Shown here: positions 1 to 64,000 of the stretch, piece by piece
How the letters are laid out: each line of letters begins with the position of its first letter
How positions within the stretch are numbered: position 1 is the first letter of the stretch
Source of the DNA: an uncultured delta proteobacterium
GTDB taxonomy: Bacteria > Desulfobacterota > Desulfobacteria > Desulfobacterales > JAHEIW01
Length of the DNA stretch: 64,000 nt
Direction: 5' to 3'
Assembly (NCBI GenBank): GCA_963706575.1
Contig: CAVPNL010000001.1
Location: forward strand, 224,001 to 288,000
The notes under the pieces: generated by a model
Told to the model about the DNA's origin: nothing
Databases searched by the model: none
Seen by the model: only the letters and a program-made list of their open reading frames with translations
Made by a program: the position numbers and the translations under genes

Positions 1-594
1 GAAATGATCCACAGTTTGCTGGATTTTAAAATAGAGGTGGCGGTGATTGCCAGGACAGAAGATAACCCGGAGGTCCATTTTCTCCCGTTTAGCCGGGAAG
101 AAATGGCGGTCATCGTTTCAACGGATCATCATTTGAGCAGGGAAAAAGCGACCACCTTTAAAGCGCTGTCTGCAGAACCCTTTATTATGAAAGAAAAAGG
201 CTCAGGGACGCGCAAGCTGGTGGAAGAATTATTTGAAGCCGAGCAATGCACGCCTGACATTTTGATGGAAACCAGCAATACCGAGTTCATCAAACAGCTG
301 GTGCAGCGCGGAGAAGGGGTTTCGTTTGTCGTGCGGGAAGCGGTTGCCGCCGAACTGAAAGAAAAGAAGCTGATTGCCGTTCCCCTGAAAGACCCAACAG
401 TGTATCTGGATGTCAGCATTGCCTACCTGAAAGGCCAGGTGCTTTCGCCGCCGGCCAGAGCCTTTGTCGATACCTTAATCGGTTTGAAGTCAGACGATTT
501 GCACCCCATGGGAATCGGTCTGATGATGGCCAAAATGCTTACCCAGCGCAAGGAGGAGCAAAGAAAAATTTCGAAAATGAGGAAGTCCATATGA
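1..594 (+). CDS. LysR-family regulator, C-terminal effector domain (5' end outside window)
   Basis: FIMKEKGSGTRKLVEELF and IKQLVQRGEGVSF are CysL/CbbR-like LysR motifs; aligns along its length with the complete LysR at 4177-5124. Confidence 0.9.
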   Translation, partial: EMIHSLLDFKIEVAVIARTEDNPEVHFLPFSREEMAVIVSTDHHLSREKATTFKALSAEPFIMKEKGSGTRKLVEELFEAEQCTPDILMETSNTEFIKQLVQRGEGVSFVVREAVAAELKEKKLIAVPLKDPTVYLDVSIAYLKGQVLSPPARAFVDTLIGLKSDDLHPMGIGLMMAKMLTQRKEEQRKISKMRKSI

Positions 595-1190
595 GCGATC
601 GACCTGTTTTCAAGCAAATTTATCAACTTGCCCAACCGTATCTAAACACGCGCTACAATGATGTCCACACTGAGATGTCCATGCAGCTTGCATACCAACT
701 GCTAAGTGCCGAGGGAGGTCAGGAAAGTATTGTGATTCCGGCTATCATTCTGCACGATGTCGGCTGGCAAAAAGTTCCGGTAGCGCTTCATCTGAAGGCA
801 TTTGGTCCTAAGGCAACCTCACCGGAGATAAACAGGACTCACGAGAAAGAAGGCGTAAAGATCGCCCGAAAAATTTTAACAGAGATTAATTATGATAAGG
901 AAAAAATTACTGAAATACTCAAAATTATTGACGGCCATGATTCCAGAAAAAATTCTATTTCGTTAAATGATCGGATCGTTAAAGACGCAGACAAGCTCTG
1001 GCGCTATACTCAAAAAGGGTTTGAGGTAGACAACAATCGATTTGAAGAGACCGTCGCTGAAGGATTAAACCGCCTGCGCAAATATTTAGCCAGGTGGTTT
1101 TATACGGATACGGCCTTTCAAATCGCAAAAGATGAACTCCAACAGCGGGAAAGAGAAGCTGACAATGATTCGAGGCTGGCCGGTAATTAG
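591..1190 (+). CDS. HD-domain metal-dependent phosphohydrolase
   Basis: H...IILHDVGW...H...HD...VKDADKL signature; ATGA overlap with the upstream stop. Confidence 0.85.
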   Translation: MSDRPVFKQIYQLAQPYLNTRYNDVHTEMSMQLAYQLLSAEGGQESIVIPAIILHDVGWQKVPVALHLKAFGPKATSPEINRTHEKEGVKIARKILTEINYDKEKITEILKIIDGHDSRKNSISLNDRIVKDADKLWRYTQKGFEVDNNRFEETVAEGLNRLRKYLARWFYTDTAFQIAKDELQQREREADNDSRLAGN

Positions 1191-1716
1191 TCGTGAGCAG
1201 GTTGGGGATTTTGGGCTCTTTTCATTGATTCAAAAAACGGTGCGCTCAGCACGCACGGGCGAAATCAGAGAGGTGCAGGCGATCCAATTTCCAGACTGGG
1301 TGTTGGTCCTTGCACTCACGCCGCAAGAGGAAGTCGTGATGGTGCGTCAATTCCGCCACGGCACCGAGCAGGTCTGTTTGGAGTTGCCCGGCGGGTTGGT
1401 GGATTCGGGTGACGATTCACCCGAATTATCCGCTCAGCGGGAACTGCTGGAAGAGACCGGATATCAAGCCGATGAAGTTGTACTTCTGGGAGAATGTTGC
1501 CCGCAGCCGGCGGTTTTGACCAATAAATGTCTTTTTTATCTGGCCCAAAATGCTGTCCGGGTTCAAACCCAGAACCTGGATGCCGGTGAGGATATCGAAA
1601 TTTTGGAAGTTCCTTTAAAAGAGATTGCGGCTAAAATCAGAAACGAGGAAATCGATCACGGCATGGTGCTATTGGCCTTCTTCTATTTCTGGATGAAACA
1701 GGGGCAGATGGGATAG
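1165..1716 (+). CDS. NUDIX hydrolase, ADP-ribose pyrophosphatase-like
   Basis: Nudix box ELPGGLVD..SAQRELLEETGY plus VRQFRH; start placed at the second Met. Confidence 0.9.
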   Translation: MIRGWPVISREQVGDFGLFSLIQKTVRSARTGEIREVQAIQFPDWVLVLALTPQEEVVMVRQFRHGTEQVCLELPGGLVDSGDDSPELSAQRELLEETGYQADEVVLLGECCPQPAVLTNKCLFYLAQNAVRVQTQNLDAGEDIEILEVPLKEIAAKIRNEEIDHGMVLLAFFYFWMKQGQMG

Positions 1717-1722
1717 AAAAAT

Positions 1723-3093
1723 ATGCAGCCTGCTACGCCTGAGCACCTGCCAAATATTTTATCGTTTAAGCGTCGTCTGTTTCTTGGTTTCCTGTTGAGT
1801 ATCATTCCTATCCTATTCATTGCCGGCGCGGTATCCATTCCATTTTATTTTGAATCTTCCACGATTCTCTATAAATTCGGATCTGACAGGCAGCTTTTGC
1901 GTTCGGGTCAAGTGGTGGGAATGGTTGCCGGGTGTCTGCTGCTGTTGCAAATCATCCTGGGCGCGCGTTTGAAATTTCTTGATCGGGTCTTCGGTCTTAG
2001 CAATCTTTTCAGGTTTCATCGTATTTCCGGTTTCAGCATTGCCTTTCTGATTAGCCTACATCCCATCCTGATATTCATTCCCGAAAACAGGATTTTCATT
2101 CCGCTTAAATTGCGCTACTGGCCTGAATTTGTCGGCCTCCTTCTTTTGTTGCTGATTATCTTCACATTGATTTCCAGCCATTGGCGGGCCCGGCTGGGGC
2201 TCTCCTTTCACCGCTGGTGGACAATTCATCGATGGACGGCCGTCTTGATCGTCATTACCTTTTGGGTTCATGTATCATCTGTCAGTGATACTTTCGAGCA
2301 GAAGCTGCCACAAATGCTTGCTTTCTGCGCAATGGGCTTCTGCGGGCTGTTATTTTTCTCGATCAGAATCCGCCCCTTAAGAAACCGCCGAAGATCTTTT
2401 CTGGTTTCAACGATTGAACCGGTTGGAGAAGATGCCATGTGTCTGGAGATTATCTCAAAGACAAAGAATAAATTTAGTTATCTGCCGGGCCAGTTCAGTT
2501 TCTCCACTTTTTTCTCGAACCATATTTCAAGGGAGGAGCATCCTTTCTCTTTGACCTCCACTCCCACAAGGACTTCCTGCCTTCAATTTATTGTTCGCAC
2601 CACTGGCGATTGGACACCTAAATTAAAAAATCTTCAGCCGGGAGACCGTGTTTTGCTGAATGGCCCTTTTGGACTGTTCAGTCATTTGCAGCTTCCCGCA
2701 AAAAACGAGATCATAATGATCGCAGGCGGGATTGGCATAACCCCGATGTTGAGTATGCTGCGGTATATGGCCGACTGCAATGATCAGCGCAAAATCACGC
2801 TGATATGGAGCAATCAAACCCGAAAGCATATCATCTTCCCGGATGAGTTCCAGAGCCTGGAAGCCCAATTAAAAGGGCTTCGCATCTTTCATGTCCTGAC
2901 CAGAGATCCTGAATTCTGGGGTGAAGCGGGGCGATTGGATAAACACAAGCTCAAAATGCTCCTTTCAGATTGTAGTCAATCATCGGCCATATTTGTCTGC
3001 GGCCCCCATCAAATGATGAAAGAAGTGCGCCGCTGCCTTGTTTCCCTTAATTTTTCGAAACATTTGATTTTCATGGAGCGATTCAGCTTATAG
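1723..3093 (+). CDS. Ferric-reductase-like membrane domain fused to FNR-type FAD/NAD(P)H domain
   Basis: About 6 hydrophobic helices with His pairs (FRFHR/SLHP, TIHRW/WVHV); EEHPFS, GPFG, IAGGIGITP, FVCGP and C-terminal ERF. Confidence 0.9.
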   Translation: MQPATPEHLPNILSFKRRLFLGFLLSIIPILFIAGAVSIPFYFESSTILYKFGSDRQLLRSGQVVGMVAGCLLLLQIILGARLKFLDRVFGLSNLFRFHRISGFSIAFLISLHPILIFIPENRIFIPLKLRYWPEFVGLLLLLLIIFTLISSHWRARLGLSFHRWWTIHRWTAVLIVITFWVHVSSVSDTFEQKLPQMLAFCAMGFCGLLFFSIRIRPLRNRRRSFLVSTIEPVGEDAMCLEIISKTKNKFSYLPGQFSFSTFFSNHISREEHPFSLTSTPTRTSCLQFIVRTTGDWTPKLKNLQPGDRVLLNGPFGLFSHLQLPAKNEIIMIAGGIGITPMLSMLRYMADCNDQRKITLIWSNQTRKHIIFPDEFQSLEAQLKGLRIFHVLTRDPEFWGEAGRLDKHKLKMLLSDCSQSSAIFVCGPHQMMKEVRRCLVSLNFSKHLIFMERFSL

Positions 3094-3200
3094 TCCCTCA
3101 GCGTTGACATAAGCCACACCATACTTATATCTAAAATGAGCGTTTGAAATTTTAAAAATGGGGATACATCTTTATTCCAGAGGAATGCTATCGATTTATA

Positions 3201-3340
3201 TTTTTAAAATTTAAAACCCCTACGGGGATTGCCGATCTTACCGCATCTACCGCGTCAGATGCCGTTTCGCATAGTCAACTATAGCGGAACGACATCTTCC
3301 TTGTAGCTGCGGCAACCTCGACAATCGCTCAATTTAGATC
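3201..3340 (+). repeat. Dispersed hairpin-forming element, family A, copy 1
   Basis: Core 3225-3340 is the reverse complement of 59350-59465 with about 6 differences in 116 nt; nested imperfect inverted repeats around CATAGTCAACTATAG. Confidence 0.9.
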
Positions 3341-3381
3341 TAATGATGAGCCTTTCAAATTTTAAAAGCAGGAGAAAACTC

Positions 3382-3975
3382 ATGCAAAAGACGGTTTCCA
3401 TATTTGTTGCGGTATTGGCTGTACTTCTAATTGATAGCTTTGCATTTGCAGAGGCAGAAAAATGGGAAATTGATAAAGCCCATTCAAATATCTACTTTGA
3501 TGTGAAACATACGTATGCCACCGTAAGAGGAAAGTTCGACGATTTTTCAGGCACGTTAAAATTTAATCCGGACAACCTGGCACTGAGCAGTGTAAAGTTT
3601 GAGGTCAAAACCAAAAGCATTAATACGGGTATTCCCAACCGTGATAATCATCTTCGGTCAGAAGAATTTTTCTCAGTGAACAAATATCCCTTCATGACCT
3701 TTGAATCTACAGATGTAAAACTGAAGAAAGGCAATCAATACACTTTAGAGGGAAATCTCACTATCAAAGGAAAAACAAATAATGTGGCTTTCCCATTCAC
3801 TTATTTCGGAACGCGTGAGAACCCGCTGAAAAAGGGAAAAACGGTTGCCGGTTTCGAAACCCGATTTTCCATTGATCGCCTGGAATACGAGGTCGGACCT
3901 GGAAAATACGCTGCAATGGGTATTATTGGAAGAAATGTTGATGTTTTAATTACACTTGAGGTACTCAAAGAATAA
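3382..3975 (+). CDS. YceI-family periplasmic lipid/polyisoprenoid-binding protein
   Basis: Signal peptide, WEIDKAHS, VRGKF, SINTG..RDNHLRSEEFF, GNLTIKG; AGGAGA RBS before ATG 3382. Confidence 0.9.
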   Translation: MQKTVSIFVAVLAVLLIDSFAFAEAEKWEIDKAHSNIYFDVKHTYATVRGKFDDFSGTLKFNPDNLALSSVKFEVKTKSINTGIPNRDNHLRSEEFFSVNKYPFMTFESTDVKLKKGNQYTLEGNLTIKGKTNNVAFPFTYFGTRENPLKKGKTVAGFETRFSIDRLEYEVGPGKYAAMGIIGRNVDVLITLEVLKE

Positions 3976-4176
3976 TCGGTGAATCAAAAAAAGCAATCCA
4001 TCGACTTAAAGGTAGACCTGAGAATTTTTTATATTCGAATGAACTTCTTTACAGCCATAAAATATTCCGGTAAATAGACGGTGTTCAGATTTTCGATCCG
4101 GCAAAGCTAAAATTGTGTTATAGGTCGAGTAAAATCAATTCATAAAGATCCGGCGTAAGGAAAACGGTTTGCTGGA

Positions 4177-5124
4177 ATGATCAATCTTAATCAGCTCAGG
4201 GCATTTTATCAGGCCGCAAAATGTCAGAATGTGAGCCTGGCGGCCAAGGAGTTATTTGTCAGTCAGCCGGCGGTTACGGCACAGATAAAGCTGTTTGAAG
4301 AAAACTGTGGCCTGAAGCTTTTTAAAAAAAAAGGCCGCAACCGCTATCTTACCGACGAAGGCAAAACACTCTTCAATTACGCCCGAAAGATCTTCGAATA
4401 TGAAAAGAAAATCGAAGATGCTGTCGAGCAGATGAAGGAATTAAAGAAAGGCAGCCTTCGATTAGGCTCGGCCCGGACTTACGCCCGTTACTTCATGCCT
4501 TTTTTACTCACCGGATTCCGTGACGCTTACCCGCAGATTAAAATTCATTTCGATGAAGGCAGTTCCCTGGAAATGATCAACAGCCTGATCGATTTGAAAA
4601 ACGAAGTGGTGATCATCGCCAGAGCCGATGATCATCCGAACATTGCCTTCATTCCTTTCAGCCGGGAGGAACTGGTGCTCATATTACCGCCCAATCATCC
4701 TTTGGCAGATAAAGATAGCATCCGTTTTGAACAAATCGCCGCCGCGCCCATTATCATGAAAGACCCGGGTTCCGGGACCCGCAAACTGGTAGACGAATTA
4801 TTCGCTAAAAATAATTGTACGCCCAATATTTTGATGGAAACCGGGGACGCTGAAATCATCAAGCTGCTGGTGCAGCATGGAGAGGGGGTCTCGTTTCTGG
4901 TGAAAGAGGCAGCGGCCGTCGAACTGCATGAAAAAAAACTGGTCACCGTTCCTTTGAAGAAACATTCAATTTTCTTAGATGTCAGTATCGCTTACCTCAG
5001 GCAGCAGCCGCTTTCACCTGCTGCAAAGGCGTTTCTAAAGAGTCTGGAGAATTTAGGGACTAAGAAAATGCGTTTCCAGGGGATGGGCGCCCTGATGGCA
5101 AAAATGCTTGCCGATGAAAGATGA
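4177..5124 (+). CDS. LysR-family transcriptional regulator
   Basis: NLNQLRAF..AAKELFVSQPAVTAQIKLFEE helix-turn-helix, LTDEG, full effector domain. Confidence 0.95.
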   Translation: MINLNQLRAFYQAAKCQNVSLAAKELFVSQPAVTAQIKLFEENCGLKLFKKKGRNRYLTDEGKTLFNYARKIFEYEKKIEDAVEQMKELKKGSLRLGSARTYARYFMPFLLTGFRDAYPQIKIHFDEGSSLEMINSLIDLKNEVVIIARADDHPNIAFIPFSREELVLILPPNHPLADKDSIRFEQIAAAPIIMKDPGSGTRKLVDELFAKNNCTPNILMETGDAEIIKLLVQHGEGVSFLVKEAAAVELHEKKLVTVPLKKHSIFLDVSIAYLRQQPLSPAAKAFLKSLENLGTKKMRFQGMGALMAKMLADER

Positions 5125-5290
5125 TTATCTGGTCTAACCTATCAATTGCCAAAATAGTTATTTCCAGTTTCATAAAAATTTGTTACGTGTTATCTCAATA
5201 AATCTGTAATGAGTTGAGATTTGGTTTTCTGGCAAAAAATTGCGAATAAATTTTGCATTTAATCAGTCAGCGCAAACAAAAGGAGGGATT

Positions 5291-5626
5291 ATGCCCGGTA
5301 AATTCGAATTGAAAAAAGGCAAAAGTGGAAAGTTCTCGTTTAATCTTAAAGCTGCCAATGGACAGGTGATTCTGACGAGTCAAGCTTACAAAACCAAAGC
5401 GGCTGCGAAAAATGGAATTAAATCTGTTTGTACGAACTGCGGGAAGAAGGCCAATTTTGAACAGAAGACATCAAAGAAGGGCGAACCCTACTTTGTTATG
5501 TTGGCCTCTAATAAGCAGGTTATTGGCAAAAGTCAGATGTATGCCAGCAAGACGTCAATGCAGAATGGCATTGCATCTGTTGAGAAAAATGCGTCCAAAG
5601 CCCAGGTTAAGGATTTAAGCGCCTAG
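5291..5626 (+). CDS. YegP/DUF1508-family protein
   Basis: Two internal repeats (FNLKAANGQVILTSQAY..NGIKSV and FVMLASNKQVIGKSQMY..NGIASV); AGGAGG RBS. Confidence 0.9.
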   Translation: MPGKFELKKGKSGKFSFNLKAANGQVILTSQAYKTKAAAKNGIKSVCTNCGKKANFEQKTSKKGEPYFVMLASNKQVIGKSQMYASKTSMQNGIASVEKNASKAQVKDLSA

Positions 5627-5722
5627 CTTATTTTAATCGGAATGTCCCGGATGAGTAAATGGTCTATAGCAAAAGGGATTTAACACTTCAGTTATTATTA
5701 AATTGATATATTCAGTTTGAAG

Positions 5723-5797
5723 ATGAGTGGTCAGCGTTATCACTTTTTGGGGTGATTTGAAAGATGAATCCTAAAGGTATCTGACCACTCATTTTTT
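5723..5797. terminator. Stem-loop between convergent genes, probable terminator
   Basis: Perfect 12-bp inverted repeat ATGAGTGGTCAG (5723-5734) / CTGACCACTCAT (5781-5792), followed by a T run; the 46-nt loop is unusually long. Confidence 0.5.
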
Positions 5798-5828
5798 CGC
5801 AATGTATCACATCATTTCACAGCGACAA

Positions 5829-8042
5829 TTATCCTGTCACCGGGTGCTCATTGCCGTAGCTTTTAACCTTGTATACTTTGCATTGAAAGGTTCGCAGCGG
5901 CCAGGAGCCTAATGCTTCATCGCACTCCTCTTCGGCGCTTGAGGTGCAGACGTTGATATTGGACACCCACACGCCGTGCAGCCAGGGCTCCTCTCCCGGC
6001 ATTTCCGGATACCACCATCCATGCTGGCCGTGCACCACGCGAGGGTCGATGTGCTCAAAGATTTCAACTTTTTGCATGACCCGCCCATGTTGCGTTTCGA
6101 TCCAGGCCCAATCGCCTTCCGCAAGCCCCAGATCTTTGGCCGTGTCGGGATGTAGCTGCATTTTGGCCCAGGGGTATCGTTTGCGCAGCTTTTCGATCTG
6201 GCGATGCTCGGAGTGAAAGAAGGGATGAAAGCGACCGCCGGTGATTAGAATCAACGGATACTTTTCAGCGAGCTCGGGCGTGCGGATTGCGCTTTCCGGA
6301 GGCTCTTGATAATAGGGCAGTGCGTCGTAACCCAGTTTTTCCATCACTGTTGAGGCAAGCTCGATCTTCCCGGTTGGTGTGCCGAAACCGCCCATTTTTT
6401 CATATTTTTTGTATTCCCATTTCTCGGGTTCCCAACGGCCCATTTCAAGTAGTTTCTTGAAATTCAATCCCATGGGCTCCAGGCGATAATCATAGTACGC
6501 TTCCAGGGTTTCCCAGGGCCAGTGCTGCTCCTGCCCCAATCGGACACCCAGCCCGCGCCAGAAGTCAAAGTCGGTGCGCCGGTCGTGCTTACCCGCAATC
6601 GTAGGCGGTACGGCCGCCTCGCCGGCCACAATAACCGGTGTCGTGTTGTGAAAATTCCACAAAAAGTCACGCTCCTGCCACATGGCGCTCGGCAATACAT
6701 AGTCTGCCAGCTGGGCGCTGGGGGTCATAAAATAGTCCACCACGACATAGAGATCCAGGCTTCTGAGGGCTTTGTGGACGAGCTTTGTATTGGGTATGGT
6801 GACCATAGGATTTGATGAGAGCGTAATCAAGGCGCGCACCGGATAAGGATCGCTGTACGCGATTGCCTTATAGAGCGATGGGGCAGGGGCCATGCAGGTA
6901 TAGCCGAACATATCACAGCGTTTGCCCCAGACACGTTCCACGTTGCTCTGGACCATTTCGTAACCGGGCCAGCTGTAAAGTTTAAATTGATTGCCCAGAA
7001 TTTTTGCGCGCTGTTCGACCGGCAGGGCTTCGGGCATCTCAATTTCATGCTCGGTGATAAACGGCGCCGGGCCCAACAGTTCCTCGCCACCCTGCACATC
7101 CACATTGCCCACGATGGCCGAGATAATGTGGCGCGCTGCGATGGCGCCATACGAATTGGGTTGGTGGGCCACCCCCATACCCTCCATGGCACAGGAAGGC
7201 GTTTCGGTGGCAAACATGCGAGCAGCCGCCTTGATCTGGTCTGCCGGCACCCATGTGATTTCGGCGGTCTTGTCGAGTGGATATTCTTTGGCGCGTTGCG
7301 CCAGCGCATCAAATCCATGGCACCATTTCGTGACAAACTCTTTATCGTAAAGATCTTCTTCGATAATAACATTAATCATGCCCAGCAGCAGGGCGCAGTC
7401 CGTGCCCGGGCGCAGCTGAAGCCACAAATCTGCTGCTTCGGCCGATTCCGAACGGCGGGGGTCGATGACAATGAGTTTGGCGCCGTTCTTCTGTGCGCCC
7501 TCGATGCCCTCCCAGATGGTCTGGTGAGAATGAGGCGGATTGCGGCCGATGAGCATCACACAGCGGGTATTCTGCAGTTTTTCGATGTGCATCCAATACG
7601 GCCACCAGCCGAAAAGCGTGGTGGCCACCACCGCTGAATTACCGTGACAGATTTGAGCCTGGCCGCACTGGTTGGGACTGCCGAAAAGGTTCAGAAAACG
7701 CGAATTGAGCTCCTCGTAGGTTCGACTGGTGCCGGCTGTTACCCCCAGGGTTTCGGCACCATACTGATCCTTGAGTGCCTGTAATTTAGCGGCAATCTCA
7801 TCCAGGGCTTCGTCCCAGCTGATCTGCTGCCACTTGTTTTCACCTTTCTCTCCGATTCGCTTGAGCGGATAATTCAGACGGTCCGGATGGTAAAATCGGT
7901 CTAAATCCGGGGCCCACTTGCGCGGGCATTTCTTGATAGTTGAGGTGCTGACGTTGACGATCTGATTGTCTTCCACCTCGAGATCGAGAACGCAGCGCGG
8001 TTTGCAGCGAAAACAGATGGAATGCTTGATTTCCTTAGCCAT
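5829..8042 (-). CDS. Mo/W-bisPGD enzyme of the DMSO reductase family, acetylene-hydratase-like clade
   Basis: CFRCKPRC..C [4Fe-4S] motif, DRLNYPLKR, ISWDEALDEIA, Cys metal ligand in QICHGN, LRPGTDCALLLGMINVII, DYFMTPSAQLADYVLP, TPTGKIEL, HGWWYPE; 737 aa; no Tat peptide. Confidence 0.85.
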   Translation of the reverse strand: MAKEIKHSICFRCKPRCVLDLEVEDNQIVNVSTSTIKKCPRKWAPDLDRFYHPDRLNYPLKRIGEKGENKWQQISWDEALDEIAAKLQALKDQYGAETLGVTAGTSRTYEELNSRFLNLFGSPNQCGQAQICHGNSAVVATTLFGWWPYWMHIEKLQNTRCVMLIGRNPPHSHQTIWEGIEGAQKNGAKLIVIDPRRSESAEAADLWLQLRPGTDCALLLGMINVIIEEDLYDKEFVTKWCHGFDALAQRAKEYPLDKTAEITWVPADQIKAAARMFATETPSCAMEGMGVAHQPNSYGAIAARHIISAIVGNVDVQGGEELLGPAPFITEHEIEMPEALPVEQRAKILGNQFKLYSWPGYEMVQSNVERVWGKRCDMFGYTCMAPAPSLYKAIAYSDPYPVRALITLSSNPMVTIPNTKLVHKALRSLDLYVVVDYFMTPSAQLADYVLPSAMWQERDFLWNFHNTTPVIVAGEAAVPPTIAGKHDRRTDFDFWRGLGVRLGQEQHWPWETLEAYYDYRLEPMGLNFKKLLEMGRWEPEKWEYKKYEKMGGFGTPTGKIELASTVMEKLGYDALPYYQEPPESAIRTPELAEKYPLILITGGRFHPFFHSEHRQIEKLRKRYPWAKMQLHPDTAKDLGLAEGDWAWIETQHGRVMQKVEIFEHIDPRVVHGQHGWWYPEMPGEEPWLHGVWVSNINVCTSSAEEECDEALGSWPLRTFQCKVYKVKSYGNEHPVTG

Positions 8043-8155
8043 TTTTATAAACCTCCAATTTTATTTATTCGGTTATAAATGGATATCGGACTTCATATAC
8101 GCTATTTTATGAGCGGGTTTGATGATTAAGTCAATTCATATGATTTTATAAAAAA

Positions 8156-8172
8156 TATAAGTTTTTCTTATA
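8156..8172. promoter_or_regulatory. Putative LysR-type operator upstream of the Mo/W enzyme gene
   Basis: Perfect dyad TATAAG-TTTTT-CTTATA containing T-N11-A, about 115 bp upstream of the start codon. Confidence 0.55.
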
Positions 8173-8184
8173 GGATGCTGCCTC

Positions 8185-8239
8185 GGAGTGTTGGAGTCCT
8201 GGAGTGGTGGAGAAAGATAGAAATGGAACATTGGAGTGA
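8185..8239 (+). repeat. Degenerate 8-nt tandem repeat (TGGAGTNN)
   Basis: ggagtgt tggagtcc tggagtgg tggaga...tggagtga. Confidence 0.65.
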
Positions 8240-8282
8240 CGGCGTGTCAGGTAAAGTCAAGTTAAGCAGAACATATTCTTCC

Positions 8283-9491
8283 CTAAGTTTGCTCCTGGAT
8301 CATTTGATCCATCATTTGAGCGGCTATTGTCGCAAATGCCGGATCGTTAATGTGGTGATCGGCTTCTTGAATTTGGATTTGAGGAGCGAGTTTTTCCTTA
8401 AACAGTTGCGCAAAAAACTGGTTCATGAGCGGTTCATAAAGGGGGCCGCCTGCGCGATCAGCCTCCGACCATCCCTGCAAAGGGATTAATATTTTTATAT
8501 TTGAAGGGTCTTTATTTAATTTTTCTGATAGCTGATCGGCCAGTGTTCGCGTTTCGTCTTCGTTCAGGCGAATGGCAGAGCGGAAATCATAAAAAAAGAT
8601 CTTGCGGTCTTTATACTGGTCGGGAATATTATGCCGGGTGAATTCTAAAACCGCACAATCAAGCCCCCCCGGTACGACCAGACGGGGTATCGAATGCCCC
8701 GGGACCGGCTCGAATCGCTGCGGCCCGATATCGCCGCAATATCCGTCCAGCAGATGATCGGCCAGCTCATGGGTGGCCAGGTCGAGGATGCCGTGGAAAT
8801 ACCCTTGAGCCGCAAGTTCCTCCATGGCCATGCCGCCGGTGCCGTTGGCATGGAATGCAACCACCTCGTACCCCAGCTTTTCAAGGGCTTCTTTGGTAGC
8901 CTCCGCACCAGCAGTGATGAATCCGAAAAAGGGCAGGGCAATCCGTTTTTTGGCCTCTTGAGGTTTCCAGCGGCTTTGGACCATGCCACAGATGCCTGCT
9001 GCGGCTTTATCCAGGATACGGCCCGAAACACTGTTTATACCCAGCAGGTCGGCGACACTGTGTATCATGGTGATATCTTTGGTGCCGACTGTCCGTGCCA
9101 TGTTACGGGAGGCCACGGTGGAAACCATAACTTTGGGGACACCCAACGGGAGTTCATGCATGATACTGCTGGCGATATGGGTACCGGTGCCGCCGCCGGC
9201 AGAGATCATTCCAGATATTTCACTCTCCTCATAGAGTTTTTTAATTCGGGCGCTGGCCTCATTGATCATTGCTGCAATGGCTTTATCTCTGCTTTCTTGC
9301 ACAGCCGAATTATTTTCAATAACCAATTGGTACAAGTCCAGATCTACCGGGGCCGGAGATGGATTGCCGGTGCCGACATTAACCGTTAAAACATCTACAC
9401 CCATTTGCTCAATACGATCTTTTAGAAAAATATGCTCTTCAGCCTTGGTGTCAAAAGTCCCCACCACTGCGATCTTCGGCTTAATGCTCAT
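8283..9491 (-). CDS. Tm-1-like ATP-binding protein (UPF0261)
   Basis: VVGTFDTKAEE, GGGTGT, LPLGVPKVMVSTVAS, FHANGTGGMAME, DLATHELAD, VPGGLD, HINDPAFA. Confidence 0.9.
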   Translation of the reverse strand: MSIKPKIAVVGTFDTKAEEHIFLKDRIEQMGVDVLTVNVGTGNPSPAPVDLDLYQLVIENNSAVQESRDKAIAAMINEASARIKKLYEESEISGMISAGGGTGTHIASSIMHELPLGVPKVMVSTVASRNMARTVGTKDITMIHSVADLLGINSVSGRILDKAAAGICGMVQSRWKPQEAKKRIALPFFGFITAGAEATKEALEKLGYEVVAFHANGTGGMAMEELAAQGYFHGILDLATHELADHLLDGYCGDIGPQRFEPVPGHSIPRLVVPGGLDCAVLEFTRHNIPDQYKDRKIFFYDFRSAIRLNEDETRTLADQLSEKLNKDPSNIKILIPLQGWSEADRAGGPLYEPLMNQFFAQLFKEKLAPQIQIQEADHHINDPAFATIAAQMMDQMIQEQT

Positions 9492-9523
9492 GATGCTTCA
9501 TCGTCCTCTGTTTTTTATATCCC

Positions 9524-9551
9524 AATAACGGATAACAAATAACGAATAACT
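9524..9551 (+). repeat. Heptamer tandem repeat (AATAACN) x4
   Basis: aataacg gataaca aataacg aataact; same unit family as 53059-53175. Confidence 0.7.
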
Positions 9552-9557
9552 ACTAGT

Positions 9558-10037
9558 CTAAATTTCATTTAGACGATAGAATCCATCTTTATGCCAGACG
9601 AGCGGAGGATTGCCCGTATCGTTCTGATTAACCACCCGCCCGATGAAAAGGTGGTACCCTTTTATTTCATTTGAACTCTCGACCTCACATTCCATCCAGG
9701 CGGCCGCCCCCTCCGGGACCAGGGCCGCACTGCCGGCCCCCGGTTTTGCCTTAATGGCAAAGCGCTCAAACTTATCGGTGATTAGGCCCTTGGCGCTGCC
9801 CACCTGCATGGCCAATTGTTTTTGGCCATCTCCGGCGATGACGAGCGTAAACCTGCCGGCCTCTATAATTAATTTTTCGGTCAGGTGACCTTTAGCTACA
9901 CTGATAACCAGCAGTGGTTCTTTTTCCGACACAAACATAGCGGTAGCCGTCATGATATCTCTTTCGCCTTCATGGGCAGTGCTGACGAACACCACCGAAC
10001 ACGGCAGCCAGTAGAATACATTGTTTTCTTTATTCAT
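9558..10037 (-). CDS. Flavin reductase-like / flavoredoxin FMN-binding protein
   Basis: P.SVVFVST, SEKEPLLVISV, AWMECEV, HLFIGRVV, PLVW. Confidence 0.85.
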   Translation of the reverse strand: MNKENNVFYWLPCSVVFVSTAHEGERDIMTATAMFVSEKEPLLVISVAKGHLTEKLIIEAGRFTLVIAGDGQKQLAMQVGSAKGLITDKFERFAIKAKPGAGSAALVPEGAAAWMECEVESSNEIKGYHLFIGRVVNQNDTGNPPLVWHKDGFYRLNEI

Positions 10038-10041
10038 TTTT

Positions 10042-11166
10042 TTACCTCAGCAGATATCTGGAAATTAGCAGTTTTTGGATCTCTTCGGTCCCTTCCTCGA
10101 AATGATACGAGCGCGCATCCCGAAAATGGCGCTCAATCGGATAGGCCCGTGTGTAACCGATGCCGCCGTGTATTCGCAGAGCCATTTCCGATACGCGGGT
10201 CAAAACTTGCTCCGCGAAAAGTTTTGCCATGGCGGCTTCTTTAACGATATCCATGCCCTGATCGAACTTCCAGGCCGCTTCATATGCCAGCAGACGGGCA
10301 GCCTGGATTTCGGTGCCCATCTGGGCGATGTTGTTTTGAATGGCCTGCCGTTTGGCAAGCAGCTTGCCAAAGGTCGTTCTTTGTTTGGCATAATCAATTG
10401 CCAGATCCAGCATGCGTTGGGCTAACCCGACGCAGCAAAACGCAATGGAGACCCGGCTCAGGTGCAGCATGCCAAAGGCCACCTCCAAACCCTTGCCCTT
10501 TTCACCCAGGATGTTGGCGGCGGGTACCCGGCAATTTTTGTAAATCACATTGTAGTGCCGTGGCCCCACGCAGCCCATCATCTTTTCCATGGGCTTAAGC
10601 ACCACCCCGTCACATGGCAGGTCAATTAAAAAGGAAGTAATGCCTTCTTCGGTGGCTGCAAACGCATAGATGAGTTTGGTGTAGCCCGGAAATAGGGTTA
10701 TGAGCCACTTGTGGCCGTTTAGAATATAAGCGTCGCCATCTTTTTGGGCCTTGGAGTTGATATCTTTGCCGGTGCCGGCTTCGGGCTCGGTCAAGCTGTT
10801 GGCTGCCCAGATCTTGCCGGATGCCAGCTGCGGTAAATACTTCTCTTTTTGTTCTTCGGTTCCAAAATGCAGGATCGGCCGCCAGAACAAACCATTCATG
10901 GTGTGTGCGATCAATCTAACCGTTGCATAGGCTTTGGCCAACTCTTCAAGAACCGGAAACCACTCCACCGCACTCCATCCCTGACCCCCGTATTCCTGCG
11001 GAATGGTAAGGCCGAAGAATCTTCCCTTTTTGAGTTCTGCCACCAACTCATCGGGCAGCTTTTCATCTTCTTCCAGTGGTTTCGACAGGGGGTCTAAAAC
11101 ATTTTCCACCCACTCGCGGGCTTCTTCTTTGTATTTTAGAATTTCATCGGACAGACTAAAATCCAT
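10042..11166 (-). CDS. Acyl-CoA dehydrogenase
   Basis: IPQEYGG, SLTEPEAGT, LNGHKWLIT, YAKQRTTFGK, IHGGIGY, ERHFRDAR..EEGTEEIQ; AGGAGA RBS. Confidence 0.95.
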   Translation of the reverse strand: MDFSLSDEILKYKEEAREWVENVLDPLSKPLEEDEKLPDELVAELKKGRFFGLTIPQEYGGQGWSAVEWFPVLEELAKAYATVRLIAHTMNGLFWRPILHFGTEEQKEKYLPQLASGKIWAANSLTEPEAGTGKDINSKAQKDGDAYILNGHKWLITLFPGYTKLIYAFAATEEGITSFLIDLPCDGVVLKPMEKMMGCVGPRHYNVIYKNCRVPAANILGEKGKGLEVAFGMLHLSRVSIAFCCVGLAQRMLDLAIDYAKQRTTFGKLLAKRQAIQNNIAQMGTEIQAARLLAYEAAWKFDQGMDIVKEAAMAKLFAEQVLTRVSEMALRIHGGIGYTRAYPIERHFRDARSYHFEEGTEEIQKLLISRYLLR

Positions 11167-11186
11167 ATGCATCTCCTTTTCACAAT

Positions 11187-11948
11187 TTAGCCAATCATTG
11201 TCAGGCCGCCGTCAATACTCAGAACCTGACCGGTTAGATATCTTGAATCATCGCTGACAAAAAAGGCGACCACATCCGCCACGTCTTCGGGTTCGCCCAG
11301 GCGCCTGAGCGGGATTACGCGTGTCACCGCCTCGGTGTATTTTTGACCCTTTTCGCCCGAATGCAGGTTGTCCCAGAGATCGGTATTCACCGGACCCGGG
11401 CTGACGCAGTTTACCCGGATGTTGTAACGAGCCAATTCTTTGGCCAGCGCTTTGGAGCTGGCCATGATGGCCGCCTTGGTGCCGCAATAAAGGACCTCAC
11501 CGGGGTTGCCGATTCTTCCCGCGTCTGAGCCCAGGCTCACGATATTGCCGCTTTTTTGTTCTACCATGATGGGGATGCAAACATGTGAAGCAATCAGAAA
11601 ACTTTTGTAATTCACATTAATCATTTTTTCCCATAAATCTTCAGCGGTCTCCACAAAGTAGCGGGATTCATCGATCCCGGCATTGTTGATCAGAATGTCA
11701 ACAGATCCCCACTCCTGGTGGATTTTTTCCACCGATTTTTTAACGGTGGCATAATCCGTGACATCGCAGGCAAGCGGGATGGCCTCGACGCCGAATTTGC
11801 GAATTTCTCCGGCAACTTTAAGCCCCAGATCCTTCTGAAGGTTTAAGACAGCCACATTGGCACCATCTTTTGCCAGCCGCAGGGCAATCGCGCGCCCGAT
11901 TCCGCGGGACCCGCCGGTCACAATCGCTGTTTTTCCTTTTAATCCCAT
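11187..11948 (-). CDS. SDR dehydrogenase, BadH-like (2-hydroxycyclohexanecarboxyl-CoA dehydrogenase type)
   Basis: TGGSRGIG, NNAG, GSDAGRIG..GE.LYCGTK and C-terminal TGQVLSIDGGLTMIG resemble the BadH subfamily. Confidence 0.8.
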   Translation of the reverse strand: MGLKGKTAIVTGGSRGIGRAIALRLAKDGANVAVLNLQKDLGLKVAGEIRKFGVEAIPLACDVTDYATVKKSVEKIHQEWGSVDILINNAGIDESRYFVETAEDLWEKMINVNYKSFLIASHVCIPIMVEQKSGNIVSLGSDAGRIGNPGEVLYCGTKAAIMASSKALAKELARYNIRVNCVSPGPVNTDLWDNLHSGEKGQKYTEAVTRVIPLRRLGEPEDVADVVAFFVSDDSRYLTGQVLSIDGGLTMIG

Positions 11949-12010
11949 AGTTGAAACCTTTCTAGATTCAAAATTTGTAAGGTTTTACGCATCGCATCTC
12001 AGAAAAGAAT

Positions 12011-13201
12011 TTAGGCCGATTTGGCGCCTTTGGGCAGAGCGCTCGGTCGGGCTATTTTTTTTGTAAACGGCGCAGGCGCTGCCAGCTTCCCTTCAGGCCA
12101 CCGGGAACAGTTCACCTTTTCCATCCTTGAGTCGGCCTCCAGGCACCAGTTACAGGCTGTACAGGGTACGATCTCCTTTGCCTTCCCTTCGAGGGCCTTT
12201 TGAGGCCAATCCGGATCGCAGAGCAATGCGCGACACAGTCCAATAATTTCCGCCTTTTCCTGCTGCAGGATCTCTTCAGCCATTTTGGGAGTGCGGATCT
12301 TGCCGGCCGTTACAATCGGAGTGTTAAAGCCGGCCTTATTAACTGCTTTTTTTATGCCTTCGGCCAGATAGACATGGGTTGCGTCAGGAAACCACCACGT
12401 CGGGCTCATCCGATGACCGCTATAACCGGACATGGGATCCGGAGGTGTGTTTTCAGGAGGAGGAGGTGCATCTTCGAATCTGCTGCCGCCCGACACGCTG
12501 ATGTAGTCGGCTCCCAGCTCAGCGAATTTTTTGGCAACCTGTGTGCTTTGAAGCAAGGTTGTTCCCGGAGCTGTGAAATCCTCACCATTTATTCTAATGC
12601 CAAGGGGATAATGCTCGCCGACAACCTGACGCGCCGCTTTATAAACTTCTATCGGTAACCGCATTCGCCTGTTCAAACCACCCCCATAGTCATCCGTTCT
12701 GTCATTTGATAACGAAAGAAATGAAGATAGGCTATAGGCGTGGGCCATATGGAGTTCGATAAATTCAAAACCTGCTTTTAAGGCGCGCTCTGCAGCGTCT
12801 GCATGTTGGCGCACAATAATCGGAAGATCTTCGGGTTTGAAATCCGAAACTTTTTGTCTCCAACCGCTTCTGGCGATCTTCAAGAAATGCATGATTTGGA
12901 TCCCGATTTTGGTATCCGGATTCACCTCACGAACGCTTCGAACAAGATCTTCTAATTCTTTGGTAAAACTATCATCACTGATACGCAGATTATACGAGCT
13001 CCGTGAGGGCAAAACCACCGCCGCTTCCACGACTAAAGAACCCACACCGCCATTTGCTTCCCGTCGATATCTGGCGATGAGATCATCTGTGACGTGACCG
13101 TCTTCTGTGGCCAATCCGGAAACCATTGAAGTCCGCATGATTCTGTTAGGAAATGTCACGCCCTTCAGATTAATTTTCGAAAAGAGGTTTTCATATTTCA
13201 T
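12011..13201 (-). CDS. Old-Yellow-Enzyme-family flavin oxidoreductase with C-terminal [4Fe-4S] motif and no FAD/NAD domain
   Basis: NRIMRTSM, ELHMAHAYSLSSFLS..NDRTDDYGG, RALLCDPDWPQK, CTACNWC-x11-C; 396 aa. Confidence 0.9.
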   Translation of the reverse strand: MKYENLFSKINLKGVTFPNRIMRTSMVSGLATEDGHVTDDLIARYRREANGGVGSLVVEAAVVLPSRSSYNLRISDDSFTKELEDLVRSVREVNPDTKIGIQIMHFLKIARSGWRQKVSDFKPEDLPIIVRQHADAAERALKAGFEFIELHMAHAYSLSSFLSLSNDRTDDYGGGLNRRMRLPIEVYKAARQVVGEHYPLGIRINGEDFTAPGTTLLQSTQVAKKFAELGADYISVSGGSRFEDAPPPPENTPPDPMSGYSGHRMSPTWWFPDATHVYLAEGIKKAVNKAGFNTPIVTAGKIRTPKMAEEILQQEKAEIIGLCRALLCDPDWPQKALEGKAKEIVPCTACNWCLEADSRMEKVNCSRWPEGKLAAPAPFTKKIARPSALPKGAKSA

Positions 13202-13232
13202 TTCGAATTCCTTTCGTTCTCCGATCGATCGA

Positions 13233-14888
13233 TCATTCTAACGCTTCTACTTTTAGCTTTTCTTCTATATCTTTTTTAAGAATCTTTTTATCCGCCTTCC
13301 CTGCAGCAGTCAATGGTATCTCGCTCACAAAAATTGTCCTTTCAGGATAGTGTATTTTAGCAGCCTCCAGCGTCTTTAAGTGGTCAAGAATTTCCTCATG
13401 GGAGAGCTTTGTCCCTTTTACGAGTTTAACATAGGCACAGATTTTCTCACCTAAATCCGGATCCGGCATGCCGACCACGGCCACGTATTCCACCTTTGAA
13501 TGCGAAGAAATGAGATCCTCAACATCGCGGGCCGCAATGTTCTCACCACCCCGGATAATGATATCCTTTATGCGGCCGGTAATCCGTACATTGCCGCCTT
13601 CATCCACGGTTGCGAGATCACCGGTGCGAAAGTAGCCATCAGGTGTAAATTCTTTCTTATTCGCATCCGGATTTTTCAGGTACCCTGTAAAAACTCCCGG
13701 GCCCTTGGCGCTCAACTCTCCCTCGACCCCTGTAGGGCATGGATTCCCATCCTCGTCAAGGGTTACGAATTCATCATAGGGGCAGCAAGGACGGCCGATA
13801 GTACCCCGTCTTACCTCCACAGGGTCTTCCGGACGGGACTGGGACAACGGGCCTTCCACCATACCGAAGGCATTAATATAACGGGCTTTGATTTTTTCTT
13901 CCACCGCCGTCACCAGCTCGGGTGGGCTGTTGGCGGCACCCACGTAAATTTTCTTTAAGGAGCTTAAGTCATAATCAGCCAGGTTCTCGAACTTGACAAT
14001 CCGGCTAATCAGTGTGGGAACAAGTCCTGTGCAGGATATTTTTTCATCCTGCACGATTTGGCAGAAATCCCGGGGATAGGTGGAATCCAGCATTACTATG
14101 GTGGCACCGTGGAATACTGGACCGGTTATGCAGACAAGCAATGCCAGGTTGTGCCCCACGGGCGTTGCCACCAGACAGGTGTCGGTGACATTCATATGCC
14201 AGGCGCGCGATTTGTACTCTATATTGCAGATATAGTCGTTGTGAGTTCTGGGGGCGCCTTTAGGCAGTCCAGTCGTACCGCCGGACGGTAGGATCTGACA
14301 GACATCGCGAGGATCCGGACGTGATCCTTCCAATACGGCCCGGATGTCCTGATCCATAGAAACGGGCTGAATCAGGTCATCGAGCCTCAGATAGCCCTCA
14401 GGTGTTTTCTGTCCTGCAAGAATGACCTTATCCAATCCTGCGGTTTTTTTCATCGTCTGCCGGATTATAGGTAAATAGTCCATCTTGCGGTAATGATCGG
14501 GCAGAATCCAACCTTTCGGCCGGGTAAGCTCGGCCAGATGGGCAATTTCCCTGGCGGTATGATTTACGGTGAGAGGCACCATAATCAAACCGGCTTTTTG
14601 CAGTGCAAAATAGGAGATTACGAATTCCGGCCAATTGGGGAGTTGAAGCAGAACGCGATCTCCGGCTCTAAATCCTGCCTGCAGCATCCTGTAGGCCATC
14701 GTATCGACCCGGCGACGAAGCTGGGCGTAGGTATAACGTACGCCGGATCCTACCAGAGCATCCTTTTGGGGATAAAGATCGCTGGCTTTATCGACCATGT
14801 CTCCCAGTGTCATTCCCAGCCACCATCGCTTTTTCTCATAGATGTCGGCAGCTGTGGAATCGTATGGGATAAAGCCTTCCAGGTTCAT
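13233..14888 (-). CDS. AMP-forming aryl-acid ligase (DhbE/EntE-like), probably a CoA ligase
   Basis: QLPNWPEF, SGGTTGLPKGAPRTHNDY, FGMVEG, GYFRTGD, GRIKDIIIRGGENI, AGKADKK. Confidence 0.9.
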   Translation of the reverse strand: MNLEGFIPYDSTAADIYEKKRWWLGMTLGDMVDKASDLYPQKDALVGSGVRYTYAQLRRRVDTMAYRMLQAGFRAGDRVLLQLPNWPEFVISYFALQKAGLIMVPLTVNHTAREIAHLAELTRPKGWILPDHYRKMDYLPIIRQTMKKTAGLDKVILAGQKTPEGYLRLDDLIQPVSMDQDIRAVLEGSRPDPRDVCQILPSGGTTGLPKGAPRTHNDYICNIEYKSRAWHMNVTDTCLVATPVGHNLALLVCITGPVFHGATIVMLDSTYPRDFCQIVQDEKISCTGLVPTLISRIVKFENLADYDLSSLKKIYVGAANSPPELVTAVEEKIKARYINAFGMVEGPLSQSRPEDPVEVRRGTIGRPCCPYDEFVTLDEDGNPCPTGVEGELSAKGPGVFTGYLKNPDANKKEFTPDGYFRTGDLATVDEGGNVRITGRIKDIIIRGGENIAARDVEDLISSHSKVEYVAVVGMPDPDLGEKICAYVKLVKGTKLSHEEILDHLKTLEAAKIHYPERTIFVSEIPLTAAGKADKKILKKDIEEKLKVEALE

Positions 14889-15141
14889 AAAGGCCTCCTT
14901 ATTATTACCTGTTTGGTCCTCTTTTCAGAAGAATGAAACGTATCAATAAAGATCGATTTCTGCAAGCCTGGTCTTGTTCTTATGCCTGCCATCCACTTAT
15001 GATATTGTCTATAACCGTCCCAAAATGTATCTAAGGTTAATAGGTTGAGTCTGTTCAAAATAGAAAAATGTCTGATTTTTTTTCCGGTTAACCGGCAAAA
15101 CGGGAAAACAGGCTCAATCTGGAAAGTGACATGGCCTAATC

Positions 15142-15288
15142 TAGAACCCATCTCAAAAATGTCTTTTGGCCCCATATCTTTGTTGGTGCCTCGCTTTAAA
15201 TCCTCGACATACAACAAGTATGCCTCCGGTTTAAAGGTCGGCCCCGCCGCAATCTTGAACCAAAATCCTATTTTTGAGATGGGTTCTA
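15142..15288. mobile_element. MITE-like element, family B, copy 1
   Basis: Perfect 19-bp terminal inverted repeat TAGAACCCATCTCAAAAAT (terminal TA may be a target duplication); close copy at 34022-34167. Confidence 0.85.
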
Positions 15289-15348
15289 ATTGACTTTTAA
15301 GATTATAGTTGCTTTATTTTATCATTACCTAAGGTGAGTCAATTTGCG

Positions 15349-16011
15349 ATGAAAGAGTGGATCAAAATTGAAAGGATACCGGGTGTTCTGGCCAGCGCTT
15401 ATGTGAAGGCCACCAGAATGGTAATCGAAAGCTATTATCGCCCGGTGGCTCGAGAGATTGCCGCCAATTTAAACCAAGGTACCATTTTAGACCTGGGCAC
15501 TGGTCCGGGTTATTTGCCGGTCGAAATAGTAAAAAGATCCCCAACGATAAACGTTATTGGGGTTGACCTCAGTCGTAAATTAATTGAAATGGCGCGTTTA
15601 AATGCCGTAAAAGCAGACCTGACGGAGCGTCTTACTTTTAAAGATGGAAACGCCGGCAGATTGGAGTTTGCAGATTCATCCTTTGATATGGTCATCAGTA
15701 CCGGCATGCTGCATTCACTCAAGGAACCGGTCAACGTTTTGCAGGAAATTTACCGGGTGCTAAAAACGGACAGAGAAGCATGGATTTTTGATCCGGCCAA
15801 AGTGGCATCTGCAGTGGACCGCCAGAGATGGAAGGAATCTCTGAATTTGCGGGAACGATTTTTTCTTTGGCTTTTTCAATTATTCGGTTTACATAAGCCG
15901 ATTAAAGCCTATACCCGTGAGCAGGCGATTGCTCTGATCGAAAAAACAGATTTTAAAAATTACCAGATTGATGCGCGCGACAACGAAATCAGAATAAAAT
16001 TGCGAAAATAA
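15349..16011 (+). CDS. Class I SAM-dependent methyltransferase
   Basis: ILDLGTGPG, GVDLS, FADSSFDMVIS, LQEIYRVLK. Confidence 0.9.
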   Translation: MKEWIKIERIPGVLASAYVKATRMVIESYYRPVAREIAANLNQGTILDLGTGPGYLPVEIVKRSPTINVIGVDLSRKLIEMARLNAVKADLTERLTFKDGNAGRLEFADSSFDMVISTGMLHSLKEPVNVLQEIYRVLKTDREAWIFDPAKVASAVDRQRWKESLNLRERFFLWLFQLFGLHKPIKAYTREQAIALIEKTDFKNYQIDARDNEIRIKLRK

Positions 16012-16071
16012 TAATCAATGCTTTATTAAAAATTTGTATTAGTATTTGCGGCTTTCCATGAGGTTACCCAA

Positions 16072-16398
16072 ATGCATACTTATAAAAAAATATACGAGTT
16101 TGCCGCCGCCGCCGGTGCCTTTGAAGGATATGTTTATCAAAGATCTAAAGCAGAAATCGACACCGAAGCATTGTACAGCTGGGTGGATAATCTGATCGGT
16201 GCTTATGAAAATCTGACTTCTGAGGCTCGAGACGAATGTCAATCTTCAATTGACCAGACCCTTGGCAGAGCAATCAAATCCCTTGGCCTCCTATTCGATG
16301 ATCGAAACGCTCTTATCAACAAACTGCAGAAAATTGTAAAGGGTGAATTGCCTGGAAGCCCGGATGATTTTCAAAAAGAAAAATGGTTTCAAGAATAA
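16072..16398 (+). CDS. Hypothetical protein, predicted all-helical
   Basis: 108-aa ORF with GAGG RBS inside a same-strand gene run. Confidence 0.7.
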   Translation: MHTYKKIYEFAAAAGAFEGYVYQRSKAEIDTEALYSWVDNLIGAYENLTSEARDECQSSIDQTLGRAIKSLGLLFDDRNALINKLQKIVKGELPGSPDDFQKEKWFQE

Positions 16399-16412
16399 AT
16401 TTTGGGGCTTTG

Positions 16413-16811
16413 ATGGCAGAAGATCTGGTTATAACCGGGAAAATTATCAGCGGGGCGGGCGAGGGCGCATATTTTACACAGATCGGCTGGGTTCAGCAGC
16501 AATGTGATGAAAAGCTGGGCTTTAAACCCTATCCAGGGACGCTTAACCTGGAAATTTCAGAAGAATTTCTTCCAGCCATTGAAACTCTGGATCAGAAAAA
16601 GGGGATTGGGCTGATCTCCCCTGACCCCAAATATTGCAATGCCATGGTTTTTCAGGTTTCCTTGGGAGACATTCGCGGCGCGATTATCCTGCCCGAAGAA
16701 AAGGTAAGGATTCATCCTAAAAACATTATTGAGATTATTGCTCCCCTGAACCTAAAAGCAGCTCTTAATTTGAATGATGGTGATTCTCTGAAGATCACTA
16801 TCATCCATTAA
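16413..16811 (+). CDS. ribK: CTP-dependent riboflavin kinase, archaeal type (DUF120)
   Basis: GKIISGAGEGAYF, KLGFKPYPGTLNL, H..IIEIIAP.NLK..L.L.DGD. Confidence 0.9.
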   Translation: MAEDLVITGKIISGAGEGAYFTQIGWVQQQCDEKLGFKPYPGTLNLEISEEFLPAIETLDQKKGIGLISPDPKYCNAMVFQVSLGDIRGAIILPEEKVRIHPKNIIEIIAPLNLKAALNLNDGDSLKITIIH

Positions 16812-16867
16812 CAAGATGCGGTCGGGTAAACGGACCAACGGACGAACAGGCTTAACTTAGGTATATT

Positions 16868-17557
16868 ATGTCTTATAAACAGAAGAAGCTAAAAGTGGCA
16901 GCCGTGATATTTGATCTGGATGGAACCCTGATCGATTCGATCGACATTTATTTCTCAATCGTTGAAGAAGCATTGGCGAGACTCAATTTGCCTGCAGTTT
17001 CACGCAGTCGAATCCTGGCAGCGGCAGAAAGTGAGGATTTTAAATGGGAGCTCGTTTTGCCGCAAGACGTCTTGCACCGCAAAGAAAAAATTATCGATGA
17101 GGCCTGGGCGGTGATTAACGAGATCGCACCGCAGATGTTTGCGGACAACCTGGATTTAATCCAGGGGGCGGGAGGTACTGTTGAAAATTTGTCTTCAAAA
17201 GGATTGAAGATTGGTCTGGTTACCTCAACTCAGCGGCAGTATTTGGAAACGAAGATGCAGCCATTGAAAAATGCCGGTGTCGACACATTGTTTGATGTCA
17301 TTATCACAAGCGATGACGTTGAAAAAAGAAAACCGGCTCCCGACCCGCTTATTGCTTGTGCACAACAGCTCGACCTGAAACCGGACAACTGTGTTTATGT
17401 CGGCGATACCACGACCGACATTAGGGCCGGCAAGGCAGCCGGTATGTGGACAGTTAGTGTTCTAACCGGTTTTGATGAATATGAGGCCCTTGAAACAGAA
17501 AATCCGGATGCCATTATAAAAGACGTTCAAAATTTGCTGGAAGTAATTGAAGTCTAG
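16868..17557 (+). CDS. HAD-superfamily phosphatase
   Basis: FDLDGTLIDS, VTS, KPAPDP, YVGDTTTDIRAGKAAGM. Confidence 0.9.
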   Translation: MSYKQKKLKVAAVIFDLDGTLIDSIDIYFSIVEEALARLNLPAVSRSRILAAAESEDFKWELVLPQDVLHRKEKIIDEAWAVINEIAPQMFADNLDLIQGAGGTVENLSSKGLKIGLVTSTQRQYLETKMQPLKNAGVDTLFDVIITSDDVEKRKPAPDPLIACAQQLDLKPDNCVYVGDTTTDIRAGKAAGMWTVSVLTGFDEYEALETENPDAIIKDVQNLLEVIEV

Positions 17558-17646
17558 TGTTTCGGCAAATAGGTTAGCGCCTGTGCACAGGAAAAAATGA
17601 CTGGAATAAAATATACCTTACAACCTCTACAGCACCGGGGGTGGAA

Positions 17647-19296
17647 ATGAAACTAGAAGGCGTCACACCTTATAAAAAAGAGGATGCGGCTAAGTACAAC
17701 CGGCTGCGTTGGTGGCCGGGGATCCCGCTGGGCGATTTCCTTGATAAGGCAGCGGACATCTATCCTGATAAAGAGGCGCTTGTTGATGGGAAACAGCGTT
17801 TCACCTATGCTCAACTCAAAAACGAAACCGATAAATTAGCCATCGGTTTCATTGATCTTGGCATTAAACCGCTCGATCGCGTTCTTGTTCAGCTGCCCAA
17901 CTGGTTTGAGTTTATTCACACCTATTTTGCGCTCCAGAAGATCGGCGCGATTCCTATTTTGCTGTTGGCAAAACACCGCCAGAATGAAATAAACCACCTG
18001 CTGCACCTGACCACGGCCAACTCCTGGGTTGTGGCGGAAAGATATCACAAGACGGATTATTTGCCGATCATCGATGATGTCCTGCAGAACAGCACCACCC
18101 TTGAAAATGTCATCCTGGTACGGGCGTCACGGCCCGGCGCTTTTTTAAGTCTGGAAAGCCTCATTCAACAAGTAGAGCTGACGGACGCCAATTTGTCCAC
18201 TCTGGCCGACCGAAGACCGGACCCAATGCAGGTGGCGCACATGGGTCCCACCGGCGGCACGACCGGATTGCCCAAAGCAGCTCCCAGAACTCACAATGAT
18301 TATATGTCCCGGGTGGAATACGCAGCCCGGGCCTGTGAATTCAATAATCATGACATTTGCCTTGTCGCCGCTCCTGCATCTCATGATCTTACCTTCAGCA
18401 TGGCGATCTGCATTACCATTTTCACATTTGGCAAACTTGTCATGTTGGACTCATTTGAACCCCAGGCGATTTGCGAAACCATCGAAAGGGAAAAAGTAAC
18501 TGCCATTGTCTGGGTGCCCACCCTGGCATCCCGCCTGATCCATTTCAATGGTCTCAAAGACTATGACCTGAGCTCATTGAAAAAAATGCATTGCGGCGGA
18601 GGTGTAAGCTCTCCGGAACTGATCAGGGCCATTGATGAAAAACTCGATTGCACTTTTTTTAACGGTTACGGAGGAACCGAGGGCATGAGTCTTCTTACCA
18701 GGCCCTCCTATAGCCTTGAGCGTGTATGCAACTCCGTGGGGCGGCCCACCTGTCCTTACGATAGTTATAAAATTGTGGACGAAAACGGCAATGAACTGCC
18801 CCCTAATACCCCGGGAGAGTTGATTGTCAAAGGTCCCGGTATTTTTTCGGGCTATTACAAAATGCCGCAGGAAAACGAGAGGGTATTCGATAAAAATGGA
18901 TATTTCAGGACCGGCGACCAGGCCATGATCAACGATTCTGGAGATTTTGTTTTAACCGGCAGGCTAAAGGAGATGATCAATCGGGGCGGTGAAAGCATCA
19001 GCGCTACCGATATCGAAAACCTGATGGTGACCCACCCCGGGATCATCACCACGGCGGTTGTGCCGATGCCGGACCCGGAACTGGGAGAAAGGGTCTGTGC
19101 TTACGTGCAGCGCGCGTCCGGGGCAGAACTTGATTTCGAAAAGATTATATCTTTTTTGAAAGAACAGGGCGCTTCGGTTCTTCAATTGCCCGAGAGAATC
19201 GAGTTTATGGATGAGTTGCCTTACACCAAAGCAGAGAAAATAGATAAACAGGCACTGGTCAAAGATATCAAAATGAAAATCAAAGACGAAAAATAA
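17647..19296 (+). CDS. AMP-forming aryl-acid ligase (DhbE/EntE-like), paralog of 13233-14888
   Basis: TGGTTGLPKAAPRTHNDY, YGGTEG, GYFRTGD, GRLKEMINRGGESI, EKIDK. Confidence 0.9.
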   Translation: MKLEGVTPYKKEDAAKYNRLRWWPGIPLGDFLDKAADIYPDKEALVDGKQRFTYAQLKNETDKLAIGFIDLGIKPLDRVLVQLPNWFEFIHTYFALQKIGAIPILLLAKHRQNEINHLLHLTTANSWVVAERYHKTDYLPIIDDVLQNSTTLENVILVRASRPGAFLSLESLIQQVELTDANLSTLADRRPDPMQVAHMGPTGGTTGLPKAAPRTHNDYMSRVEYAARACEFNNHDICLVAAPASHDLTFSMAICITIFTFGKLVMLDSFEPQAICETIEREKVTAIVWVPTLASRLIHFNGLKDYDLSSLKKMHCGGGVSSPELIRAIDEKLDCTFFNGYGGTEGMSLLTRPSYSLERVCNSVGRPTCPYDSYKIVDENGNELPPNTPGELIVKGPGIFSGYYKMPQENERVFDKNGYFRTGDQAMINDSGDFVLTGRLKEMINRGGESISATDIENLMVTHPGIITTAVVPMPDPELGERVCAYVQRASGAELDFEKIISFLKEQGASVLQLPERIEFMDELPYTKAEKIDKQALVKDIKMKIKDEK

Positions 19297-19317
19297 CGTC
19301 CGTTCAAAGGAAACCTG

Positions 19318-19836
19318 GTGACAGATAGGAAAAAACACGAAAGAGAGACGATTCGTCTCACCATAAATGATGTGGTTCAGGAATTTGAAATTGGTGACCA
19401 CGCTTATCAAGTGACACCCTACGAGACGCTGGCACAGACGCTCAGAGAGACGCTGGGTCTGAAGGGGACCAAAACAGGATGCAATCAAGGCGCATGCGGC
19501 TCGTGCACGGTTTTAATGGAGGGAATTCCTGTTTTGTCATGTATGCTGCTGACCATCGAATGCGACGGGAAACAGATCACCACCATCGAAGGTCTTCAAG
19601 ATCAAACAACGGGTAAATTGGATGAGATTCAACAGGCCTTCATCGATCACACCGCCTTTCAATGCGGGTTTTGCACCCCCGGTCTTATTATGGCATCAAA
19701 GGCGTTGCTGAGCAAAAATCCGTCTGCGACCGAAGCAGAGATCAAACAGGCCCTCTCCGGTCACTATTGCCGGTGTATCAGTCACTACCATGTTGTCGAG
19801 GCCCTCATAACGGTTAGCGGGAAAAGCAGAAAATGA
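19318..19836 (+). CDS. Xanthine-dehydrogenase-family 2x[2Fe-2S] subunit
   Basis: GCNQGACGSCTVL..SC, QCGFCTPG, CRC. Confidence 0.95.
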   Translation: MTDRKKHERETIRLTINDVVQEFEIGDHAYQVTPYETLAQTLRETLGLKGTKTGCNQGACGSCTVLMEGIPVLSCMLLTIECDGKQITTIEGLQDQTTGKLDEIQQAFIDHTAFQCGFCTPGLIMASKALLSKNPSATEAEIKQALSGHYCRCISHYHVVEALITVSGKSRK

Positions 19837-22106
19837 CATTCCAAAAAGAATACAGGTATATCGGCAAGGCCATGCCCCGCAAAGACGCTGTCGGAATCGT
19901 TACCGGGAAAGCGCAGTACATTGATGATGTGGAACTCCCCAGAATGCTCCATGGAAAGGTGCTGAGGAGCCCATACCCGCATGCGCTGATCAAAAATATC
20001 GACACCACCGACGCTGAAAAATCGCGCGGCGTAAAGGCCGTTTTGACGTATAAAAATGTGCCTCGCTGGATGACCGGAACACCGCGACATGTCCGGGTCC
20101 TGGATGAAAAGGTGCGCTATGTGGGGGATGCGGTGGCGCTGGTTGCGGCGGAGACCGAAGCCATGGCCCGGGATGCTTTGGCGCTCATAGAAGTGAGCTA
20201 CGAGCAGCTGCCTGCCGTATATGACGTTGAGGACGCCTTAAAACCGGATGCGCCCCAGTTATATGATGATTTTCCGGGCAACCTTCTTCCGCTGGATGTC
20301 CCTGTCTTCGGGCCCAAAACCCTGTCGGCAATAGAACTTGGAGATATTGAGAAAGGCTTTGCGGATTCCGATTTTATTAGTGAGGGGACTTTTTCCTATG
20401 AAAATATCCCCAATCCGCTCCCGATTGAATCACCCGGTGTGATTGCCGAATGGAGCGAACCCAATCATCTGACGGTCTGGTCCGCTACCCAGTGCGCATA
20501 CTGGCACCGTCATATGATGATGCCCAGGATGGGGTTCCCTGATATCAGGACCATCGGCACCCACTGCGGCGGCAGTTTTGGATCCAAAAATTACTCCGCC
20601 CAGCCGATGCTGTATGCAGCGGCCTTAGCCCGGGCCGCCGGCAGACCGGTAAAAGTATGCTTCAGCAAGGAAGAGCATTTCGGCGCGTTCGTTTTGCGGC
20701 TGGGCTCAAGATTTCGGGGCAAGGTGGGCCTAAAAAAAGACGGCAGCGTGAAAGCCGTCTCCGGCGAATGGCTGGTGGACACGGGCGCATTTTCAGACCA
20801 GGCCCAGGCCCAGGTTGCCGTCGGATTGGGTGAGGCCCAGCTGATGCTGCGGTGTTCCAACTGGGATCTGAAGACGAAGCTGGTTTGCACCAATAGATGT
20901 GCTTCGGGAATGGTCAGAGGGTTTGGTGGACAGGAGCTGCAGAGCGCGCTGCTTCCCGTTTTTGAGGACGCCATGGCCCAGGGGGACATCGATCCGGTCG
21001 AATTTTTCAAAAAGAACTTTGTCAAGCCCGGTGAGGGATATTACTGGCGCGACGGAAATTGGTGGGTTTCAAAGGGCAAAGATTATTCGGCGGCCATAGA
21101 GAGCGGGGCGCGAGCGTTTGGCTGGGCGGAGAAGTGGAAAGGCTGGCTCAAACCCTCGGCTGTCAACAACAGCAAACGGATTGGTGTGGGCGTGAGTGTG
21201 CATGGTAACGCCGATGTGGGCGAAAGTGTTTCTGAAGCTTACGTGCGGTTGAATCCAGACTCCACCGTTACCATACACGCCTGCGTTGCCGAGTCAGGGA
21301 TGGGGCAAAGAAGCAGTCTCTGCAAAATGGTAGCCGAAACGCTAAAGCTTCCCCTTGAACGGGTGAATATGACGCCCCCCGACAGCCTGATCAACCCCTT
21401 TGATTTTGGGCTGGTGGGTTCACGGGGGACCTATGCGCTGGGATCAGCGGTTATTTCAGCCGCCGAAGACGCCAAAGAAAAGCTTTTTAAAATGGCAGAG
21501 GACAAGCTGGAAGCAGCGCCGAGTGATCTGGATAGCAAAGATGGAATGGTTTTTGTCAAAGGAAGCCCGGATAAAGGGATACCCTGGAGAAAGGCTATCG
21601 GGATAATGCAAACCTGCACCGGATTCGGACGCTTCCAGCCCGACTACTGCATGCCAAACTTTCTGGCACTGTTTGCAGAAGTAGAAGTGGATACGGAAAC
21701 AGGGAAATTGGATTTGCTGAGAGTGGTTACCGCAACGGATGTCGGCCAGATCATTGATCCGCCATCCCTTGAGGGCCAGATGCATGGGGCTCTTGGTGCT
21801 GCCGGGATCGACACCGCCATTTTCGAAGAATCGCTCATAGATAAAAACAGCGGACATATGCTGAACCTGAATATGATGGATTATAAATGGCGTTCTTTTC
21901 TTGAACTGCCCCGATTTGAAAACAAGATCTTAGAGACCTCCATCCAGACGCATCGGTACAAGGCAATCGGTGTCGGAGAGATTTCCACTTCGCCCGGGCC
22001 GGGCGCGGTGTTAATGGCAGCTTCCAATGCCATGGGTAAAAGATTAACAGGGTATCCGCTGACACCTGATAAAATCCTCAAGGCTCTGGGAAAAATCAAT
22101 CCCTGA
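19833..22106 (+). CDS. Xanthine-dehydrogenase-family molybdopterin-binding subunit
   Basis: LRSPYPHA, VRYVGD, WSATQ, GGSFGSK, VRGFG, GMGQ, EVEVDTETG, GVGE. Confidence 0.95.
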   Translation: MTFQKEYRYIGKAMPRKDAVGIVTGKAQYIDDVELPRMLHGKVLRSPYPHALIKNIDTTDAEKSRGVKAVLTYKNVPRWMTGTPRHVRVLDEKVRYVGDAVALVAAETEAMARDALALIEVSYEQLPAVYDVEDALKPDAPQLYDDFPGNLLPLDVPVFGPKTLSAIELGDIEKGFADSDFISEGTFSYENIPNPLPIESPGVIAEWSEPNHLTVWSATQCAYWHRHMMMPRMGFPDIRTIGTHCGGSFGSKNYSAQPMLYAAALARAAGRPVKVCFSKEEHFGAFVLRLGSRFRGKVGLKKDGSVKAVSGEWLVDTGAFSDQAQAQVAVGLGEAQLMLRCSNWDLKTKLVCTNRCASGMVRGFGGQELQSALLPVFEDAMAQGDIDPVEFFKKNFVKPGEGYYWRDGNWWVSKGKDYSAAIESGARAFGWAEKWKGWLKPSAVNNSKRIGVGVSVHGNADVGESVSEAYVRLNPDSTVTIHACVAESGMGQRSSLCKMVAETLKLPLERVNMTPPDSLINPFDFGLVGSRGTYALGSAVISAAEDAKEKLFKMAEDKLEAAPSDLDSKDGMVFVKGSPDKGIPWRKAIGIMQTCTGFGRFQPDYCMPNFLALFAEVEVDTETGKLDLLRVVTATDVGQIIDPPSLEGQMHGALGAAGIDTAIFEESLIDKNSGHMLNLNMMDYKWRSFLELPRFENKILETSIQTHRYKAIGVGEISTSPGPGAVLMAASNAMGKRLTGYPLTPDKILKALGKINP

Positions 22107-22141
22107 CTTGTGCAAGATGCAAGTAGATAGGAGATAGTAAA

Positions 22142-23140
22142 GTGAAGGCATTCAAGCACTTTAATGCCACCTCGGTCGATGACGCCATTTCGCTGATGCG
22201 CTCATCTAAAGGCAATACCAACCTGATTGCCGGTGGCACAGATTTGTTGGGCGTACTCAAAGATGAAATCCTGCCGGACTATCCTGAAGCCCTTATCAAC
22301 ATCAAAACCATTCCCGGGTTGGATGATGTTAAGCAAAACAAGAAAGGGCTGAAAATAGGCGCCCTGACCAAATTGGCCGATATAATTGCACATCCGTTGG
22401 TTAGAAAGAACTACCCCATTTTGTCCAAAGCAGCAGAAGCCGTGGCCACACCTGAAATTCGCAACATGGCCACCCTGGGGGGCAACCTGTGCCAGGGCAC
22501 GAGGTGCTGGTATTATCGATACCCGCATCACATGGGCGGGAGAATCATTTGCTATCGCAAAGAAAAAGCGCCCTGTCAGGCTGTCAAAGGCGATAACCGT
22601 TATCATGCCATTATGGGTGCAAAGGTGTGTTTCGCCGTTTGTCCCTCAGACACCGCCATAGCGCTCACGGCCCTGGGAGCCAAACTCGAAATCAAAGGTC
22701 CCCAAAAGGCTCGAAAAGTATCCGTCGATGAATTTTTCACCATACGCGGCAATATCCTCGAACCCGATGAGCTCTTAACGCAGATTGAGATACCCAGGCC
22801 TGCACCGGAGGCACGACAGGAATTTATCAAATATACATTAAGAAAGCCCGTTGATTTTGCCGTTGCCAGTGTCGCCGCGGTCGTTAAGATGCAGGATGGA
22901 ATTTGCCAAGATGCGCGCATCGTACTCGGAGCCGTCGCTCCGACACCGGTTAGGGCCGTTGATTCAGAAAAACTCCTGAAAGGCAAGGTTGCCAGTGAAA
23001 AGGGGATTGCCGAGGCCGCCGAGGCAGCGGTTAAGGATGCGAAGCCGATGCGGATGAATGCGTATAAGGTGGAAATAACCAAGACATTGGTAAAAAGAGC
23101 TATTTCGCAGTGCGTCAGCGTAAAAGTGGATCTCCGCTAA
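22142..23140 (+). CDS. Xanthine-dehydrogenase-family FAD subunit with [4Fe-4S] insert (PaoB/YagS-like)
   Basis: IAGGTDLL, IRNMATLGGNLCQGTRCWYYR..C..C..C, LGAVAPTP, NAYKV. Confidence 0.95.
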   Translation: MKAFKHFNATSVDDAISLMRSSKGNTNLIAGGTDLLGVLKDEILPDYPEALINIKTIPGLDDVKQNKKGLKIGALTKLADIIAHPLVRKNYPILSKAAEAVATPEIRNMATLGGNLCQGTRCWYYRYPHHMGGRIICYRKEKAPCQAVKGDNRYHAIMGAKVCFAVCPSDTAIALTALGAKLEIKGPQKARKVSVDEFFTIRGNILEPDELLTQIEIPRPAPEARQEFIKYTLRKPVDFAVASVAAVVKMQDGICQDARIVLGAVAPTPVRAVDSEKLLKGKVASEKGIAEAAEAAVKDAKPMRMNAYKVEITKTLVKRAISQCVSVKVDLR

Positions 23141-23163
23141 GTGTAATGTTCCACAAATGTATG

Positions 23164-23354
23164 GTTTCAAGGTTCATAGGTTCATAGGTTCCGGGTTCAG
23201 GGGTTCAAGGGTTCTCGTTTCAGAGGTCAGAAGTCAGAATACAGAAAACAGAAAGCGGGGGTTTATTTCATGTCATAGTCGCTGGTCTCTATCGTCTGTC
23301 GCCTGACCTCTGATATTTGCCTTCTGTCATCTGGCCTCTGTCATCTGACCTCTG
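23164..23354. repeat. Composite short-period repeats between convergent genes
   Basis: About 6 GGTTCANN octamers; CAGANNN heptamers at 23221-23253 with complementary units at 23288-23354, running into the MFS 3' end. Confidence 0.75.
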
Positions 23355-24637
23355 TATTTTCGGGGAGCGGCAAACCAGCAAAAAAGGCAAGAAAGTAAAG
23401 AGGTGACAATTACAAGGATAAAAGCCAATTGATAGCTCTGGGTTTTATCAAATATAAATCCCGCGATCCAGGCACCAAAAGCACCGGCGATTCCGATGCC
23501 GGCTTCCAAAAATCCAAAGATCAGGCCAAATATTCTTCCTTTAAATAAATCCGCAGCTATAGCCATAAACATCGGGGCAGTGACACCCCAGCCCATTCCG
23601 AAAAAGATAGCATAACTGTAGATAAGGATTCTCGACCCCATTATTTCGAATAAAAGCAGAGAACCTGCTCCCAGGCAGGCGCAGATAATTCCCAATGTAT
23701 ACGTTAATTCGCGACTGATATGGTCGGAGAGCCAGCCCCAGAAAATTCTAAAAATGGATGAAAGAATCCCAACGAGCGCAAAGATAAAGGCCGCTGTCAT
23801 TTTAGTGACTCCCTGATCGACAAGAAATCCTACGTTGTGGACAAGGATGATAAAAAATCCGATGAATCCTAAGAATGGAAAAATGATCAACGCCCAAAAC
23901 CGCATGGTATTCATGGCTGTTCTGAGGGTCCAGTCACTACTTTTATGAGCTGATGATTTTTTATGGGGATGAGGATTCTTATGTATTTCCCCTGGATTCC
24001 TTCCGTCAGGATGTTGCCCCAATTCTTCAGGCTTATGTCGCAAGAAGATTGCGTTGGCCGGAACTAAAAAGACAAGAACCAGACCGCCGGTGATCGCAAA
24101 AGTTAAGCGCCAACCCCACCAATTAATAAATTGCTGGGACATTGGAACCAGCAAAAAGGTGCCAAGGCCCATGCCCGACACTGCAATCCCGCTTGCCAAG
24201 CCGCGCTTCTTTTCAAACCAGTGGGCTAAAATAGCGGAGTAGCTGACAATGCCGATGCAGGTGATGCCGGCTCCCATGACCACGCCGTAAAGGAGGTAAA
24301 ATTGAGTGAGGGTTTCGATATAGCTACAGACAATCAATCCGAATGCCAGAACCAGAATTCCCGGAACGATGACGCGGCGGGGGCCAAAGCGGTCAATTAA
24401 ACCGCCCACCAGAGGTGCCATTAGCGTATAAATGATAAGGGCTACAGATTGAACGCCGGCGGAATCTGAGCGATTCCATGGGAATTCTTCCAGCAAGGTG
24501 ACATAAAAAACTGAAAAACTTGACCGTATGCCAAACCAGAAGGTCATCGAGATCAGCGCCACTGCAACGATAACCCAGCCGTAGTAGAAGTCCGAGGAAC
24601 AAACACTTCTTCGGGGACTCGCTGAATTGTTCAGCAT
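23327..24637 (-). CDS. MFS transporter, OFA/MCT-like
   Basis: YYGWVIV, GGLIDRFGPR, HWFEKKRGLASG, WGWLSD, GFIFDKTQSY; about 12 hydrophobic segments. Confidence 0.95.
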   Translation of the reverse strand: MLNNSASPRRSVCSSDFYYGWVIVAVALISMTFWFGIRSSFSVFYVTLLEEFPWNRSDSAGVQSVALIIYTLMAPLVGGLIDRFGPRRVIVPGILVLAFGLIVCSYIETLTQFYLLYGVVMGAGITCIGIVSYSAILAHWFEKKRGLASGIAVSGMGLGTFLLVPMSQQFINWWGWRLTFAITGGLVLVFLVPANAIFLRHKPEELGQHPDGRNPGEIHKNPHPHKKSSAHKSSDWTLRTAMNTMRFWALIIFPFLGFIGFFIILVHNVGFLVDQGVTKMTAAFIFALVGILSSIFRIFWGWLSDHISRELTYTLGIICACLGAGSLLLFEIMGSRILIYSYAIFFGMGWGVTAPMFMAIAADLFKGRIFGLIFGFLEAGIGIAGAFGAWIAGFIFDKTQSYQLAFILVIVTSLLSCLFCWFAAPRKYRGQMTEAR

Positions 24638-25158
24638 TTAACAGTTTTCCACTGGTTACTTTCGTCAATTAGGCGGCACTCATCAGTCCAGTCACATACA
24701 TTACCGATTTTTTCGGGACTTTCAAAAATGGCGCATTTGAGCAGGCACTCGGATTTTTTGTCATCCACTTCAATGGCGGCTACATAGGTTGTTTCGAAAT
24801 TTAGCTTCTCTATGATTTGATCCAGGATCATGTTGATGATCGGGCAATTGTAAATTTTGATGCCTCGTTTTCTCAGCGCTAACTCTTTTGGAATATGGAT
24901 GCAACTGTCAACTTTGGCGTAAAGCAAAATATCCTGTCCGCCAATGGAATAGGATATATCTTTGGCCAGGCCGGCGGTGATGATTTCCCGAATGCAGTTC
25001 TCAATAATCTCGGCGGGGGTTGTGCCCTGAATATCTCTTGATTGGATAAAATCGACACCGATAAATTCCGTCTTCCAGCAGGCGCAGTCCGACAGCTCGT
25101 GGTAAAAAAGCTCCTCCAGTCTGGCCATCATATCATTGAAGTATTCGGTTCTGTCCAT
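24631..25158 (-). CDS. Hypothetical Cys-rich protein
   Basis: 175 aa, abuts the nitroreductase stop and overlaps the MFS start; contains CIH, NCPI and EC motifs. Confidence 0.75.
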   Translation of the reverse strand: MDRTEYFNDMMARLEELFYHELSDCACWKTEFIGVDFIQSRDIQGTTPAEIIENCIREIITAGLAKDISYSIGGQDILLYAKVDSCIHIPKELALRKRGIKIYNCPIINMILDQIIEKLNFETTYVAAIEVDDKKSECLLKCAIFESPEKIGNVCDWTDECRLIDESNQWKTVKC

Positions 25159-25821
25159 CTAAGGTCTCTCCTTATTGCCAAATTTTTCCCAGTAAACCAG
25201 ATCTTCCAATGGCAGCTTGGGCCTGGGATGTTTGCGTTCTTCGGCCGGAAAACCGACGGCGACATAGCAAATGACTTTGTACTCGTTCATACCCGTCGGA
25301 ATGCCCAGGATTTCTTTGAATTTAATGGCGTCGCGGGAAGTTGCCACCGGCCCGTGCACCCAGCAAGCGCCTAAGCCCAGAGAATGGGCTTCCAGAAGTA
25401 TGTTTTCGGTGGCGGCAGACAAATCATATGGGACATCCACGGACCCGATCTGCAAGTCACCGATAACGGCGATGACCACCGGTGCGTGTTTGGCAAACTC
25501 GGAGACTTCCCCGGAGTACATGAACTCCAGGACCCTGGCGCGTTTAGCGGGGTCCTGAATTTTCTCAAACCGCTTCTGCATTTCACCCATGCAGTACCAG
25601 GCTGTCATACGGGAGCCGCTACCGATCTTGGCCAGATCTCCGATCTTATTTTTTGTCTCCTGATCCCTGATGACAATAAATCGCCAGGGCTGATAGTTTT
25701 CGCCGGTGGGTGCCCACCTCGCCGCCTCAAGTATTTTATCGATCATCTCATCGGGTACCGGATCGGGCTCGTATCGGCGGATGCTTTTTCTGCTGATTAA
25801 GACGTCTAAGATGTCTTGCAT
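25159..25821 (-). CDS. Nitroreductase-family flavoprotein
   Basis: RKSIRRY, ILEAARWAPTGENYQPWRFIV, ENILLEAHSLGLGACW. Confidence 0.95.
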   Translation of the reverse strand: MQDILDVLISRKSIRRYEPDPVPDEMIDKILEAARWAPTGENYQPWRFIVIRDQETKNKIGDLAKIGSGSRMTAWYCMGEMQKRFEKIQDPAKRARVLEFMYSGEVSEFAKHAPVVIAVIGDLQIGSVDVPYDLSAATENILLEAHSLGLGACWVHGPVATSRDAIKFKEILGIPTGMNEYKVICYVAVGFPAEERKHPRPKLPLEDLVYWEKFGNKERP

Positions 25822-25959
25822 GGTTAATCTCCTGTGTGATGCCGAGTAATTTAAATAATTGAATCTATTCCTGCTTATCGGCTTACCCTTGATTTGTAAA
25901 AGGCATATCGCGCGGGGCAGAGGGCATAGAGTAAATAAAACTGGAACGCTTAATTAGGA

Positions 25960-26889
25960 TTAAAGCTTTAGCAATTTGCGTGCGGCTTCCCCCAAAATTA
26001 AATTGATCTCCCGGTCGCTGAATTCCAAATCCGTTTCGCGTTTCTTGAATGCCTGGACCCATTCTTTCAGAGGGCACATCAGATTGGGATAGGGAGCATC
26101 AGTAGCAAACAGGATTTTTTCGGGGCCGGCAATGTCAATGATATCCCGCAGCCATTGATAAAAGCGCTTTTTCGGCAGTTTTTTATAGGGTTTCTGCCAT
26201 AGTGACAGATCAACATAGACATTTTTAAGCCATGCTGCTGCCTGGATGGCTTCCTGCCACCAGCCCACATCGCCACAGTGGGCAAAAATAAAATCGACTT
26301 CCGGATAGCGGGCGGCAGCCGATGCAAAATAAACCGGACGTGAATTCTCCCAACGCAGGGCAACCGAAGGGGCCCCGCCGGTGTGCACCATTACCGGAAT
26401 ATTCCATTCGGCTGCTTTCTCATAGATCCAATAGCAGGCTGGATCATCCGCCATATAGCCAACGCCGGCATGGAGTTTGAAACCTTTCATGCCCCATTCA
26501 TGATACGCCTGCTCACAATGTTGCACAGCTCCCTTGCGTCGCGGATCAATAGCCATAAAAGGGATTAAGCGGTCTTTATGCCGCTTGGCGGCATCCGCAT
26601 AGAGCTTGTTCTGATCAAATATATGGATGGGAGGCTCGCCGAAAAGGAGTCCGTAATCCACACCGAAGATAATTGTTTTATCCACACCGGCGGCGTCCAT
26701 TTCCTCGATAATGTTGTCGGCCTGCGGATCTATGAGAGGTCTGACGACGTCTTGGGTAAAATCGCGATCGCTGATTTCAACATTGTGGGTTTTACGGTAC
26801 ATCATTGCGAAACTTTTCTGGGCCCCTCGAATGTAATCGCCCTGAACCGTCCCGGCGGCTACTAGATGTCGGTGTACATCGATAATCAT
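25960..26889 (-). CDS. Amidohydrolase_2-family metallo-hydrolase/decarboxylase
   Basis: IIDVHRH, GFKLH, PVMVHTG, FAHCG, NVYVDLS, ILFATDAP. Confidence 0.9.
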   Translation of the reverse strand: MIIDVHRHLVAAGTVQGDYIRGAQKSFAMMYRKTHNVEISDRDFTQDVVRPLIDPQADNIIEEMDAAGVDKTIIFGVDYGLLFGEPPIHIFDQNKLYADAAKRHKDRLIPFMAIDPRRKGAVQHCEQAYHEWGMKGFKLHAGVGYMADDPACYWIYEKAAEWNIPVMVHTGGAPSVALRWENSRPVYFASAAARYPEVDFIFAHCGDVGWWQEAIQAAAWLKNVYVDLSLWQKPYKKLPKKRFYQWLRDIIDIAGPEKILFATDAPYPNLMCPLKEWVQAFKKRETDLEFSDREINLILGEAARKLLKL

Positions 26890-27038
26890 ACGCTTTTCTC
26901 CTTACTGTTAGTGCCTTTACCGCCCTTTATCCAAGGGGGTAGTATAGCTGTTATTCGCTAAATTTTTTCTTAACGTTCTCCGCGAGCTCTGCGGTGAATT
27001 AAATCTTTTCACTTCAAAGCCCAGACGATTGCCTCCTC

Positions 27039-27437
27039 TCAGGTATTCAATTTTTCCTTGATGTAGGTCGCAATTTCGGCCGGCGGGGTTCCCGGTAAAA
27101 ACACTTCCTGCACGCCCATTTTTTTAAGCTGCGGGATTTGATGTTTTAATATAATGCCACCGGCAATTACCATTATGTTTTCCAAACCCTTTTCGCTGAG
27201 TGTCTGCAGAACCTTTGGAACCAGAACCATGTGGTCACCGGCCAGAAAACTCAGTCCCACAACATCAACGTCTTCCTGCACCGCGGCCGTGGCAATGTGT
27301 TCAGCAGTTTGACGAAGACCGGTGTAAACGACCTCCATACCGGCATCCATCAAGGACCGCGCTACAATTTTAGCCCCGCGATCATGGCCGTCAAGACCGA
27401 TCTTGGCTATCAAGACTCTTATTTTGGAGTTTTCCAT
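27039..27437 (-). CDS. B12-binding small subunit of a split acyl-CoA mutase
   Basis: KIGLDGHDRGAK (DxHxxG), MEVVYTGLRQT, DVVGLS, GGII, FLPGT; AGGAGA RBS. Confidence 0.95.
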   Translation of the reverse strand: MENSKIRVLIAKIGLDGHDRGAKIVARSLMDAGMEVVYTGLRQTAEHIATAAVQEDVDVVGLSFLAGDHMVLVPKVLQTLSEKGLENIMVIAGGIILKHQIPQLKKMGVQEVFLPGTPPAEIATYIKEKLNT

Positions 27438-27536
27438 ATTCTTCTCCTGATGGATGATACCTTTTCGATAAAAACTATTGTTTTGAAGCATGCTTGATAG
27501 ATGGTTTTTCCCATTACGCCACCTTTTCAAGCGCCA

Positions 27537-29207
27537 TCATATGTATGTCGATGCCTGAAATTCACCCCATTTTTCGCGCATGACGCTGCAGATCTCACCG
27601 ATGGTGGCATAGCTTTTAACGGCTTCGATGATATGGGGCATGAGGTTTTCGTTTTTATCAATGGCCAGTGCAAGGCCGGTCAGTTGTTTTTGCACATCGT
27701 CGGCATTTCTGCCGGCTCTAATCGCGGCGACCTTTTGCTTCTGGCTGCCTTCAACACGATCATCAAGTTCGAAAATTTCCTGACCTTCCAAATCGTTTTC
27801 AGATGGCATACCATATTTGTTCAATCCGACGATGACACGCTCGCTGCTATCTACACGTTTTTGAAATTGTACACTTGATTCCTGAATTTCTTTAAAAACA
27901 TATCCATTTTCAATGGCTCCGAGCATGCCGCCCATGGCATCGATTTTTTCCAAGTATGCTGCTGCCTGCTGTTCGATTTCATTGGTGAGGGATTCTACAA
28001 AATAGGAACCGGCCAGCGGGTCGATGGTGTTGCCGAGGCCGCATTCGTGCGCCAGGATCTGTTGGGTCCTGAGCGCAATCCGGGCGGAATCCTCGGAAGG
28101 AATTGCGTAACCCTCGTCCCAGCAGGCCGTATGAATGGCCTGATTGCCGCCCAAGATGCCCATTAAAGCATGCATTGCCACCCTGACAATATTGTTGATA
28201 GGCTGCTGCGGAACCAAGGTTGAGCCGCAGGATCCGGTGAAGATCCGGAACAGCTGACTTTTGGGATTTTCGGTCTGGAAGCGTTCGCGCATGATTTTTG
28301 CGTATAATCTGCGGGCGGCTCGATATTTGGCGATTTCCTCGAAAAAATCCATGTAGCATCCCAGGCTGTAGGACAAACGCGGCGCAAAATAATCCACCTC
28401 CAGACCCCGCTCCTGAGCCTTCTCAATATAGGTGATGGTGTCAGCCAACGTAAAGGCAAGTTCCTGGATGGCGTTGGCACCGGCTTCTCTGAAATGGTAG
28501 CCGGTTATGTTGAGTGTGTTCCATCTTGGAACGTGATGGGCGCAATGCTCCACGATGTCCAAAACCAGTTTGATGCTGGGCTCCGGGGGGAAGATATAAG
28601 TGCCCCGGGCGATGAACTCTTTCAAAATGTCGTTCTGGGTGGTGCCCATAAGTTTTTCGGGAGAAACGCCCTGCTTTTCACCCACGGCAATGTACATGGC
28701 CAGCAGAATCGTGGCCGGCGCATTGATGGTCATGGAGGTCGAGACCTTATCAAGGGGAATACCCTGAAAAATAATCTCCATGTCGGCTAAAGAATCCACG
28801 GCGACTCCCACGCGGCCGACAGACCCCTCTGATAGGGGATCATCCGAGTCGTAGCCTAATTGGGTCGGCAGATCGAAGGCGATGGACAAGCCTTTCATAC
28901 CTTGATCCAAAAGATAGCGGAAACGATGATTCGTGTCTTCAGCTTTACCGAAACCGGCATAATTGCGCATGGTCCAGAGGCGCCCGCGATACATGCTGGG
29001 ATAAACGCCGCGAGTGTAAGGGTACTGACCGGGATATCCCAGTGCCTCGTCGTAGTCCATGCCCTCCAGATCCTGCGGGGAGTACAACCGCTTAACCGCG
29101 ATACCGCTTTCGGTCGTGAATTCTTCCTGTCTTTCAGGAGATCGGTCCAACACTTTTTTAAGTGTTGTGTTTTCCCATTGTTCCAGACTTTCTGTATTTT
29201 GTTTCAT
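27537..29207 (-). CDS. Acyl-CoA mutase large subunit, methylmalonyl-CoA-mutase family with divergent pocket
   Basis: PGQYPYTRG, WTMRNYAGFG, GLSIAFDLPTQLGYDSD, STSMTINA, QNDILKEFIARGT, GYHFREAGA, DPLAGSYFVE. Confidence 0.95.
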   Translation of the reverse strand: MKQNTESLEQWENTTLKKVLDRSPERQEEFTTESGIAVKRLYSPQDLEGMDYDEALGYPGQYPYTRGVYPSMYRGRLWTMRNYAGFGKAEDTNHRFRYLLDQGMKGLSIAFDLPTQLGYDSDDPLSEGSVGRVGVAVDSLADMEIIFQGIPLDKVSTSMTINAPATILLAMYIAVGEKQGVSPEKLMGTTQNDILKEFIARGTYIFPPEPSIKLVLDIVEHCAHHVPRWNTLNITGYHFREAGANAIQELAFTLADTITYIEKAQERGLEVDYFAPRLSYSLGCYMDFFEEIAKYRAARRLYAKIMRERFQTENPKSQLFRIFTGSCGSTLVPQQPINNIVRVAMHALMGILGGNQAIHTACWDEGYAIPSEDSARIALRTQQILAHECGLGNTIDPLAGSYFVESLTNEIEQQAAAYLEKIDAMGGMLGAIENGYVFKEIQESSVQFQKRVDSSERVIVGLNKYGMPSENDLEGQEIFELDDRVEGSQKQKVAAIRAGRNADDVQKQLTGLALAIDKNENLMPHIIEAVKSYATIGEICSVMREKWGEFQASTYI

Positions 29208-29251
29208 AATTAAAACCTATGGAAAAAAACATCTAAAAATATTTACGAACC

Positions 29252-29962
29252 CTAAACTCGTGCGGACCCGGTGCTGTCATATTCTTCATCTGTCAATGCT
29301 CGAATGACAAGGTCTCTGGCCTTTTGTATATGGCTTCGCATTAATTCGCTGCTGCCGATGATATCTTTGTTTTTCATCTTACTGACAAGACGATTGTGTT
29401 CATCAACTGCAACGGCCATTCGTTGGATATCGTAATTCTCCAACCGGGCTCGCAGGTAAATGTGCTCAAAATTCCTTTTCAGCAGCCATTTGAGGACGTT
29501 GTTCTTCGTCATGGCTGCGATTTGAAGATGAAACGCAGAATCCAGTAAAAATTTTTTGCGGGTGTAGTAATGGGGTTGATAAGCAGCATGTTCGCGGAGC
29601 TTATTCTCCAGTTCTTGGATATCACCATTATCGGAAAGTTTGATTGCCTGTTCAACGGTGTAAACTTCCAATGCTTCTCTAACCCCGAATGCATCCCAAA
29701 CTTCCTGCAGGTCAATGGGTCGTACGTAAAATCCGCGGAAGCTCTCAAATGCGACAAATCCTTCTTGAACCAGACGATTCAGAGCATTGGTAATCGGAGT
29801 ACGTGACATGTTGAATTTATCGACGAGGTCCTGATTGACGAGTCGTTGACCGGGGATAAGCTTTTGATCAAAAATCATCTGCTTTATCAGGCGGTAGGCT
29901 TCCTCAATCCTTGTGATCGAATTGTTGGGGTGATCTGCTTTTTGAATCATTTTGATTGACAT
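29252..29962 (-). CDS. GntR/FCD-family transcriptional regulator
   Basis: AYRLIKQMI..LIPGQRL..MSRTPITNALNRLVQEG; FCD motifs VREALE, D.AFH, EH. Confidence 0.95.
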   Translation of the reverse strand: MSIKMIQKADHPNNSITRIEEAYRLIKQMIFDQKLIPGQRLVNQDLVDKFNMSRTPITNALNRLVQEGFVAFESFRGFYVRPIDLQEVWDAFGVREALEVYTVEQAIKLSDNGDIQELENKLREHAAYQPHYYTRKKFLLDSAFHLQIAAMTKNNVLKWLLKRNFEHIYLRARLENYDIQRMAVAVDEHNRLVSKMKNKDIIGSSELMRSHIQKARDLVIRALTDEEYDSTGSARV

Positions 29963-30145
29963 CGTTACGAACCACCTTTAAGGCGAAACTAATTAAAAAA
30001 TTAAATGCAATATTAAATCCAATAATAGGGGTCTGTCAAGAAAAAAAACCGGATCGCAAAAAATGTCTAAATTCATTATATTTGTTATTAAATTAGTATT
30101 ATATGGTTGAAATATAAAAATTGAAACTGCGAAATAATTTTTTTC

Positions 30146-30172
30146 TTGACAATCAATTTAATAGAATATAAT
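30146..30172 (+). promoter_or_regulatory. Possible sigma70 promoter for the epimerase operon
   Basis: TTGACA at 30146 and TATAAT at 30167 in an AT-rich divergent spacer, but the spacing is only 15 nt. Confidence 0.35.
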
Positions 30173-30290
30173 TCAAAATTGAATTCAATTTTATGGCATA
30201 ACCGACCGGATCTTGAACAACTCACTTGGGTGATGGTTTTGCGGTTACGCAACTGACAATGGGAAAGTGCCTCACACAGGAGAATACGCT

Positions 30291-30686
30291 ATGATTAAGA
30301 AAATCAAGCATATTGGGGTTGCCGTCGATGACTTGCAAACAGCCAGAGATTTTTTCCAGGAAACGTTTGACCTATCCACTTCAGATCAGGAAAATTTCGG
30401 TGAACTTCTATTTTCTTTTATCCCCATGGAAGGAACGAATCTGGAACTTCTTCAATCCACTCAAACCGATGGTCAGATTGCAAAATTTATTCAAAAAAGA
30501 GGGCAGGGGATTCACCACATTGCCCTGGAGGTGGATGACGTCCAGGTTGAGTTGGACCGCCTTAAGGCCAAAGGGCTGAAGCTTATTAACGAGAAACCGT
30601 ATCGCAATGCCCATCAGGATCTGGTCGCATTTATACATCCCAAAAGCACATTCGGGGTCTTGATAGAATTAATTCAGACGGACTAA
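30291..30686 (+). CDS. Methylmalonyl-CoA epimerase family protein (VOC)
   Basis: KHIGVAV, LELLQ, KFIQKRGQGIHHIALEVDD, AFIHPKSTFGVLIEL. Confidence 0.9.
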   Translation: MIKKIKHIGVAVDDLQTARDFFQETFDLSTSDQENFGELLFSFIPMEGTNLELLQSTQTDGQIAKFIQKRGQGIHHIALEVDDVQVELDRLKAKGLKLINEKPYRNAHQDLVAFIHPKSTFGVLIELIQTD

Positions 30687-30725
30687 GTCGAAAAATACAT
30701 TTCTAAGCAATGAAAGATTAATGAC

Positions 30726-32291
30726 ATGGCACAGAAAAAGACCTGGGAAAAAGAGCTTAAAAAGTTTCATGCCAGAGAGAAGGAAGCCCAACTGGGCGGC
30801 GGGGAAGCACGTTTGCAAAAGCTCAGGGAAAAGGGCATTTTGACCGCCCGCGAACGCATCGACTATATTCTGGATGCGGGTAGCTTTGTAGAGCTCAATA
30901 TGATGGCCGAACACCAGTGCCGCGATTTCGGAATGGACAAGAAAAAATTTGCAGGCGACGGTGTTGTCACCGGCTATGGGACAATCGCCGGCCGCAAACT
31001 CTTCATTTATTCAGAAGACGCTACTGTTTTAGGAGGATCGACCGGAAAGACCCATGGTGCCAAAATTCATTACATTCTCAAGCTGGCCCGGGAGAATATG
31101 GTGCCGGTCATTTGTCTGAACGCATCGGCCGGAGCCCGTATCCAGGAAGGCATGGACAATGTCTATGGAATTACAGGAATGTTTTACCAGAATTCACTCA
31201 ACTCCGGTGTCGTTCCCCAAATTGCTGCAATTATGGGCGCCTGCACCGGCGGTGCGGCCTATTCGGCGGCGTTGTGTGACTTCATCGTCCAGGTGGAAAA
31301 AACAGCGCATGTCTTTATTACCGGACCGGCGGTTATTAAAGAAGTTACCGGAGAGGAAGTTTCGTTTGAAGAATTGGGAGGCGCCAAGGTTCACAGCACC
31401 AAGTCCGGTGTCGTTCATCTGGCAGCCAAAGATGACAGGCACTGCCTGGACCTGATCAAAGGCCTACTGGATTATCTTCCTCAAAATAACCGGGAAAAAC
31501 CGGCCCCTAAATCCTGCACGGATCCTGTTGCTAGGGAAGTGCCGGAACTCATCGACATGGTTCCCATCCAAATGTCCAAGACGTATGATATGAAGCAGGT
31601 TATTCGTGCGATTGTGGATGAAGGTGATTTTTTTGAAATCCATGCCGTCTTCGCCATGAATATGGTGGTCGGATTTGCGCGCATGGGAGGACGCGTGGTC
31701 GGCTTGGTCGCCAACAATCCTCGTTTTATGGGCGGCTGCCTGGATATCAATTCTTCCGACAAAGCCGCCCGTTTCATTCGAACCTGCGATGCGTTTAATA
31801 TCCCGATCATCTCTCTTGTTGACGTGCCCGGATTCCTGCCGGGACTCGATCAGGAACACAACGGCATCATTCGCCACGGGGCGAAAATGCTCTATGCCTG
31901 GACCGAGGCAACGGTGCCAAAGATTTCGTGTATACTCAGAAAAATGTATGGCGGGGCGATTCCCGCCATGGGGGTTCACCAGATCGGCTTTGACCAGGTC
32001 TTTGCCTGGCCTTCGGCGGAAATGCAAATGGTGGGTGCCGAGCCGTCAGTGAAAATTCTCTATCGCCGGGAACTTGAACAGGCTGAGGAGCCGGCTGCCT
32101 ATCTGGAGCAAAAAATTAAGGAGTATCAAGAACTTTACCTGACCCCTTATCACTCGGCTTCGCGTTCCGTCATCGACGCCGTTATTCATCCCAGGGACAC
32201 CCGCAAAAAAATAATTTCAGCACTGAGTATTTTAGAAGACAAAGCTGAAACACCGAGACAATTTCGCAAACATGGAAATATACCTTTATAA
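30726..32291 (+). CDS. Acyl-CoA carboxyltransferase (PccB/MmdA/12S-like)
   Basis: LTARERID, GDGVVTGYG, GARIQEG, GGAAYS, LGGA.VH, DVPGFLPG.DQE..GIIRHGAK, RKHGNIPL. Confidence 0.95.
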   Translation: MAQKKTWEKELKKFHAREKEAQLGGGEARLQKLREKGILTARERIDYILDAGSFVELNMMAEHQCRDFGMDKKKFAGDGVVTGYGTIAGRKLFIYSEDATVLGGSTGKTHGAKIHYILKLARENMVPVICLNASAGARIQEGMDNVYGITGMFYQNSLNSGVVPQIAAIMGACTGGAAYSAALCDFIVQVEKTAHVFITGPAVIKEVTGEEVSFEELGGAKVHSTKSGVVHLAAKDDRHCLDLIKGLLDYLPQNNREKPAPKSCTDPVAREVPELIDMVPIQMSKTYDMKQVIRAIVDEGDFFEIHAVFAMNMVVGFARMGGRVVGLVANNPRFMGGCLDINSSDKAARFIRTCDAFNIPIISLVDVPGFLPGLDQEHNGIIRHGAKMLYAWTEATVPKISCILRKMYGGAIPAMGVHQIGFDQVFAWPSAEMQMVGAEPSVKILYRRELEQAEEPAAYLEQKIKEYQELYLTPYHSASRSVIDAVIHPRDTRKKIISALSILEDKAETPRQFRKHGNIPL

Positions 32292-32314
32292 AAGTATAAA
32301 AAAGGAATGCGCAT

Positions 32315-33166
32315 ATGAAATTAAATACGATTGGTGTTATCGGGGCAGGGATTATGGGCAGTGGTGTCGCCCAGGTCAGCGCTGCTGCCGGTTATTTCGC
32401 AGTGGTTCAGGATACAGATGATTCTGCTCTTGAATGGTCGAAATCCGGGATAGAAAACAGTCTGAAAAAACTGGCCGAAAAAGGCAAGATTTCCGAGAAG
32501 GACCTTCAAGTGACAATGGGGCGTATTCAATATACGACCGAACTGAAAAAAGCCTGTGAGGATGCCGACCTTGTCGTAGAAGCTGTGTTCGAAAACCTTG
32601 CGGTAAAGCATGAACTTTTTGAAAAGATGGAGAACATCGCCAAACCGGATGCAATTTTAGCGTCGAATACGTCTGCTATACCCATTACGGAAATAGCATC
32701 GCTTTGCAGCAGGGGGGATAAAATAATCGGAATCCATTTCATGAATCCGGTGCCCTTGATGAAAGGTGTTGAAATTATCCGGGCGCAGCTGACATCGGAT
32801 GAAACATTTGAGACGGCACTGAATTACATCCGCAGTTTGGGAAAAGAGCCCATACCGGCGGTTGATTATGCGGGATTCATTGTCAGCAGACTCGTGGATG
32901 TTTTGATGAATGAGGCCGTCAAGATGGTTCAGGAAGGCAATCGACCGCAAGACATCGACAAAGCCATGGAATTGTGTGCCGGTCATCCCATGGGCCCCTG
33001 CAAACTGCTGGATCTGGTCGGGGCCGAAATTGCCATGCACGGCATGGAGACCATGGCGCGGGATTTCGGAGATGGCTACAAGCCCCACCCTTTGTTGAAA
33101 AAGAGGGTGCTCGCGGGCTTGCTCGGCAAAAAATCAGGCAGGGGATTCTATGATTATAAGCATTGA
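32315..33166 (+). CDS. 3-hydroxyacyl-CoA dehydrogenase, Hbd-like
   Basis: GAGIMGSG, VEAVFE, ASNTS, GIHFMNPVPLM, HPMGP, LGKKSGRGFY. Confidence 0.95.
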   Translation: MKLNTIGVIGAGIMGSGVAQVSAAAGYFAVVQDTDDSALEWSKSGIENSLKKLAEKGKISEKDLQVTMGRIQYTTELKKACEDADLVVEAVFENLAVKHELFEKMENIAKPDAILASNTSAIPITEIASLCSRGDKIIGIHFMNPVPLMKGVEIIRAQLTSDETFETALNYIRSLGKEPIPAVDYAGFIVSRLVDVLMNEAVKMVQEGNRPQDIDKAMELCAGHPMGPCKLLDLVGAEIAMHGMETMARDFGDGYKPHPLLKKRVLAGLLGKKSGRGFYDYKH

Positions 33167-33217
33167 AGCTGCTTTTCATGAACAGGCGATTTTCTAGTGT
33201 GGAAAGGGCAACAAATA

Positions 33218-33991
33218 ATGGGTAAACTTAAACTTTTTGATTTAAGCGGTAAAGCAGCTATCGTCACCGGCGGTGGGAGAGGACTGGGATTTGCCCTGGC
33301 TGAAGCTCTGGCGGAAGCCGGCTGTGATCTCATGCTTTGTTCCAGAAAAGCAGTCAATTGTGAAGCAGCCGCCCGCAAACTGGAGCAACTGGGCGTTACT
33401 GCTGTCGGCAAAAAGTGTGATGTTACAGATTCTTCCGATGTAGCTGAGCTACGGGACGCGTCTTTGAAGGTGTTCGGCAAGATTGATATCCTCATCAACA
33501 ACTCCGGAGCTGCCTGGGGCGCAGCGACGGAAGACTATCCCCTTGAAGGCTGGCAAAAGATTATCAATGTCAATGTTACCGGGACGTTTTTGTGCTCCCA
33601 AATCATCGGTAAATCCATGATCAGTAAAGGCAAAGGGAAAATCATAAACTTGAGCTCTGTATTCGGCACCGTCGGCGCGCCATCCAATGTTATGGATGCC
33701 ATCGCCTATAATACGAGCAAGGGGGCTGTGGAAGCCTTTACCAAAGATCTGGCCGTCAAATGGGCAAAACATCAAATTTGCGTCAATACAATCGCACCGT
33801 CGTTTATCGAGACCGACCTGACGCGTGAGACCATGCAAAAGGGCGGCAAGCACATCCTCGATCTAGTGCCCATGGGACGATTTGGCGTACTCGAAGATCT
33901 TAAGGGTGCCGCCATTTTTTTGAGTTCCGCCGCCTCTGATTATATCACCGGAACGACGATTTATGTTGATGGCGGTTACAGGGCGATGTAG
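33218..33991 (+). CDS. SDR oxidoreductase, gluconate-5-dehydrogenase-like
   Basis: TGGGRGLG, NNSG, YNTSK, YITG..YVDGG. Confidence 0.9.
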   Translation: MGKLKLFDLSGKAAIVTGGGRGLGFALAEALAEAGCDLMLCSRKAVNCEAAARKLEQLGVTAVGKKCDVTDSSDVAELRDASLKVFGKIDILINNSGAAWGAATEDYPLEGWQKIINVNVTGTFLCSQIIGKSMISKGKGKIINLSSVFGTVGAPSNVMDAIAYNTSKGAVEAFTKDLAVKWAKHQICVNTIAPSFIETDLTRETMQKGGKHILDLVPMGRFGVLEDLKGAAIFLSSAASDYITGTTIYVDGGYRAM

Positions 33992-34021
33992 GCCTGCAAG
34001 TTGGAAGGCGGGGTCCTAAAC

Positions 34022-34167
34022 TAGAACCTATCTCAAAAATGTCTTTTGGCCCAATATCTTTGTAGGAGCCTCGTTTAAAATCCTCGACATACAACAGTAT
34101 GCCTCCGGTTTTAAACTCGACTCCGCCGCGATCTTGAACCAAAATCCTATTTTTGAGATAGGTTCTA
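34022..34167. mobile_element. MITE-like element, family B, copy 2
   Basis: Perfect 19-bp terminal inverted repeat TAGAACCTATCTCAAAAAT; body colinear with 15142-15288. Confidence 0.85.
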
Positions 34168-34194
34168 TTGAATGCATGTATTTGGAGAAATTGA

Positions 34195-35982
34195 ATGACT
34201 GAAAATATGAGCGGCGGCCATTTCCTTATTCAATCGACCTCGCAGACAGCGATCTTCACCCCGGAAGATTTTACCAAAGAGCATAAAGCGATTGCCAAAT
34301 CAGTGAAAGAGTTTGTAGCCGGGGAAATTCAAAGTCGAGGGGATGAGATTGAGCATGTTAACAATGAACTCAGCCGTGAGTTAATGAGAATCGCCGGGGA
34401 AATTGGACTTCTGGCGGCGGATGTCCCTGAAGAGTACGACGGCATGGCTTTGGATAAAATCAGTTCCCTGATAATATCGGATTTTCTGGGAGAAGGCGCC
34501 GGTTCATTTACGATCACCGAACTCAATCATACCGGTATCGGCACACTGCCCGTGGCTTTTTTCGGCACCGAAGATCAAAAAAAGAGATATCTTCCGGGGC
34601 TTTCATCCGGAGAATTGATCGGAGCCTTCGGTCTGACGGAACCGGATGCGGGATCGGATGCCTTGAACGCTAACACTACAGCTGAATTGAGTGAGGACGG
34701 AAAATACTACATCCTCAACGGCACCAAGGCGTTTATTACCAATGCGGGGTTTGCCGATCTCATATTTGCCTTCGCAAAAGTGGACGGCAAAGCGTTTACC
34801 GCTTTTATTGTCGAATTTGACTCCGACGGGCTTTCAGTCGACGCCGAAGAAGTCAAGATGGGTATGAAGGGGACATCCACCCGTTCCGTTATATTCAAGA
34901 ACGTAAAGGTGCCGGCGGATAATGTGTTGGGAGAAGTGGGCCGGGGACATGTGGTGGCTTTGAATGCGCTGAATATGGGCCGATTCAAAGTCGGAGCGGT
35001 GTGCATCGGAAATGCACGCAACACATTCAACGAAGCCGTCGCCTACGCGCGGCAGAGAGTCCAGTTCGGTTCGCCGATTTGTGAATTTGGCCTGATAAAA
35101 GAAAAGGTCGGGCAAATGGCGGCGAGCGTGTTTGCCGGTGAAAGTATGATGTATCGCACCGCCCATTTGATTGACCGGTTGATCAAAAGCGGCAGTCAAA
35201 CGGATAGTAATATCGGCCAATTAACTGCCGCTGCTTTGGAAGAATATTTGATTGAATGTTCAATCATGAAAATATACGGTTCCGAAACCCAGGGATTTGT
35301 TGCCGATGAGTCTGTTCAGATTTTCGGGGGCTATGGCTACATTTATGAAAATCCGGCTGAACTGGCTTTTCGCAATGCCCGCATTAACAGGATCTGGGAG
35401 GGAACCAACGAGATCAATCGTATTACCGTTACCAATACCCTGCTCAAACGGAGCGCTAAGGGCCGGCTCGACTTGGACATCGACATGCCTGCGTTATCCC
35501 GTGAAATCATGGGATTCCAGCCTGTCACCTCCGACAATCCCGAAACCCTTGAAACCCAGGAGCAAATGTTGGGTGTTGCCAAATATATCACACGGTGGTT
35601 GATCGGGATGACGTTCGAACGATTTGAGAAGGGCCTAAGAAACCAACAGGAACTGGCCGGCATAATCTGTGACATGCTGATTGAAATCTATGCCTTCGAG
35701 AGTGCCTACTTACGGGCTCGGCAAATGAATGTGAAACAAAAGGGGCGCGGGAGGGCGACGGCGTTGAAGATTACCAAAGTTCTGTCAGCCCGATTTTACG
35801 ACAAGCTTGGCTCTCTCACCTGCCGCGCTCTACCGGCACTAGCGGATGATAAATCGTTGCCGGAAAAATTGGCTCTGGCGGGAACCCTGCTTTGCCCACC
35901 GCCGATCGATACGATAATCCTGAATCGACAAATTGCCGAAAAGTGCGTTCAAAAGAAAGGCTATCCCTTTAAAGTGGCTTGA
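34195..35982 (+). CDS. Acyl-CoA dehydrogenase, long form with C-terminal extension
   Basis: FTPEDFT, HTGIGTLP, GLTEPDAGSDA, LNGTKAFITN, KMGMKGTST, QIFGGYGY, RINRIWEGTNEINR. Confidence 0.95.
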   Translation: MTENMSGGHFLIQSTSQTAIFTPEDFTKEHKAIAKSVKEFVAGEIQSRGDEIEHVNNELSRELMRIAGEIGLLAADVPEEYDGMALDKISSLIISDFLGEGAGSFTITELNHTGIGTLPVAFFGTEDQKKRYLPGLSSGELIGAFGLTEPDAGSDALNANTTAELSEDGKYYILNGTKAFITNAGFADLIFAFAKVDGKAFTAFIVEFDSDGLSVDAEEVKMGMKGTSTRSVIFKNVKVPADNVLGEVGRGHVVALNALNMGRFKVGAVCIGNARNTFNEAVAYARQRVQFGSPICEFGLIKEKVGQMAASVFAGESMMYRTAHLIDRLIKSGSQTDSNIGQLTAAALEEYLIECSIMKIYGSETQGFVADESVQIFGGYGYIYENPAELAFRNARINRIWEGTNEINRITVTNTLLKRSAKGRLDLDIDMPALSREIMGFQPVTSDNPETLETQEQMLGVAKYITRWLIGMTFERFEKGLRNQQELAGIICDMLIEIYAFESAYLRARQMNVKQKGRGRATALKITKVLSARFYDKLGSLTCRALPALADDKSLPEKLALAGTLLCPPPIDTIILNRQIAEKCVQKKGYPFKVA

Positions 35983-36007
35983 TCTGCTTTACTCCTGCCT
36001 GCAATAT

Positions 36008-36111
36008 GAAAAGGGTATTGCCGAGGCAGCCAGGGCAGCAGTTAAGAATTCAAAACCGGTGCGCATGAATGCGTATAAAGGTGGAAATAACGCAAACCTT
36101 GGTAAAAAGAG
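36008..36111 (+). pseudogene. Frameshifted relic of the 3' end of an XDH FAD-subunit gene
   Basis: Colinear with 22997-23099 (EKGIAEAA.AAVK..KP.RMNAYK), with an extra A in GCGTATAAAGGTGG. Confidence 0.85.
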
Positions 36112-36125
36112 ATCTGCTTTTTGGC

Positions 36126-36154
36126 TTGACAACAAATTCTTCGGACGGTAGCCT
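36126..36154 (+). promoter_or_regulatory. Putative sigma70 promoter for the first hcr-like triad
   Basis: TTGACA-N17-TAGCCT. Confidence 0.5.
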
Positions 36155-36312
36155 ACCGGCGTTCTTTTATGTATGCAGGAGCAACTGATAGCTGATGCTC
36201 CCGTTTACGTGCACTCACTGTCAAAAAGAATTCATTCCGGAGCCATCCGGTTTATTCCCCCATTCTTTTGTTGTTACGATAACCTCTCATCTGGAGAAGA
36301 AGGTACCTGATT

Positions 36313-37317
36313 GTGGCAACGATGCTGCTCCCTAAATTTGAACACCTTTGCCCGACATCCATAGAAGAGGCGGCACAATTACTTGGCAGACACGGTGCCA
36401 ATGCCCGTCTGTCTGCGGGCGGCACCGACCTTTTTCCTCGCATGAAACAGGGCCTGACGCACCCCGAAATAGTTATCAGTCTCAAAGGCTTGAATACAGA
36501 ATCCCCGCGGATAAGCCGTAAAGGTGATCTGCATATCAATGCCCTGCTGCCGCTGGCAGACATTGCCCGTTCGTCTGGGGTGATTGAAAAAGCGCCTCTG
36601 CTGACAGAGGCAATCGCTTCGGTGGCGTCCAATCAGATACGGCATATGGGCACCCTGGGGGGAAATATCTGTCTGGAAAATCGTTGCACTTATTATAATC
36701 AGTCCCATTCATTTCAATTTGTTGAACCCTGTTTCAAGCGCGGCGGTGACCGCTGCTATCTACTCCCCAAGGGTAAAAGGTGCCTCGCGGTCTTTACGGC
36801 CGATACAGTGCCGGCGCTTATTTGCCTGGATGCCAAGGTGGAGATCGTTTCAGCGGACGGCAGTCGGCAGCTCTCTGTTGAGAAGCTTTACACAGGAGAT
36901 GCTTTAGAACCGCTATCCCTTTCTCAGGATGAAATTATTAGAGAAGTCATTATTGCGAATAGGGAAACGGTGCGCGGTAGCGCTTTTACCAAGTTCAGCC
37001 TGCGCGGCGGCGTGGAGTTCGCCGGCCTTACGGTTGCCGTTTGCCTGGAGATGGCAAACAGTCCAAGTACCTGTGTCGCTGCACACGTCGCAGTCGGCGC
37101 AGTTGCAAGCGGGCCCGTTCGGGCTATTAAAGCTGAAAAGGCCCTGGCTGGCGAAACGCTTTCCGATAAACTTTTCCGGAAAATAGCTGAAATGGTTGCC
37201 GCTGAGATACGCCCGGTAATGCATCACGGATACTCGGCTCCGTTTCTCAAGGAATGCTTGAGAATTCAGACCTATCGAACGCTTGGAATTGCGGCTAAAC
37301 GTGCAGGAAACCATTGA
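36313..37317 (+). CDS. 4-hydroxybenzoyl-CoA-reductase-like beta (FAD/[4Fe-4S]) subunit, copy 1
   Basis: LPKFE, AGGTDLFPRMK, GTLGGNICLENRCTYYNQS..CFKRGGDRC..KRC. Confidence 0.9.
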   Translation: MATMLLPKFEHLCPTSIEEAAQLLGRHGANARLSAGGTDLFPRMKQGLTHPEIVISLKGLNTESPRISRKGDLHINALLPLADIARSSGVIEKAPLLTEAIASVASNQIRHMGTLGGNICLENRCTYYNQSHSFQFVEPCFKRGGDRCYLLPKGKRCLAVFTADTVPALICLDAKVEIVSADGSRQLSVEKLYTGDALEPLSLSQDEIIREVIIANRETVRGSAFTKFSLRGGVEFAGLTVAVCLEMANSPSTCVAAHVAVGAVASGPVRAIKAEKALAGETLSDKLFRKIAEMVAAEIRPVMHHGYSAPFLKECLRIQTYRTLGIAAKRAGNH

Positions 37318-37409
37318 GGAAATTAAGCCGCATAAAATTATCACCGCAGAGGCGAAAACTATAATCGAGACGAATAGAAAAATAGAAATAAGCTCTCAGG
37401 AGATTAGGG

Positions 37410-37898
37410 GTGAAACGACTGATTGAACTCAGCATTAATGGTGAAACCTGCGAACTGGCCGTGGAGCCCAACACTACACTGGCCGAAGTTATTAGAGATC
37501 AGGTGGGTTTGACCGGCACAAAGGTGGCCTGCGGAACCGGCGAGTGCGGCACCTGTACGGTTCTGATAGACGGCCGACCGATATTATCCTGTCTGACACT
37601 GGCAGTCGATTGCCAGCAGCAACCCATTTTGACCATCGAGGGGTTGTCGGAAGGTGAAACGCTTACACCCGTCCAGCAGGCCTTTCATGACTGCGGAGCG
37701 ATTCAGTGCGGTTTCTGTACGCCGGGCATGGTTTTATCCACAACCGCTTTGCTGAAAGCCAATCCCCATCCGTCGACGCCGCAGATTCAAAAAGCCCTCG
37801 AGGGTCATCTGTGCCGCTGTACGGGCTATAATAAGATTCTTGAAGCCGTTCAGCAAGCCGCAGTGGCGGTTGCACCCAAGACGAAGCAAAAAGCATAA
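37410..37898 (+). CDS. 2x[2Fe-2S] gamma subunit, copy 1
   Basis: CGTGECGTCTVL, QCGFCTPG, LCRCTGY. Confidence 0.95.
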   Translation: MKRLIELSINGETCELAVEPNTTLAEVIRDQVGLTGTKVACGTGECGTCTVLIDGRPILSCLTLAVDCQQQPILTIEGLSEGETLTPVQQAFHDCGAIQCGFCTPGMVLSTTALLKANPHPSTPQIQKALEGHLCRCTGYNKILEAVQQAAVAVAPKTKQKA

Positions 37899-37936
37899 AT
37901 CGTGATTCACCAAAACCTGTCCTCTAAAGGGTTTCG

Positions 37937-40294
37937 ATGTCGCTAAACGGAAAAAATGCGGATACGTTGTCCTATGTCGGGCAGCGGATTCCGCGCAAGG
38001 ACGGGCCGGAAAAAGTGACCGGTCGAGCGAAGTATACCGGGGACATCCAATTGTCCGGTATGCTGATCGGTCGTATTTTGCGCAGCCCCCATCCCCATGC
38101 CCGGATTCTCAATATTGATACCTCGCGTGCCGAGCAATTAACCGGGGTTAAAGCGGTGATTACGGCGCGGGATACTGCCGGCATAAAACACGGGTTTGTG
38201 GAAACCCCGCGATACCCGCCGGATCAGCATCCTCTGGCACCGGATCGGGTGCGCTTTGTGGGTGAAGAGGTCGCGGCGGTAGCCGCCAATGATCCCTATA
38301 TCGCTGAAGAGGCTTTGAGCCTCATCCGGGTAGATTATGAGCCCCTGCCCGCCGTTTTTGATCCCGAAGCGGCCATGCAGCCCGGGGCGCCTGAAATTCA
38401 TGCCACCCATCCAAAAGTAAAGGAGCCCCTGGTTAATATCGCCGGAAAAACGGAAACCGGATGGGGCGACGTGGAATCTGCTTTTGTTAAAGCAGACTAT
38501 GTGCGCGAGGATCGTTTTGAAAGCCATTTAAGAACCCACGGATATTTAGAGCCCCAGGTAACCGTGGCCAGTTATACGCCGGGAGGCAAACTCAATGTGT
38601 GGACGTCCTCCATGGGTCCATTTCTTAAACGCGCTAAACTGGCCCGGACTTTGGGTTTACCTTTTTCCGCGGTGCGCGTACAGAAGGCCTGGGTGGGCGG
38701 CGCTTTTGGCGGGAAGATCGATCTTTTTTCTCATGAATTTTGCGCTGCCCTGCTTTCCATCAAAACGGGGCGACCGGTGAAAGTAGAAGCATCACGCGAG
38801 GAGATCTTTGCAGCCTATCGTCACGGCCAACCGCTTATTGTCGAGGTGAAAACAGGCGTTAAAAAAGACGGAACCCTTATGGCCCAGGAGCTTCGTATCA
38901 TCAATAACTGCGGCGCATATCGCGGGAGCGGTGTGGTCGTCATTTTTTTGTCCTGGGGCTTTACCATGGTCCCTTACAGGCTCCCCAATCTGAAATACCA
39001 GGGGTACGCAGTCTATACCAATAATCCCGTCCGGGCGCCGCAACGCGGCCATGGCGCGCCCCAACTTCGCTTTGCGGTGGAATCCCAGATGGATATGATA
39101 GCCGAGGAACTGGGAATCGACCCCGTTGAAATTCGACTGAAAAACGCCCGGGTATCAGGCGAGCAGCTCCCCAATGGTGATAATGTGCATAATTGCGGTC
39201 TGATCGATTGTATCCAAAAAGCAGCCGAACACACCCGATTCAAACAGACGTATGGCGTGAAGCCCAAACGCAATAGAGATACGAATCATATCCGCAGCGG
39301 AATCGGTATGGGCGTAAGCGCCTATTTCGGCGGATCGCTCATTTATCCGAACAGCTCTTCGGTTACCGTTAAAATGAATGATGACGGCACCGCTACATTG
39401 TTGACGGGAGCACTGGATCTGGGACAGGGGGCTGAGACCGTTCTGAGTCAGATCGTTGCTGAGGAGCTTAAGATACCCGTGGAGGAGATCCAGGTCATTG
39501 CAGCCGATACGGATACAACACCGGTTGACATTGGATCCTGGATCAGCGGAAATACCTATGTAACGGGGAATGCCACCCGCATGGCTGCCACCGAGGTGCG
39601 CAAAAAACTGCTGAATATCGCTGCTGAGAAGATGGAAATCGCTCAAGACGACCTGGTAATTGCAGATAAAGCCGTACAAGTGATCGGTTCTCCGGAACGC
39701 AAGCTGTCCTACCGGGAGTTGATTGCCTTAAGTGTGCAAAAGCACAGAGGTGATCCTGTTAGAGGGGAGGGCCATTGGCGCACGATGCGCGACGAACCGT
39801 TTCATCCCAGCCTGGCGACAACCAAAGGGCGTTGGAGTGAAAATTATGCCGTTGATGCCCAGGTGGCGGAGGTGGAAGTAGACACGCAAACCGGAATCGT
39901 ACGCCTTGTTAGGGCGGTAACCGCCCATGACTGCGGTTTTCCGATTAATCCGCTGCTGGTGGAAGGGCAGGTCGACGGACAGGTATCCATGGCGCTGGGC
40001 CACGCCTTCATGGAAGAAGTATTGATGGAAGATGGCCAGACGTTAAACCCCAACTGGCTGGAATACCGAATGCCGACCATCCACGAGCTTGCCGTCTCAG
40101 AACATATCGATGTGATCACGGAACACTATAAAACCGATGCACCTTACCGCACCAAGGAAGTGGGTGAGGGACTGGTTTCCGCCATTCTGGCAGCCATAGC
40201 CAATGCCATTTACGACGCGGTGGGCGTCAGACTGCATTCAACACCGTTTACCCCGGAAAAAATTTTGCGGGGGCTAGGAAAACTAAAAAAGTGA
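37937..40294 (+). CDS. 4-hydroxybenzoyl-CoA-reductase-like alpha (molybdopterin) subunit, copy 1
   Basis: LRSPHPHARI, GGAFGGK, QRGHG, DLGQG, AHDCG.PINP, KEVGEG. Confidence 0.9.
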   Translation: MSLNGKNADTLSYVGQRIPRKDGPEKVTGRAKYTGDIQLSGMLIGRILRSPHPHARILNIDTSRAEQLTGVKAVITARDTAGIKHGFVETPRYPPDQHPLAPDRVRFVGEEVAAVAANDPYIAEEALSLIRVDYEPLPAVFDPEAAMQPGAPEIHATHPKVKEPLVNIAGKTETGWGDVESAFVKADYVREDRFESHLRTHGYLEPQVTVASYTPGGKLNVWTSSMGPFLKRAKLARTLGLPFSAVRVQKAWVGGAFGGKIDLFSHEFCAALLSIKTGRPVKVEASREEIFAAYRHGQPLIVEVKTGVKKDGTLMAQELRIINNCGAYRGSGVVVIFLSWGFTMVPYRLPNLKYQGYAVYTNNPVRAPQRGHGAPQLRFAVESQMDMIAEELGIDPVEIRLKNARVSGEQLPNGDNVHNCGLIDCIQKAAEHTRFKQTYGVKPKRNRDTNHIRSGIGMGVSAYFGGSLIYPNSSSVTVKMNDDGTATLLTGALDLGQGAETVLSQIVAEELKIPVEEIQVIAADTDTTPVDIGSWISGNTYVTGNATRMAATEVRKKLLNIAAEKMEIAQDDLVIADKAVQVIGSPERKLSYRELIALSVQKHRGDPVRGEGHWRTMRDEPFHPSLATTKGRWSENYAVDAQVAEVEVDTQTGIVRLVRAVTAHDCGFPINPLLVEGQVDGQVSMALGHAFMEEVLMEDGQTLNPNWLEYRMPTIHELAVSEHIDVITEHYKTDAPYRTKEVGEGLVSAILAAIANAIYDAVGVRLHSTPFTPEKILRGLGKLKK

Positions 40295-40420
40295 CTAAAG
40301 TGAACTAAAGTTGGGAGTGACTAAAGTTAATGTGTCGCTCCGCTCCATCTTTATTTATACAAATGACAGAATTCCTTAACTTTAGTCACTTTAGATCACT
40401 TTAGGCATTTTAGGCACTTT
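40288..40420. repeat. Inverted arrays of 9-10 nt AAAGTG(A/C)CT units
   Basis: Left arm 40288-40330, right arm 40376-40420; perfect 15-bp core AGTGACTAAAGTTAA / TTAACTTTAGTCACT. Confidence 0.85.
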
Positions 40421-40461
40421 GCGTACGATACGCACTTGAGTTAGAGAAGAGGATTCATCAT

Positions 40462-41778
40462 ATGGAACCGGTGACATATTGGGACAAGGAAAAGGAGACC
40501 CTTCCGAGGGAAAAACTGGAAGAGCTGCAGCTGCAACGGTTCAGGCAGCGGATGCAGTATGTCTATGACCGCAGCCCCATGTACCGGCGCAAATACGATG
40601 AGGCCGGTGTAAAGCCTGAAGATATCCGGTCGCTCGCTGACATTCAGAATCTGCCCTTTACCGTCAAAGAGGAGTTGCGGGAAAGCCAGGCCCAGCATCC
40701 ACCCTGGGGAGATTTTCTCTGCATTCCGCCTGAGGAGGGTGTCAGGGTGTTCCAGACCACCGGGACCACCGGTATCCCCGTAAAGGCCATGATGAATAAG
40801 ACGGATTGGACCACTCATTTTTACGATCAATTTATGCACTTCATGTACGGTTACGGTATCAAGACTTCCGATATTCTTTTCGTCCCCTTTGGCTACGGTC
40901 TTTACATCGCCTGGTGGGGATTTCAGGCCGCTCTGGAACAGGCGGGTGTAATGATCGTTCCCGGCGGTGCGCAGTCCTCCAAGGACCGCGTAAAAAACAT
41001 ATTCGATTGGAATGCCACCGTGGTCTGCGGCACGCCCACCTATCTGCTTTCGCTGGGCGACACCGCTAAATCTATAGGTATGCCGCTGCGGGATTCCGCC
41101 ATCCGGATTGCAGTAACCGCCGGTGAGCCGGGGGCCAACGTGCCGGCCACCAAAGCGGCGATCGAAAAATTGTGGGGCGCCAAATGTTATGATGACATCG
41201 GCTCCACTGAAATTACCAATTTTGGCTTTGAATGTGTGGCCCAGCAGGGGACGCATGTAATTGAGACCATGTTTTATGCGGAATGCCTGGATCCCGAGAC
41301 GCTGAAACCCGTCGCGGACGGTGAGATCGGTGAGCTGGTCCTTTCAAATTTATGCACCGAAAGTATGCCGCTGCTGCGGTTTCGTATCCGGGATCTGGTC
41401 CGGTTTAACAAAGAGACCTGTGAATGCGGCCGTACTTTTTTGCGGCTCGATGGGGGTGTTTTGGGCCGATCCGATGATATGTTTCAGTTTGCCGGTGTCA
41501 ATATTTTCCCATCGGCCATCGAGAACCTGATCCGGGAAGTGCCGGAATTTTCCAACGAGTATCAGATCGTCGTACCCGAGATGGGAAGCGGCAAGCATAT
41601 TAGAATTCGGGTTGAACCGGAGACGGCCGAGGTTTCCAAAGAACGCATGGCCCAGGCGGTAGAAAAATTCATCGAAACCGTCAAGTACCGCATCACCATT
41701 ACGCCGGATGTCGAAATTGCCGAACTCGGGAAACTGCCGCGCTTTGAATTAAAGGCCAAACGTCTGATTCGTGAATGA
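40462..41778 (+). CDS. Phenylacetate-CoA-ligase (PaaK) family aryl-CoA ligase
   Basis: LPFTVKEEL, TTGTTG.P, GYGL, TPTY, AGEPG, GSTE, PLLRFRIRD, GRSDDM..GVNIFP. Confidence 0.95.
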   Translation: MEPVTYWDKEKETLPREKLEELQLQRFRQRMQYVYDRSPMYRRKYDEAGVKPEDIRSLADIQNLPFTVKEELRESQAQHPPWGDFLCIPPEEGVRVFQTTGTTGIPVKAMMNKTDWTTHFYDQFMHFMYGYGIKTSDILFVPFGYGLYIAWWGFQAALEQAGVMIVPGGAQSSKDRVKNIFDWNATVVCGTPTYLLSLGDTAKSIGMPLRDSAIRIAVTAGEPGANVPATKAAIEKLWGAKCYDDIGSTEITNFGFECVAQQGTHVIETMFYAECLDPETLKPVADGEIGELVLSNLCTESMPLLRFRIRDLVRFNKETCECGRTFLRLDGGVLGRSDDMFQFAGVNIFPSAIENLIREVPEFSNEYQIVVPEMGSGKHIRIRVEPETAEVSKERMAQAVEKFIETVKYRITITPDVEIAELGKLPRFELKAKRLIRE

Positions 41779-41837
41779 TTCCATTTCGACGGTGTTCTTC
41801 TTGACACCCATGAGGGTGGGGTGTTACTGGTCTAGGC

Positions 41838-41864
41838 TGTGAAATTAAATTTCATGATGTGAAA
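41838..41864. promoter_or_regulatory. Putative IclR operator upstream of the ABC transporter
   Basis: TGTGAAA-N5-TTTCATGATGTGAAA; same layout as 54141-54167. Confidence 0.65.
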
Positions 41865-41956
41865 CTATTTTTGATTTGGAGGGGACAACTCGAAATTGAT
41901 TCGAATGGGGTGAATTTAGGGTGATTCTAATAAATCATAGCAAAGGAGGGTTTAGC

Positions 41957-43141
41957 ATGAACAAAAAACTGATCGGGTTTTGTCTTGTTTTTCTGATGGC
42001 CGTGGCGATTGTCGGGCCTGATCTGATCCGGGCGGAGGAGCCCAAGGAGATCAAAATCGGTGCAACCATTGCTCTCTCGGGAAGGTTTAAAGGAATCGTC
42101 GGCACATTCGATAAATTAGGAGATGAGTGGGCCGGTATGGTGAATGAAAAAGGCGGCATCTACGTCAAAGAATACGGCAAGAAGCTGCCCATAAAATTTG
42201 AGATCTATGATGATGCCAGCAAACCGGAAAATGCCCGCAAATTTTATGAAAAGATGGCCACCGACCCCAGTATCGCCTTTTTCATGGGGCCTTTTTCCAG
42301 TTTCATTTCCAACGCGGCCATTACCGTAGCGGGCAAGCACCAGATTCCCATGCAGATGGTCTGTGCCAACGACGCCGTCCTGTTTGAAAAACCGAATTAC
42401 TGGCGCGTCGGTTCACTGGTGCCGGCGGAGGACGAGTGGGAAAGATTTGCACCCCTCTATAAGAAAAAGGGCGGGGTCAAGACCTTTGCCACTCTGACCA
42501 TGGACAACCTGCACAACAAGGGTGCCATCAAGGGGTTTGAGGCTGATTTGAAAAACAACGGATTTGAGGTGGTCTATTCCGAGATTGCGCCGCCTCCCAC
42601 TAAAAACTTCGTCCCGATGATTACCAAGCTGAGAAAAGCCAATCCGGATGTGGTCTGCATCGAGGCGCTCAGCACGGCTTTTACCATCGGCTTTCTGAAA
42701 CAAATGCGCGAGGCCGGATTTAAGCCCAAAGAGATCATCGTCGGGCATATTACCAAACATGTCATTGACGCTCTGGGGCCTTACGCCGAGAACCTTACCG
42801 GCCTGGCCTATTATTATGAGGGCGACACCCAGGATCACCAAGATTTTCTGGAGCTCGTTCGCCGGGCCGGGTTTACCTGGGGCGAATTTATGGAATCGGG
42901 CATCCGTTACTGGTCCTACACGCGAATCAAACAGACCATCGAAACGGCGGGAACCCTGGATCGTAAAAAGATTATGGAGACCATGTGGAACATGAAGTCG
43001 AAAATCCTGGGGCTGGACAACTATGTTACCAAGGAAGGATACGGCGCCTTGGGGGCCTGGCCCTGCCAGGTCCATGGGGGGGAATTCGTCTCCATCTGGC
43101 CTATGGATAGAGCGTTGAAGCTTCATAAATTCAGGCAATAA
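41957..43141 (+). CDS. HAAT/Liv-type ABC substrate-binding protein
   Basis: Signal peptide, IKIGATIALSG, VNEKGGI, YDDAS.P, GPFSS; AAGGAGG RBS. Confidence 0.9.
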   Translation: MNKKLIGFCLVFLMAVAIVGPDLIRAEEPKEIKIGATIALSGRFKGIVGTFDKLGDEWAGMVNEKGGIYVKEYGKKLPIKFEIYDDASKPENARKFYEKMATDPSIAFFMGPFSSFISNAAITVAGKHQIPMQMVCANDAVLFEKPNYWRVGSLVPAEDEWERFAPLYKKKGGVKTFATLTMDNLHNKGAIKGFEADLKNNGFEVVYSEIAPPPTKNFVPMITKLRKANPDVVCIEALSTAFTIGFLKQMREAGFKPKEIIVGHITKHVIDALGPYAENLTGLAYYYEGDTQDHQDFLELVRRAGFTWGEFMESGIRYWSYTRIKQTIETAGTLDRKKIMETMWNMKSKILGLDNYVTKEGYGALGAWPCQVHGGEFVSIWPMDRALKLHKFRQ

Positions 43142-43175
43142 TAATCTTTACGATAAACCCAAAAGCTGAAATTCC

Positions 43176-44036
43176 ATGGAAATAGCGATTCAACTGGTTA
43201 TTGCCGGAATTCTTCAGGGAGGGGTCTATGCCCTGGCGGCCTTTGGCCTCTCCCTGATTTTCGGCGTGAGCGACGTATTGAATCTGGCCCACGGCGAATT
43301 TTTAATGCTGGGGGGATTGTTTACCTTTTTGCTCTTCTCCGCCACAGGGCTAAATCCCTTCCTCATCGGCCTGATGATGGTGCCCTTCGCCTTTTGTCTG
43401 GGCTATATTTTTGACCGTTTCCTGATGCGGCCCCTGGCCAACAAAAAAGAACACATTCGACTGATGTCCTCCATTCTGGTGACCCTGGGGGCCGCGTTAT
43501 TTATCGAAGACGTCACCTCTTTCCTGGCCGGCGCCGAGGAAAAGGGTGTGGATTATACCCTGCCGTCCTTTTTTTGGGGGGATATTTACATCTCCTATCT
43601 CCGGTTGCTGGCCATGGTGATGATTGCCGCACTGACGGTGGGGATCCACTATTACCTGAAGAAAACCTATACCGGGCGTGCCTTACGGGCGACCACCCAA
43701 AATATCCGCGGCGCCATGCTGGTCGGTGTGGATACCTACCGGATTCGGTCGGTTACCTTTGGCATCGGTTCCGTGCTGGCCAGCATTGCCGGCGTTTTTT
43801 ATGTCGTGCTTCTGTCCATTGCGCCGGACATGGGCTTGGGCGTAACCATTAAATACCTTTGCATCATTGTGCTGGGGGGGTTGGGAAGTTTGATCGGTTC
43901 CCTGGTGGGCGGCCTTATTCTGGGTCTGACGGAATCCGTTGTGAGTTATTATACTCCCCACTGGGGCCAAACGGCGGCTTTTCTGATTCTGGTCCTGATT
44001 TTATTGATTCGGCCAAAGGGGCTTTTTGGAAAATAA
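43176..44036 (+). CDS. livH: Liv-type ABC permease
   Basis: YALAAFGLSLIFG..NLAHGEF, GRALRA, VLGGLGS, RPKGLFG. Confidence 0.9.
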   Translation: MEIAIQLVIAGILQGGVYALAAFGLSLIFGVSDVLNLAHGEFLMLGGLFTFLLFSATGLNPFLIGLMMVPFAFCLGYIFDRFLMRPLANKKEHIRLMSSILVTLGAALFIEDVTSFLAGAEEKGVDYTLPSFFWGDIYISYLRLLAMVMIAALTVGIHYYLKKTYTGRALRATTQNIRGAMLVGVDTYRIRSVTFGIGSVLASIAGVFYVVLLSIAPDMGLGVTIKYLCIIVLGGLGSLIGSLVGGLILGLTESVVSYYTPHWGQTAAFLILVLILLIRPKGLFGK

Positions 44037-44083
44037 AGCCGCAACCGATACCTTGTGAAGTGTGAGTGTTTTGGGAGATCCGT

Positions 44084-45007
44084 ATGAATCGTATCATTCC
44101 GGGGCTTGTGCTGGTGTTTTTTCTCATATTTCCAGTTTTCAATATGCCCTATTTGAATACCTTTCTCATCATCCTGTTCATGTATGTTCTGCTGGCCGAG
44201 AGCTATGACCTGCTGGGCGGTTATACCGGCTACATCAATATGGGTCATATCGCTTTTTTCGGTATCGGCGCTTACACCTTCGGTATACTCTGGAATAAGG
44301 GCCTTCCCCTTTATCTTTCTTTTCTGGCAGGTACCCTGGCAGCCGTCATCTTTGCCATTCTCATCAGTTTCCCTTTTTTCAGGTTGCGCGGCGCCTACTT
44401 TTCGCTGGCTGCTTTTGCCCTGGTCAAACTCATGGAACATCTGACGTTGAACCTGTCATCGATCACCCATGGCTCTGACGGTTTGAAGGTGCTTGAAGGC
44501 AACCGCATGATTCCGATGTATTACCTTTCATTGCTGATGGTGATTGCTGTAATCGCGGTCAGCTATTTTATCACACGCTCCCGGCTGGGTCTGGCCATGG
44601 CCTCCGTGCGGGAGGAGGAAGCGATCGCTTTTGATTTCGGTGTGCCGGTTCAGCGCATCAAAACCACGGCCATGGTCATATCGGCCTCATTTGCCGGACT
44701 TATGGGCGGTTTTTACACCTGGTATACGATCTTTATCAACCCTTCCATGGTTTTTGGCACTGATATCGCTCTGATGCCGGTGGCCATGGCGATGTTAGGG
44801 GGGTCCGGCGTCATTATCGGGCCGGTGATAGGGGCTGTTTTTCTTTTAATCGTAGAGGAAACCCTCTGGACGCGCTTTGCCTACCTGCATACGGCGGCTT
44901 ACGGCCTTGTCATTCTTTGTGTGGGCCTCTTTATGCCGGGAGGGCTCGTTCGGCTGGGGCCGATACGTCGATTTCTGATTAGAATCGGTTTATTCAACGA
45001 ACTTTAG
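44084..45007 (+). CDS. livM: Liv-type ABC permease
   Basis: GYTGYINMGHIAFFGIGAY, RLRGAYF, GPVIGA, FMPGG. Confidence 0.9.
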   Translation: MNRIIPGLVLVFFLIFPVFNMPYLNTFLIILFMYVLLAESYDLLGGYTGYINMGHIAFFGIGAYTFGILWNKGLPLYLSFLAGTLAAVIFAILISFPFFRLRGAYFSLAAFALVKLMEHLTLNLSSITHGSDGLKVLEGNRMIPMYYLSLLMVIAVIAVSYFITRSRLGLAMASVREEEAIAFDFGVPVQRIKTTAMVISASFAGLMGGFYTWYTIFINPSMVFGTDIALMPVAMAMLGGSGVIIGPVIGAVFLLIVEETLWTRFAYLHTAAYGLVILCVGLFMPGGLVRLGPIRRFLIRIGLFNEL

Positions 45008-45028
45008 GCACTCTAAGTAAGTAATTTT

Positions 45029-45131
45029 TTACCACAGAGAACACAGAGACCGCAGAGTTTTGTTTTTGGGATATTTTTTAAATACATAATTTTATAGTTC
45101 ATCTCTGTGTACTCTGTGAGCTCTGTGGTAA
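45029..45131. repeat. Inverted arrays of 9-nt CACAGAG units inside the ABC operon
   Basis: Three units at 45031-45057, three complementary CTCTGTG units at 45103-45129, AT-rich spacer. Confidence 0.85.
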
Positions 45132-45155
45132 GTTAAAATCAAAAGGATATTAAAG

Positions 45156-45899
45156 ATGTTGGTGGTGGAAGAGCTGGGCAAGACCTTTGGCGGACTCACG
45201 GCCTTGTTCGGCATCGATTTTGAGGTTGAAAAAGACAGCATTACCGGGATTATCGGGCCCAATGGAGCCGGCAAAACCACGATGTTTAACCTGATCAGCG
45301 GCACCTTTCTGCCCACTTCCGGCAACATCCGGTTTAAAGGCCAGGATATTACCAAAATGAGGTCTGATAAAGTCTGCCGCCTGGGCATATCGCGTACCTA
45401 TCAAAACGCAAAACCTTTTGAGGCCCTTTCAGTCCTGCAAAACGTTCTCATTGGTATCTTTTACGGAAGAAAGGACAAGTCGGACATCAAAACGGCAAAA
45501 TCCGAGGCCATGGACATCCTTCGATTTCTTGATCTGGAAAGCGATGCGGAAGCCCTGGCCGACCAATTGTCCCCTTTAAACAAAAAGCGCCTTGAACTGG
45601 CCCGGGCCCTGGGCACCCAACCCGAGCTGTTGCTGCTGGATGAAATCGCTGCCGGGCTGATACCGGCCGAGACCCTTCAAATGATGGAAACCATTCAACA
45701 GATCCGCTCCCGGGGCATTACGATCTTGATGATCGAACACATTATGAAGGCGGTCATGGATCTTTCCGATCAGGTAATCGTGCTCAACTATGGCGTTAAA
45801 ATCGCGGAAGGCAAGCCGCAGGAGGTCTCCTCCGATCCCAAGGTAATCGAAGCTTACCTTGGCGAAAAAGAAGAGGCGCAGAAGGAAGAAGGTCAATAA
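45156..45899 (+). CDS. livG: Liv-type ABC ATPase
   Basis: GPNGAGKTT, LLLLDE, IEH, DPKVIEAYLG. Confidence 0.95.
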   Translation: MLVVEELGKTFGGLTALFGIDFEVEKDSITGIIGPNGAGKTTMFNLISGTFLPTSGNIRFKGQDITKMRSDKVCRLGISRTYQNAKPFEALSVLQNVLIGIFYGRKDKSDIKTAKSEAMDILRFLDLESDAEALADQLSPLNKKRLELARALGTQPELLLLDEIAAGLIPAETLQMMETIQQIRSRGITILMIEHIMKAVMDLSDQVIVLNYGVKIAEGKPQEVSSDPKVIEAYLGEKEEAQKEEGQ

Positions 45900-45924
45900 A
45901 GGCCAAGAATACGGGGTCATTATC

Positions 45925-46629
45925 GTGTTAGAGATTAACGGGCTTAACGTATTTTACGGAGACTACCAGGCGCTGTTTGATATTCAGGCAACGGTGGAGT
46001 CCGGTGAAATCGTATCGCTGCTGGGTGCAAACGGCGCCGGCAAGACGACCACCATTAATACGGTTTGCGGATTCATTCGACCCAAGACCGGTACCATCCG
46101 TTTTGAGGACCGCAAGATTCATCGATTGTCGGCAAACAAAATTGTCGAAAAAGGATTGATTCAAATCCCCGAAGAGCGGATGCTCTTTTCTGACATGACG
46201 GTTCTGGAGAACCTGCAAATGGGGGCCTATCTCGGCCGTGCCAGAGAAAAACTGGCAGATTCCCTGGCTTGGGTATATGGTCTTTTTCCGATTTTAAAGA
46301 CGCGGCAGTCTCAATTGGCCGGTACCCTCAGCGGCGGCGAACAACAGATGCTGGCAATCGGCAGGGGATTGATGTCCCTACCCAGGCTGCTGATTTTGGA
46401 TGAGCCTTCATTGGGTTTGGCCCCCATGCTGGTAGCGGAGGTCTTCCAGGTAATCCATAAAATTAATCAGGAGGGGGTTGCGATTCTGCTGGTTGAGCAA
46501 AACGCCCATCAGAGCCTCAAAATTTCCAACCGGGCCTATCTATTGGAAAACGGCTCCATCGCCATGGAAGGCAAGGCCTCCGAGCTTCTGGAAACGGATT
46601 ATATTCGCGAATCCTATCTGGGGATCTGA
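45925..46629 (+). CDS. livF: Liv-type ABC ATPase
   Basis: GANGAGKTT, LSGGEQQMLAIGR, LDEPSLGLAP, VEQN; GTG start inferred. Confidence 0.95.
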   Translation: MLEINGLNVFYGDYQALFDIQATVESGEIVSLLGANGAGKTTTINTVCGFIRPKTGTIRFEDRKIHRLSANKIVEKGLIQIPEERMLFSDMTVLENLQMGAYLGRAREKLADSLAWVYGLFPILKTRQSQLAGTLSGGEQQMLAIGRGLMSLPRLLILDEPSLGLAPMLVAEVFQVIHKINQEGVAILLVEQNAHQSLKISNRAYLLENGSIAMEGKASELLETDYIRESYLGI

Positions 46630-46725
46630 TCTCACACTGATCTCTCCAGAACCCATCTGTCTTTTCCTGTACCCTCATTTTTGTTCAGTACGAATTCAAT
46701 TTGTCTCCCCAAATATGGGATCAGT

Positions 46726-46970
46726 AGGTTTCAGGTGCCAGGAGAAAGATGATAGGGTGACAGAAAACAGAGGGTTTGGAGGGGTTTTAGACTAAAGTTT
46801 TACATGAAAATTATAATTCTAACTAATTGTAAATAAAATATAAAATAATATAATAAAATAGGGTAGGGTGCTGGGCCGACCCAGGTCAAGCGGGCGCGGA
46901 GGCCCGCACGACTTCTGGCTATCAACTACTGACTTCTGAAAACTGAGACCTGACACCTGAACACTGACAC
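46726..46970. repeat. CTGANNN heptamer array with partial complementary arm
   Basis: Six heptamers at 46929-46970; AGGTTTCAGGTGCCAGG at 46726-46742; same family as 60629-60719. Confidence 0.7.
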
Positions 46971-46990
46971 CCATCCGAAGGGTACAAGAA

Positions 46991-47562
46991 ATGAACAAAA
47001 AAGCGGTTACCAAGAACAATCATTATTTTTTAAAAGAACTGGAGACGTTGTCCCTTGATGCGCTAAAGAATCTTCAGTTTGAAAAGACAAAGCAAACGCT
47101 GGAACGGGCCTATCATAAAAGTGATTTCTACCGGCGGCGGTTTGATGAAAGCGGGGTAAAGCCGGATGATTTCAAAACCCTTGAAGACATTGCGCGATTC
47201 CCTTTTATCGATAAGATGACATGATTAAAATCAAAGCCAGCAACGTCTGGCCCCAGACTGTCGACGAGGCCGTATTTTCATTTGATGAGATCGAGGAATA
47301 TAACGGTCGGGTGTTTATCGATGAAAACGGCCAGGAAGTGGCCCGGGTCAGCCTGGAGTTTAAGAAAACGGGGCTGGATGACTCAGCCAAAGCGGCCATT
47401 CTGCACCGGCTGGCGGCAAAAATCAAAGAAATGACCCAGGTGTCCATGGCACCGGAAGAAGTCCCTTACGGCACCCTGCCGCGGTTTGAATATAAGGTGC
47501 GCCGCTGGACCGATGAGCGCATTGAAGGCCTGGAACGGATCAAATATATCGAGAAGAAATGA
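46991..47562 (+). pseudogene. PaaK-family CoA ligase relic with a large internal deletion
   Basis: N-terminal part (FYRRRFDESGVKP..RFPFIDK) joined out of frame to C-terminal part (DDMIKIKASNVWP..LPRFEYK); the adenylation core is missing. Confidence 0.85.
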
Positions 47563-47592
47563 TCGAAAGACACAACCGTCGATTGTGTGGAT

Positions 47593-48507
47593 TCAGGCCA
47601 AAGGCGGCGGTGGGGGCGGCAGCTCACCGCGCTCCAGGGCCTCCCGGGCGGCCTTTACCGGTATGCCTGCTTCACAGGGCACAGCCACCTGGCACAGCCC
47701 GCAGCCATAGCCTTCGAACTTGTAAGTCTTTTTGACATATTCTCTGGAGCGAGCCAGGTGCTGCCGGCACTTCTCCTTGTCGTGGCCGGCCTCGGTAATT
47801 GCCCGGACCGGGCAGCGATCAATACATTTGCCGCAGGTTCCATTATCGAAATAGAGGCAATAGGCCCGGTGGTCTGAATACGGTCGGGGAGTTGCCTCAA
47901 TGGATATCCTGGCCACTACCGATCCGACCCGCATGGCTTTGCCCTTTGCGGTGATGAGCCCATCGCACAGACCGAAAGTGCCCAGGCCGGCCGCATGGGC
48001 GGCATGGCGTTCGGACCAGGAAGAGGCATAGGAAAAGCGGTTAGACTTGACGATGGTCCAGTTGGAAACGAGCATCGGAGCGATGGCGGCATGGCCGGCC
48101 TGTTCGAGGCTTTTGGCCACGTGCCGGCGCAGGGCGGCGTTGAATTCCTCGCCGTAGATCCGGATCCGGGCCCATTCTTCGGCTGGATATTTCTTCGGCT
48201 TGCGGTTCGCCTTGCGGACCAGCTCTCGCTGGGGCAAAACCCAAGAAATCACGGTGAGCTCTTCAGCGCCGGCTGATTCTTCCGGGCAGTGCTGGTTGAA
48301 GACCTCCCAGGGGGTCCAGTGGAAGGCCCCAACATATTCCTTGTACTGCTGCCAGATCGTGTCCGCACCGGAGGCGAATCCCACCAGAACATCGTCCCAT
48401 GCCGGTTCCTCAGTTGTGTTTTTCATCGTGTTGGAGGGTGAAGTAGCGATGAAATCTCCGATCAGATCTTTTATCCAGTCTCCCGAAATATTGGTGCTGT
48501 TTTTCAC
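47593..48507 (-). CDS. QueG-like 4Fe-4S dicluster protein
   Basis: SERHAAHAAGLGTFG, RVGSVV, C-x7-CGKCIDRCP, C..CGLCQVAVPC. Confidence 0.75.
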   Translation of the reverse strand: MKNSTNISGDWIKDLIGDFIATSPSNTMKNTTEEPAWDDVLVGFASGADTIWQQYKEYVGAFHWTPWEVFNQHCPEESAGAEELTVISWVLPQRELVRKANRKPKKYPAEEWARIRIYGEEFNAALRRHVAKSLEQAGHAAIAPMLVSNWTIVKSNRFSYASSWSERHAAHAAGLGTFGLCDGLITAKGKAMRVGSVVARISIEATPRPYSDHRAYCLYFDNGTCGKCIDRCPVRAITEAGHDKEKCRQHLARSREYVKKTYKFEGYGCGLCQVAVPCEAGIPVKAAREALERGELPPPPPPLA

Positions 48508-48702
48508 TTAAAACCTCCCATTTCCATTATCGAATAGCAGTCCATGTGAATGTTATTGGATGCCTGATTTTTTTAACAATAAATATTGGCGTCGTCAATT
48601 ATAAGAAATCAAATTCGCAAATGGTTAATGTGATTTGCGTTGACTTTTCGTAACAATTATCTGAAAGTTAAGCCTCATCTAACATTAGCTGCGGAGGCTT
48701 TA

Positions 48703-49899
48703 ATGAAAATTACCGTATTGGGAGCTGCCGGAAAGATGGCTCCCGGGGTTATTCGAGATCTGGCGGAAGCACCGGAAGTAAAGGAAATTGTGCTGGTCGA
48801 CCTGGCGTCGACCCGGCCGGTCCTCGAGCAAAGAGCCAGTGACTGGGGCAACAACAAAGCGACAGCGGTCTTTGCCGACATCACCGATTCGGAGTCTCTT
48901 CGGGGAGCAATTCGTGGCAGTAACGCGCTGGCCAATTGCACCATCTACTATTTCAATCTTCAGGTGATGGAAGCCTGTCTGGCCGAAGACGTGCATTATG
49001 TCGATATGGGCGGATTGTTTCATGTCTCTCGCAAACAAATGCCCCTCTCAGATCAATGGAAAGCCAAGGACCTGACCGCCGTGCTGGGCATGGGCAGCGC
49101 TCCGGGAATCGTTAATGTGATGAGCCGATATGCGGTCGATCGTCTGGATACCGTAGAATCAATTCATATTCGTGACGGTATCGTCAACCGGGCCAAATCG
49201 GATACCCCTCTGGCGATTCCTTATGCACTGGGAACGCTTCTCGATGAGTTTATCATGAATCCCTATATTTTTGAAAATGGAGAATGGAAAGAGGTTCATC
49301 CCTTTTCCGGGTCGCAGGATATCGATTTTCCGCCACCGGTGGGCACCCAGACCGTTTACTGCACCCTGCATTCTGAAGAAGCGACTATCCCCGTGACATT
49401 TAAACCCAAAGGGCTTAAGCATATGACCTTCAAGCTCGCCCTGCCAAAAGCCTTTGATGAAAAATTAAGATTTCTGGTGGCCCTGGGATTAGGCTCCAAA
49501 GAGCCGGTTAAAATGGGTGATATTGCGGTGGTTCCCAGGGATTTTCTGGTGGCCATCACCGACCGTTTGTCGAAATCTGCGGCCAAACCGGCGGACCACA
49601 AGGTGCTGCGGGTTGACGTCAGCGGTGAAAAAGACGGCCAATCGCGGGATATCCGGGTCGAAATGATCTGCAACCCTTACGCGCCGTGGGATATGGGGAC
49701 AGGACCGCATTCAGTGGGCGTTCCGGTGGGCGTCACATGTCGCATGCTGGGATCCGGCATCATCACCCAACGCGGGGCCCTGCCGGCCGAGGCCTGCGTC
49801 CCGCCGGAGCCGTTTTTTAAATTGCTGGCGGAAAGAAATCTGCATACCGCCGTGATGGTCAAGCATTTTTTGAATTCGGAATCCGTGAAGGCACAATGA
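48703..49899 (+). CDS. Saccharopine dehydrogenase / lysine 6-dehydrogenase family oxidoreductase
   Basis: VLGAAGKM, HYVDMGG, GMGSAPGIVN, HSE, PE..VPPEPF; GGAGG RBS. Confidence 0.9.
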   Translation: MKITVLGAAGKMAPGVIRDLAEAPEVKEIVLVDLASTRPVLEQRASDWGNNKATAVFADITDSESLRGAIRGSNALANCTIYYFNLQVMEACLAEDVHYVDMGGLFHVSRKQMPLSDQWKAKDLTAVLGMGSAPGIVNVMSRYAVDRLDTVESIHIRDGIVNRAKSDTPLAIPYALGTLLDEFIMNPYIFENGEWKEVHPFSGSQDIDFPPPVGTQTVYCTLHSEEATIPVTFKPKGLKHMTFKLALPKAFDEKLRFLVALGLGSKEPVKMGDIAVVPRDFLVAITDRLSKSAAKPADHKVLRVDVSGEKDGQSRDIRVEMICNPYAPWDMGTGPHSVGVPVGVTCRMLGSGIITQRGALPAEACVPPEPFFKLLAERNLHTAVMVKHFLNSESVKAQ

Positions 49900-49907
49900 A
49901 ACTGTTC

Positions 49908-49947
49908 TAGAATCCAGTCTCAAAAGACATTTTTGAGATAGGTCTTA
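49908..49947. repeat. Collapsed remnant of the family B element between convergent genes
   Basis: CAAAAGACATTTTTGAGATAGGT (49921-49943) is the exact reverse complement of the left end of copy 2. Confidence 0.7.
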
Positions 49948-51384
49948 GGTGATCGCACGATCGGCAGCTTTAACCAGATCGTCTATTTCTTTTGCCAGCT
50001 CCTCTTCTGCAACATAGCGGTTTTCGGGGTTTTTCATCGCAACGTATGCATCCTTAACTCTATCCAACAGGGTTTTCGCACCGGCGCTGTCCCAATCATC
50101 TCTGGCTGACCTAGTAAAATTAAATGGACTGAATCCGTCGCGGCAGTGCTCAAGGGTGTGGTCTATTGTCAGAAAATCCTGGCCGGGGCTGACCGTTGTC
50201 AGCGCCTCCCATGCCAGCTGGTCGTCGTCGAATTGAAACGGTGCAATGAGTCTTCTTGCCATTGCTAACATCTCGTTATCAATAATCAACTGTAGCGGAC
50301 TGACGGCCGTAGCGACCTCCAACTGGCCGACTCCGCCCAAAATATCCAAACCACAGGCGGCCATCCAGGTTGTCAGCATCGAACGTTCGCTAAACGATTG
50401 CTCGTCAATGGTGGGGGAATCGGTACCACTCCCGTAACAATGCGTTGGCAGGCCGAATTCCTTTTTAATGAATTGGACCGCCATTGATGCGCCGCGAATC
50501 GCTTCGACACTGGCTTGAAGGCTGCGGCCGGTACGCATATCCGTTGAGAAAATGATCGGGCAGGCGACCACAGGTGCTCCCGGGTTAACGACCTGGGCCA
50601 TGGCTGTTATTGCCAGTATCTCGGCAACAGCCAGCAGGACCGTACCGGGAATCGTTGCCGGTGCGGTGCCCCCTGCGCCCGGAAGGGAACAGGCATGAAT
50701 CGGAATTCCGGTCTTGGCGGCTTCAAGAATAATCTGGATGTCCATTTTTTTAAAACTTCTGGGTGTCAGTGAACATGCAATCATGCTGATGACCGGATTA
50801 TCGGCAAGTTCTTTGTATCCTCCTGCGGCTGCGGCGCCCAGCGCGATCAGGTGTTCGACACTTTCGCTGCTGTATGGCTGCACCCAGATATGCTTGGGGG
50901 TAGATTTTAATAAGGTTGCCAATGCGTGAACATCCGCTGTTTTTGTCGGAACGTCGTTGGCAAAAAGGTAGGGCAAAAAGCTAATTTCGTCCAGTTGGTT
51001 AATGAGGCCCGCCCATTGGGCGAGATCCTCGAGTGTCACCTTGCGGTAATTTCCGGTTTCAGGATCGATATACCCATGAGCACCGGTGCCGCTGCGCGCA
51101 TAGAAGGTACCGTCCGGACGCGGCAGGCGAAGAGATTTGTTCTTATCCTGGTATCCTAAAACAAATGATTTCGGCGCTTTTTCAATAAGTTTTTCAAGTA
51201 TCGATTTAGGAAATTTTACGCTGTGGTTGTCTTCATCAACCGCCAGATCTGCTTCTTGCAGGATCTTGAACATTTGCGGGTGCGGGTCTAATTTGACACC
51301 ATAAGATTCGAGTAACTCGAATACCTTTTCTTTAAGCATTTTGCGTTGTTCTGGATTTAAATAAAGAAAGTTTGAATCAATCAT
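49945..51384 (-). CDS. MttB-superfamily corrinoid-dependent methyltransferase, non-pyrrolysine
   Basis: LLESYGV, KAPKSF, AGGTAPATIPG, DMRTG, TDS..DEQ..E, GQLE, IIDNEM, FLT.DHT; no in-frame TAG; GGAGG RBS. Confidence 0.9.
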   Translation of the reverse strand: MIDSNFLYLNPEQRKMLKEKVFELLESYGVKLDPHPQMFKILQEADLAVDEDNHSVKFPKSILEKLIEKAPKSFVLGYQDKNKSLRLPRPDGTFYARSGTGAHGYIDPETGNYRKVTLEDLAQWAGLINQLDEISFLPYLFANDVPTKTADVHALATLLKSTPKHIWVQPYSSESVEHLIALGAAAAGGYKELADNPVISMIACSLTPRSFKKMDIQIILEAAKTGIPIHACSLPGAGGTAPATIPGTVLLAVAEILAITAMAQVVNPGAPVVACPIIFSTDMRTGRSLQASVEAIRGASMAVQFIKKEFGLPTHCYGSGTDSPTIDEQSFSERSMLTTWMAACGLDILGGVGQLEVATAVSPLQLIIDNEMLAMARRLIAPFQFDDDQLAWEALTTVSPGQDFLTIDHTLEHCRDGFSPFNFTRSARDDWDSAGAKTLLDRVKDAYVAMKNPENRYVAEEELAKEIDDLVKAADRAIT

Positions 51385-51400
51385 GTTGGGCCTCCGCTTT

Positions 51401-53008
51401 TTATTTCCTTCGAATTCGTTCGCGATTCTCGTCTTTTTGAGCCAGTTCCTCCAATCCGTCTTTGCCGAATTTCTGAATTTTAACGCCCCCGGAAAGTTTC
51501 GGAAAATCGGACATGAGGCAAAGCTCATCGGGCAGTTTATGCGGGGCGATTTTGTCTTTGATGAATTCCCGGATCTCTTTTAACGTGAGTGATTCCCCCG
51601 GTTTCGGAATCAGGCAAACACAGATGGATTCCCCCAAGACCGGGTTGGGGGTGGCCACCACACACACCTGTTCCACATGGGGATGCTCGATGATCAATGA
51701 CTCCAGTTCATAGGGGTAAATTTTATAGCCGCCGCGGTTGATCAAATCTTTGGTGCGTCCGTAAATTTTATAGTAGCCGTCATCTTCGCGCGACGCCAGA
51801 TCACCCATGAAAAGCCAGCCATCCACAATCTGTTTGTGGGTCTCTTCAGGATTTTTCCAGTATCCTTTCATGACATGCCATCCGCGAAGGGTAAGCTCTC
51901 CGATTTGGCCATCCGGCAGTTCGTCACGGTTTACCGGATCAACGACCCGCATTTGCGTATCGGTGACCGGCTTGCCGATATATTTTTCGCGAATATCCAG
52001 CGTCGAAGGGTAGGGGCACATGGTTCCCAGACCCGGCCCCACCTCCGATGCCCCCCAGAAAGAGGTCAGGTATACGCCCATTTCTTTTTCCACCTGGGCG
52101 ATGAGCCCTTCCGGCGCAATCATTCCAGCAATCAAACCGGCCCGTAAGGAACTGAGATCGTAATTTGAACGGTTATTATGGTTTAATTCCATGATATAGT
52201 GCGGCGGTGCGCCGAGTTGCAGGGTAATCTTCTCGCGTTCGATCAGCCTGAAAGCGTTCTCGACATCGAATTTATCCATTAACACCAGGGTAGACTGCAG
52301 GACGATGGGCTGTATCAAGATTGATCCGCAACCATAGGAATGGCTCATTGGCAAAATACCAATAAAAATATCCTCCGGCGAGGCCTGGATGCCCACTGAG
52401 TATTCCCAGCCGGCGCGCACGGCCGCATAATGGGTGATCATCGCTCCTTTGGGCTTTCCGGTGGTGCCGGAGGTATACAGCAACATGCACAGATCTTCCT
52501 TTGGATCGATGGAGACCGCCTGCAAGGCTTTGCCTTTGCCTTTATCGATTAATTGCCCATAAGTGCTGACGGAATCGCCCTGGCCGTTTCCGACAACGAT
52601 AATTTGTTCGAGGTCGGGCAATTCCGGTTTGATTTTTAAAATTTCATTAAGGTAATTGTAACCGTCCCATTGCCTGAAAATAAAAAGTCCTCTGACTTCT
52701 GAATTTTTCAGAATGAATTGCGCCTCGGACATGCGATAAATGGCATTTAGCCAGACAACGATGACGCCAATCTTTTGCAGGGCGTAAAAAGCCGTGACCA
52801 GCTCCAGGGAGTTTTTCATGTAAATGGCGACCCGATCGCCTTTTTTAAAACCCATTTCGGCAAGACTGACTGCTAACGCTTCTGCCTGGTCGTTGAGTTG
52901 CGAATACGTTATGCGCGCGTCTGCGTCTATAATCGCAACTTTGTCGGGAGATTCGACCGCCGCTTTTTCTAGTACTTGTCCCAGTGTCAGATTTTCTAAT
53001 CCCTCCAT
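51401..53008 (-). CDS. AMP-forming acyl/aryl-CoA ligase
   Basis: YTSGTTGKPKG, WGASE, VMKGYW, GDL, GRTKDLINRGG, catalytic Lys in GGVKI. Confidence 0.95.
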   Translation of the reverse strand: MEGLENLTLGQVLEKAAVESPDKVAIIDADARITYSQLNDQAEALAVSLAEMGFKKGDRVAIYMKNSLELVTAFYALQKIGVIVVWLNAIYRMSEAQFILKNSEVRGLFIFRQWDGYNYLNEILKIKPELPDLEQIIVVGNGQGDSVSTYGQLIDKGKGKALQAVSIDPKEDLCMLLYTSGTTGKPKGAMITHYAAVRAGWEYSVGIQASPEDIFIGILPMSHSYGCGSILIQPIVLQSTLVLMDKFDVENAFRLIEREKITLQLGAPPHYIMELNHNNRSNYDLSSLRAGLIAGMIAPEGLIAQVEKEMGVYLTSFWGASEVGPGLGTMCPYPSTLDIREKYIGKPVTDTQMRVVDPVNRDELPDGQIGELTLRGWHVMKGYWKNPEETHKQIVDGWLFMGDLASREDDGYYKIYGRTKDLINRGGYKIYPYELESLIIEHPHVEQVCVVATPNPVLGESICVCLIPKPGESLTLKEIREFIKDKIAPHKLPDELCLMSDFPKLSGGVKIQKFGKDGLEELAQKDENRERIRRK

Positions 53009-53058
53009 GTCAGAAACCTCTTATCTTTAATCAATCAAAGCCAGATCTTAATCCGGGT

Positions 53059-53175
53059 GTTATTTGTTATTCGTTAGTGGTTAATAGATGTCTGTTTTGC
53101 GAATCATGTTCGCGGCTGGAAGCCGCTCCCACAAATAACGATTAACGAATAACTGATACCCAATAACGCGTAACG
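53059..53175. repeat. Inverted GTTANNN / NNNTAAC heptamer arms enclosing a REP-like palindrome
   Basis: Left arm 53059-53086, right arm 53134-53175. Confidence 0.75.
53109..53133 (-). repeat. GTGG-type REP element
   Basis: Minus strand reads TGTGGGAGCGGCTTCCAGCCGCGAA: GTGG foot plus GCGGCT-TCC-AGCCGC hairpin. Confidence 0.7.
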
Positions 53176-53202
53176 CCGAATTGAGCACTGGTCAATTCGG
53201 CA

Positions 53203-53994
53203 TTAGATTTTAAGGTATCCCAGATCAGACGAAATCGTTTCGCAGGTATTTTTTACCAGGTCGATGATGTGATCCAGATCATCGGTCTGGTTGCGTAAAC
53301 CGGCGGGCAGCGCGATCCCCAGGGCGGCAACGACCTGACGGGAGTAATCCCGGATGGGAGCTGCAATGCCGATGACGCTTTCGACCGCTTCTTCTTTTTC
53401 CAAAACGTAACCCTGGTCGCGAATCTGCTCCAGGCGAAGGCTGAACGCATCTGTATCGGTAATCGAGAGCGGGGTATAGGGTTTTAACGGATATTTTTTT
53501 AAAATGCGCTTGAGATCCTGCGGATCGAGGCTTGACATTAAAACCATGCCCAGCATGCCGTAGTTCAGCGGGCGTCGCCAGCCGACTTCCGATGAAATCC
53601 GGATCATTCCTTGCCCCTCGCGTTTGTCGACATAAACCAGCTGATCTTCCATGTTGACCCCCAGCAGGACGGTGGCACCGACCTCGCTTTGCAGTCGGGT
53701 CATCGAATAAGAAGCTGCCTGGCGCAAGGAAAATGACGAAAACACAATGCCGCCCAGTTCAAAAAGACGCATCCCCAGCTGATATTTTTTTGACTGCGGG
53801 TCTTGCTGGAGATAACCGCGGGTGGTAAGGTTGGAAATCAGGCGTTTGACGGTTGTTTTATTGAGACCGGTACGATTGACCACTTCCGTCAGGCTCATCG
53901 CTCTATCCTGAAAGCTGAAGCAATCTAAAATATCGAGAGCCCGTTCCAGCGCCTGCACTTTATAAATCGAATTTTTATCTTTATATTGTTTCAT
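53203..53994 (-). CDS. IclR-family transcriptional regulator
   Basis: VQALERALDIL..SLTEV..GLNKTTVKRL..YQLG; GY..E..GIAAPIRD. Confidence 0.95.
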   Translation of the reverse strand: MKQYKDKNSIYKVQALERALDILDCFSFQDRAMSLTEVVNRTGLNKTTVKRLISNLTTRGYLQQDPQSKKYQLGMRLFELGGIVFSSFSLRQAASYSMTRLQSEVGATVLLGVNMEDQLVYVDKREGQGMIRISSEVGWRRPLNYGMLGMVLMSSLDPQDLKRILKKYPLKPYTPLSITDTDAFSLRLEQIRDQGYVLEKEEAVESVIGIAAPIRDYSRQVVAALGIALPAGLRNQTDDLDHIIDLVKNTCETISSDLGYLKI

Positions 53995-54023
53995 ATCATG
54001 AATATAAATTTTATTAGATGAAA
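53989..54023. promoter_or_regulatory. Putative IclR autoregulatory operator overlapping its start codon
   Basis: Minus strand reads TTTCATCTAATAAAA-N5-ATTCATGATATGAAA. Confidence 0.55.
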
Positions 54024-54140
54024 TTTATACCATGATTTTTTATAAGGTCAATATGAAAATTTAGAAATCCAAATTTAAACAGATTTTATAAATCAATTTG
54101 TACTTGACAGAAAGTGCCAGATCGTAATAAACAAAAAATC

Positions 54141-54167
54141 TATGAAACATTATTTCATAATATGAAA
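54141..54167. promoter_or_regulatory. Putative IclR operator upstream of the second hcr-like triad
   Basis: TATGAAA-N5-TTTCATAATATGAAA with a perfect 15-bp dyad, downstream of TTGACA at 54104. Confidence 0.7.
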
Positions 54168-54279
54168 CACCTTTATCTGATTCAGATCTCCGGCGATGTT
54201 CGGACTAACATATAATTCCCGGCCTATCTGCCATCACAGAAGACGGACTTGTTTCAGAATTGATGAAAAGGGGGCAGTT

Positions 54280-55257
54280 GTGAGATTACCAAAATTTGAA
54301 TATTTTGAGCCAGAAGATCTAAAAGCGGCCGTCGCCATTCTGCAAAAAGAGCCGGCTGCTAAAATCCTCGCGGGTGGGACCGATCTGCTGGTGAATATGA
54401 AGCATCGGGTTGAGTGCCCACCGGTTCTCGTCAATATTAAAAGAATAGCGGACCTGGACTACATCCGGCAGGATAATGGGGATATCCGCATCGGTGCCTT
54501 AACCCCCCTGAAACGGCTGCACGCCGAATCTCTTGTTGTTAAAAATTTTCCCGGTCTGGCCCAGGCGGCTTCTGCGGTGGGCTCCTACCATCACCAGGTT
54601 ATGGGAACAATGGCGGGTAACATCTGTCAGCAAAATCGATGTATGTATTTTAATCAATCCAAATGGTGGCGAAGCTCGCGACCGACCTGTTACAAGGCCG
54701 GAGGCGAGATCTGTCATGTAGTCAACAAAAAAGAGATCTGTTATTCAGCCTACTGCGGCGACATGGCGCCTGCCCTGATGGTCGTCAATGCCCGCATAGC
54801 GCTGGAGGGCCCCGACGGGTCAAAAGAGATGCCGATCGAAGACTTCTTTTCAGGGGATGGCAAATCACCCCTGGTCAAAGAACCGGCGGAGATCTTAAGG
54901 GAAATCATTATACCCAAAACGTCAGCCGATGGAATTTCCAGCTATATCAAATTTGCCAATCGCGAGAGCATTGACTTTCCCATCGTTGGCGCCGCCTTGT
55001 GGGCATCTGAAACCGAAAAACAGTATCGGGTGGCGTTTACGGCTGTTGATCGCAAGCCAGTGAGAGGCAAAGAGGCGGAAGATTTTTTAAACGGTAAGGA
55101 ATTGAGCGCGGAGAACGCGAAGGCCGCTTCCGATCTGGCGGCCAAGGCAGCCAAACCGGTAAAAACGTCTGTTTATTCGCCGACTCACAAAAAACGCATG
55201 ATGGGAGTGTTGCTGCAAAACGCGGTGAATGAAGCAAAGAGGAGGTCAAGCGAATGA
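54280..55257 (+). CDS. hcrB: 4-hydroxybenzoyl-CoA-reductase-like beta subunit, copy 2
   Basis: LPKFEY, LAGGTDLLVNMK, GNICQQNRCMYFNQSKWWR..CYKAGGEIC..C; GTG start inferred. Confidence 0.85.
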   Translation: MRLPKFEYFEPEDLKAAVAILQKEPAAKILAGGTDLLVNMKHRVECPPVLVNIKRIADLDYIRQDNGDIRIGALTPLKRLHAESLVVKNFPGLAQAASAVGSYHHQVMGTMAGNICQQNRCMYFNQSKWWRSSRPTCYKAGGEICHVVNKKEICYSAYCGDMAPALMVVNARIALEGPDGSKEMPIEDFFSGDGKSPLVKEPAEILREIIIPKTSADGISSYIKFANRESIDFPIVGAALWASETEKQYRVAFTAVDRKPVRGKEAEDFLNGKELSAENAKAASDLAAKAAKPVKTSVYSPTHKKRMMGVLLQNAVNEAKRRSSE

Positions 55258-55730
55258 AAGAGGCCATCGAACTGCATATTAACGGTGATACCTATGAGTT
55301 GCTTGTTTCGCCAAACTATACCCTGCTGGAGGTCTTGAGAGATAAGCTGGGTTTGATGGGCACCAAACGCGGATGTGACCTGGGGGCCTGCGGGGCGTGT
55401 ACGGTGCTACTTGACGGCGAGGCCTGTCTGTCCTGTTTAATGCTTGCCGTCGATGCCAGGGGCAAGCAGATTCTGACCATTGAAGGGCTGGCGGAAGGCG
55501 GCGACCTTCACCCGCTGCAGGACGCCTTTGTGCAAAAAGGTGCGCTGCAATGCGGTTTTTGCACCCCGGGTATGATCTTAACCGCCAAAGCAATCCTCGA
55601 TGAAGAACCGCATGCCAGCGAAGATGTGATCAAGCATAAGATGGCCGGGAACCTGTGCCGCTGTACCGGATATAAAAAAGTGATTGAAGCGGTGATGAGT
55701 GTTGCAACCTCATCCGGCAAGGAGGTATAA
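55254..55730 (+). CDS. hcrC: 2x[2Fe-2S] gamma subunit, copy 2
   Basis: GCDLGACGACTVL, QCGFCTPG, NLCRCTGY. Confidence 0.85.
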   Translation: MKEAIELHINGDTYELLVSPNYTLLEVLRDKLGLMGTKRGCDLGACGACTVLLDGEACLSCLMLAVDARGKQILTIEGLAEGGDLHPLQDAFVQKGALQCGFCTPGMILTAKAILDEEPHASEDVIKHKMAGNLCRCTGYKKVIEAVMSVATSSGKEV

Positions 55731-58019
55731 ATGCGAAAAAAATTCAATGTCGTTGGCACCAGATTACCGATGATGGATGCCGCCCAGAAAGCCAAGGGAA
55801 GCGCCCTGTTTGCCGATGACCTCGTGCTTCCCGGGATGCTTTACGGAAAGATATTGCGAAGCCCGCTGCCCCACGCAAAAATATTGAATATTGACACTTC
55901 CAAAGCAGCCAGACTACCGGGTGTAAAGGGCGTTGTCACCGGCAGCGATATCCCCGATCGACTGTATGGAATTGTTCCCAAGGCCAGTGATGAGTATGCC
56001 CTGGCCAAGGGCAAGGTCCGCTATATTGGAGACGATGTCGCCGCGGTTTGCGCCGTTGACACCGAGATTGCCGAAGAGGCCCTGGAACTGATCGAGGTGG
56101 ATTATGAGGAGCTTCCGGCGGTATATGACCTTTTTGAAGCCAAAAAGGACGGCGCACCGGTCATTCATGAAGGCATAAAAAACAACACGTCCTTTGCCAT
56201 CAAGAAAGAGTTCGGTGATGTCAAAAAGGCCTTTGCCGAATCCGATGCTGTTTTTGAAGATACATTTTTCTCCCAGGCCGTAAATCATGCCCCCCTTGAG
56301 CCGCACGCCGCCCTGGCCCAATTCGACCCGCTAAATGGGGAGCTCACGCTCTGGAGCTCAACCCAGATACCGTTTTTTTTAAGACGCAATCTATCCCACA
56401 CCCTTCAGATTCCGGAAAGTAAGGTGCGGATAATCAAACCCAAGGTCGGCGGCGGGTTTGGGCAGAAGATTGACATGTTTGCCAAGGATTTCTGTGCGGC
56501 CTGGTTTGCGATGCAACTGGGAAAACCCGTAAAATTCGTCTACGACCGGGAAGAGGTTTTTATCGCCACCCGGCAAAGGCACCCCATGTATATTACCGTT
56601 AAGACCGGTTTGAAAAAGGACGGGACCATCCTGGCGCAACAATTTCAATCTTACGCCGACGGCGGGGCTTATAACAGCACCGCTCCGACGATGATGGCCC
56701 TTTCCTGCTTTTTCCTGATGATCCCCTATAAAGTTCCCAATCTGTTTTATGAGGGTTATCATGTCTATACCAACAAACCCGTGGGCGGGGCCATGCGCGG
56801 GCACGGTATTCCCCAGGCGCGCTTTGCCGTTGAACGCCAATTGGACCTGATGTGCGCACGACTCGGGCTCGATCCGGTCGAGGTTCGTATAAAAAACAGC
56901 ATCCATGCCGGGGAACCTCATTCGGCCGGATTCGTCATCAATACCTGCGGATTTTCAGAATCGGTTCAAAAGGCGGCCGACGCCATCGGATGGTCAGAAA
57001 AGCGGGGGAAGTTGCCCCTTGGCCGGGGCGTGGGATTAGCCGGCGCTTCGTTTCCCAGCGGGGTCAGCAATATGAGTCATATCAGTTCCGGTGCGGTGGT
57101 TCAGGTGGGCCGGGACGGGGCGGTCAATGTATTATCCGGCGCTGCGGATATCGGCCAGGGAGCGGAAACTGTTATCAGCCAGATCGTGGCCGAAGAGCTG
57201 GGCGTGCCCCTTGAAGACATTCGTATGACGGCAGCCGACACGGGGATTACACCGCTGGACCCGGGGACCTTCGGAAGCGGTGTGACCGTCAGGGCCGGCA
57301 ATGCCGCGCGGCTGGCCGCGGCCGCGGTCAAACAAAAACTCTTCGATTTTCTGGCAGATAAACTTGAGGCCAACGTTGCGGATTTAGTTGCCAAAGAACG
57401 CAAGATTTTTGTAAAAGGTTCTCCGGAAAAAGGAATGACCTTCCTGGAAGCCCTGAAGGCCTATCAATATGCGGATCTGCCCATGCCGATCGTGGGAAGA
57501 GGGTCATGGATGGCGCCGGCCGCTGAACCGACCACCCTGTTTAAGCAGGATGGTAATTTTTCCCCCAACTATTCTTTTATGACCCAGGCGGCTGAAGTCG
57601 AAGTGAACCTCATTACCGGCAAGGTAAAACTGCTGCGGATGGTCACCGCCCATGACTGCGGACGGCCCATTAACCCGATGCTGGTTGAGGGGCAGCTAGA
57701 GGGCTCTGTTGTCGGCGGCATGGGTCAGGCCCTGTATGAAGATGTGGTCGTTCAAAAAGGGCAGGTGATGAATCCTTCATTTCTGGACTACGGCTTTCCA
57801 ACCTTTCTGGAAATGCCGGAAATTGAGGCCATCGAAGTCGAAACGGATGATCCTATCGGGCCGTATGGAGCCAAAGAGGCCGGAGAAGGTACCCAGCTGT
57901 CGCCGGCACCGGCGATTGTAAACGCTATTTATGACGCCATCGGTGTTGACTTTATGGAGCTGCCGATTACACCCGAAAAGATTCTGGATGCGCTGGAAGC
58001 GAAGAAGAAAAAAGAATAA
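55731..58019 (+). CDS. hcrA: 4-hydroxybenzoyl-CoA-reductase-like alpha subunit, copy 2
   Basis: YGIVP...EYALA..KVRY, VNH..LE, STQIP, GAMRGHG, ADIGQG, GPYGAKEAGEG all resemble HcrA/HbaC; substrate unproven. Confidence 0.8.
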   Translation: MRKKFNVVGTRLPMMDAAQKAKGSALFADDLVLPGMLYGKILRSPLPHAKILNIDTSKAARLPGVKGVVTGSDIPDRLYGIVPKASDEYALAKGKVRYIGDDVAAVCAVDTEIAEEALELIEVDYEELPAVYDLFEAKKDGAPVIHEGIKNNTSFAIKKEFGDVKKAFAESDAVFEDTFFSQAVNHAPLEPHAALAQFDPLNGELTLWSSTQIPFFLRRNLSHTLQIPESKVRIIKPKVGGGFGQKIDMFAKDFCAAWFAMQLGKPVKFVYDREEVFIATRQRHPMYITVKTGLKKDGTILAQQFQSYADGGAYNSTAPTMMALSCFFLMIPYKVPNLFYEGYHVYTNKPVGGAMRGHGIPQARFAVERQLDLMCARLGLDPVEVRIKNSIHAGEPHSAGFVINTCGFSESVQKAADAIGWSEKRGKLPLGRGVGLAGASFPSGVSNMSHISSGAVVQVGRDGAVNVLSGAADIGQGAETVISQIVAEELGVPLEDIRMTAADTGITPLDPGTFGSGVTVRAGNAARLAAAAVKQKLFDFLADKLEANVADLVAKERKIFVKGSPEKGMTFLEALKAYQYADLPMPIVGRGSWMAPAAEPTTLFKQDGNFSPNYSFMTQAAEVEVNLITGKVKLLRMVTAHDCGRPINPMLVEGQLEGSVVGGMGQALYEDVVVQKGQVMNPSFLDYGFPTFLEMPEIEAIEVETDDPIGPYGAKEAGEGTQLSPAPAIVNAIYDAIGVDFMELPITPEKILDALEAKKKKE

Positions 58020-58047
58020 TTGGAAAGAACTTCAGGCTTAAAATCCT

Positions 58048-58135
58048 CACGCAAAGACGCTAAAAAACACGCGCGCAAAGATATTAAGATATATATAATA
58101 AATTTTTTTCTTTGCGAGCTTTGCGGCTTTGCGTG
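58048..58135. repeat. Inverted arrays of CGCAAAG / CTTTGCG units between convergent genes
   Basis: cacgcaaag..cgcaaag on the left; ctttgcg x3 ending ctttgcgtg on the right; AT-rich spacer. Confidence 0.8.
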
Positions 58136-58165
58136 CGAAATAAAAAGGATCAATAGACTCTTTAG

Positions 58166-59341
58166 CTAGATCATCACTTTTTTGAGCGTCTGACTGATCG
58201 ACCGCAGATCCTTGAAGTTTCCCATTGGCAGAAAGTAGTCCACGTAGGGCAGGGCAGCGCTCATCCCCCGGCAGATCGGCTCGTAATCCCGCGTTCCCAT
58301 CAGCGGATTTAACCATATTATTTTATAGGTTTTGCGTTTCAGGAAAGCCATCTGGTTATCGAGCAAATCGATTTCGCCTCTGTCCCAGCCGTCACTGAAA
58401 ATTATAACAATATCTTTGTGGGAAAGCTGCCTTGCCCCGAAGGTTTCATTGAACAGCTTAAGGCAATGGCCGATGCGTGTCCCGCCGCCCCAGTCAGAAA
58501 TAGCTCCCGGAATTTGCGTAACGGCAGACGTAAAATCACCCGTCTCGAATTGATGGGTTACTCTGGAAAGATCGGTTGAAAACAAGAAGATTTCGGTCTG
58601 TCGGTCAATTCGTTTAAGGGCATGGATGAACTGCAGGATCATCAGGGTATAAATATCCATTGAACCGCTGACATCGCAAAAAAAGATAACCCGGCGTTTT
58701 TTTATTTTTTTCTTTCTAAAATCAAGCAGGATCAGTTCCCCGCCGAATTGCATGTTTTTTCTCAGTATTTTTCGCAGACTGACTTCTTTTCCCCGTATGG
58801 TATATTGAAACCGTCGACTGATCCGGTTGGCCAGCGGTTGCAGTAATCTGTTGATTGTTTCGTAGACGTCTCTGTCGCCGTCAAAACTGATTTCCTGCAA
58901 TTGATCTGATTGCGAAAGGGCTTGCGGGCTGTAGCGCAGCGCCCATTGTTTGCTGGCATTTGGTTCAGCATCCCCGCCGGTCTGAAGATAGCTCATTTTT
59001 TCTTTAACGGCGCTGAGGATGTCCTCTTCGGTTTCGCTTTCCCCGACGCCTTCAGCCGGAACCTGAAGTGTGGCCCGTTCCTTGGGCAACCAGAAATCAT
59101 AAAATAAGTGATCGAACTTGGGGAGATTTTCCTTACAGCTGATAAAATTGCTGCGAAGCAAACAGTGAAATGTCTGAAGGTTGGAAATGTCAATCAACGG
59201 CAAGCCCGCAAGTGTGTCTAATACAGCCGGCAGGGAAACCGAAATATCGTTATCTCGCAACAGATGCGAAAATCGAACGATATTTTCGATCAATCCTTCT
59301 TCTGAGCGGTACGACGAATTGTCGGTCTTTTCATTCGGCAT
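58166..59341 (-). CDS. coxE: CoxE-like VWA-domain protein
   Basis: CDVSGSM MIDAS motif, FLFST.L, WGGGTRIG, SDGWDRG, IIWLNPL. Confidence 0.85.
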   Translation of the reverse strand: MPNEKTDNSSYRSEEGLIENIVRFSHLLRDNDISVSLPAVLDTLAGLPLIDISNLQTFHCLLRSNFISCKENLPKFDHLFYDFWLPKERATLQVPAEGVGESETEEDILSAVKEKMSYLQTGGDAEPNASKQWALRYSPQALSQSDQLQEISFDGDRDVYETINRLLQPLANRISRRFQYTIRGKEVSLRKILRKNMQFGGELILLDFRKKKIKKRRVIFFCDVSGSMDIYTLMILQFIHALKRIDRQTEIFLFSTDLSRVTHQFETGDFTSAVTQIPGAISDWGGGTRIGHCLKLFNETFGARQLSHKDIVIIFSDGWDRGEIDLLDNQMAFLKRKTYKIIWLNPLMGTRDYEPICRGMSAALPYVDYFLPMGNFKDLRSISQTLKKVMI

Positions 59342-59349
59342 TTTTATGT

Positions 59350-59486
59350 GATTTAAATTGAGCGATTGTCGAGGTTGCCGCAGCTACAAGGAAGATGTCG
59401 TTCCGCTATAGTTGACTATGTGGGACGGCATCTGACGCGGTAGATGTGGTGAGATCGGCAATCCCGGAGGGTTTCAAATTTAAAAA
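59350..59486 (-). repeat. Dispersed hairpin-forming element, family A, copy 2
   Basis: Reverse complement of 3201-3340; lies between coxD and coxE. Confidence 0.9.
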
Positions 59487-59547
59487 ATTAAAAATGACAG
59501 AATTCCTCACGAATAAAAACATTTTCATTTTTTTAAATTTGGAACGC

Positions 59548-60471
59548 TCATTTTAAGTCGGAGTATGAAGTTAATAGATGGGTGCGTTTTTCCGGATTTG
59601 GCCAGATATTGGATTTGAAATTTTGAATATCTTCGCGGTACTTGAAAATGCATCCCAACGTCTGTTCGACCGTTTCTTCATCCAGGACGTTGCGGTGAAG
59701 TTTAAGAAGGGCTTCGGCCCAGTCAAGGGTTTCGGACACACCCGGTCTTTTCATCAGGTCTTCCTTGCGGATATTTTGCATGAAAATCGCAATTTGATGG
59801 ATAAGCGACTCTTCCAGTTTCGGTACCCGCGCGTGGATGATTTTCATTTCCTTGTCCAGGTCCGGATAATCGATCCAGTGATAAAAACAGCGCCGTTTGA
59901 GGGCGTCGTGGATGTCTCGGGTTCGATTGGATGTAATCACGACCATGGGTTTCTGGGTGGCTTTCAAAGTGCCGATTTCCGGGATCGATACCTGAAAATC
60001 GGACAGGATTTCCAGTAGAAATGCTTCAAATTCCTCATCGGCACGATCCAATTCATCGATCAACAGTACCGGTGTGTTGCCCTGAGAAGTCTGGATGGCC
60101 TCCAGCAACGGTCTTTTGATCAAATAGGGCTCACTGTAAATTACCTGGCCCATTTCTTCGGGTGACAGGCCGCATTGCTCGTCCATTTTGATACGCAGCA
60201 GTTGTTTGGGATAATTCCATTCATACAGGGCCGAATTGGCATCCAGGCCTTCGTAACATTGAAGCCGGATAAGTTCAGTGGAGAGAATGTCCGCCAGGAC
60301 CAGGGCGACCTCGGTTTTTCCGACGCCGGGTTCTCCTTCTAGAAATATGGGTTTGCTGAGTTGGTATGAGAGATAAAGCACGGTCGCCAAAGATTGATCC
60401 GATATGTATCGATGCCGGGTCAGTTGTTCACGGATAACATCAATGGAAGAAAAGCTGTTTTTTGCGCTCAT
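59548..60471 (-). CDS. coxD: CoxD-like MoxR AAA+ ATPase
   Basis: LEGEPGVGKT, RLQCYEGLD..ALYEWNY.KQLL, LLIDELDRADEEFEAFLLE, HDALKRRC, PGVSETLDW. Confidence 0.9.
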   Translation of the reverse strand: MSAKNSFSSIDVIREQLTRHRYISDQSLATVLYLSYQLSKPIFLEGEPGVGKTEVALVLADILSTELIRLQCYEGLDANSALYEWNYPKQLLRIKMDEQCGLSPEEMGQVIYSEPYLIKRPLLEAIQTSQGNTPVLLIDELDRADEEFEAFLLEILSDFQVSIPEIGTLKATQKPMVVITSNRTRDIHDALKRRCFYHWIDYPDLDKEMKIIHARVPKLEESLIHQIAIFMQNIRKEDLMKRPGVSETLDWAEALLKLHRNVLDEETVEQTLGCIFKYREDIQNFKSNIWPNPEKRTHLLTSYSDLK

Positions 60472-60628
60472 AAAAGTACCTTTTTATTTTGAGCATGCTT
60501 ATGCTCTAAGCGATCCTCTTTTGCGGCGAAACCCTAATTCTATTATTATGCAGTTTTTGGTTAGGTCAAGGGAATTCAACCATAGGTTAACCGTCGCCGG
60601 AGGTGAAAGCTGGAGTCGTGTACTAAAA

Positions 60629-60719
60629 AGGTTTCGGGTGTCAGCAAACAGATGACTGAGGGCAGGAGACAGTCTGCCCTTGTCTTCTATCCTCTGTATC
60701 TTCCTGACACCTGACACCT
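60629..60719. repeat. GGTGTCAG / CTGACACC inverted arms with central hairpin, possible terminator after icmF
   Basis: aggtttcgggtgtcag ... AGGGCAG-N8-CTGCCCT ... cctgacacctgacacct. Confidence 0.65.
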
Positions 60720-60726
60720 ACTTATC

Positions 60727-63700
60727 TTACATGCCGCGTCGGTATTGCCCCCCGACATCATAAAGCGCCTGGGTAATTTGCCCCAGGCTGCATACCCGCA
60801 CGGTATTCATCAGTTCCGCAAAAATATTTTCGCCCGAGAGGGCAACTTTTTGCAAGCGTTCCAGCGCTGCCGGCGCTTCCTTTTCGTGGCGTTTTTGAAA
60901 ATCTGCTAGACGCGTCAGCTGAGATTGTTTTTCCTCTTCGGTTGCCCGGGAAAGTTCGATGCTCTCATTGAGTTGATCCGGGGCGGCATCGGGATCCCGA
61001 AACGTGTTCACGCCGATGATGGGGAGTTTGCCGCTATGTTTTAGTGTCTCAGAATAAATCGATTCCTCTTGAATTTTACTGCGTTGGTAGCCTGTTTCCA
61101 TGGCGCCCAGGACCCCGCCGCGTTTGGTGATTTGATCGAATTCATATAAGACCGCTTCTTCTACAAGACGGGTCAATTCTTCGTAGATAAAGCTTCCCTG
61201 GTTCATATTTTCATTTTTGGCCAATCCCCATTCACGGTTTATAATGAGCTGGATAGCGAGGGCACGCCTGACGGATTCGGCACTGGGTGTGGTGATGGCT
61301 TCATCAAAGGCGTTGGTATGGAGACTGTTGCAATTGTCATATATGGCACAAAGCGCTTGCAGCGCTGTACGGGTATCATTGAATTGGATGTCCTGGCTGT
61401 GTAACGATCGCCCGGATGTCTGGCAGTGATATTTCAGCATCTGGGAGCGAACGGATCCGCCGTAAAGTTCGCGCATGGCGACCGCCCAGATTCGGCGCGC
61501 CACTCTCCCGATAACCGTATATTCAGGATCCATCCCGTTGGAGAAGAAGAAAGATAAATTCGGCGCAAAGCTTTCAAGGGGCATGCCGCGGGACAGGTAA
61601 TATTCTACATACGTAAAGCCGTTGGACAGCGTGAGCGCCAGCTGAGTAATCGGATTGGCGCCGGCTTCGGCGATATGATACCCTGAGATAGAGACGCTGT
61701 AATAATTGCGGACGTTGTTATCAATAAAATATTGCTGGATGTCCCCCATCACCCTCAGCGCGAATTCGATCGAAAAAATGCAGGTATTTTGTCCCTGATC
61801 CTCCTTAAGAATATCTGCCTGCACGGTACCGCGCACATTGGAAAGCACATCCGCTTTAATATTTCCATATTGCTCCTTGGAAGGCGCTTTACCGTTTTTG
61901 GCTTTGAACTTGTCTACCTCCTGGTCAATAGCGGCATTAAAAAACATCGCCAGCATCATGGGCCCCGGGCCATTGATGGTCATGGAAACGGATGTGCTGG
62001 CTGCGCACAGATCGAAACCGTCATACACGACTTTGACATCATCAAGGGTGCAGATGCTGACGCCTGAGGTGCCGATTTTCCCATATATATCCGGTCGTAT
62101 GTCCGGGTCACAACCATATAAGGTGACGGAATCATAAGCGGTTGAAAGCCGTTTGGCTTCATAATCTGCCGACAGCATTTTGAAGCGCCGATTGGTGCGG
62201 GCGGGGTCTCCCTCGCCGGCAAACATGCGGGTCGGCTCTTCATCCGCCCGTTTTAACGGGAACACGCCCGCCGTGAATGGAAATCTACCGGAGACATTTT
62301 CTTCCCGCATCCAGCGGTATATCTCCGCCGGATCTTCAAAGCGGGGCAGGGCAATTTTGGGAATCCGTATATGCGATAATGACTGCGTATACAAGGGAAC
62401 CCTGATGTCTCGATCCCGAACCTGATACACCAGTTCATCTTTACTGTAGGCATCTCTGATTTTTTCCCATTCCGCTGTGGAGTCTAAGGTCTCTTTTTTC
62501 AGCGTCGCTTCGGCTTTTTCAATTTCGTCTTTGAGCATTGAAACCAGCTTCAAAGAATCTTCTGTTTCATCATTTGCACCGGCTGATGCGTATGTTTCCT
62601 TTAAGTGCCAGACTTTTCTGAGATTTTGAGCCTGTTCGCGTGTTTGCCGGTGGTATTTTCTGATCGAATCAGCGATTTCAGAAAGGTAGCGGGTACGTGA
62701 CTGTGGAATGATGATCGTCTTGGATGAGGAGGTCCGGGTTTGAGGTCGGGGTAAGCTGGCCTTGAATTCAACACCTGTTTTTTCAGCAATTTTATCAATA
62801 ACTGCATGATAAAAGGAAGTGACCCCGTCATCATTAAATTTGGCAGCGATGGTTCCAAATACCGGCATTTCTTCAGGATCCATATCCCATAATTTTTGAT
62901 TGCGTTGGACTTGCTTGCGAACATCACGCACCGCATCATCTGCGCCGCGCTTTTCAAATTTGTTGATTACCACCAGGTCTGCAAAGTCGAGCATATCAAT
63001 TTTTTCGAGCTGAGTGGCGGCTCCAAATTCGCTGGTCATGACATAGATGGATAAGTCGACCAGATCGGCAATACTGGAATCTCCCTGCCCAATACCGGCG
63101 GTTTCAGCAATGATCAGGTCATAGCCGGCTGCCTGTGTCACCTCGATGGCATCCGGCAGCACCTCCGGCAATTCGGTTTGCGAGCGTCGTGTCGCCAGAG
63201 AACGAAAGTAAACCCGCGCATTACTGATGGCGTTCATCCGGATGCGATCGCCTAAAAGCGCCCCGCCGGTTTTTCGCCGGGATGGGTCACAGCTGATGAT
63301 GGCAATATGGACATCTTTAAGATCATGCAGCATCCGTAATATCAGTTCATCGGTCAAGGAGGATTTGCCGGCACCGCCTGTTCCCGTAATGCCGATCACC
63401 GGGGCTTTGCGTTTTTCGAGTTTCTGTGACAGCTGGGCCCTGATGGCCTTAAAGTTCCCGTTTCCCCGGGTTTTGGCTTGCTCTGCGGCGCTGATCAGAT
63501 TGGCCACCAGCAGCGGGTTGGCGGGGTTCAGGTCGTTTAAATCAAAATTGTTATTTTGGACGGTCGAAAAATCGATGGCCGCAACCATGTGGTTAATCAT
63601 TCCCTGGAGCCCCATGCGGGCACCATCTTCCGGTGTATAAATCTTGGCGACGCCGTATGACTCCAGTTCTTTGACCTCCTCCGGTACAATCACGCCGCCG

Positions 63701-64000
63701 CCACCGCCAAAAACCTTGATATGCGAGGCTTCCTTTTCTTTTAGAAGATCAATCATATATTTGAAAAATTCCACATGGCCGCCCTGATAGCTCGATACGG
63801 CCACGCCCTGGACATCTTCCTCAATGGCAGCCTCCACGATTTCCTGAACCGATCGATTGTGTCCGAGATGAATCACTTCTACACCGGTGTCCTGCAGAAT
63901 CCGGCGCATAATATTGATGGCGGCATCATGGCCGTCGAATAGAGAGGTTGCTGTGACAACCCGTACATCGTTCTTGGGTTTGTATACCTCAACTTCCGTT
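60727..64000 (-). CDS. icmF: Fused isobutyryl-CoA mutase / GTPase IcmF (5' end beyond window)
   Basis: B12 domain ([15 protein letters not shown] upstream of the called Met), [10 protein letters not shown]-domain, mutase barrel with PTRMFAGEG (specificity Phe), C-terminal GGQYRRGM. Confidence 0.95.

Follow-up and report, generated by a model that had tools for sequence, protein, structure and literature searches.

A Lysine/Histidine Clade of Acetylene-Hydratase-Like Molybdenum/Tungsten Enzymes Linked to Anaerobic Phenol Metabolism: A Possible Ring Dehydroxylase

Results

The Locus and Its Promoter Design

The window, by which we mean the whole 64,000-nucleotide stretch of DNA that was analysed, carries on its minus strand an intact open reading frame (8042..5829) that encodes a protein of 737 amino acids and whose ATG is preceded by the ribosome-binding site GGAGG. 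A UPF0261 gene lies upstream, and DUF1508 and LysR genes flank it on the opposite strand. A phenylphosphate synthase and carboxylase operon of ppsA, ppsB, ppcB, a CoA ligase gene, and ubiX (ppcB match 513 bits, cut-off 469) begins 6.5 kb downstream, just outside the window. The features are these:

1..594, plus strand: 3′ part of LysR paralogue 1 (C1:223608-224594), oriented divergently to the ppsA-ppsB-ppcB-ligase-ubiX operon just before the window
591..1716, plus strand: HD-domain and NUDIX genes, recurrent in these clusters
4177..5124, plus strand: LysR paralogue 2, which accompanies the enzyme gene and shares 57% identity with the LysR that diverges from ppsA
5829..8042, minus strand: gene for a Mo/W-bisPGD enzyme of the acetylene-hydratase-like assemblage, K14/H133 (K/H) clade, assigned from sequence, tree, and predicted model
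7644..7649, minus strand: codons for C132 (predicted metal ligand, equivalent to Cys141) and H133 (equivalent to Ile142) in Q-I-C132-H133-G-N
7992..8015, minus strand: codons for C10-F-R-C13-K14-P-R-C17, whose cysteines are three predicted [4Fe-4S] ligands and whose K14 stands at the Asp13 position
8104..8134, minus strand: predicted sigma70-type promoter, TTGAC 22 nt past the box, then TCATAAAAT; the ppsA promoter has an identical layout
8157..8171, no strand assigned: palindromic box ATAAG-N5-CTTAT (T-N11-A), conserved upstream of orthologues and putatively of LysR type, judging by its shape and the co-travelling LysR gene
8283..9491, minus strand: UPF0261 (MarK/Tm-1-like) predicted phenolic kinase, with D14-T15-K16 and the His of FHANG kept
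9558..10037, minus strand: flavin-reductase-like gene, recurrent in orthologous loci, where it lies upstream of the UPF0261 gene

The layout of box, 22 nt, and TTGAC occurs at two sites in the 5.67-Mb genome, upstream of the enzyme gene and upstream of ppsA. The pattern, which was derived from those two sites, precedes 17 of the 47 other K/H loci and was not found in the K/H loci outside Desulfobacterales. Since the bare palindrome is no rarer than chance, only the composite layout and its conservation count. A scan for sigma70 consensus sequences and terminators performed at chance level and missed the conserved promoter, and a search of Rfam gave no match.

The Protein and Its Predicted Pocket

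Molybdopterin and Molydop_binding domains were found in the protein, and its closest solved structure is acetylene hydratase (2e7z; 484 bits, E 8e-144, 38-39% identity), followed by polysulfide reductase at 246 bits. An AlphaFold model (pLDDT 94.3) superposes on 2e7z with a TM score of 0.91, an rmsd of 2.0 Å over 707 residues, and a Z score of 46.7, which places the protein in a broadly defined acetylene-hydratase-like subfamily. Sediment proteins score as acetylene-hydratase-like in the thousands: 7662 of 8000 candidates fell below E 1e-30, a count that takes in more distant family members. A first-pass annotation, made from the DNA letters, had described a protein colinear with acetylene hydratase that keeps four cluster cysteines and a cysteine metal ligand, and this description is borne out: the motif Cys-x2-Cys-x3-Cys-xn-Cys (C10, C13, C17, and C39, the last being the fourth predicted [4Fe-4S] ligand) and C132 are invariant in 81 aligned rows. 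Gapless parts of the alignment to 2e7z pair K14 with Asp13, C132 with Cys141, and H133 with Ile142, so the Lys and His substitutions that it had read were correctly placed. Its third substitution, Arg for Lys48, fares less well; the C39-P-R41 motif is present, but R41 is paired across a gapped loop and is not special, given Arg at this site in 60 of 62 neighboring-clade proteins and in polysulfide reductase (CPRG). A twin-arginine motif is lacking from the N-terminus (MAKEIKHS), and no gene for an FeS or membrane subunit adjoins the enzyme gene within the window; a stand-alone enzyme in the cytoplasm, as first proposed, is the supported prediction.

The substrate ring of acetylene hydratase, which we take to consist of the hydrophobic residues Ile14, Ile113, Ile142, Trp179, Trp293, and Trp472, is replaced here by P15, S106, H133, H173, E287, and H465, as counted by eye on the 2e7z alignment. 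K14, R107, H133, and E287 are invariant polar pocket positions in the clade, and H173 and H465 are nearly so. Trp179 and Trp472 are confirmed as pocket residues of acetylene hydratase (PMC12096430). The predicted pocket is thus polar and largely cationic and would suit an anionic or phenolic substrate. The anionic half of the earlier suggestion of an anionic or CoA-bound substrate is supported. A link to enoyl- or dienoyl-CoA was rejected because the upstream acyl-CoA dehydrogenase, SDR, OYE, and CoA-ligase genes have no orthologue of at least 50% identity in any other K/H locus.

Two further motifs, GTxR (R107) and HSE (H610), are common to the protein and to orthologues of characterised dehydroxylases, whereas the Asp clade has neither. 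Asp13 is missing from those orthologues too, being His in Cldh and Dodh and Gly-Lys in Dadh and Cadh, and the QICHG of our protein is QICKG in Dadh.

A Separate Clade

The K14/H133 proteins form a monophyletic clade drawn from Desulfobacterales, Anaerolineae, and archaea. The pair is not a chance occurrence: among clade proteins that span the site in question, all 45 have K14 and all 49 have H133, the conservation in orthologues that the first-pass annotation had proposed as a check. In neighboring clades both positions vary widely. Asp is kept at site 13 in all 113 Asp-clade proteins with a readable motif (120 examined), and none of the Asp-clade proteins examined has His or Lys at site 142. 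In sister clades and catechol dehydroxylases site 13 holds His, Gly, Asn, Lys, or other residues. Asp13 therefore looks like a specialty of one branch, and the notion of a rewired non-redox acetylene hydratase, suggested by the first-pass annotation, is overstated. The His that follows the Cys ligand also occurs in formate dehydrogenase H.

All trees were quick LG+G4 trees with SH-aLRT support only; the Pelobacter acetylenicus enzyme was left out and represented by proxies related to a plasmid protein of Rhodococcus opacus, one of them from Bradyrhizobium sp. I71, and dehydroxylase orthologues were picked by N-terminal match to rows in the available part of PMC7028382. The K/H and Asp13 clades are separate (SH-aLRT 99-100 each), and the K/H clade is nearer to the Asp13 clade than to the orthologues of Dadh, Cadh, Cldh, and Dodh (SH-aLRT 99-100). 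Constraining the K/H clade to group with the dehydroxylases was rejected (p-AU 0.0124, quick LG+G4 tree), so the protein joins neither characterised group. BLAST concurs, with 36-43% identity to Asp-clade proteins, 34-36% to Gordonibacter-type dehydroxylases, and about 27-35%, in two pieces, to Eggerthella-type enzymes. A degenerate-motif search for true acetylene hydratases in 401 genomes of the phylum gave 18 matches, none in a related gene, and five N-terminal motifs of unplaced Gordonibacter genes had no match in the supplement of PMC11887054. Among the characterised enzymes that could be placed, none was found in the K/H clade.

An inserted GltD/NfnB-like FeS-FAD-NAD(P)H module separates the third and fourth cluster cysteines of one clade member, P0047, and favors redox chemistry. 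The module is found in 1 of 59 clade proteins; a search at E 1e-150 found no fusion longer than 1290 amino acids, a weak negative.

A Link to Phenol Metabolism across Genomes

A Pps or UPF0261 kinase gene is present in 18 of 22 K/H loci of at least 10 kb, as opposed to 2 of 68 loci of other homologues; for loci of all lengths the figures are 29 of 48 and 2 of 112. This link recurs in Desulfobacterales, Desulfobacteraceae, Anaerolineae, Dehalococcoidia, and the 59-61% tier, and the kinase gene is absent within four loci (L014, from Syntrophaceae, L008, L081, and L007). The first-pass annotation overlooked both this conserved tie to the phenylphosphate pathway, whose genes are mostly just outside the window, and the redox hint of the fused NAD(P)H module. 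The K/H gene occurs in 14 of 401 genomes of the order, 12 of them from one family and several being the same organisms as the loci just counted; a close PpsA is found in all 14 and in 70 of the 401 overall, and the enzyme gene is therefore an accessory to the pathway.

No recurring partner subunit appears across the 48 K/H loci. We considered the UPF0261 protein as a dedicated partner, a candidate weakened by UPF0261 genes of the adjacent type in five phenol clusters that lack the enzyme. Runs labelled as RNA matched contigs of relatives in small shares only, and so are not evidence of expression.

Discussion

The position of the gene beside a phenol operon, together with the promoter design that it shares with ppsA, makes removal of a ring hydroxyl a likelier role than hydration of acetylene. 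We suspect, with a little less than even confidence, that the enzyme acts in the cytoplasm to dehydroxylate catechol-type substrates reductively and so feeds them into the phenol route, although nothing in evidence favors catechol above other phenolics. It would work like the catechol dehydroxylases of the gut, with which it does not group. One ring hydroxyl would be stripped from catechol, its phosphate ester, or protocatechuate, and the product would enter the pathway of phenol phosphorylation and carboxylation. On the model proposed for the mechanism of dopamine dehydroxylase, a reduced M(IV) center would bind the leaving hydroxyl, the neighboring hydroxyl would tautomerise as K14, H133, or E287 protonated the ring carbon, and the oxygen would move to the metal to yield a monophenol. 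Electrons to re-reduce the metal would come through the [4Fe-4S] cluster, supplied by a soluble ferredoxin or by an NAD(P)H-flavoprotein whose gene lies elsewhere, and LysR paralogue 2 may respond to a phenol-like effector by activating the enzyme gene.

The same neighborhood and promoter would also suit a reductase acting on another substrate of the phenol pathway, one that would dehydroxylate 3- or 4-hydroxybenzoyl-CoA, hydroquinone, or an aryl phosphate, or remove an amino group or halogen, with the cationic pocket binding phosphate or carboxylate. We regard this as rather unlikely. An ARMT1-like phosphatase in 11 of 48 K/H loci (0 of 112 others, 0 of 20 further phenol-cluster regions) hints at the handling of aryl phosphates, but the genome studied here has no ARMT1 match. 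The closest class of 4-hydroxybenzoyl-CoA reductase alpha subunit (at least 850 bits, 35 genomes, two candidates scored per genome) is found in 0 of 14 K/H genomes, where the K/H enzyme might replace it; yet that class is also mostly missing from PpsA-bearing genomes without the K/H gene, and only 9 of the 35 have a PpsA match. The K/H gene is absent from most Pps genomes and is therefore no core step, and in the available part of PMC11574389 the known aromatic-ring dehydroxylases of the DMSO reductase family act on catechols. Support for a role in benzene activation or halophenol metabolism was not found in the portions of the literature available.

The fused FeS-FAD-NAD(P) module is neutral as to direction, and Cys-His after the ligand is a feature of oxidative formate dehydrogenases; the enzyme might then be a hydroxylase or transhydroxylase that depends on water, supplies the pathway by making or rearranging phenols, and passes electrons to NAD(P)+ or ferredoxin. 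We consider this quite improbable, since the characterised relatives in the assemblage are reductive dehydroxylases or a hydratase, and ethylbenzene dehydrogenase (74 bits) and pyrogallol transhydroxylase (46 bits) are only remotely similar. Very improbable, in our view, is a non-redox hydratase or tautomerase acting in the manner of acetylene hydratase on a polar unsaturated or CoA-bound substrate, toward which the first-pass annotation leaned. Acetylene hydratase is the closest characterised relative by sequence, fold, and tree, and partner subunits are lacking; against this, neither the catalytic Asp nor the hydrophobic ring is retained, an NAD(P)H redox module is present in one clade member, and the upstream acyl-CoA genes do not follow the enzyme gene. 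A true acetylene hydratase with a tolerated substitution is scarcely credible despite the overall likeness to 2e7z in identity and TM score, given that Asp13 to Ala abolishes activity (PMC12096430), that every Asp-clade protein with a readable motif keeps Asp, that none of those examined has His or Lys at site 142, and that the K/H clade stands apart.

Returning to the reductive dehydroxylase, we speculate further, and regard the whole as possible rather than probable, that the K/H clade is a single-subunit ring dehydroxylase, the missing enzyme that takes catechol-type lignin phenolics to the phenol route in sediment sulfate reducers, Anaerolineae, and some archaea. It would have evolved within the acetylene-hydratase branch, with an origin separate from that of the gut enzymes, may act on an aryl phosphate through its Lys/Arg/His pocket, and would be controlled by a duplicated phenol-operon LysR. 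According to a 2015 paper, no enzyme has been reported for anoxic dehydroxylation of protocatechuate; that paper cites a 1985 report that catechol and hydroquinone are dehydroxylated to phenol (PMC4585845). The enzyme gene, its promoter, and its own LysR render such an anoxic step testable. Part of the acetylene-hydratase-like group, as this clade shows, does without Asp13 chemistry and is tied to anaerobic phenol metabolism, and at least one evolutionary argument, in the available part of PMC10100899, takes the family as acetylenotrophy. A natural Asp-to-Lys variant on the same scaffold would inform the disputed mechanism of acetylene hydratase, and cleavage of aryl C-O bonds is relevant to lignin valorisation.

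Comparison with Known Systems

The acetylene hydratase of P. (Syntrophotalea) acetylenicus resembles our protein in length, fold, four cluster cysteines, Cys ligand, and the lack of a Tat peptide and of an adjoining partner subunit. It differs in having Asp13 rather than Lys and a hydrophobic rather than polar pocket, and our protein has GTSR and HSE, a phenol-degradation context, and a clade of its own.

Formate dehydrogenase H (FdhF) has a similar N-terminal 4Fe-4S motif and (Se)Cys-His-Gly at the metal (C132-H133 here), but it falls far outside the K/H clade at about 22-25% identity, and our protein scores 300 bits with TIGR01591, for which the cut-off is 666. Arg333 is presumably the catalytic residue of FdhF-type formate dehydrogenases; the alignment to 1aa6 ended before that position.

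The Gordonibacter-type catechol dehydroxylases (Dodh, Cldh, and Eadh1) are likewise cytoplasmic, without a Tat peptide, and have the Cys ligand, GTxR, HSE, a His at the Asp13 site that is protonatable as Lys is here, and Arg at the Lys48 site. A LysR gene adjoins one such member, Gs Vadh, as in the K/H locus (available part of PMC11887054). They lie on a different branch (34-36% identity, p-AU 0.012), are missing the first cluster Cys (GPGC), pair with a small FeS subunit, and serve gut respiration, whereas the K/H enzyme would serve catabolism in sediment. The Eggerthella-type enzymes (Dadh, Cadh, and Hcdh) share GTSR, have a Lys in the cluster loop (CxxCGK), and read QIC-K-G for our QIC-H-G, but they are Tat-exported, three-subunit membrane complexes of about 1000 amino acids on a distant branch. 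Both types have a neighboring FeS subunit, and Gordonibacter urolithinfaciens has served as an expression host for catechol dehydroxylases (PMC11887054). Our protein therefore has the bis-MGD-type catalytic subunit, the Cys ligand, and the motifs of a catechol dehydroxylase, as seen in the orthologues used here, and lacks membership of a characterised clade and an adjacent FeS electron-transfer subunit, with or without a membrane anchor.

The phe cluster of Desulfatiglans anilini (Pps, PpcB, and CoA ligase), as given in the available part of PMC6114531, has the same core as the operon near our gene. The available part of that source lists no gene of the DMSO reductase family in the cluster; in the order studied here the enzyme is an accessory that 14 of 70 PpsA-positive genomes encode.

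The protein and its fold

The gene at 8042..5829, minus strand, has an intact reading frame for a 737-aa Mo/W-bisPGD enzyme (the query) that contains all the motifs listed by the first-pass annotation. That annotation's remark that the protein lacks a Tat peptide and adjacent FeS or membrane subunits is borne out at the locus: no Tat motif was found at the N-terminus, and no such subunit genes were found adjoining the query. Among solved structures, acetylene hydratase (AH, 2e7z) is the top match both by sequence (484 bits; runner-up 246 bits) and by fold; superposed on AH, as had been suggested, the predicted model (pLDDT 94.3) gives a TM score of 0.91 and an rmsd of 2.0 Å over 707 residues. 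No NCBIfam family matches the query at or above its own cut-off. Because the alignment with AH has no gaps near C10-C17 and C132, at the backbone level K14 and H133 stand where AH has Asp13 and Ile142. Counted through this pairwise alignment, the counterparts of Ile14, Ile113, Ile142, Trp179, Trp293 and Trp472, which we take to be the six pocket residues of AH, are P15, S106, H133, H173, E287 and H465. Trp179 and Trp472 are named in PMC12096430.

A clade signature at two sites

The best 120 homologues and the query were sorted, using rank and identity, into a close set of 59 proteins and a further set of 62, and the close set forms one clade in trees (24 representatives, SH-aLRT 100), here called the K/H clade. 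Among close-set proteins covering the given site, K14 is present in 45/45, H133 and R107 each in 49/49, E287 in 59/59, H173 in 54/58 and H465 in 54/59 (Arg in 5). Site 14 of the further set holds His (41), Asn (8), Lys (6), Arg (2) or Val (1), and site 133 His (18), Phe (17), Trp (15), Tyr (8) or others; Lys14 and His133 occur together in one of these 62. The counts in both sets make the pair a true clade signature, yet both positions can be tuned in the wider family. The proposed Lys/His pair thus proves invariant within the clade, which is nonetheless less exotic than the rewired active site of the first-pass annotation suggests, Asp13 being confined to one branch. Nor is Arg in place of Lys48 special: Arg41 is found in 60 of the 62 further proteins and also in polysulfide reductase.

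The clade's sources are Desulfobacterales, Desulfobacteraceae, Anaerolineae, Dehalococcoidia, Syntrophaceae, other Deltaproteobacteria and Nezhaarchaeales archaea, the source names seen being MAGs or metagenomes throughout. One homologue (L015:7947-10210) does not form a single open frame in its MAG, the intact ORF comprising only the C-terminal 473 aa; a Syntrophaceae contig carries two K/H genes in tandem (L014:4712-10217), and at L100:2-4490 a K/H gene is followed in tandem by a CxxCN-type paralogue.

Genomic context

The features around the query gene are as follows.
Directly before the window: ubiX, a 129-aa gene, UPF0261, CoA ligase, response regulator, ppcB, ppsB, ppsA
~3122-3340: intergenic repeat, roughly 210 bp, with internal inverted similarity, MITE- or REP-like
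4177-5124: LysR paralogue 2
8157-8171: ATAAG-N5-CTTAT
10042-14888: acyl-CoA dehydrogenase, BadH-like SDR, short OYE, aryl-acid CoA ligase
15334-17557: methyltransferase, 108-aa unknown, CTP-dependent riboflavin kinase, HAD hydrolase
17641-23140: CoA ligase and xanthine-dehydrogenase-family trimer

The ppsA start lies 6.5 kb from the query gene stop, and ppcB scores 513 bits against a cut-off of 469. We compared 159 fetched loci and the window, 48 K/H and 112 not, with L020, L128, L144, L153 and the split L015 assigned to K/H from identity alone. Phenylphosphate synthase (Pps) genes occur at 15 K/H loci versus 2 others, UPF0261 at 21 versus 0, an ARMT1-like phosphatase at 11 versus 0, and UbiD at 6 versus 5. 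The phenolic kinase MarK belongs to UPF0261, according to PMC12624787, and the copy adjoining the query gene keeps D14-T15-K16 and the FHANG His. At loci of at least 10 kb, a kinase gene (Pps or UPF0261) accompanies 18/22 K/H genes versus 2/68 others; the K/H loci lacking one within the locus are L007, L008, L014 and L081. UPF0261 of the adjacent type is present as well in five phenol clusters that lack a query-type gene.

In a survey scoring two candidates per genome, 14 of the 401 genomes of the order carry a query-type gene, 12 of them confirmed by motif and the other two, G259 and G285, assigned by score. A close PpsA is present in 14/14 of these, and PpsA matches in 70/401 overall; 12 of the 14 belong to one family and overlap with the counted loci, so the counts are not independent. 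Cross-lineage support for the pathway link comes from Anaerolineae, Dehalococcoidia and the 59-80% tiers.

The upstream acyl-CoA dehydrogenase, SDR, OYE and ligase genes show no conservation with the query gene across K/H loci, among which they are specific to this genome. The 15334-17557 set is a recurrent feature upstream of the K/H gene and may possibly supply flavin for a prenyl-FMN carboxylase. The trimer falls far below 4-hydroxybenzoyl-CoA reductase cut-offs (alpha, 370 versus 995 bits). The intergenic repeat has about ten more near-full copies in this genome (80-89% identity); RNA-labelled contigs cover it at high depth, and Rfam gives no match for it.

Regulation

Upstream of the query gene, ATAAG-N5-CTTAT is followed after 22 nt by TTGAC and then TCATAAAAT. 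In its own genome this composite layout occurs at two places, before the query gene and before ppsA; since these two sites served to build the pattern, what carries information is that the rest of the 5.67 Mb lacks it and that it is conserved. It precedes 17/47 other K/H loci, each of Desulfobacterales type with an identity of at least ~80%. It also occurs in 2/112 non-K/H loci, in one case upstream of a ubiD-pps operon.

The genome encodes two LysR paralogues that are 57% identical (the next LysR, 27%). Paralogue 1 is divergent from ppsA, and in 20 comparison regions around ppsA, with ~4 kb covered on that side, 17/17 LysR matches are nearer to it. Paralogue 2 travels with the query-type gene even distant from the phenol operon, as in genome G328. 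We infer that paralogue 2 is a duplicated regulator, with a predicted effector of its own. In G328 a different AH-like gene, of CxxCH type (L303:17512-19665), adjoins ppsA, the K/H gene and LysR lying elsewhere.

Possible function

The feature is real: the clade is an uncharacterised one in a known superfamily, and its pathway and regulatory context is unusually good. We tentatively favor, at somewhat less than even confidence, a reductive dehydroxylase of a catechol-type substrate. The substrate would lose a hydroxyl reductively, after the oxygen-transfer mechanism proposed for Dadh (PMC7028382), and the product would enter the phenylphosphate route. A different reduction, with hydroxybenzoyl-CoA, hydroquinone or an aryl phosphate as substrate, is unlikely but deserves weight.

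One of the 59 K/H clade proteins, P0047, carries between its third and fourth cluster cysteines a Fer4_20 and pyridine-nucleotide-disulphide oxidoreductase module (residues ~31-500; GltD/NfnB-like FeS-FAD-NAD(P)H) within the N-terminal cluster domain; P0102 (L105:906-4547), which lies outside the clade, shares these domains. This NAD(P)H module beside the cluster favors redox catalysis. Oxidative hydroxylation by the query enzyme appears improbable; non-redox hydration, against which the P0047 module speaks, we credit slightly less, and that the query is a true AH is scarcely credible.

The literature covered, mostly open-access, yielded no description of the K/H clade and no AH-like gene tied to a phenol operon; full supplements might hold a member. 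The K/H enzyme offers a concrete candidate for a step of anaerobic phenolic breakdown to which no enzyme is assigned.

Comparison with known systems

The D. anilini phenol cluster (PMC6114531) resembles the operon before the window. Gut catechol dehydroxylases are reported to be the nearest characterised kin of AH (PMC7028382), and orthologues of Cldh, Dodh, Eadh1, Dadh and Cadh were recovered via N-terminal matches to supplement rows of that paper. In quick trees with a formate dehydrogenase root and with relatives of a Rhodococcus opacus plasmid protein as proxies for P. acetylenicus AH, the K/H clade falls inside an uncharacterised group of 35 rows whose sister is the Asp clade (support 100), and it is separate from the catechol dehydroxylases, a forced joining being rejected (p-AU 0.0124). 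The Asp clade is as strict as the K/H clade: 113 of the 120 R. opacus plasmid-protein relatives have a readable motif and 113/113 keep Asp, with site 142 occupied by Ala, Leu, Met, Ser or Gly. PMC12096430 calls other AH-subfamily members uncharacterised and Asp13 highly conserved in the subfamily, the latter being true of one branch only.

Two paralogues in the query's own genome are stronger candidates to be genuine environmental catechol dehydroxylases: C12:65939-68245, which groups with the Gordonibacter type, adjoins an AOR gene and has a UbiD gene ~8 kb off, and C1:126774-128933, which groups with the Eggerthella type. Gordonibacter faecis (G788, L227-L233) has 72 profile matches, many of which are a single gene matched in two pieces; the five of its genes that were tested sit in the uncharacterised group containing the K/H clade, apart from known dehydroxylases. 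A R. opacus plasmid protein (L225:3998-6358, NZ_CP082159.1), annotated just "molybdopterin oxidoreductase", keeps the Asp13 motif and is plausibly a true AH. The Mycobacterium plasmid gene annotated 'Acetylene hydratase' (L224:3986-6133, CP045327.1) comes after a toluene-4-monooxygenase operon and has His at the Asp13 site; the annotation is likely wrong.

The query's C132-H133 has its Cys-His motif in common with FdhF. The recovered dehydroxylase orthologues lack Asp13, having His or Gly-Lys there, and at the metal ligand Dadh and Cadh have QICKG. GTxR and HSE are common to the query and all these orthologues and absent from the Asp clade; on the simplest reading of the quick trees, the non-Asp, GTxR state would be ancestral and Asp13 a speciality of the AH branch.

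Follow-up and report, generated by a model that had tools for sequence, protein, structure and literature searches.

A predicted split acyl-CoA mutase with a retained carboxylate clamp and an altered pocket

Two adjacent minus-strand genes in the window (the whole 64,000-nucleotide stretch of DNA analysed here) encode what is predicted to be a split adenosylcobalamin-dependent acyl-CoA mutase: a 556-aa large subunit comprising the substrate-binding TIM barrel (27537..29207) and a 132-aa cobalamin-binding small subunit with the DxHxxG motif (27039..27437). Both score above the cut-offs of their family profiles (726 bits against 304 for the large subunit with TIGR00641, 164 against 57 for the small subunit with TIGR00640), and the best PDB match of the large subunit is 4R3U (E 6e-159). 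Against NF006944, the equivalog profile for methylmalonyl-CoA mutase (MCM), which was built for the fused 721-aa form, the score is 609 and the cut-off 876. Residues are numbered after the Propionibacterium shermanii enzyme (1REQ) from an alignment with the large subunit (E 1e-129). In this alignment Y83, Q191, R201, Y237, H238, E241 and E365 of the window protein correspond to Tyr89, Gln197, Arg207, Tyr243, His244, Glu247 and Glu370, which bears out the sequence-only reading that the Tyr, the Arg, the Tyr-His pair and the Glu are kept. The Tyr89/Arg207 carboxylate clamp and the radical and cofactor residues Gln197, Tyr243, His244, Glu247 and Glu370 are likewise kept at all 61 loci of the clade described below.

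At positions 287, 328, 330 and 366, which we take to be substrate-pocket positions of MCM, the window protein has S281, F323, G325 and A361 (minus-strand codons 28365-28367, 28239-28241, 28233-28235 and 28125-28127). The four replacements noticed earlier (Phe287Ser, His328Phe, Gln330Gly and Asn366Ala) are thus confirmed, and to them we add a fifth, Ser362Ala. The motifs RLSYSLGC and HTACWDE occur in 120/120 of the closest homologues (78-94% identical), so neither chance nor sequencing error explains them, and the IcmF of the window, proposed as an internal control, does carry SFFF, YHCQTSG and HTNAFDE. Summed over the pocket positions, residue volume changes by about -173 cubic angstroms, a figure not taken from a structure, and His328Phe adds bulk to the pocket. 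An AlphaFold model of the mutase from a 24-sequence alignment found the right family in Foldseek, but with a mean pLDDT of 50 and an rmsd of 22 Å it was unusable for pocket geometry and was set aside.

Phylogenetic placement of the altered-pocket mutases

The mutases with this pocket state are monophyletic (support 1.0) and sit inside the split MCM-type mutases (support 0.99) in a tree built without any Ecm sequence and with IaaH represented by an iaa-like paralogue from the host genome, not by the authentic Aromatoleum aromaticum protein. Of the phylogeny that had been suggested as a check, the placement of the clade as distinct, nested in the split MCM-type forms and apart from the iaa-like mutase is in hand, with Ecm and authentic IaaH outside the tree. 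The window mutase is 50-64% identical to split MCM-type forms and 44% identical to the MCM of the same genome. On sequence grounds, these mutases are a distinct, unstudied clade; a search of the full-text literature, most subscription journals being outside its scope, found no published work on the clade or its pocket residues.

Within the clade, Ser287, Gly330, Ala362 and Ala366 are fixed at 61/61 loci and residue 328 is Phe or Tyr, with Cys once. These loci are not independent, as six Tyr328 loci belong to a single sub-lineage and the mutases are identical within each of two pairs of loci. Among 71 neighbouring split mutases with the Tyr/Arg clamp, Phe287 is present in 69, His328 in 71, Gln330 in 71 and Asn366 in 69, and the clade's pocket state is absent. 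A canonical control, a generic-pattern scan of genome contigs, included 1 clade member among the 80 matches listed. Positions conserved in the 71 neighbours were lost at 14/22 sites in the strand 6-8 segments versus 20/191 elsewhere, although the segments were chosen after the list of lost positions had been viewed and the Fisher p is therefore overstated.

The closest homologues are all annotated as methylmalonyl-CoA mutase, so that metabolic reconstructions are likely to be misled, and none of the names attached to the database matches is that of a cultured host. Searches of plasmids brought up nothing closely related: the best match was 56% for the mutase, 46% for the iaa-like mutase and 33% for the amidohydrolase of the cluster, and its V4R-fold protein had no match.

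Gene content of the mutase cluster

The mutase transcription unit begins with a GntR regulator (29252..29962, minus strand), found at 12 of the 21 Phe328 loci with at least 2.5 kb upstream. Downstream on the same strand lies an Amidohydro_2 metallo-enzyme (25960..26889; PF04909), predicted to be a ring-opening hydrolase, with decarboxylase or hydratase also possible. It is present at 19/21 Phe328 loci with at least 3 kb downstream, and its PDB relatives (BB4693, LigW, LigJ and LigY) are all distant. Next come a nitroreductase-family flavoprotein (25159..25821, minus; PF00881), a predicted ring (ene) reductase that is 77-91% conserved between loci, and a 175-aa protein (24631..25158, minus) that accompanies it, both at 16/21 Phe328 loci; at 3/21 an LLM oxidoreductase takes the nitroreductase slot. 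The 175-aa protein gave no Pfam hit; its model (pLDDT 78) has a V4R/H-NOX/TRAPP-like fold, with VIA Z of 7.5-8.1 to TRAPP, DmpR and PoxR, and five Cys are invariant in an alignment of 22. An MFS transporter (23327..24637, minus) recurs at one other locus, L006 (69%).

On the plus strand are a methylmalonyl-CoA epimerase family protein (30267..30686; TIGR03081, 126 against a cut-off of 115; 14/21 Phe328 loci) and a stand-alone carboxyltransferase (30726..32291; 17/21), predicted to be a malonyl-CoA-type decarboxylase and scoring 696 bits with TIGR01117, below the cut-off of 999. They are followed by a 3-hydroxyacyl-CoA dehydrogenase, an SDR and a 595-aa acyl-CoA dehydrogenase (32315..35982, plus), predicted beta-oxidation enzymes that differ from locus to locus. 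Further away on the plus strand is an aryl-acid adenylating enzyme resembling salicylate/DHB-AMP ligases (17641..19296), with Asp at the Asn235 position and 53-64% identity to ligases within or adjoining other Phe328 clusters. The FeS, Mo and FAD subunits of a xanthine-dehydrogenase-family molybdoenzyme (19318..23140, plus) are loosely linked, with a 75% orthologue in L095 only and none in G302. The molybdoenzyme gene at 19833-22106, a 4-hydroxybenzoyl-CoA-reductase-like enzyme (37937-40294), a PaaK-like ligase, an ABC binding protein, a riboflavin kinase, a HAD protein and a methyltransferase do not recur as neighbours of the clade mutases, and we leave them out of the core set.

In the window cluster we recognised no MeaB, biotin carrier, biotin carboxylase, hydantoinase-like lactamase or CoA-transferase gene. 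Predicted promoters (18 versus 15.4) and terminators (17 versus 12.7) were near the shuffled level. Contigs of three RNA libraries overlap parts of the cluster, mostly at <95% identity; DNA carry-over is possible and expression is not claimed.

Residue 328 and the upstream gene module

The residue at 328 varies together with the upstream gene module. Phe328 loci have the amidohydrolase, the nitroreductase with its V4R-fold partner (or the LLM reductase), an aryl-acid CoA ligase, the epimerase and the carboxyltransferase; Tyr328 loci have a molybdo-hydroxylase, amide hydrolases and CoA-transferases. Where the flank is at least 8 kb, a CoA-transferase occurs at 0/16 Phe328 versus 7/10 Tyr328 loci. 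One of the Tyr328 CoA-transferases is 70% identical to that in the iaa-like cluster of the host genome, the Tyr328 molybdoenzymes are 45-61% identical to the molybdoenzyme of that cluster, and the hydrolases of Tyr328 loci show a resemblance, below cut-off, to ectoine hydrolase and RutB.

Aryl-acid-type ligases are found at 10 of the 16 long Phe328 loci, and an eleventh ligase, at L104, is of a different kind. The ligase slot is filled by two unrelated subfamilies, closest to salicylate-AMP ligase (E 5e-102) and anthranilate-CoA ligase (E 2e-75), both nearest to ligases for ortho-substituted benzoates; examples of the two types lie at 17641-19296 of the window and at 5106-6755 of L155. In the reductase slot, the nitroreductase/V4R pair and the LLM enzyme are exchanged among near-identical mutases, and BoxB above its cut-off adjoins the LLM-type clusters L143 and L119. 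Molybdoenzymes near Phe328 clusters are mostly non-orthologous to one another. G302 (84% complete), which has the Phe328 core, yielded no orthologue of the window ligase or molybdoenzyme with these queries.

Other mutases and related enzymes of the host genome

Away from the window cluster, the source genome of the window (G000) encodes an ordinary MCM together with MeaB, an epimerase of its own and a carboxyltransferase. The genome also has IcmF and a separate iaa-like mutase (C1:491649-493283) that keeps Tyr89/Arg207 and has Gly330 and smaller residues at 287 and 366. Among the glycyl radical enzymes of this genome (92% complete) we found none that adds fumarate: its two PF02901 matches are HypD and a CutC-related protein, and an origin of the substrate by fumarate addition is accordingly unsupported there; three relatives have 9 matches, 2 of them typed. 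None of five dehydrogenases reached the cut-off for glutaryl-CoA dehydrogenase (NF045552; three of the five were partial) as the downstream enzyme, which weakens citrazinate as a candidate substrate. Benzoyl-CoA ring hydrolase occurs in 5/5 hosts; carriers alone were covered, and we do not count it as evidence.

Discussion

The clade mutase likely turns a 2-substituted succinyl-CoA, R-CH(COSCoA)-CH2-COO-, into an (R-methyl)malonyl-CoA. Four features point that way: the carboxylate clamp is retained, the pocket is changed throughout the clade, an epimerase and a carboxyltransferase are linked to the mutase, and the genome has a separate MCM with MeaB. The earlier proposal of a mutase for a substituted succinyl- or malonyl-CoA draws support from the same features, while its terms "bulky" and "enlarged" come from residue volumes only.

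The gene neighbourhood suggests that the mutase is the middle step of a predicted, undescribed catabolic route for an aromatic or heteroaromatic carboxylate. We lean, by a little over even chances, towards a route in which ring reduction and hydrolysis give the 2-substituted succinyl-CoA, followed by the mutase reaction, epimerisation, decarboxylation and beta-oxidation. The aryl-acid ligase would form the CoA ester, the nitroreductase and its V4R-fold partner (elsewhere the LLM reductase) would reduce the ring double bond adjoining the thioester, and the amidohydrolase would open the ring at the carbonyl meta to the thioester. Such an opening would leave CoA on the substituted carbon and so make a CoA-transferase unnecessary. 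The mutase would then rearrange the substituted succinyl-CoA, the epimerase would act on the product, the carboxyltransferase would give off CO2, and the decarboxylated product would enter beta-oxidation. The amidohydrolase is about equidistant from decarboxylases, a hydratase and a C-C hydrolase, so that ring hydrolysis enters this route as an assumption. If this best reading holds, slightly more than half of its weight may go to benzo-fused entry compounds such as 2-quinolone-4- or coumarin-4-carboxylate (R = ortho-substituted phenyl), and slightly less than half to monocycles such as citrazinate/2-hydroxyisonicotinate or 3,5-dihydroxybenzoate (R = carboxymethyl, aminoethyl or acetonyl). Hydrolysis of an anilide lactam without ATP is energetically unfavourable, a point against the quinolone candidate. 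The Tyr328 paralogue may act on a heteroaryl-acetate by the logic of indoleacetate breakdown, with a molybdo-hydroxylase, amide hydrolases, a CoA shift and the mutase.

It is possible, at perhaps one chance in five or slightly better, that the enzyme is a substituted succinyl/malonyl-CoA mutase whose substrate has an origin other than ring reduction and hydrolysis. In that case the amidohydrolase would be a decarboxylase or hydratase and the nitroreductase would act on a substituted maleate, fumarate or itaconate with an open chain; alternatively, another pathway would supply the dicarboxylate. The amidohydrolase does have LigW, a decarboxylase, and LigJ, a hydratase, among its best characterised relatives, and the G302 cluster fits as well, with no ligase or molybdoenzyme orthologue found. 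The aryl-acid-type ligases of the long Phe328 loci, the iaa-like ring-opening genes of the Tyr328 sister form and the failure to find a fumarate-adding enzyme in the host genome argue the other way. We regard as improbable a reverse or related radical chemistry, in which a substituted malonyl-CoA from ring opening (of a barbiturate- or oxindole-carboxylate-like compound) would give a succinyl-type product and the carboxyltransferase would be a transcarboxylase or serve a side branch. A passage of one source describes the mutase reaction as reversible (PMC8360864), and the ectoine hydrolase- and RutB-like enzymes of Tyr328 loci (below cut-off) recall openers of pyrimidine-type rings; against this, neither biotin carrier nor biotin carboxylase was recognised in the window cluster, and the operon continues after the carboxyltransferase with genes for an acyl-CoA dehydrogenase, a hydroxyacyl-CoA dehydrogenase and a thiolase, as fits decarboxylation and then beta-oxidation. 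An ordinary or broad-specificity MCM isoenzyme for propionyl-CoA from the catabolic cluster is very improbable: the clade does lie within the split MCM-type mutases at 50-64% identity, and an epimerase and carboxyltransferase accompany ordinary MCM as well, but Phe287, His328, Gln330, Ser362 and Asn366, near-invariant in the 71 neighbours, are all replaced at 61/61 clade loci, the host already has a canonical MCM, and residue 328 follows the upstream module.

The predicted substituted-succinyl-CoA mutase shares with MCM (P. shermanii 1REQ/4REQ, human MMUT and split archaeal and clostridial forms) the fold family, the seven clamp, radical and cofactor residues listed above and the cobalamin motif. 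Unlike MCM, the clade has Ser287, Phe/Tyr328, Gly330, Ala362 and Ala366, and the window cluster, which lacks MeaB, is a catabolic operon that brings together an amidohydrolase, a reductase and an aryl-acid ligase. Ecm of Rhodobacter sphaeroides is a single chain that keeps the Tyr/Arg clamp and has Gly328 and Pro366, changes that fit its substituent; the window mutase, by contrast, is split and has Phe328 (Tyr in some relatives), Gly330, Ser287 and Ala366. 2-Hydroxyisobutyryl-CoA mutase (4R3U) and isobutyryl-CoA mutase/IcmF resemble it in split architecture but lack the clamp (Ile/Gln in 4R3U, Phe/Gln in the window IcmF) and keep the Phe287, His328, Gln330 and Asn366 that are changed here. The chemistry proposed for our mutase, substituted succinyl-CoA to substituted malonyl-CoA, is also that proposed for IaaGH in indoleacetate degradation by A. 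aromaticum, where one account has phenylsuccinyl-CoA converted to benzylmalonyl-CoA after ring opening (PMC8360864). The iaa-like paralogue of the host genome, so called by gene content only since the authentic IaaH sequence is absent from our comparison, shares Tyr89/Arg207 and Gly330 with the window mutase, but the two are 42.5% identical and lie on separate branches, and the window cluster uses an epimerase and a carboxyltransferase in place of the decarboxylating dehydrogenase IaaF of the iaa operon, which also encodes a lactamase, a PaaK-like ligase and a CoA-transferase. Mutase, epimerisation and carboxyltransferase steps like those proposed for the window cluster are described for the alkylsuccinyl-CoA routes of anaerobic alkane degradation, with their (1-methylalkyl)succinyl-CoA mutases (PMC6776118); unlike those routes, the window cluster has an aryl-acid ligase, a reductase and an amidohydrolase, and its genome yielded no glycyl radical enzyme of the fumarate-adding type.

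More tentatively, and with the odds somewhat against so broad a claim, uncultured sediment Desulfobacterota and some Proteobacteria may have an undescribed way to break down an aromatic or heteroaromatic acid oxygenated at the meta position that does not involve benzoyl-CoA reductase. It would proceed by CoA ligation, flavin-dependent ring reduction by the nitroreductase/V4R pair, ring opening by hydrolysis and a B12 skeleton shift by a new mutase class in which Phe or Tyr at 328 would mark aryl-carboxylate or aryl-acetate substrates. Few acyl-CoA mutase specificities have been characterised, and the enzymes that handle bulky substituted succinyl-CoAs, in indoleacetate and alkane degradation, are known mostly through proposed pathways. 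The clade brings a small, highly conserved and swappable gene set, through which a new substrate and a new pathway of ring breakdown might be identified in sediment bacteria that are abundant but uncultured, and it is a possible source of a mutase for larger carbon skeletons. Our interest is tempered by the number of altered-pocket mutases, whose rarity had been overrated: rebuilt pockets are frequent across the family, with 92 signatures in 127 representatives, and at least two of residues 287, 328, 330 and 366 differ from MCM in 38 of the 66 representatives that have Tyr89/Arg207.

A conserved mutase clade with a rebuilt pocket

We find that the B12-dependent acyl-CoA mutase encoded in the window, which consists of a 556-aa large subunit (27537-29207, minus strand) and a 132-aa cobalamin-binding subunit (27039-27437, minus strand), is a real and conserved variant, so far uncharacterised, within a known enzyme class, and a testable pathway hypothesis can be offered for it. 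Alignment to P. shermanii methylmalonyl-CoA mutase (MCM) bears out all the residues named in a sequence-only reading. In this alignment Tyr89, Gln197, Arg207, Tyr243, His244, Glu247, Ser285, Arg326 and Glu370 are kept, while Phe287 is replaced by Ser, His328 by Phe, Gln330 by Gly, Ser362 by Ala and Asn366 by Ala. The window's IcmF, used in the sequence-only reading as an internal control, has the canonical motifs. The numbering is consistent with PDB titles (Y89F substrate complex, H244A mutant). Positions 287, 328, 330 and 366 form what we take to be the lining of the acyl and adenosyl site. The enlarged pocket proposed in that reading is partly upheld when judged from residue volumes alone: the summed change at the pocket is -173 cubic angstroms, but His328Phe by itself gives no enlargement.

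Each of the 120 top-ranking homologues, at 78-94% identity, has the motifs RLSYSLGC and HTACWDE. Scanning metagenome contigs by motif produced 108 matches, of which 80 had flanking sequence and 28 were short and excluded from neighbour counts. Across the 61 clade loci long enough for scoring, the catalytic residues and Ser287, Gly330, Ala362 and Ala366 do not vary, whereas residue 328 is Phe in 47, Tyr in 13 and Cys in one; in 71 control split mutases with Tyr/Arg, among the matches listed from named genomes, Phe287 is found in 69, His328 in 71, Gln330 in 71 and Asn366 in 69. Otherwise-conserved positions are lost at 14 of 22 sites in strands 6-8 of the barrel with their loops versus 20 of 191 elsewhere, with the segments picked post hoc. 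As judged from these sequences, the clade is a conserved lineage, not a degraded copy. A midpoint-rooted FastTree phylogeny of residues 56-470 covered 210 of the 261 eligible sequences after the canonical rows had been thinned by two thirds, and Ecm, authentic IaaH and alkane-degrader mutases were not included. It recovers a single clade of 60 (support 1.0) that falls within the split MCM/ICM-type enzymes (0.99), and in it the Tyr328 form makes up one subclade (0.97). The branches bearing on the clade's exact sister group have low support (0.35, 0.17).

Rebuilt pockets are common across the acyl-CoA mutase family: 127 scorable representatives have 92 distinct six-residue pocket signatures, and of the 66 with Tyr89/Arg207, 38 are changed at no fewer than two of the pocket positions, none having the clade signature. 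A literature search of open-access texts found no publications on the clade.

Other mutases in the genome

The genome containing the window encodes six mutase large subunits: the window mutase, a 72% identical paralogue with Tyr328, a fused canonical MCM on contig C6, IcmF, a Leu89 mutase on C9 and a mutase at C1:491649. The C6 enzyme is accompanied by MeaB, epimerase and carboxyltransferase, and housekeeping methylmalonyl-CoA turnover is already served by it. The Tyr328 paralogue (C1:424860-426533; loci L001/L087) has frameshifts near both ends, reflecting assembly error or gene decay, and the copy in another genome, G306, is intact (L203). The split mutase on C9 (128245-130499; L004) has Leu89, Asp207, Asn for His244, and Asp366. 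The single-contig genome G302 has eight matches to mutase large subunits.

The mutase at C1:491649 lies in a cluster (C1:489019-504357; L003) with a CoA-transferase, GntR, two lactamase/hydantoinase subunits, a PaaK-like ligase, a thiolase and a molybdoenzyme. We call this cluster iaa-like because its gene set matches that of the iaa operon as described in PMC8360864 and PMC5214803; no IaaF-like dehydrogenase gene was recognised within it. Its mutase keeps Tyr89/Arg207 and has Asn287, Leu328, Gly330 and Cys366 (summed volume change -152 cubic angstroms). Since the window and iaa-like mutases are 42.5% identical and lie on different tree branches, the similar pocket opening appears to have evolved separately in the two.

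Gene context and its indications

Neighbours were counted by tblastn (at least 40% identity) at 81 loci (61 Phe328, 14 Tyr328 and 6 unclassified), which are kin and not independent draws. Downstream of Phe328 mutases (21 loci with at least 3 kb) we find amidohydrolase in 19, nitroreductase in 16, a 175-aa V4R-fold protein in 16, LLM reductase in 3, and M24 hydrolase and isochorismatase in none; upstream (21 loci with at least 2.5 kb) are carboxyltransferase in 17, epimerase in 14, GntR in 12 and thiolase in 10. The 11 Tyr328 loci with at least 3 kb downstream have molybdoenzyme in 11, isochorismatase in 8, M24 in 7, and amidohydrolase and nitroreductase in none. CoA-transferases occur at 0 of 16 Phe328 versus 7 of 10 Tyr328 loci with at least 8 kb of total flank. 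Since all of the Tyr328 form falls in one subclade, its association with a different gene context amounts to one evolutionary event. Molybdoenzymes beside Phe328 clusters vary between loci, and in G302 (84% complete), which has the Phe328 core, the window's queries found no orthologues of the ligase or molybdoenzyme. Both findings count against the pathway proposed below.

Deltaproteobacterial-type loci carry a ligase like salicylate/DHB-AMP ligase (E 5e-102), whose 8 copies examined all have Asp in place of Asn235, and high-GC loci an unrelated, anthranilate-CoA-ligase-like enzyme (E 2e-75). By homology both point to an aromatic acid, and both have small or polar residues at positions equivalent to those limiting meta/para substituents in BadA and DhbE. 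Among mutases only a few percent apart, the reductase slot at some loci holds a Mer-like LLM oxidoreductase instead of the nitroreductase and 175-aa protein; the model of the latter (pLDDT 78) has a V4R/H-NOX/TRAPP-like fold (Z 7.5-8.1, rmsd ~4 A), a middling match that does not imply function. The amidohydrolase keeps its metal ligands, but LigW, LigJ, LigY and IDC are only distant relatives, so homology does not fix its reaction type. Divergent from two LLM-type clusters lies BoxB (L143:4463-5884; L119:1056-2480; 542 bits, cut-off 499; unusual N-terminus), hinting at an aroyl-CoA product, with perhaps a substituted benzoyl-CoA as BoxB substrate.

Tyr328 clusters resemble the iaa-like cluster in their CoA-transferase (70%) and related molybdoenzyme (45-61%) but differ in that M24 (ectoine-hydrolase-like) and isochorismatase (RutB-like) proteins, both below cut-off, replace the ATP-dependent lactamase. 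A 250-aa Cys-containing protein without a Pfam match lies downstream of the Tyr328 mutase at L144:3556-4317, L151 and L157, paired in the latter two with a 351-aa protein without an NCBIfam match that replaces the M24 hydrolase.

Proposed pathway

Since the carboxylate clamp is kept, the mutase probably acts on a mono-CoA ester of a dicarboxylic acid. The mutase would carry out a 1,2-shift, R-CH(COSCoA)-CH2-COO- to R-CH2-CH(COSCoA)-COO-, after which epimerase and a stand-alone carboxyltransferase would yield R-CH2-CH2-COSCoA, which could enter beta-oxidation. According to PMC8360864, the ring-opened product of the iaa pathway bears CoA on the wrong carboxyl and IaaL transfers it intramolecularly. 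Alternatively, CoA could be ligated to a ring carboxyl with a carbonyl two atoms away, and reduction and hydrolysis would then leave CoA on the substituted carbon, making a CoA-transferase unnecessary. This ring-carboxyl scheme fits the observed split, in which Phe328 goes with an aryl-acid ligase and no transferase and Tyr328 with an iaa-like transferase. Candidate entry compounds for the pathway are 2-quinolone-4- or coumarin-4-carboxylate, citrazinate, 2-hydroxyisonicotinate and 3,5-dihydroxybenzoate; a citrazyl-CoA reduction route is reported for Mycobacterium INA1, though the open-access literature search did not turn it up. The ~600-aa dehydrogenases and BoxB lean towards a neutral or aryl R.

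Distribution and further loci

The window's own genome is the one member of the 301-genome order sample in which the clade motif turned up; within the family, 5 of 25 genomes had it. Names attached to mutase matches are Desulfobacteraceae, Desulfobacterales and Deltaproteobacteria bins; the partner nitroreductase is additionally named in Desulfatiglandales, Desulfomonile, Casimicrobiaceae, Gammaproteobacteria and Acidobacteriota bins. Sequencing runs that contain a fraction of at least 0.2 of the window derive from metagenomes of estuaries and sediments.

Upstream of the ligase, window 15334-17557 (+) encodes a SAM methyltransferase, a 108-aa protein without a Pfam match, an archaeal-type CTP-dependent riboflavin kinase domain and a HAD phosphatase, a gene row without matches in the other loci compared. 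Window 36313-46629 (+) encodes a 4-hydroxybenzoyl-CoA-reductase-like molybdoenzyme (651 bits, below cut-off), a PaaK-like ligase and a branched-chain ABC transporter, genes with no conserved association with the mutase cluster. Three xanthine-dehydrogenase-family molybdoenzymes lie within 40 kb (window 19318-22106, 36313-40294 and 54196-58019), and the genome has at least eight large subunits of this family. MttB-like methyltransferases occur near the mutase clusters at window 49945-51528 (-) and L006:16168-19284, the latter with a corrinoid protein; as the two are only 24% identical to each other, their proximity is probably coincidental. We also note two glycyl radical enzymes in the genome, HypD (C3:435388-437331; over cut-off) and an unassigned CutC-related protein (C15:69413-71353; 733 versus a cut-off of 1050).
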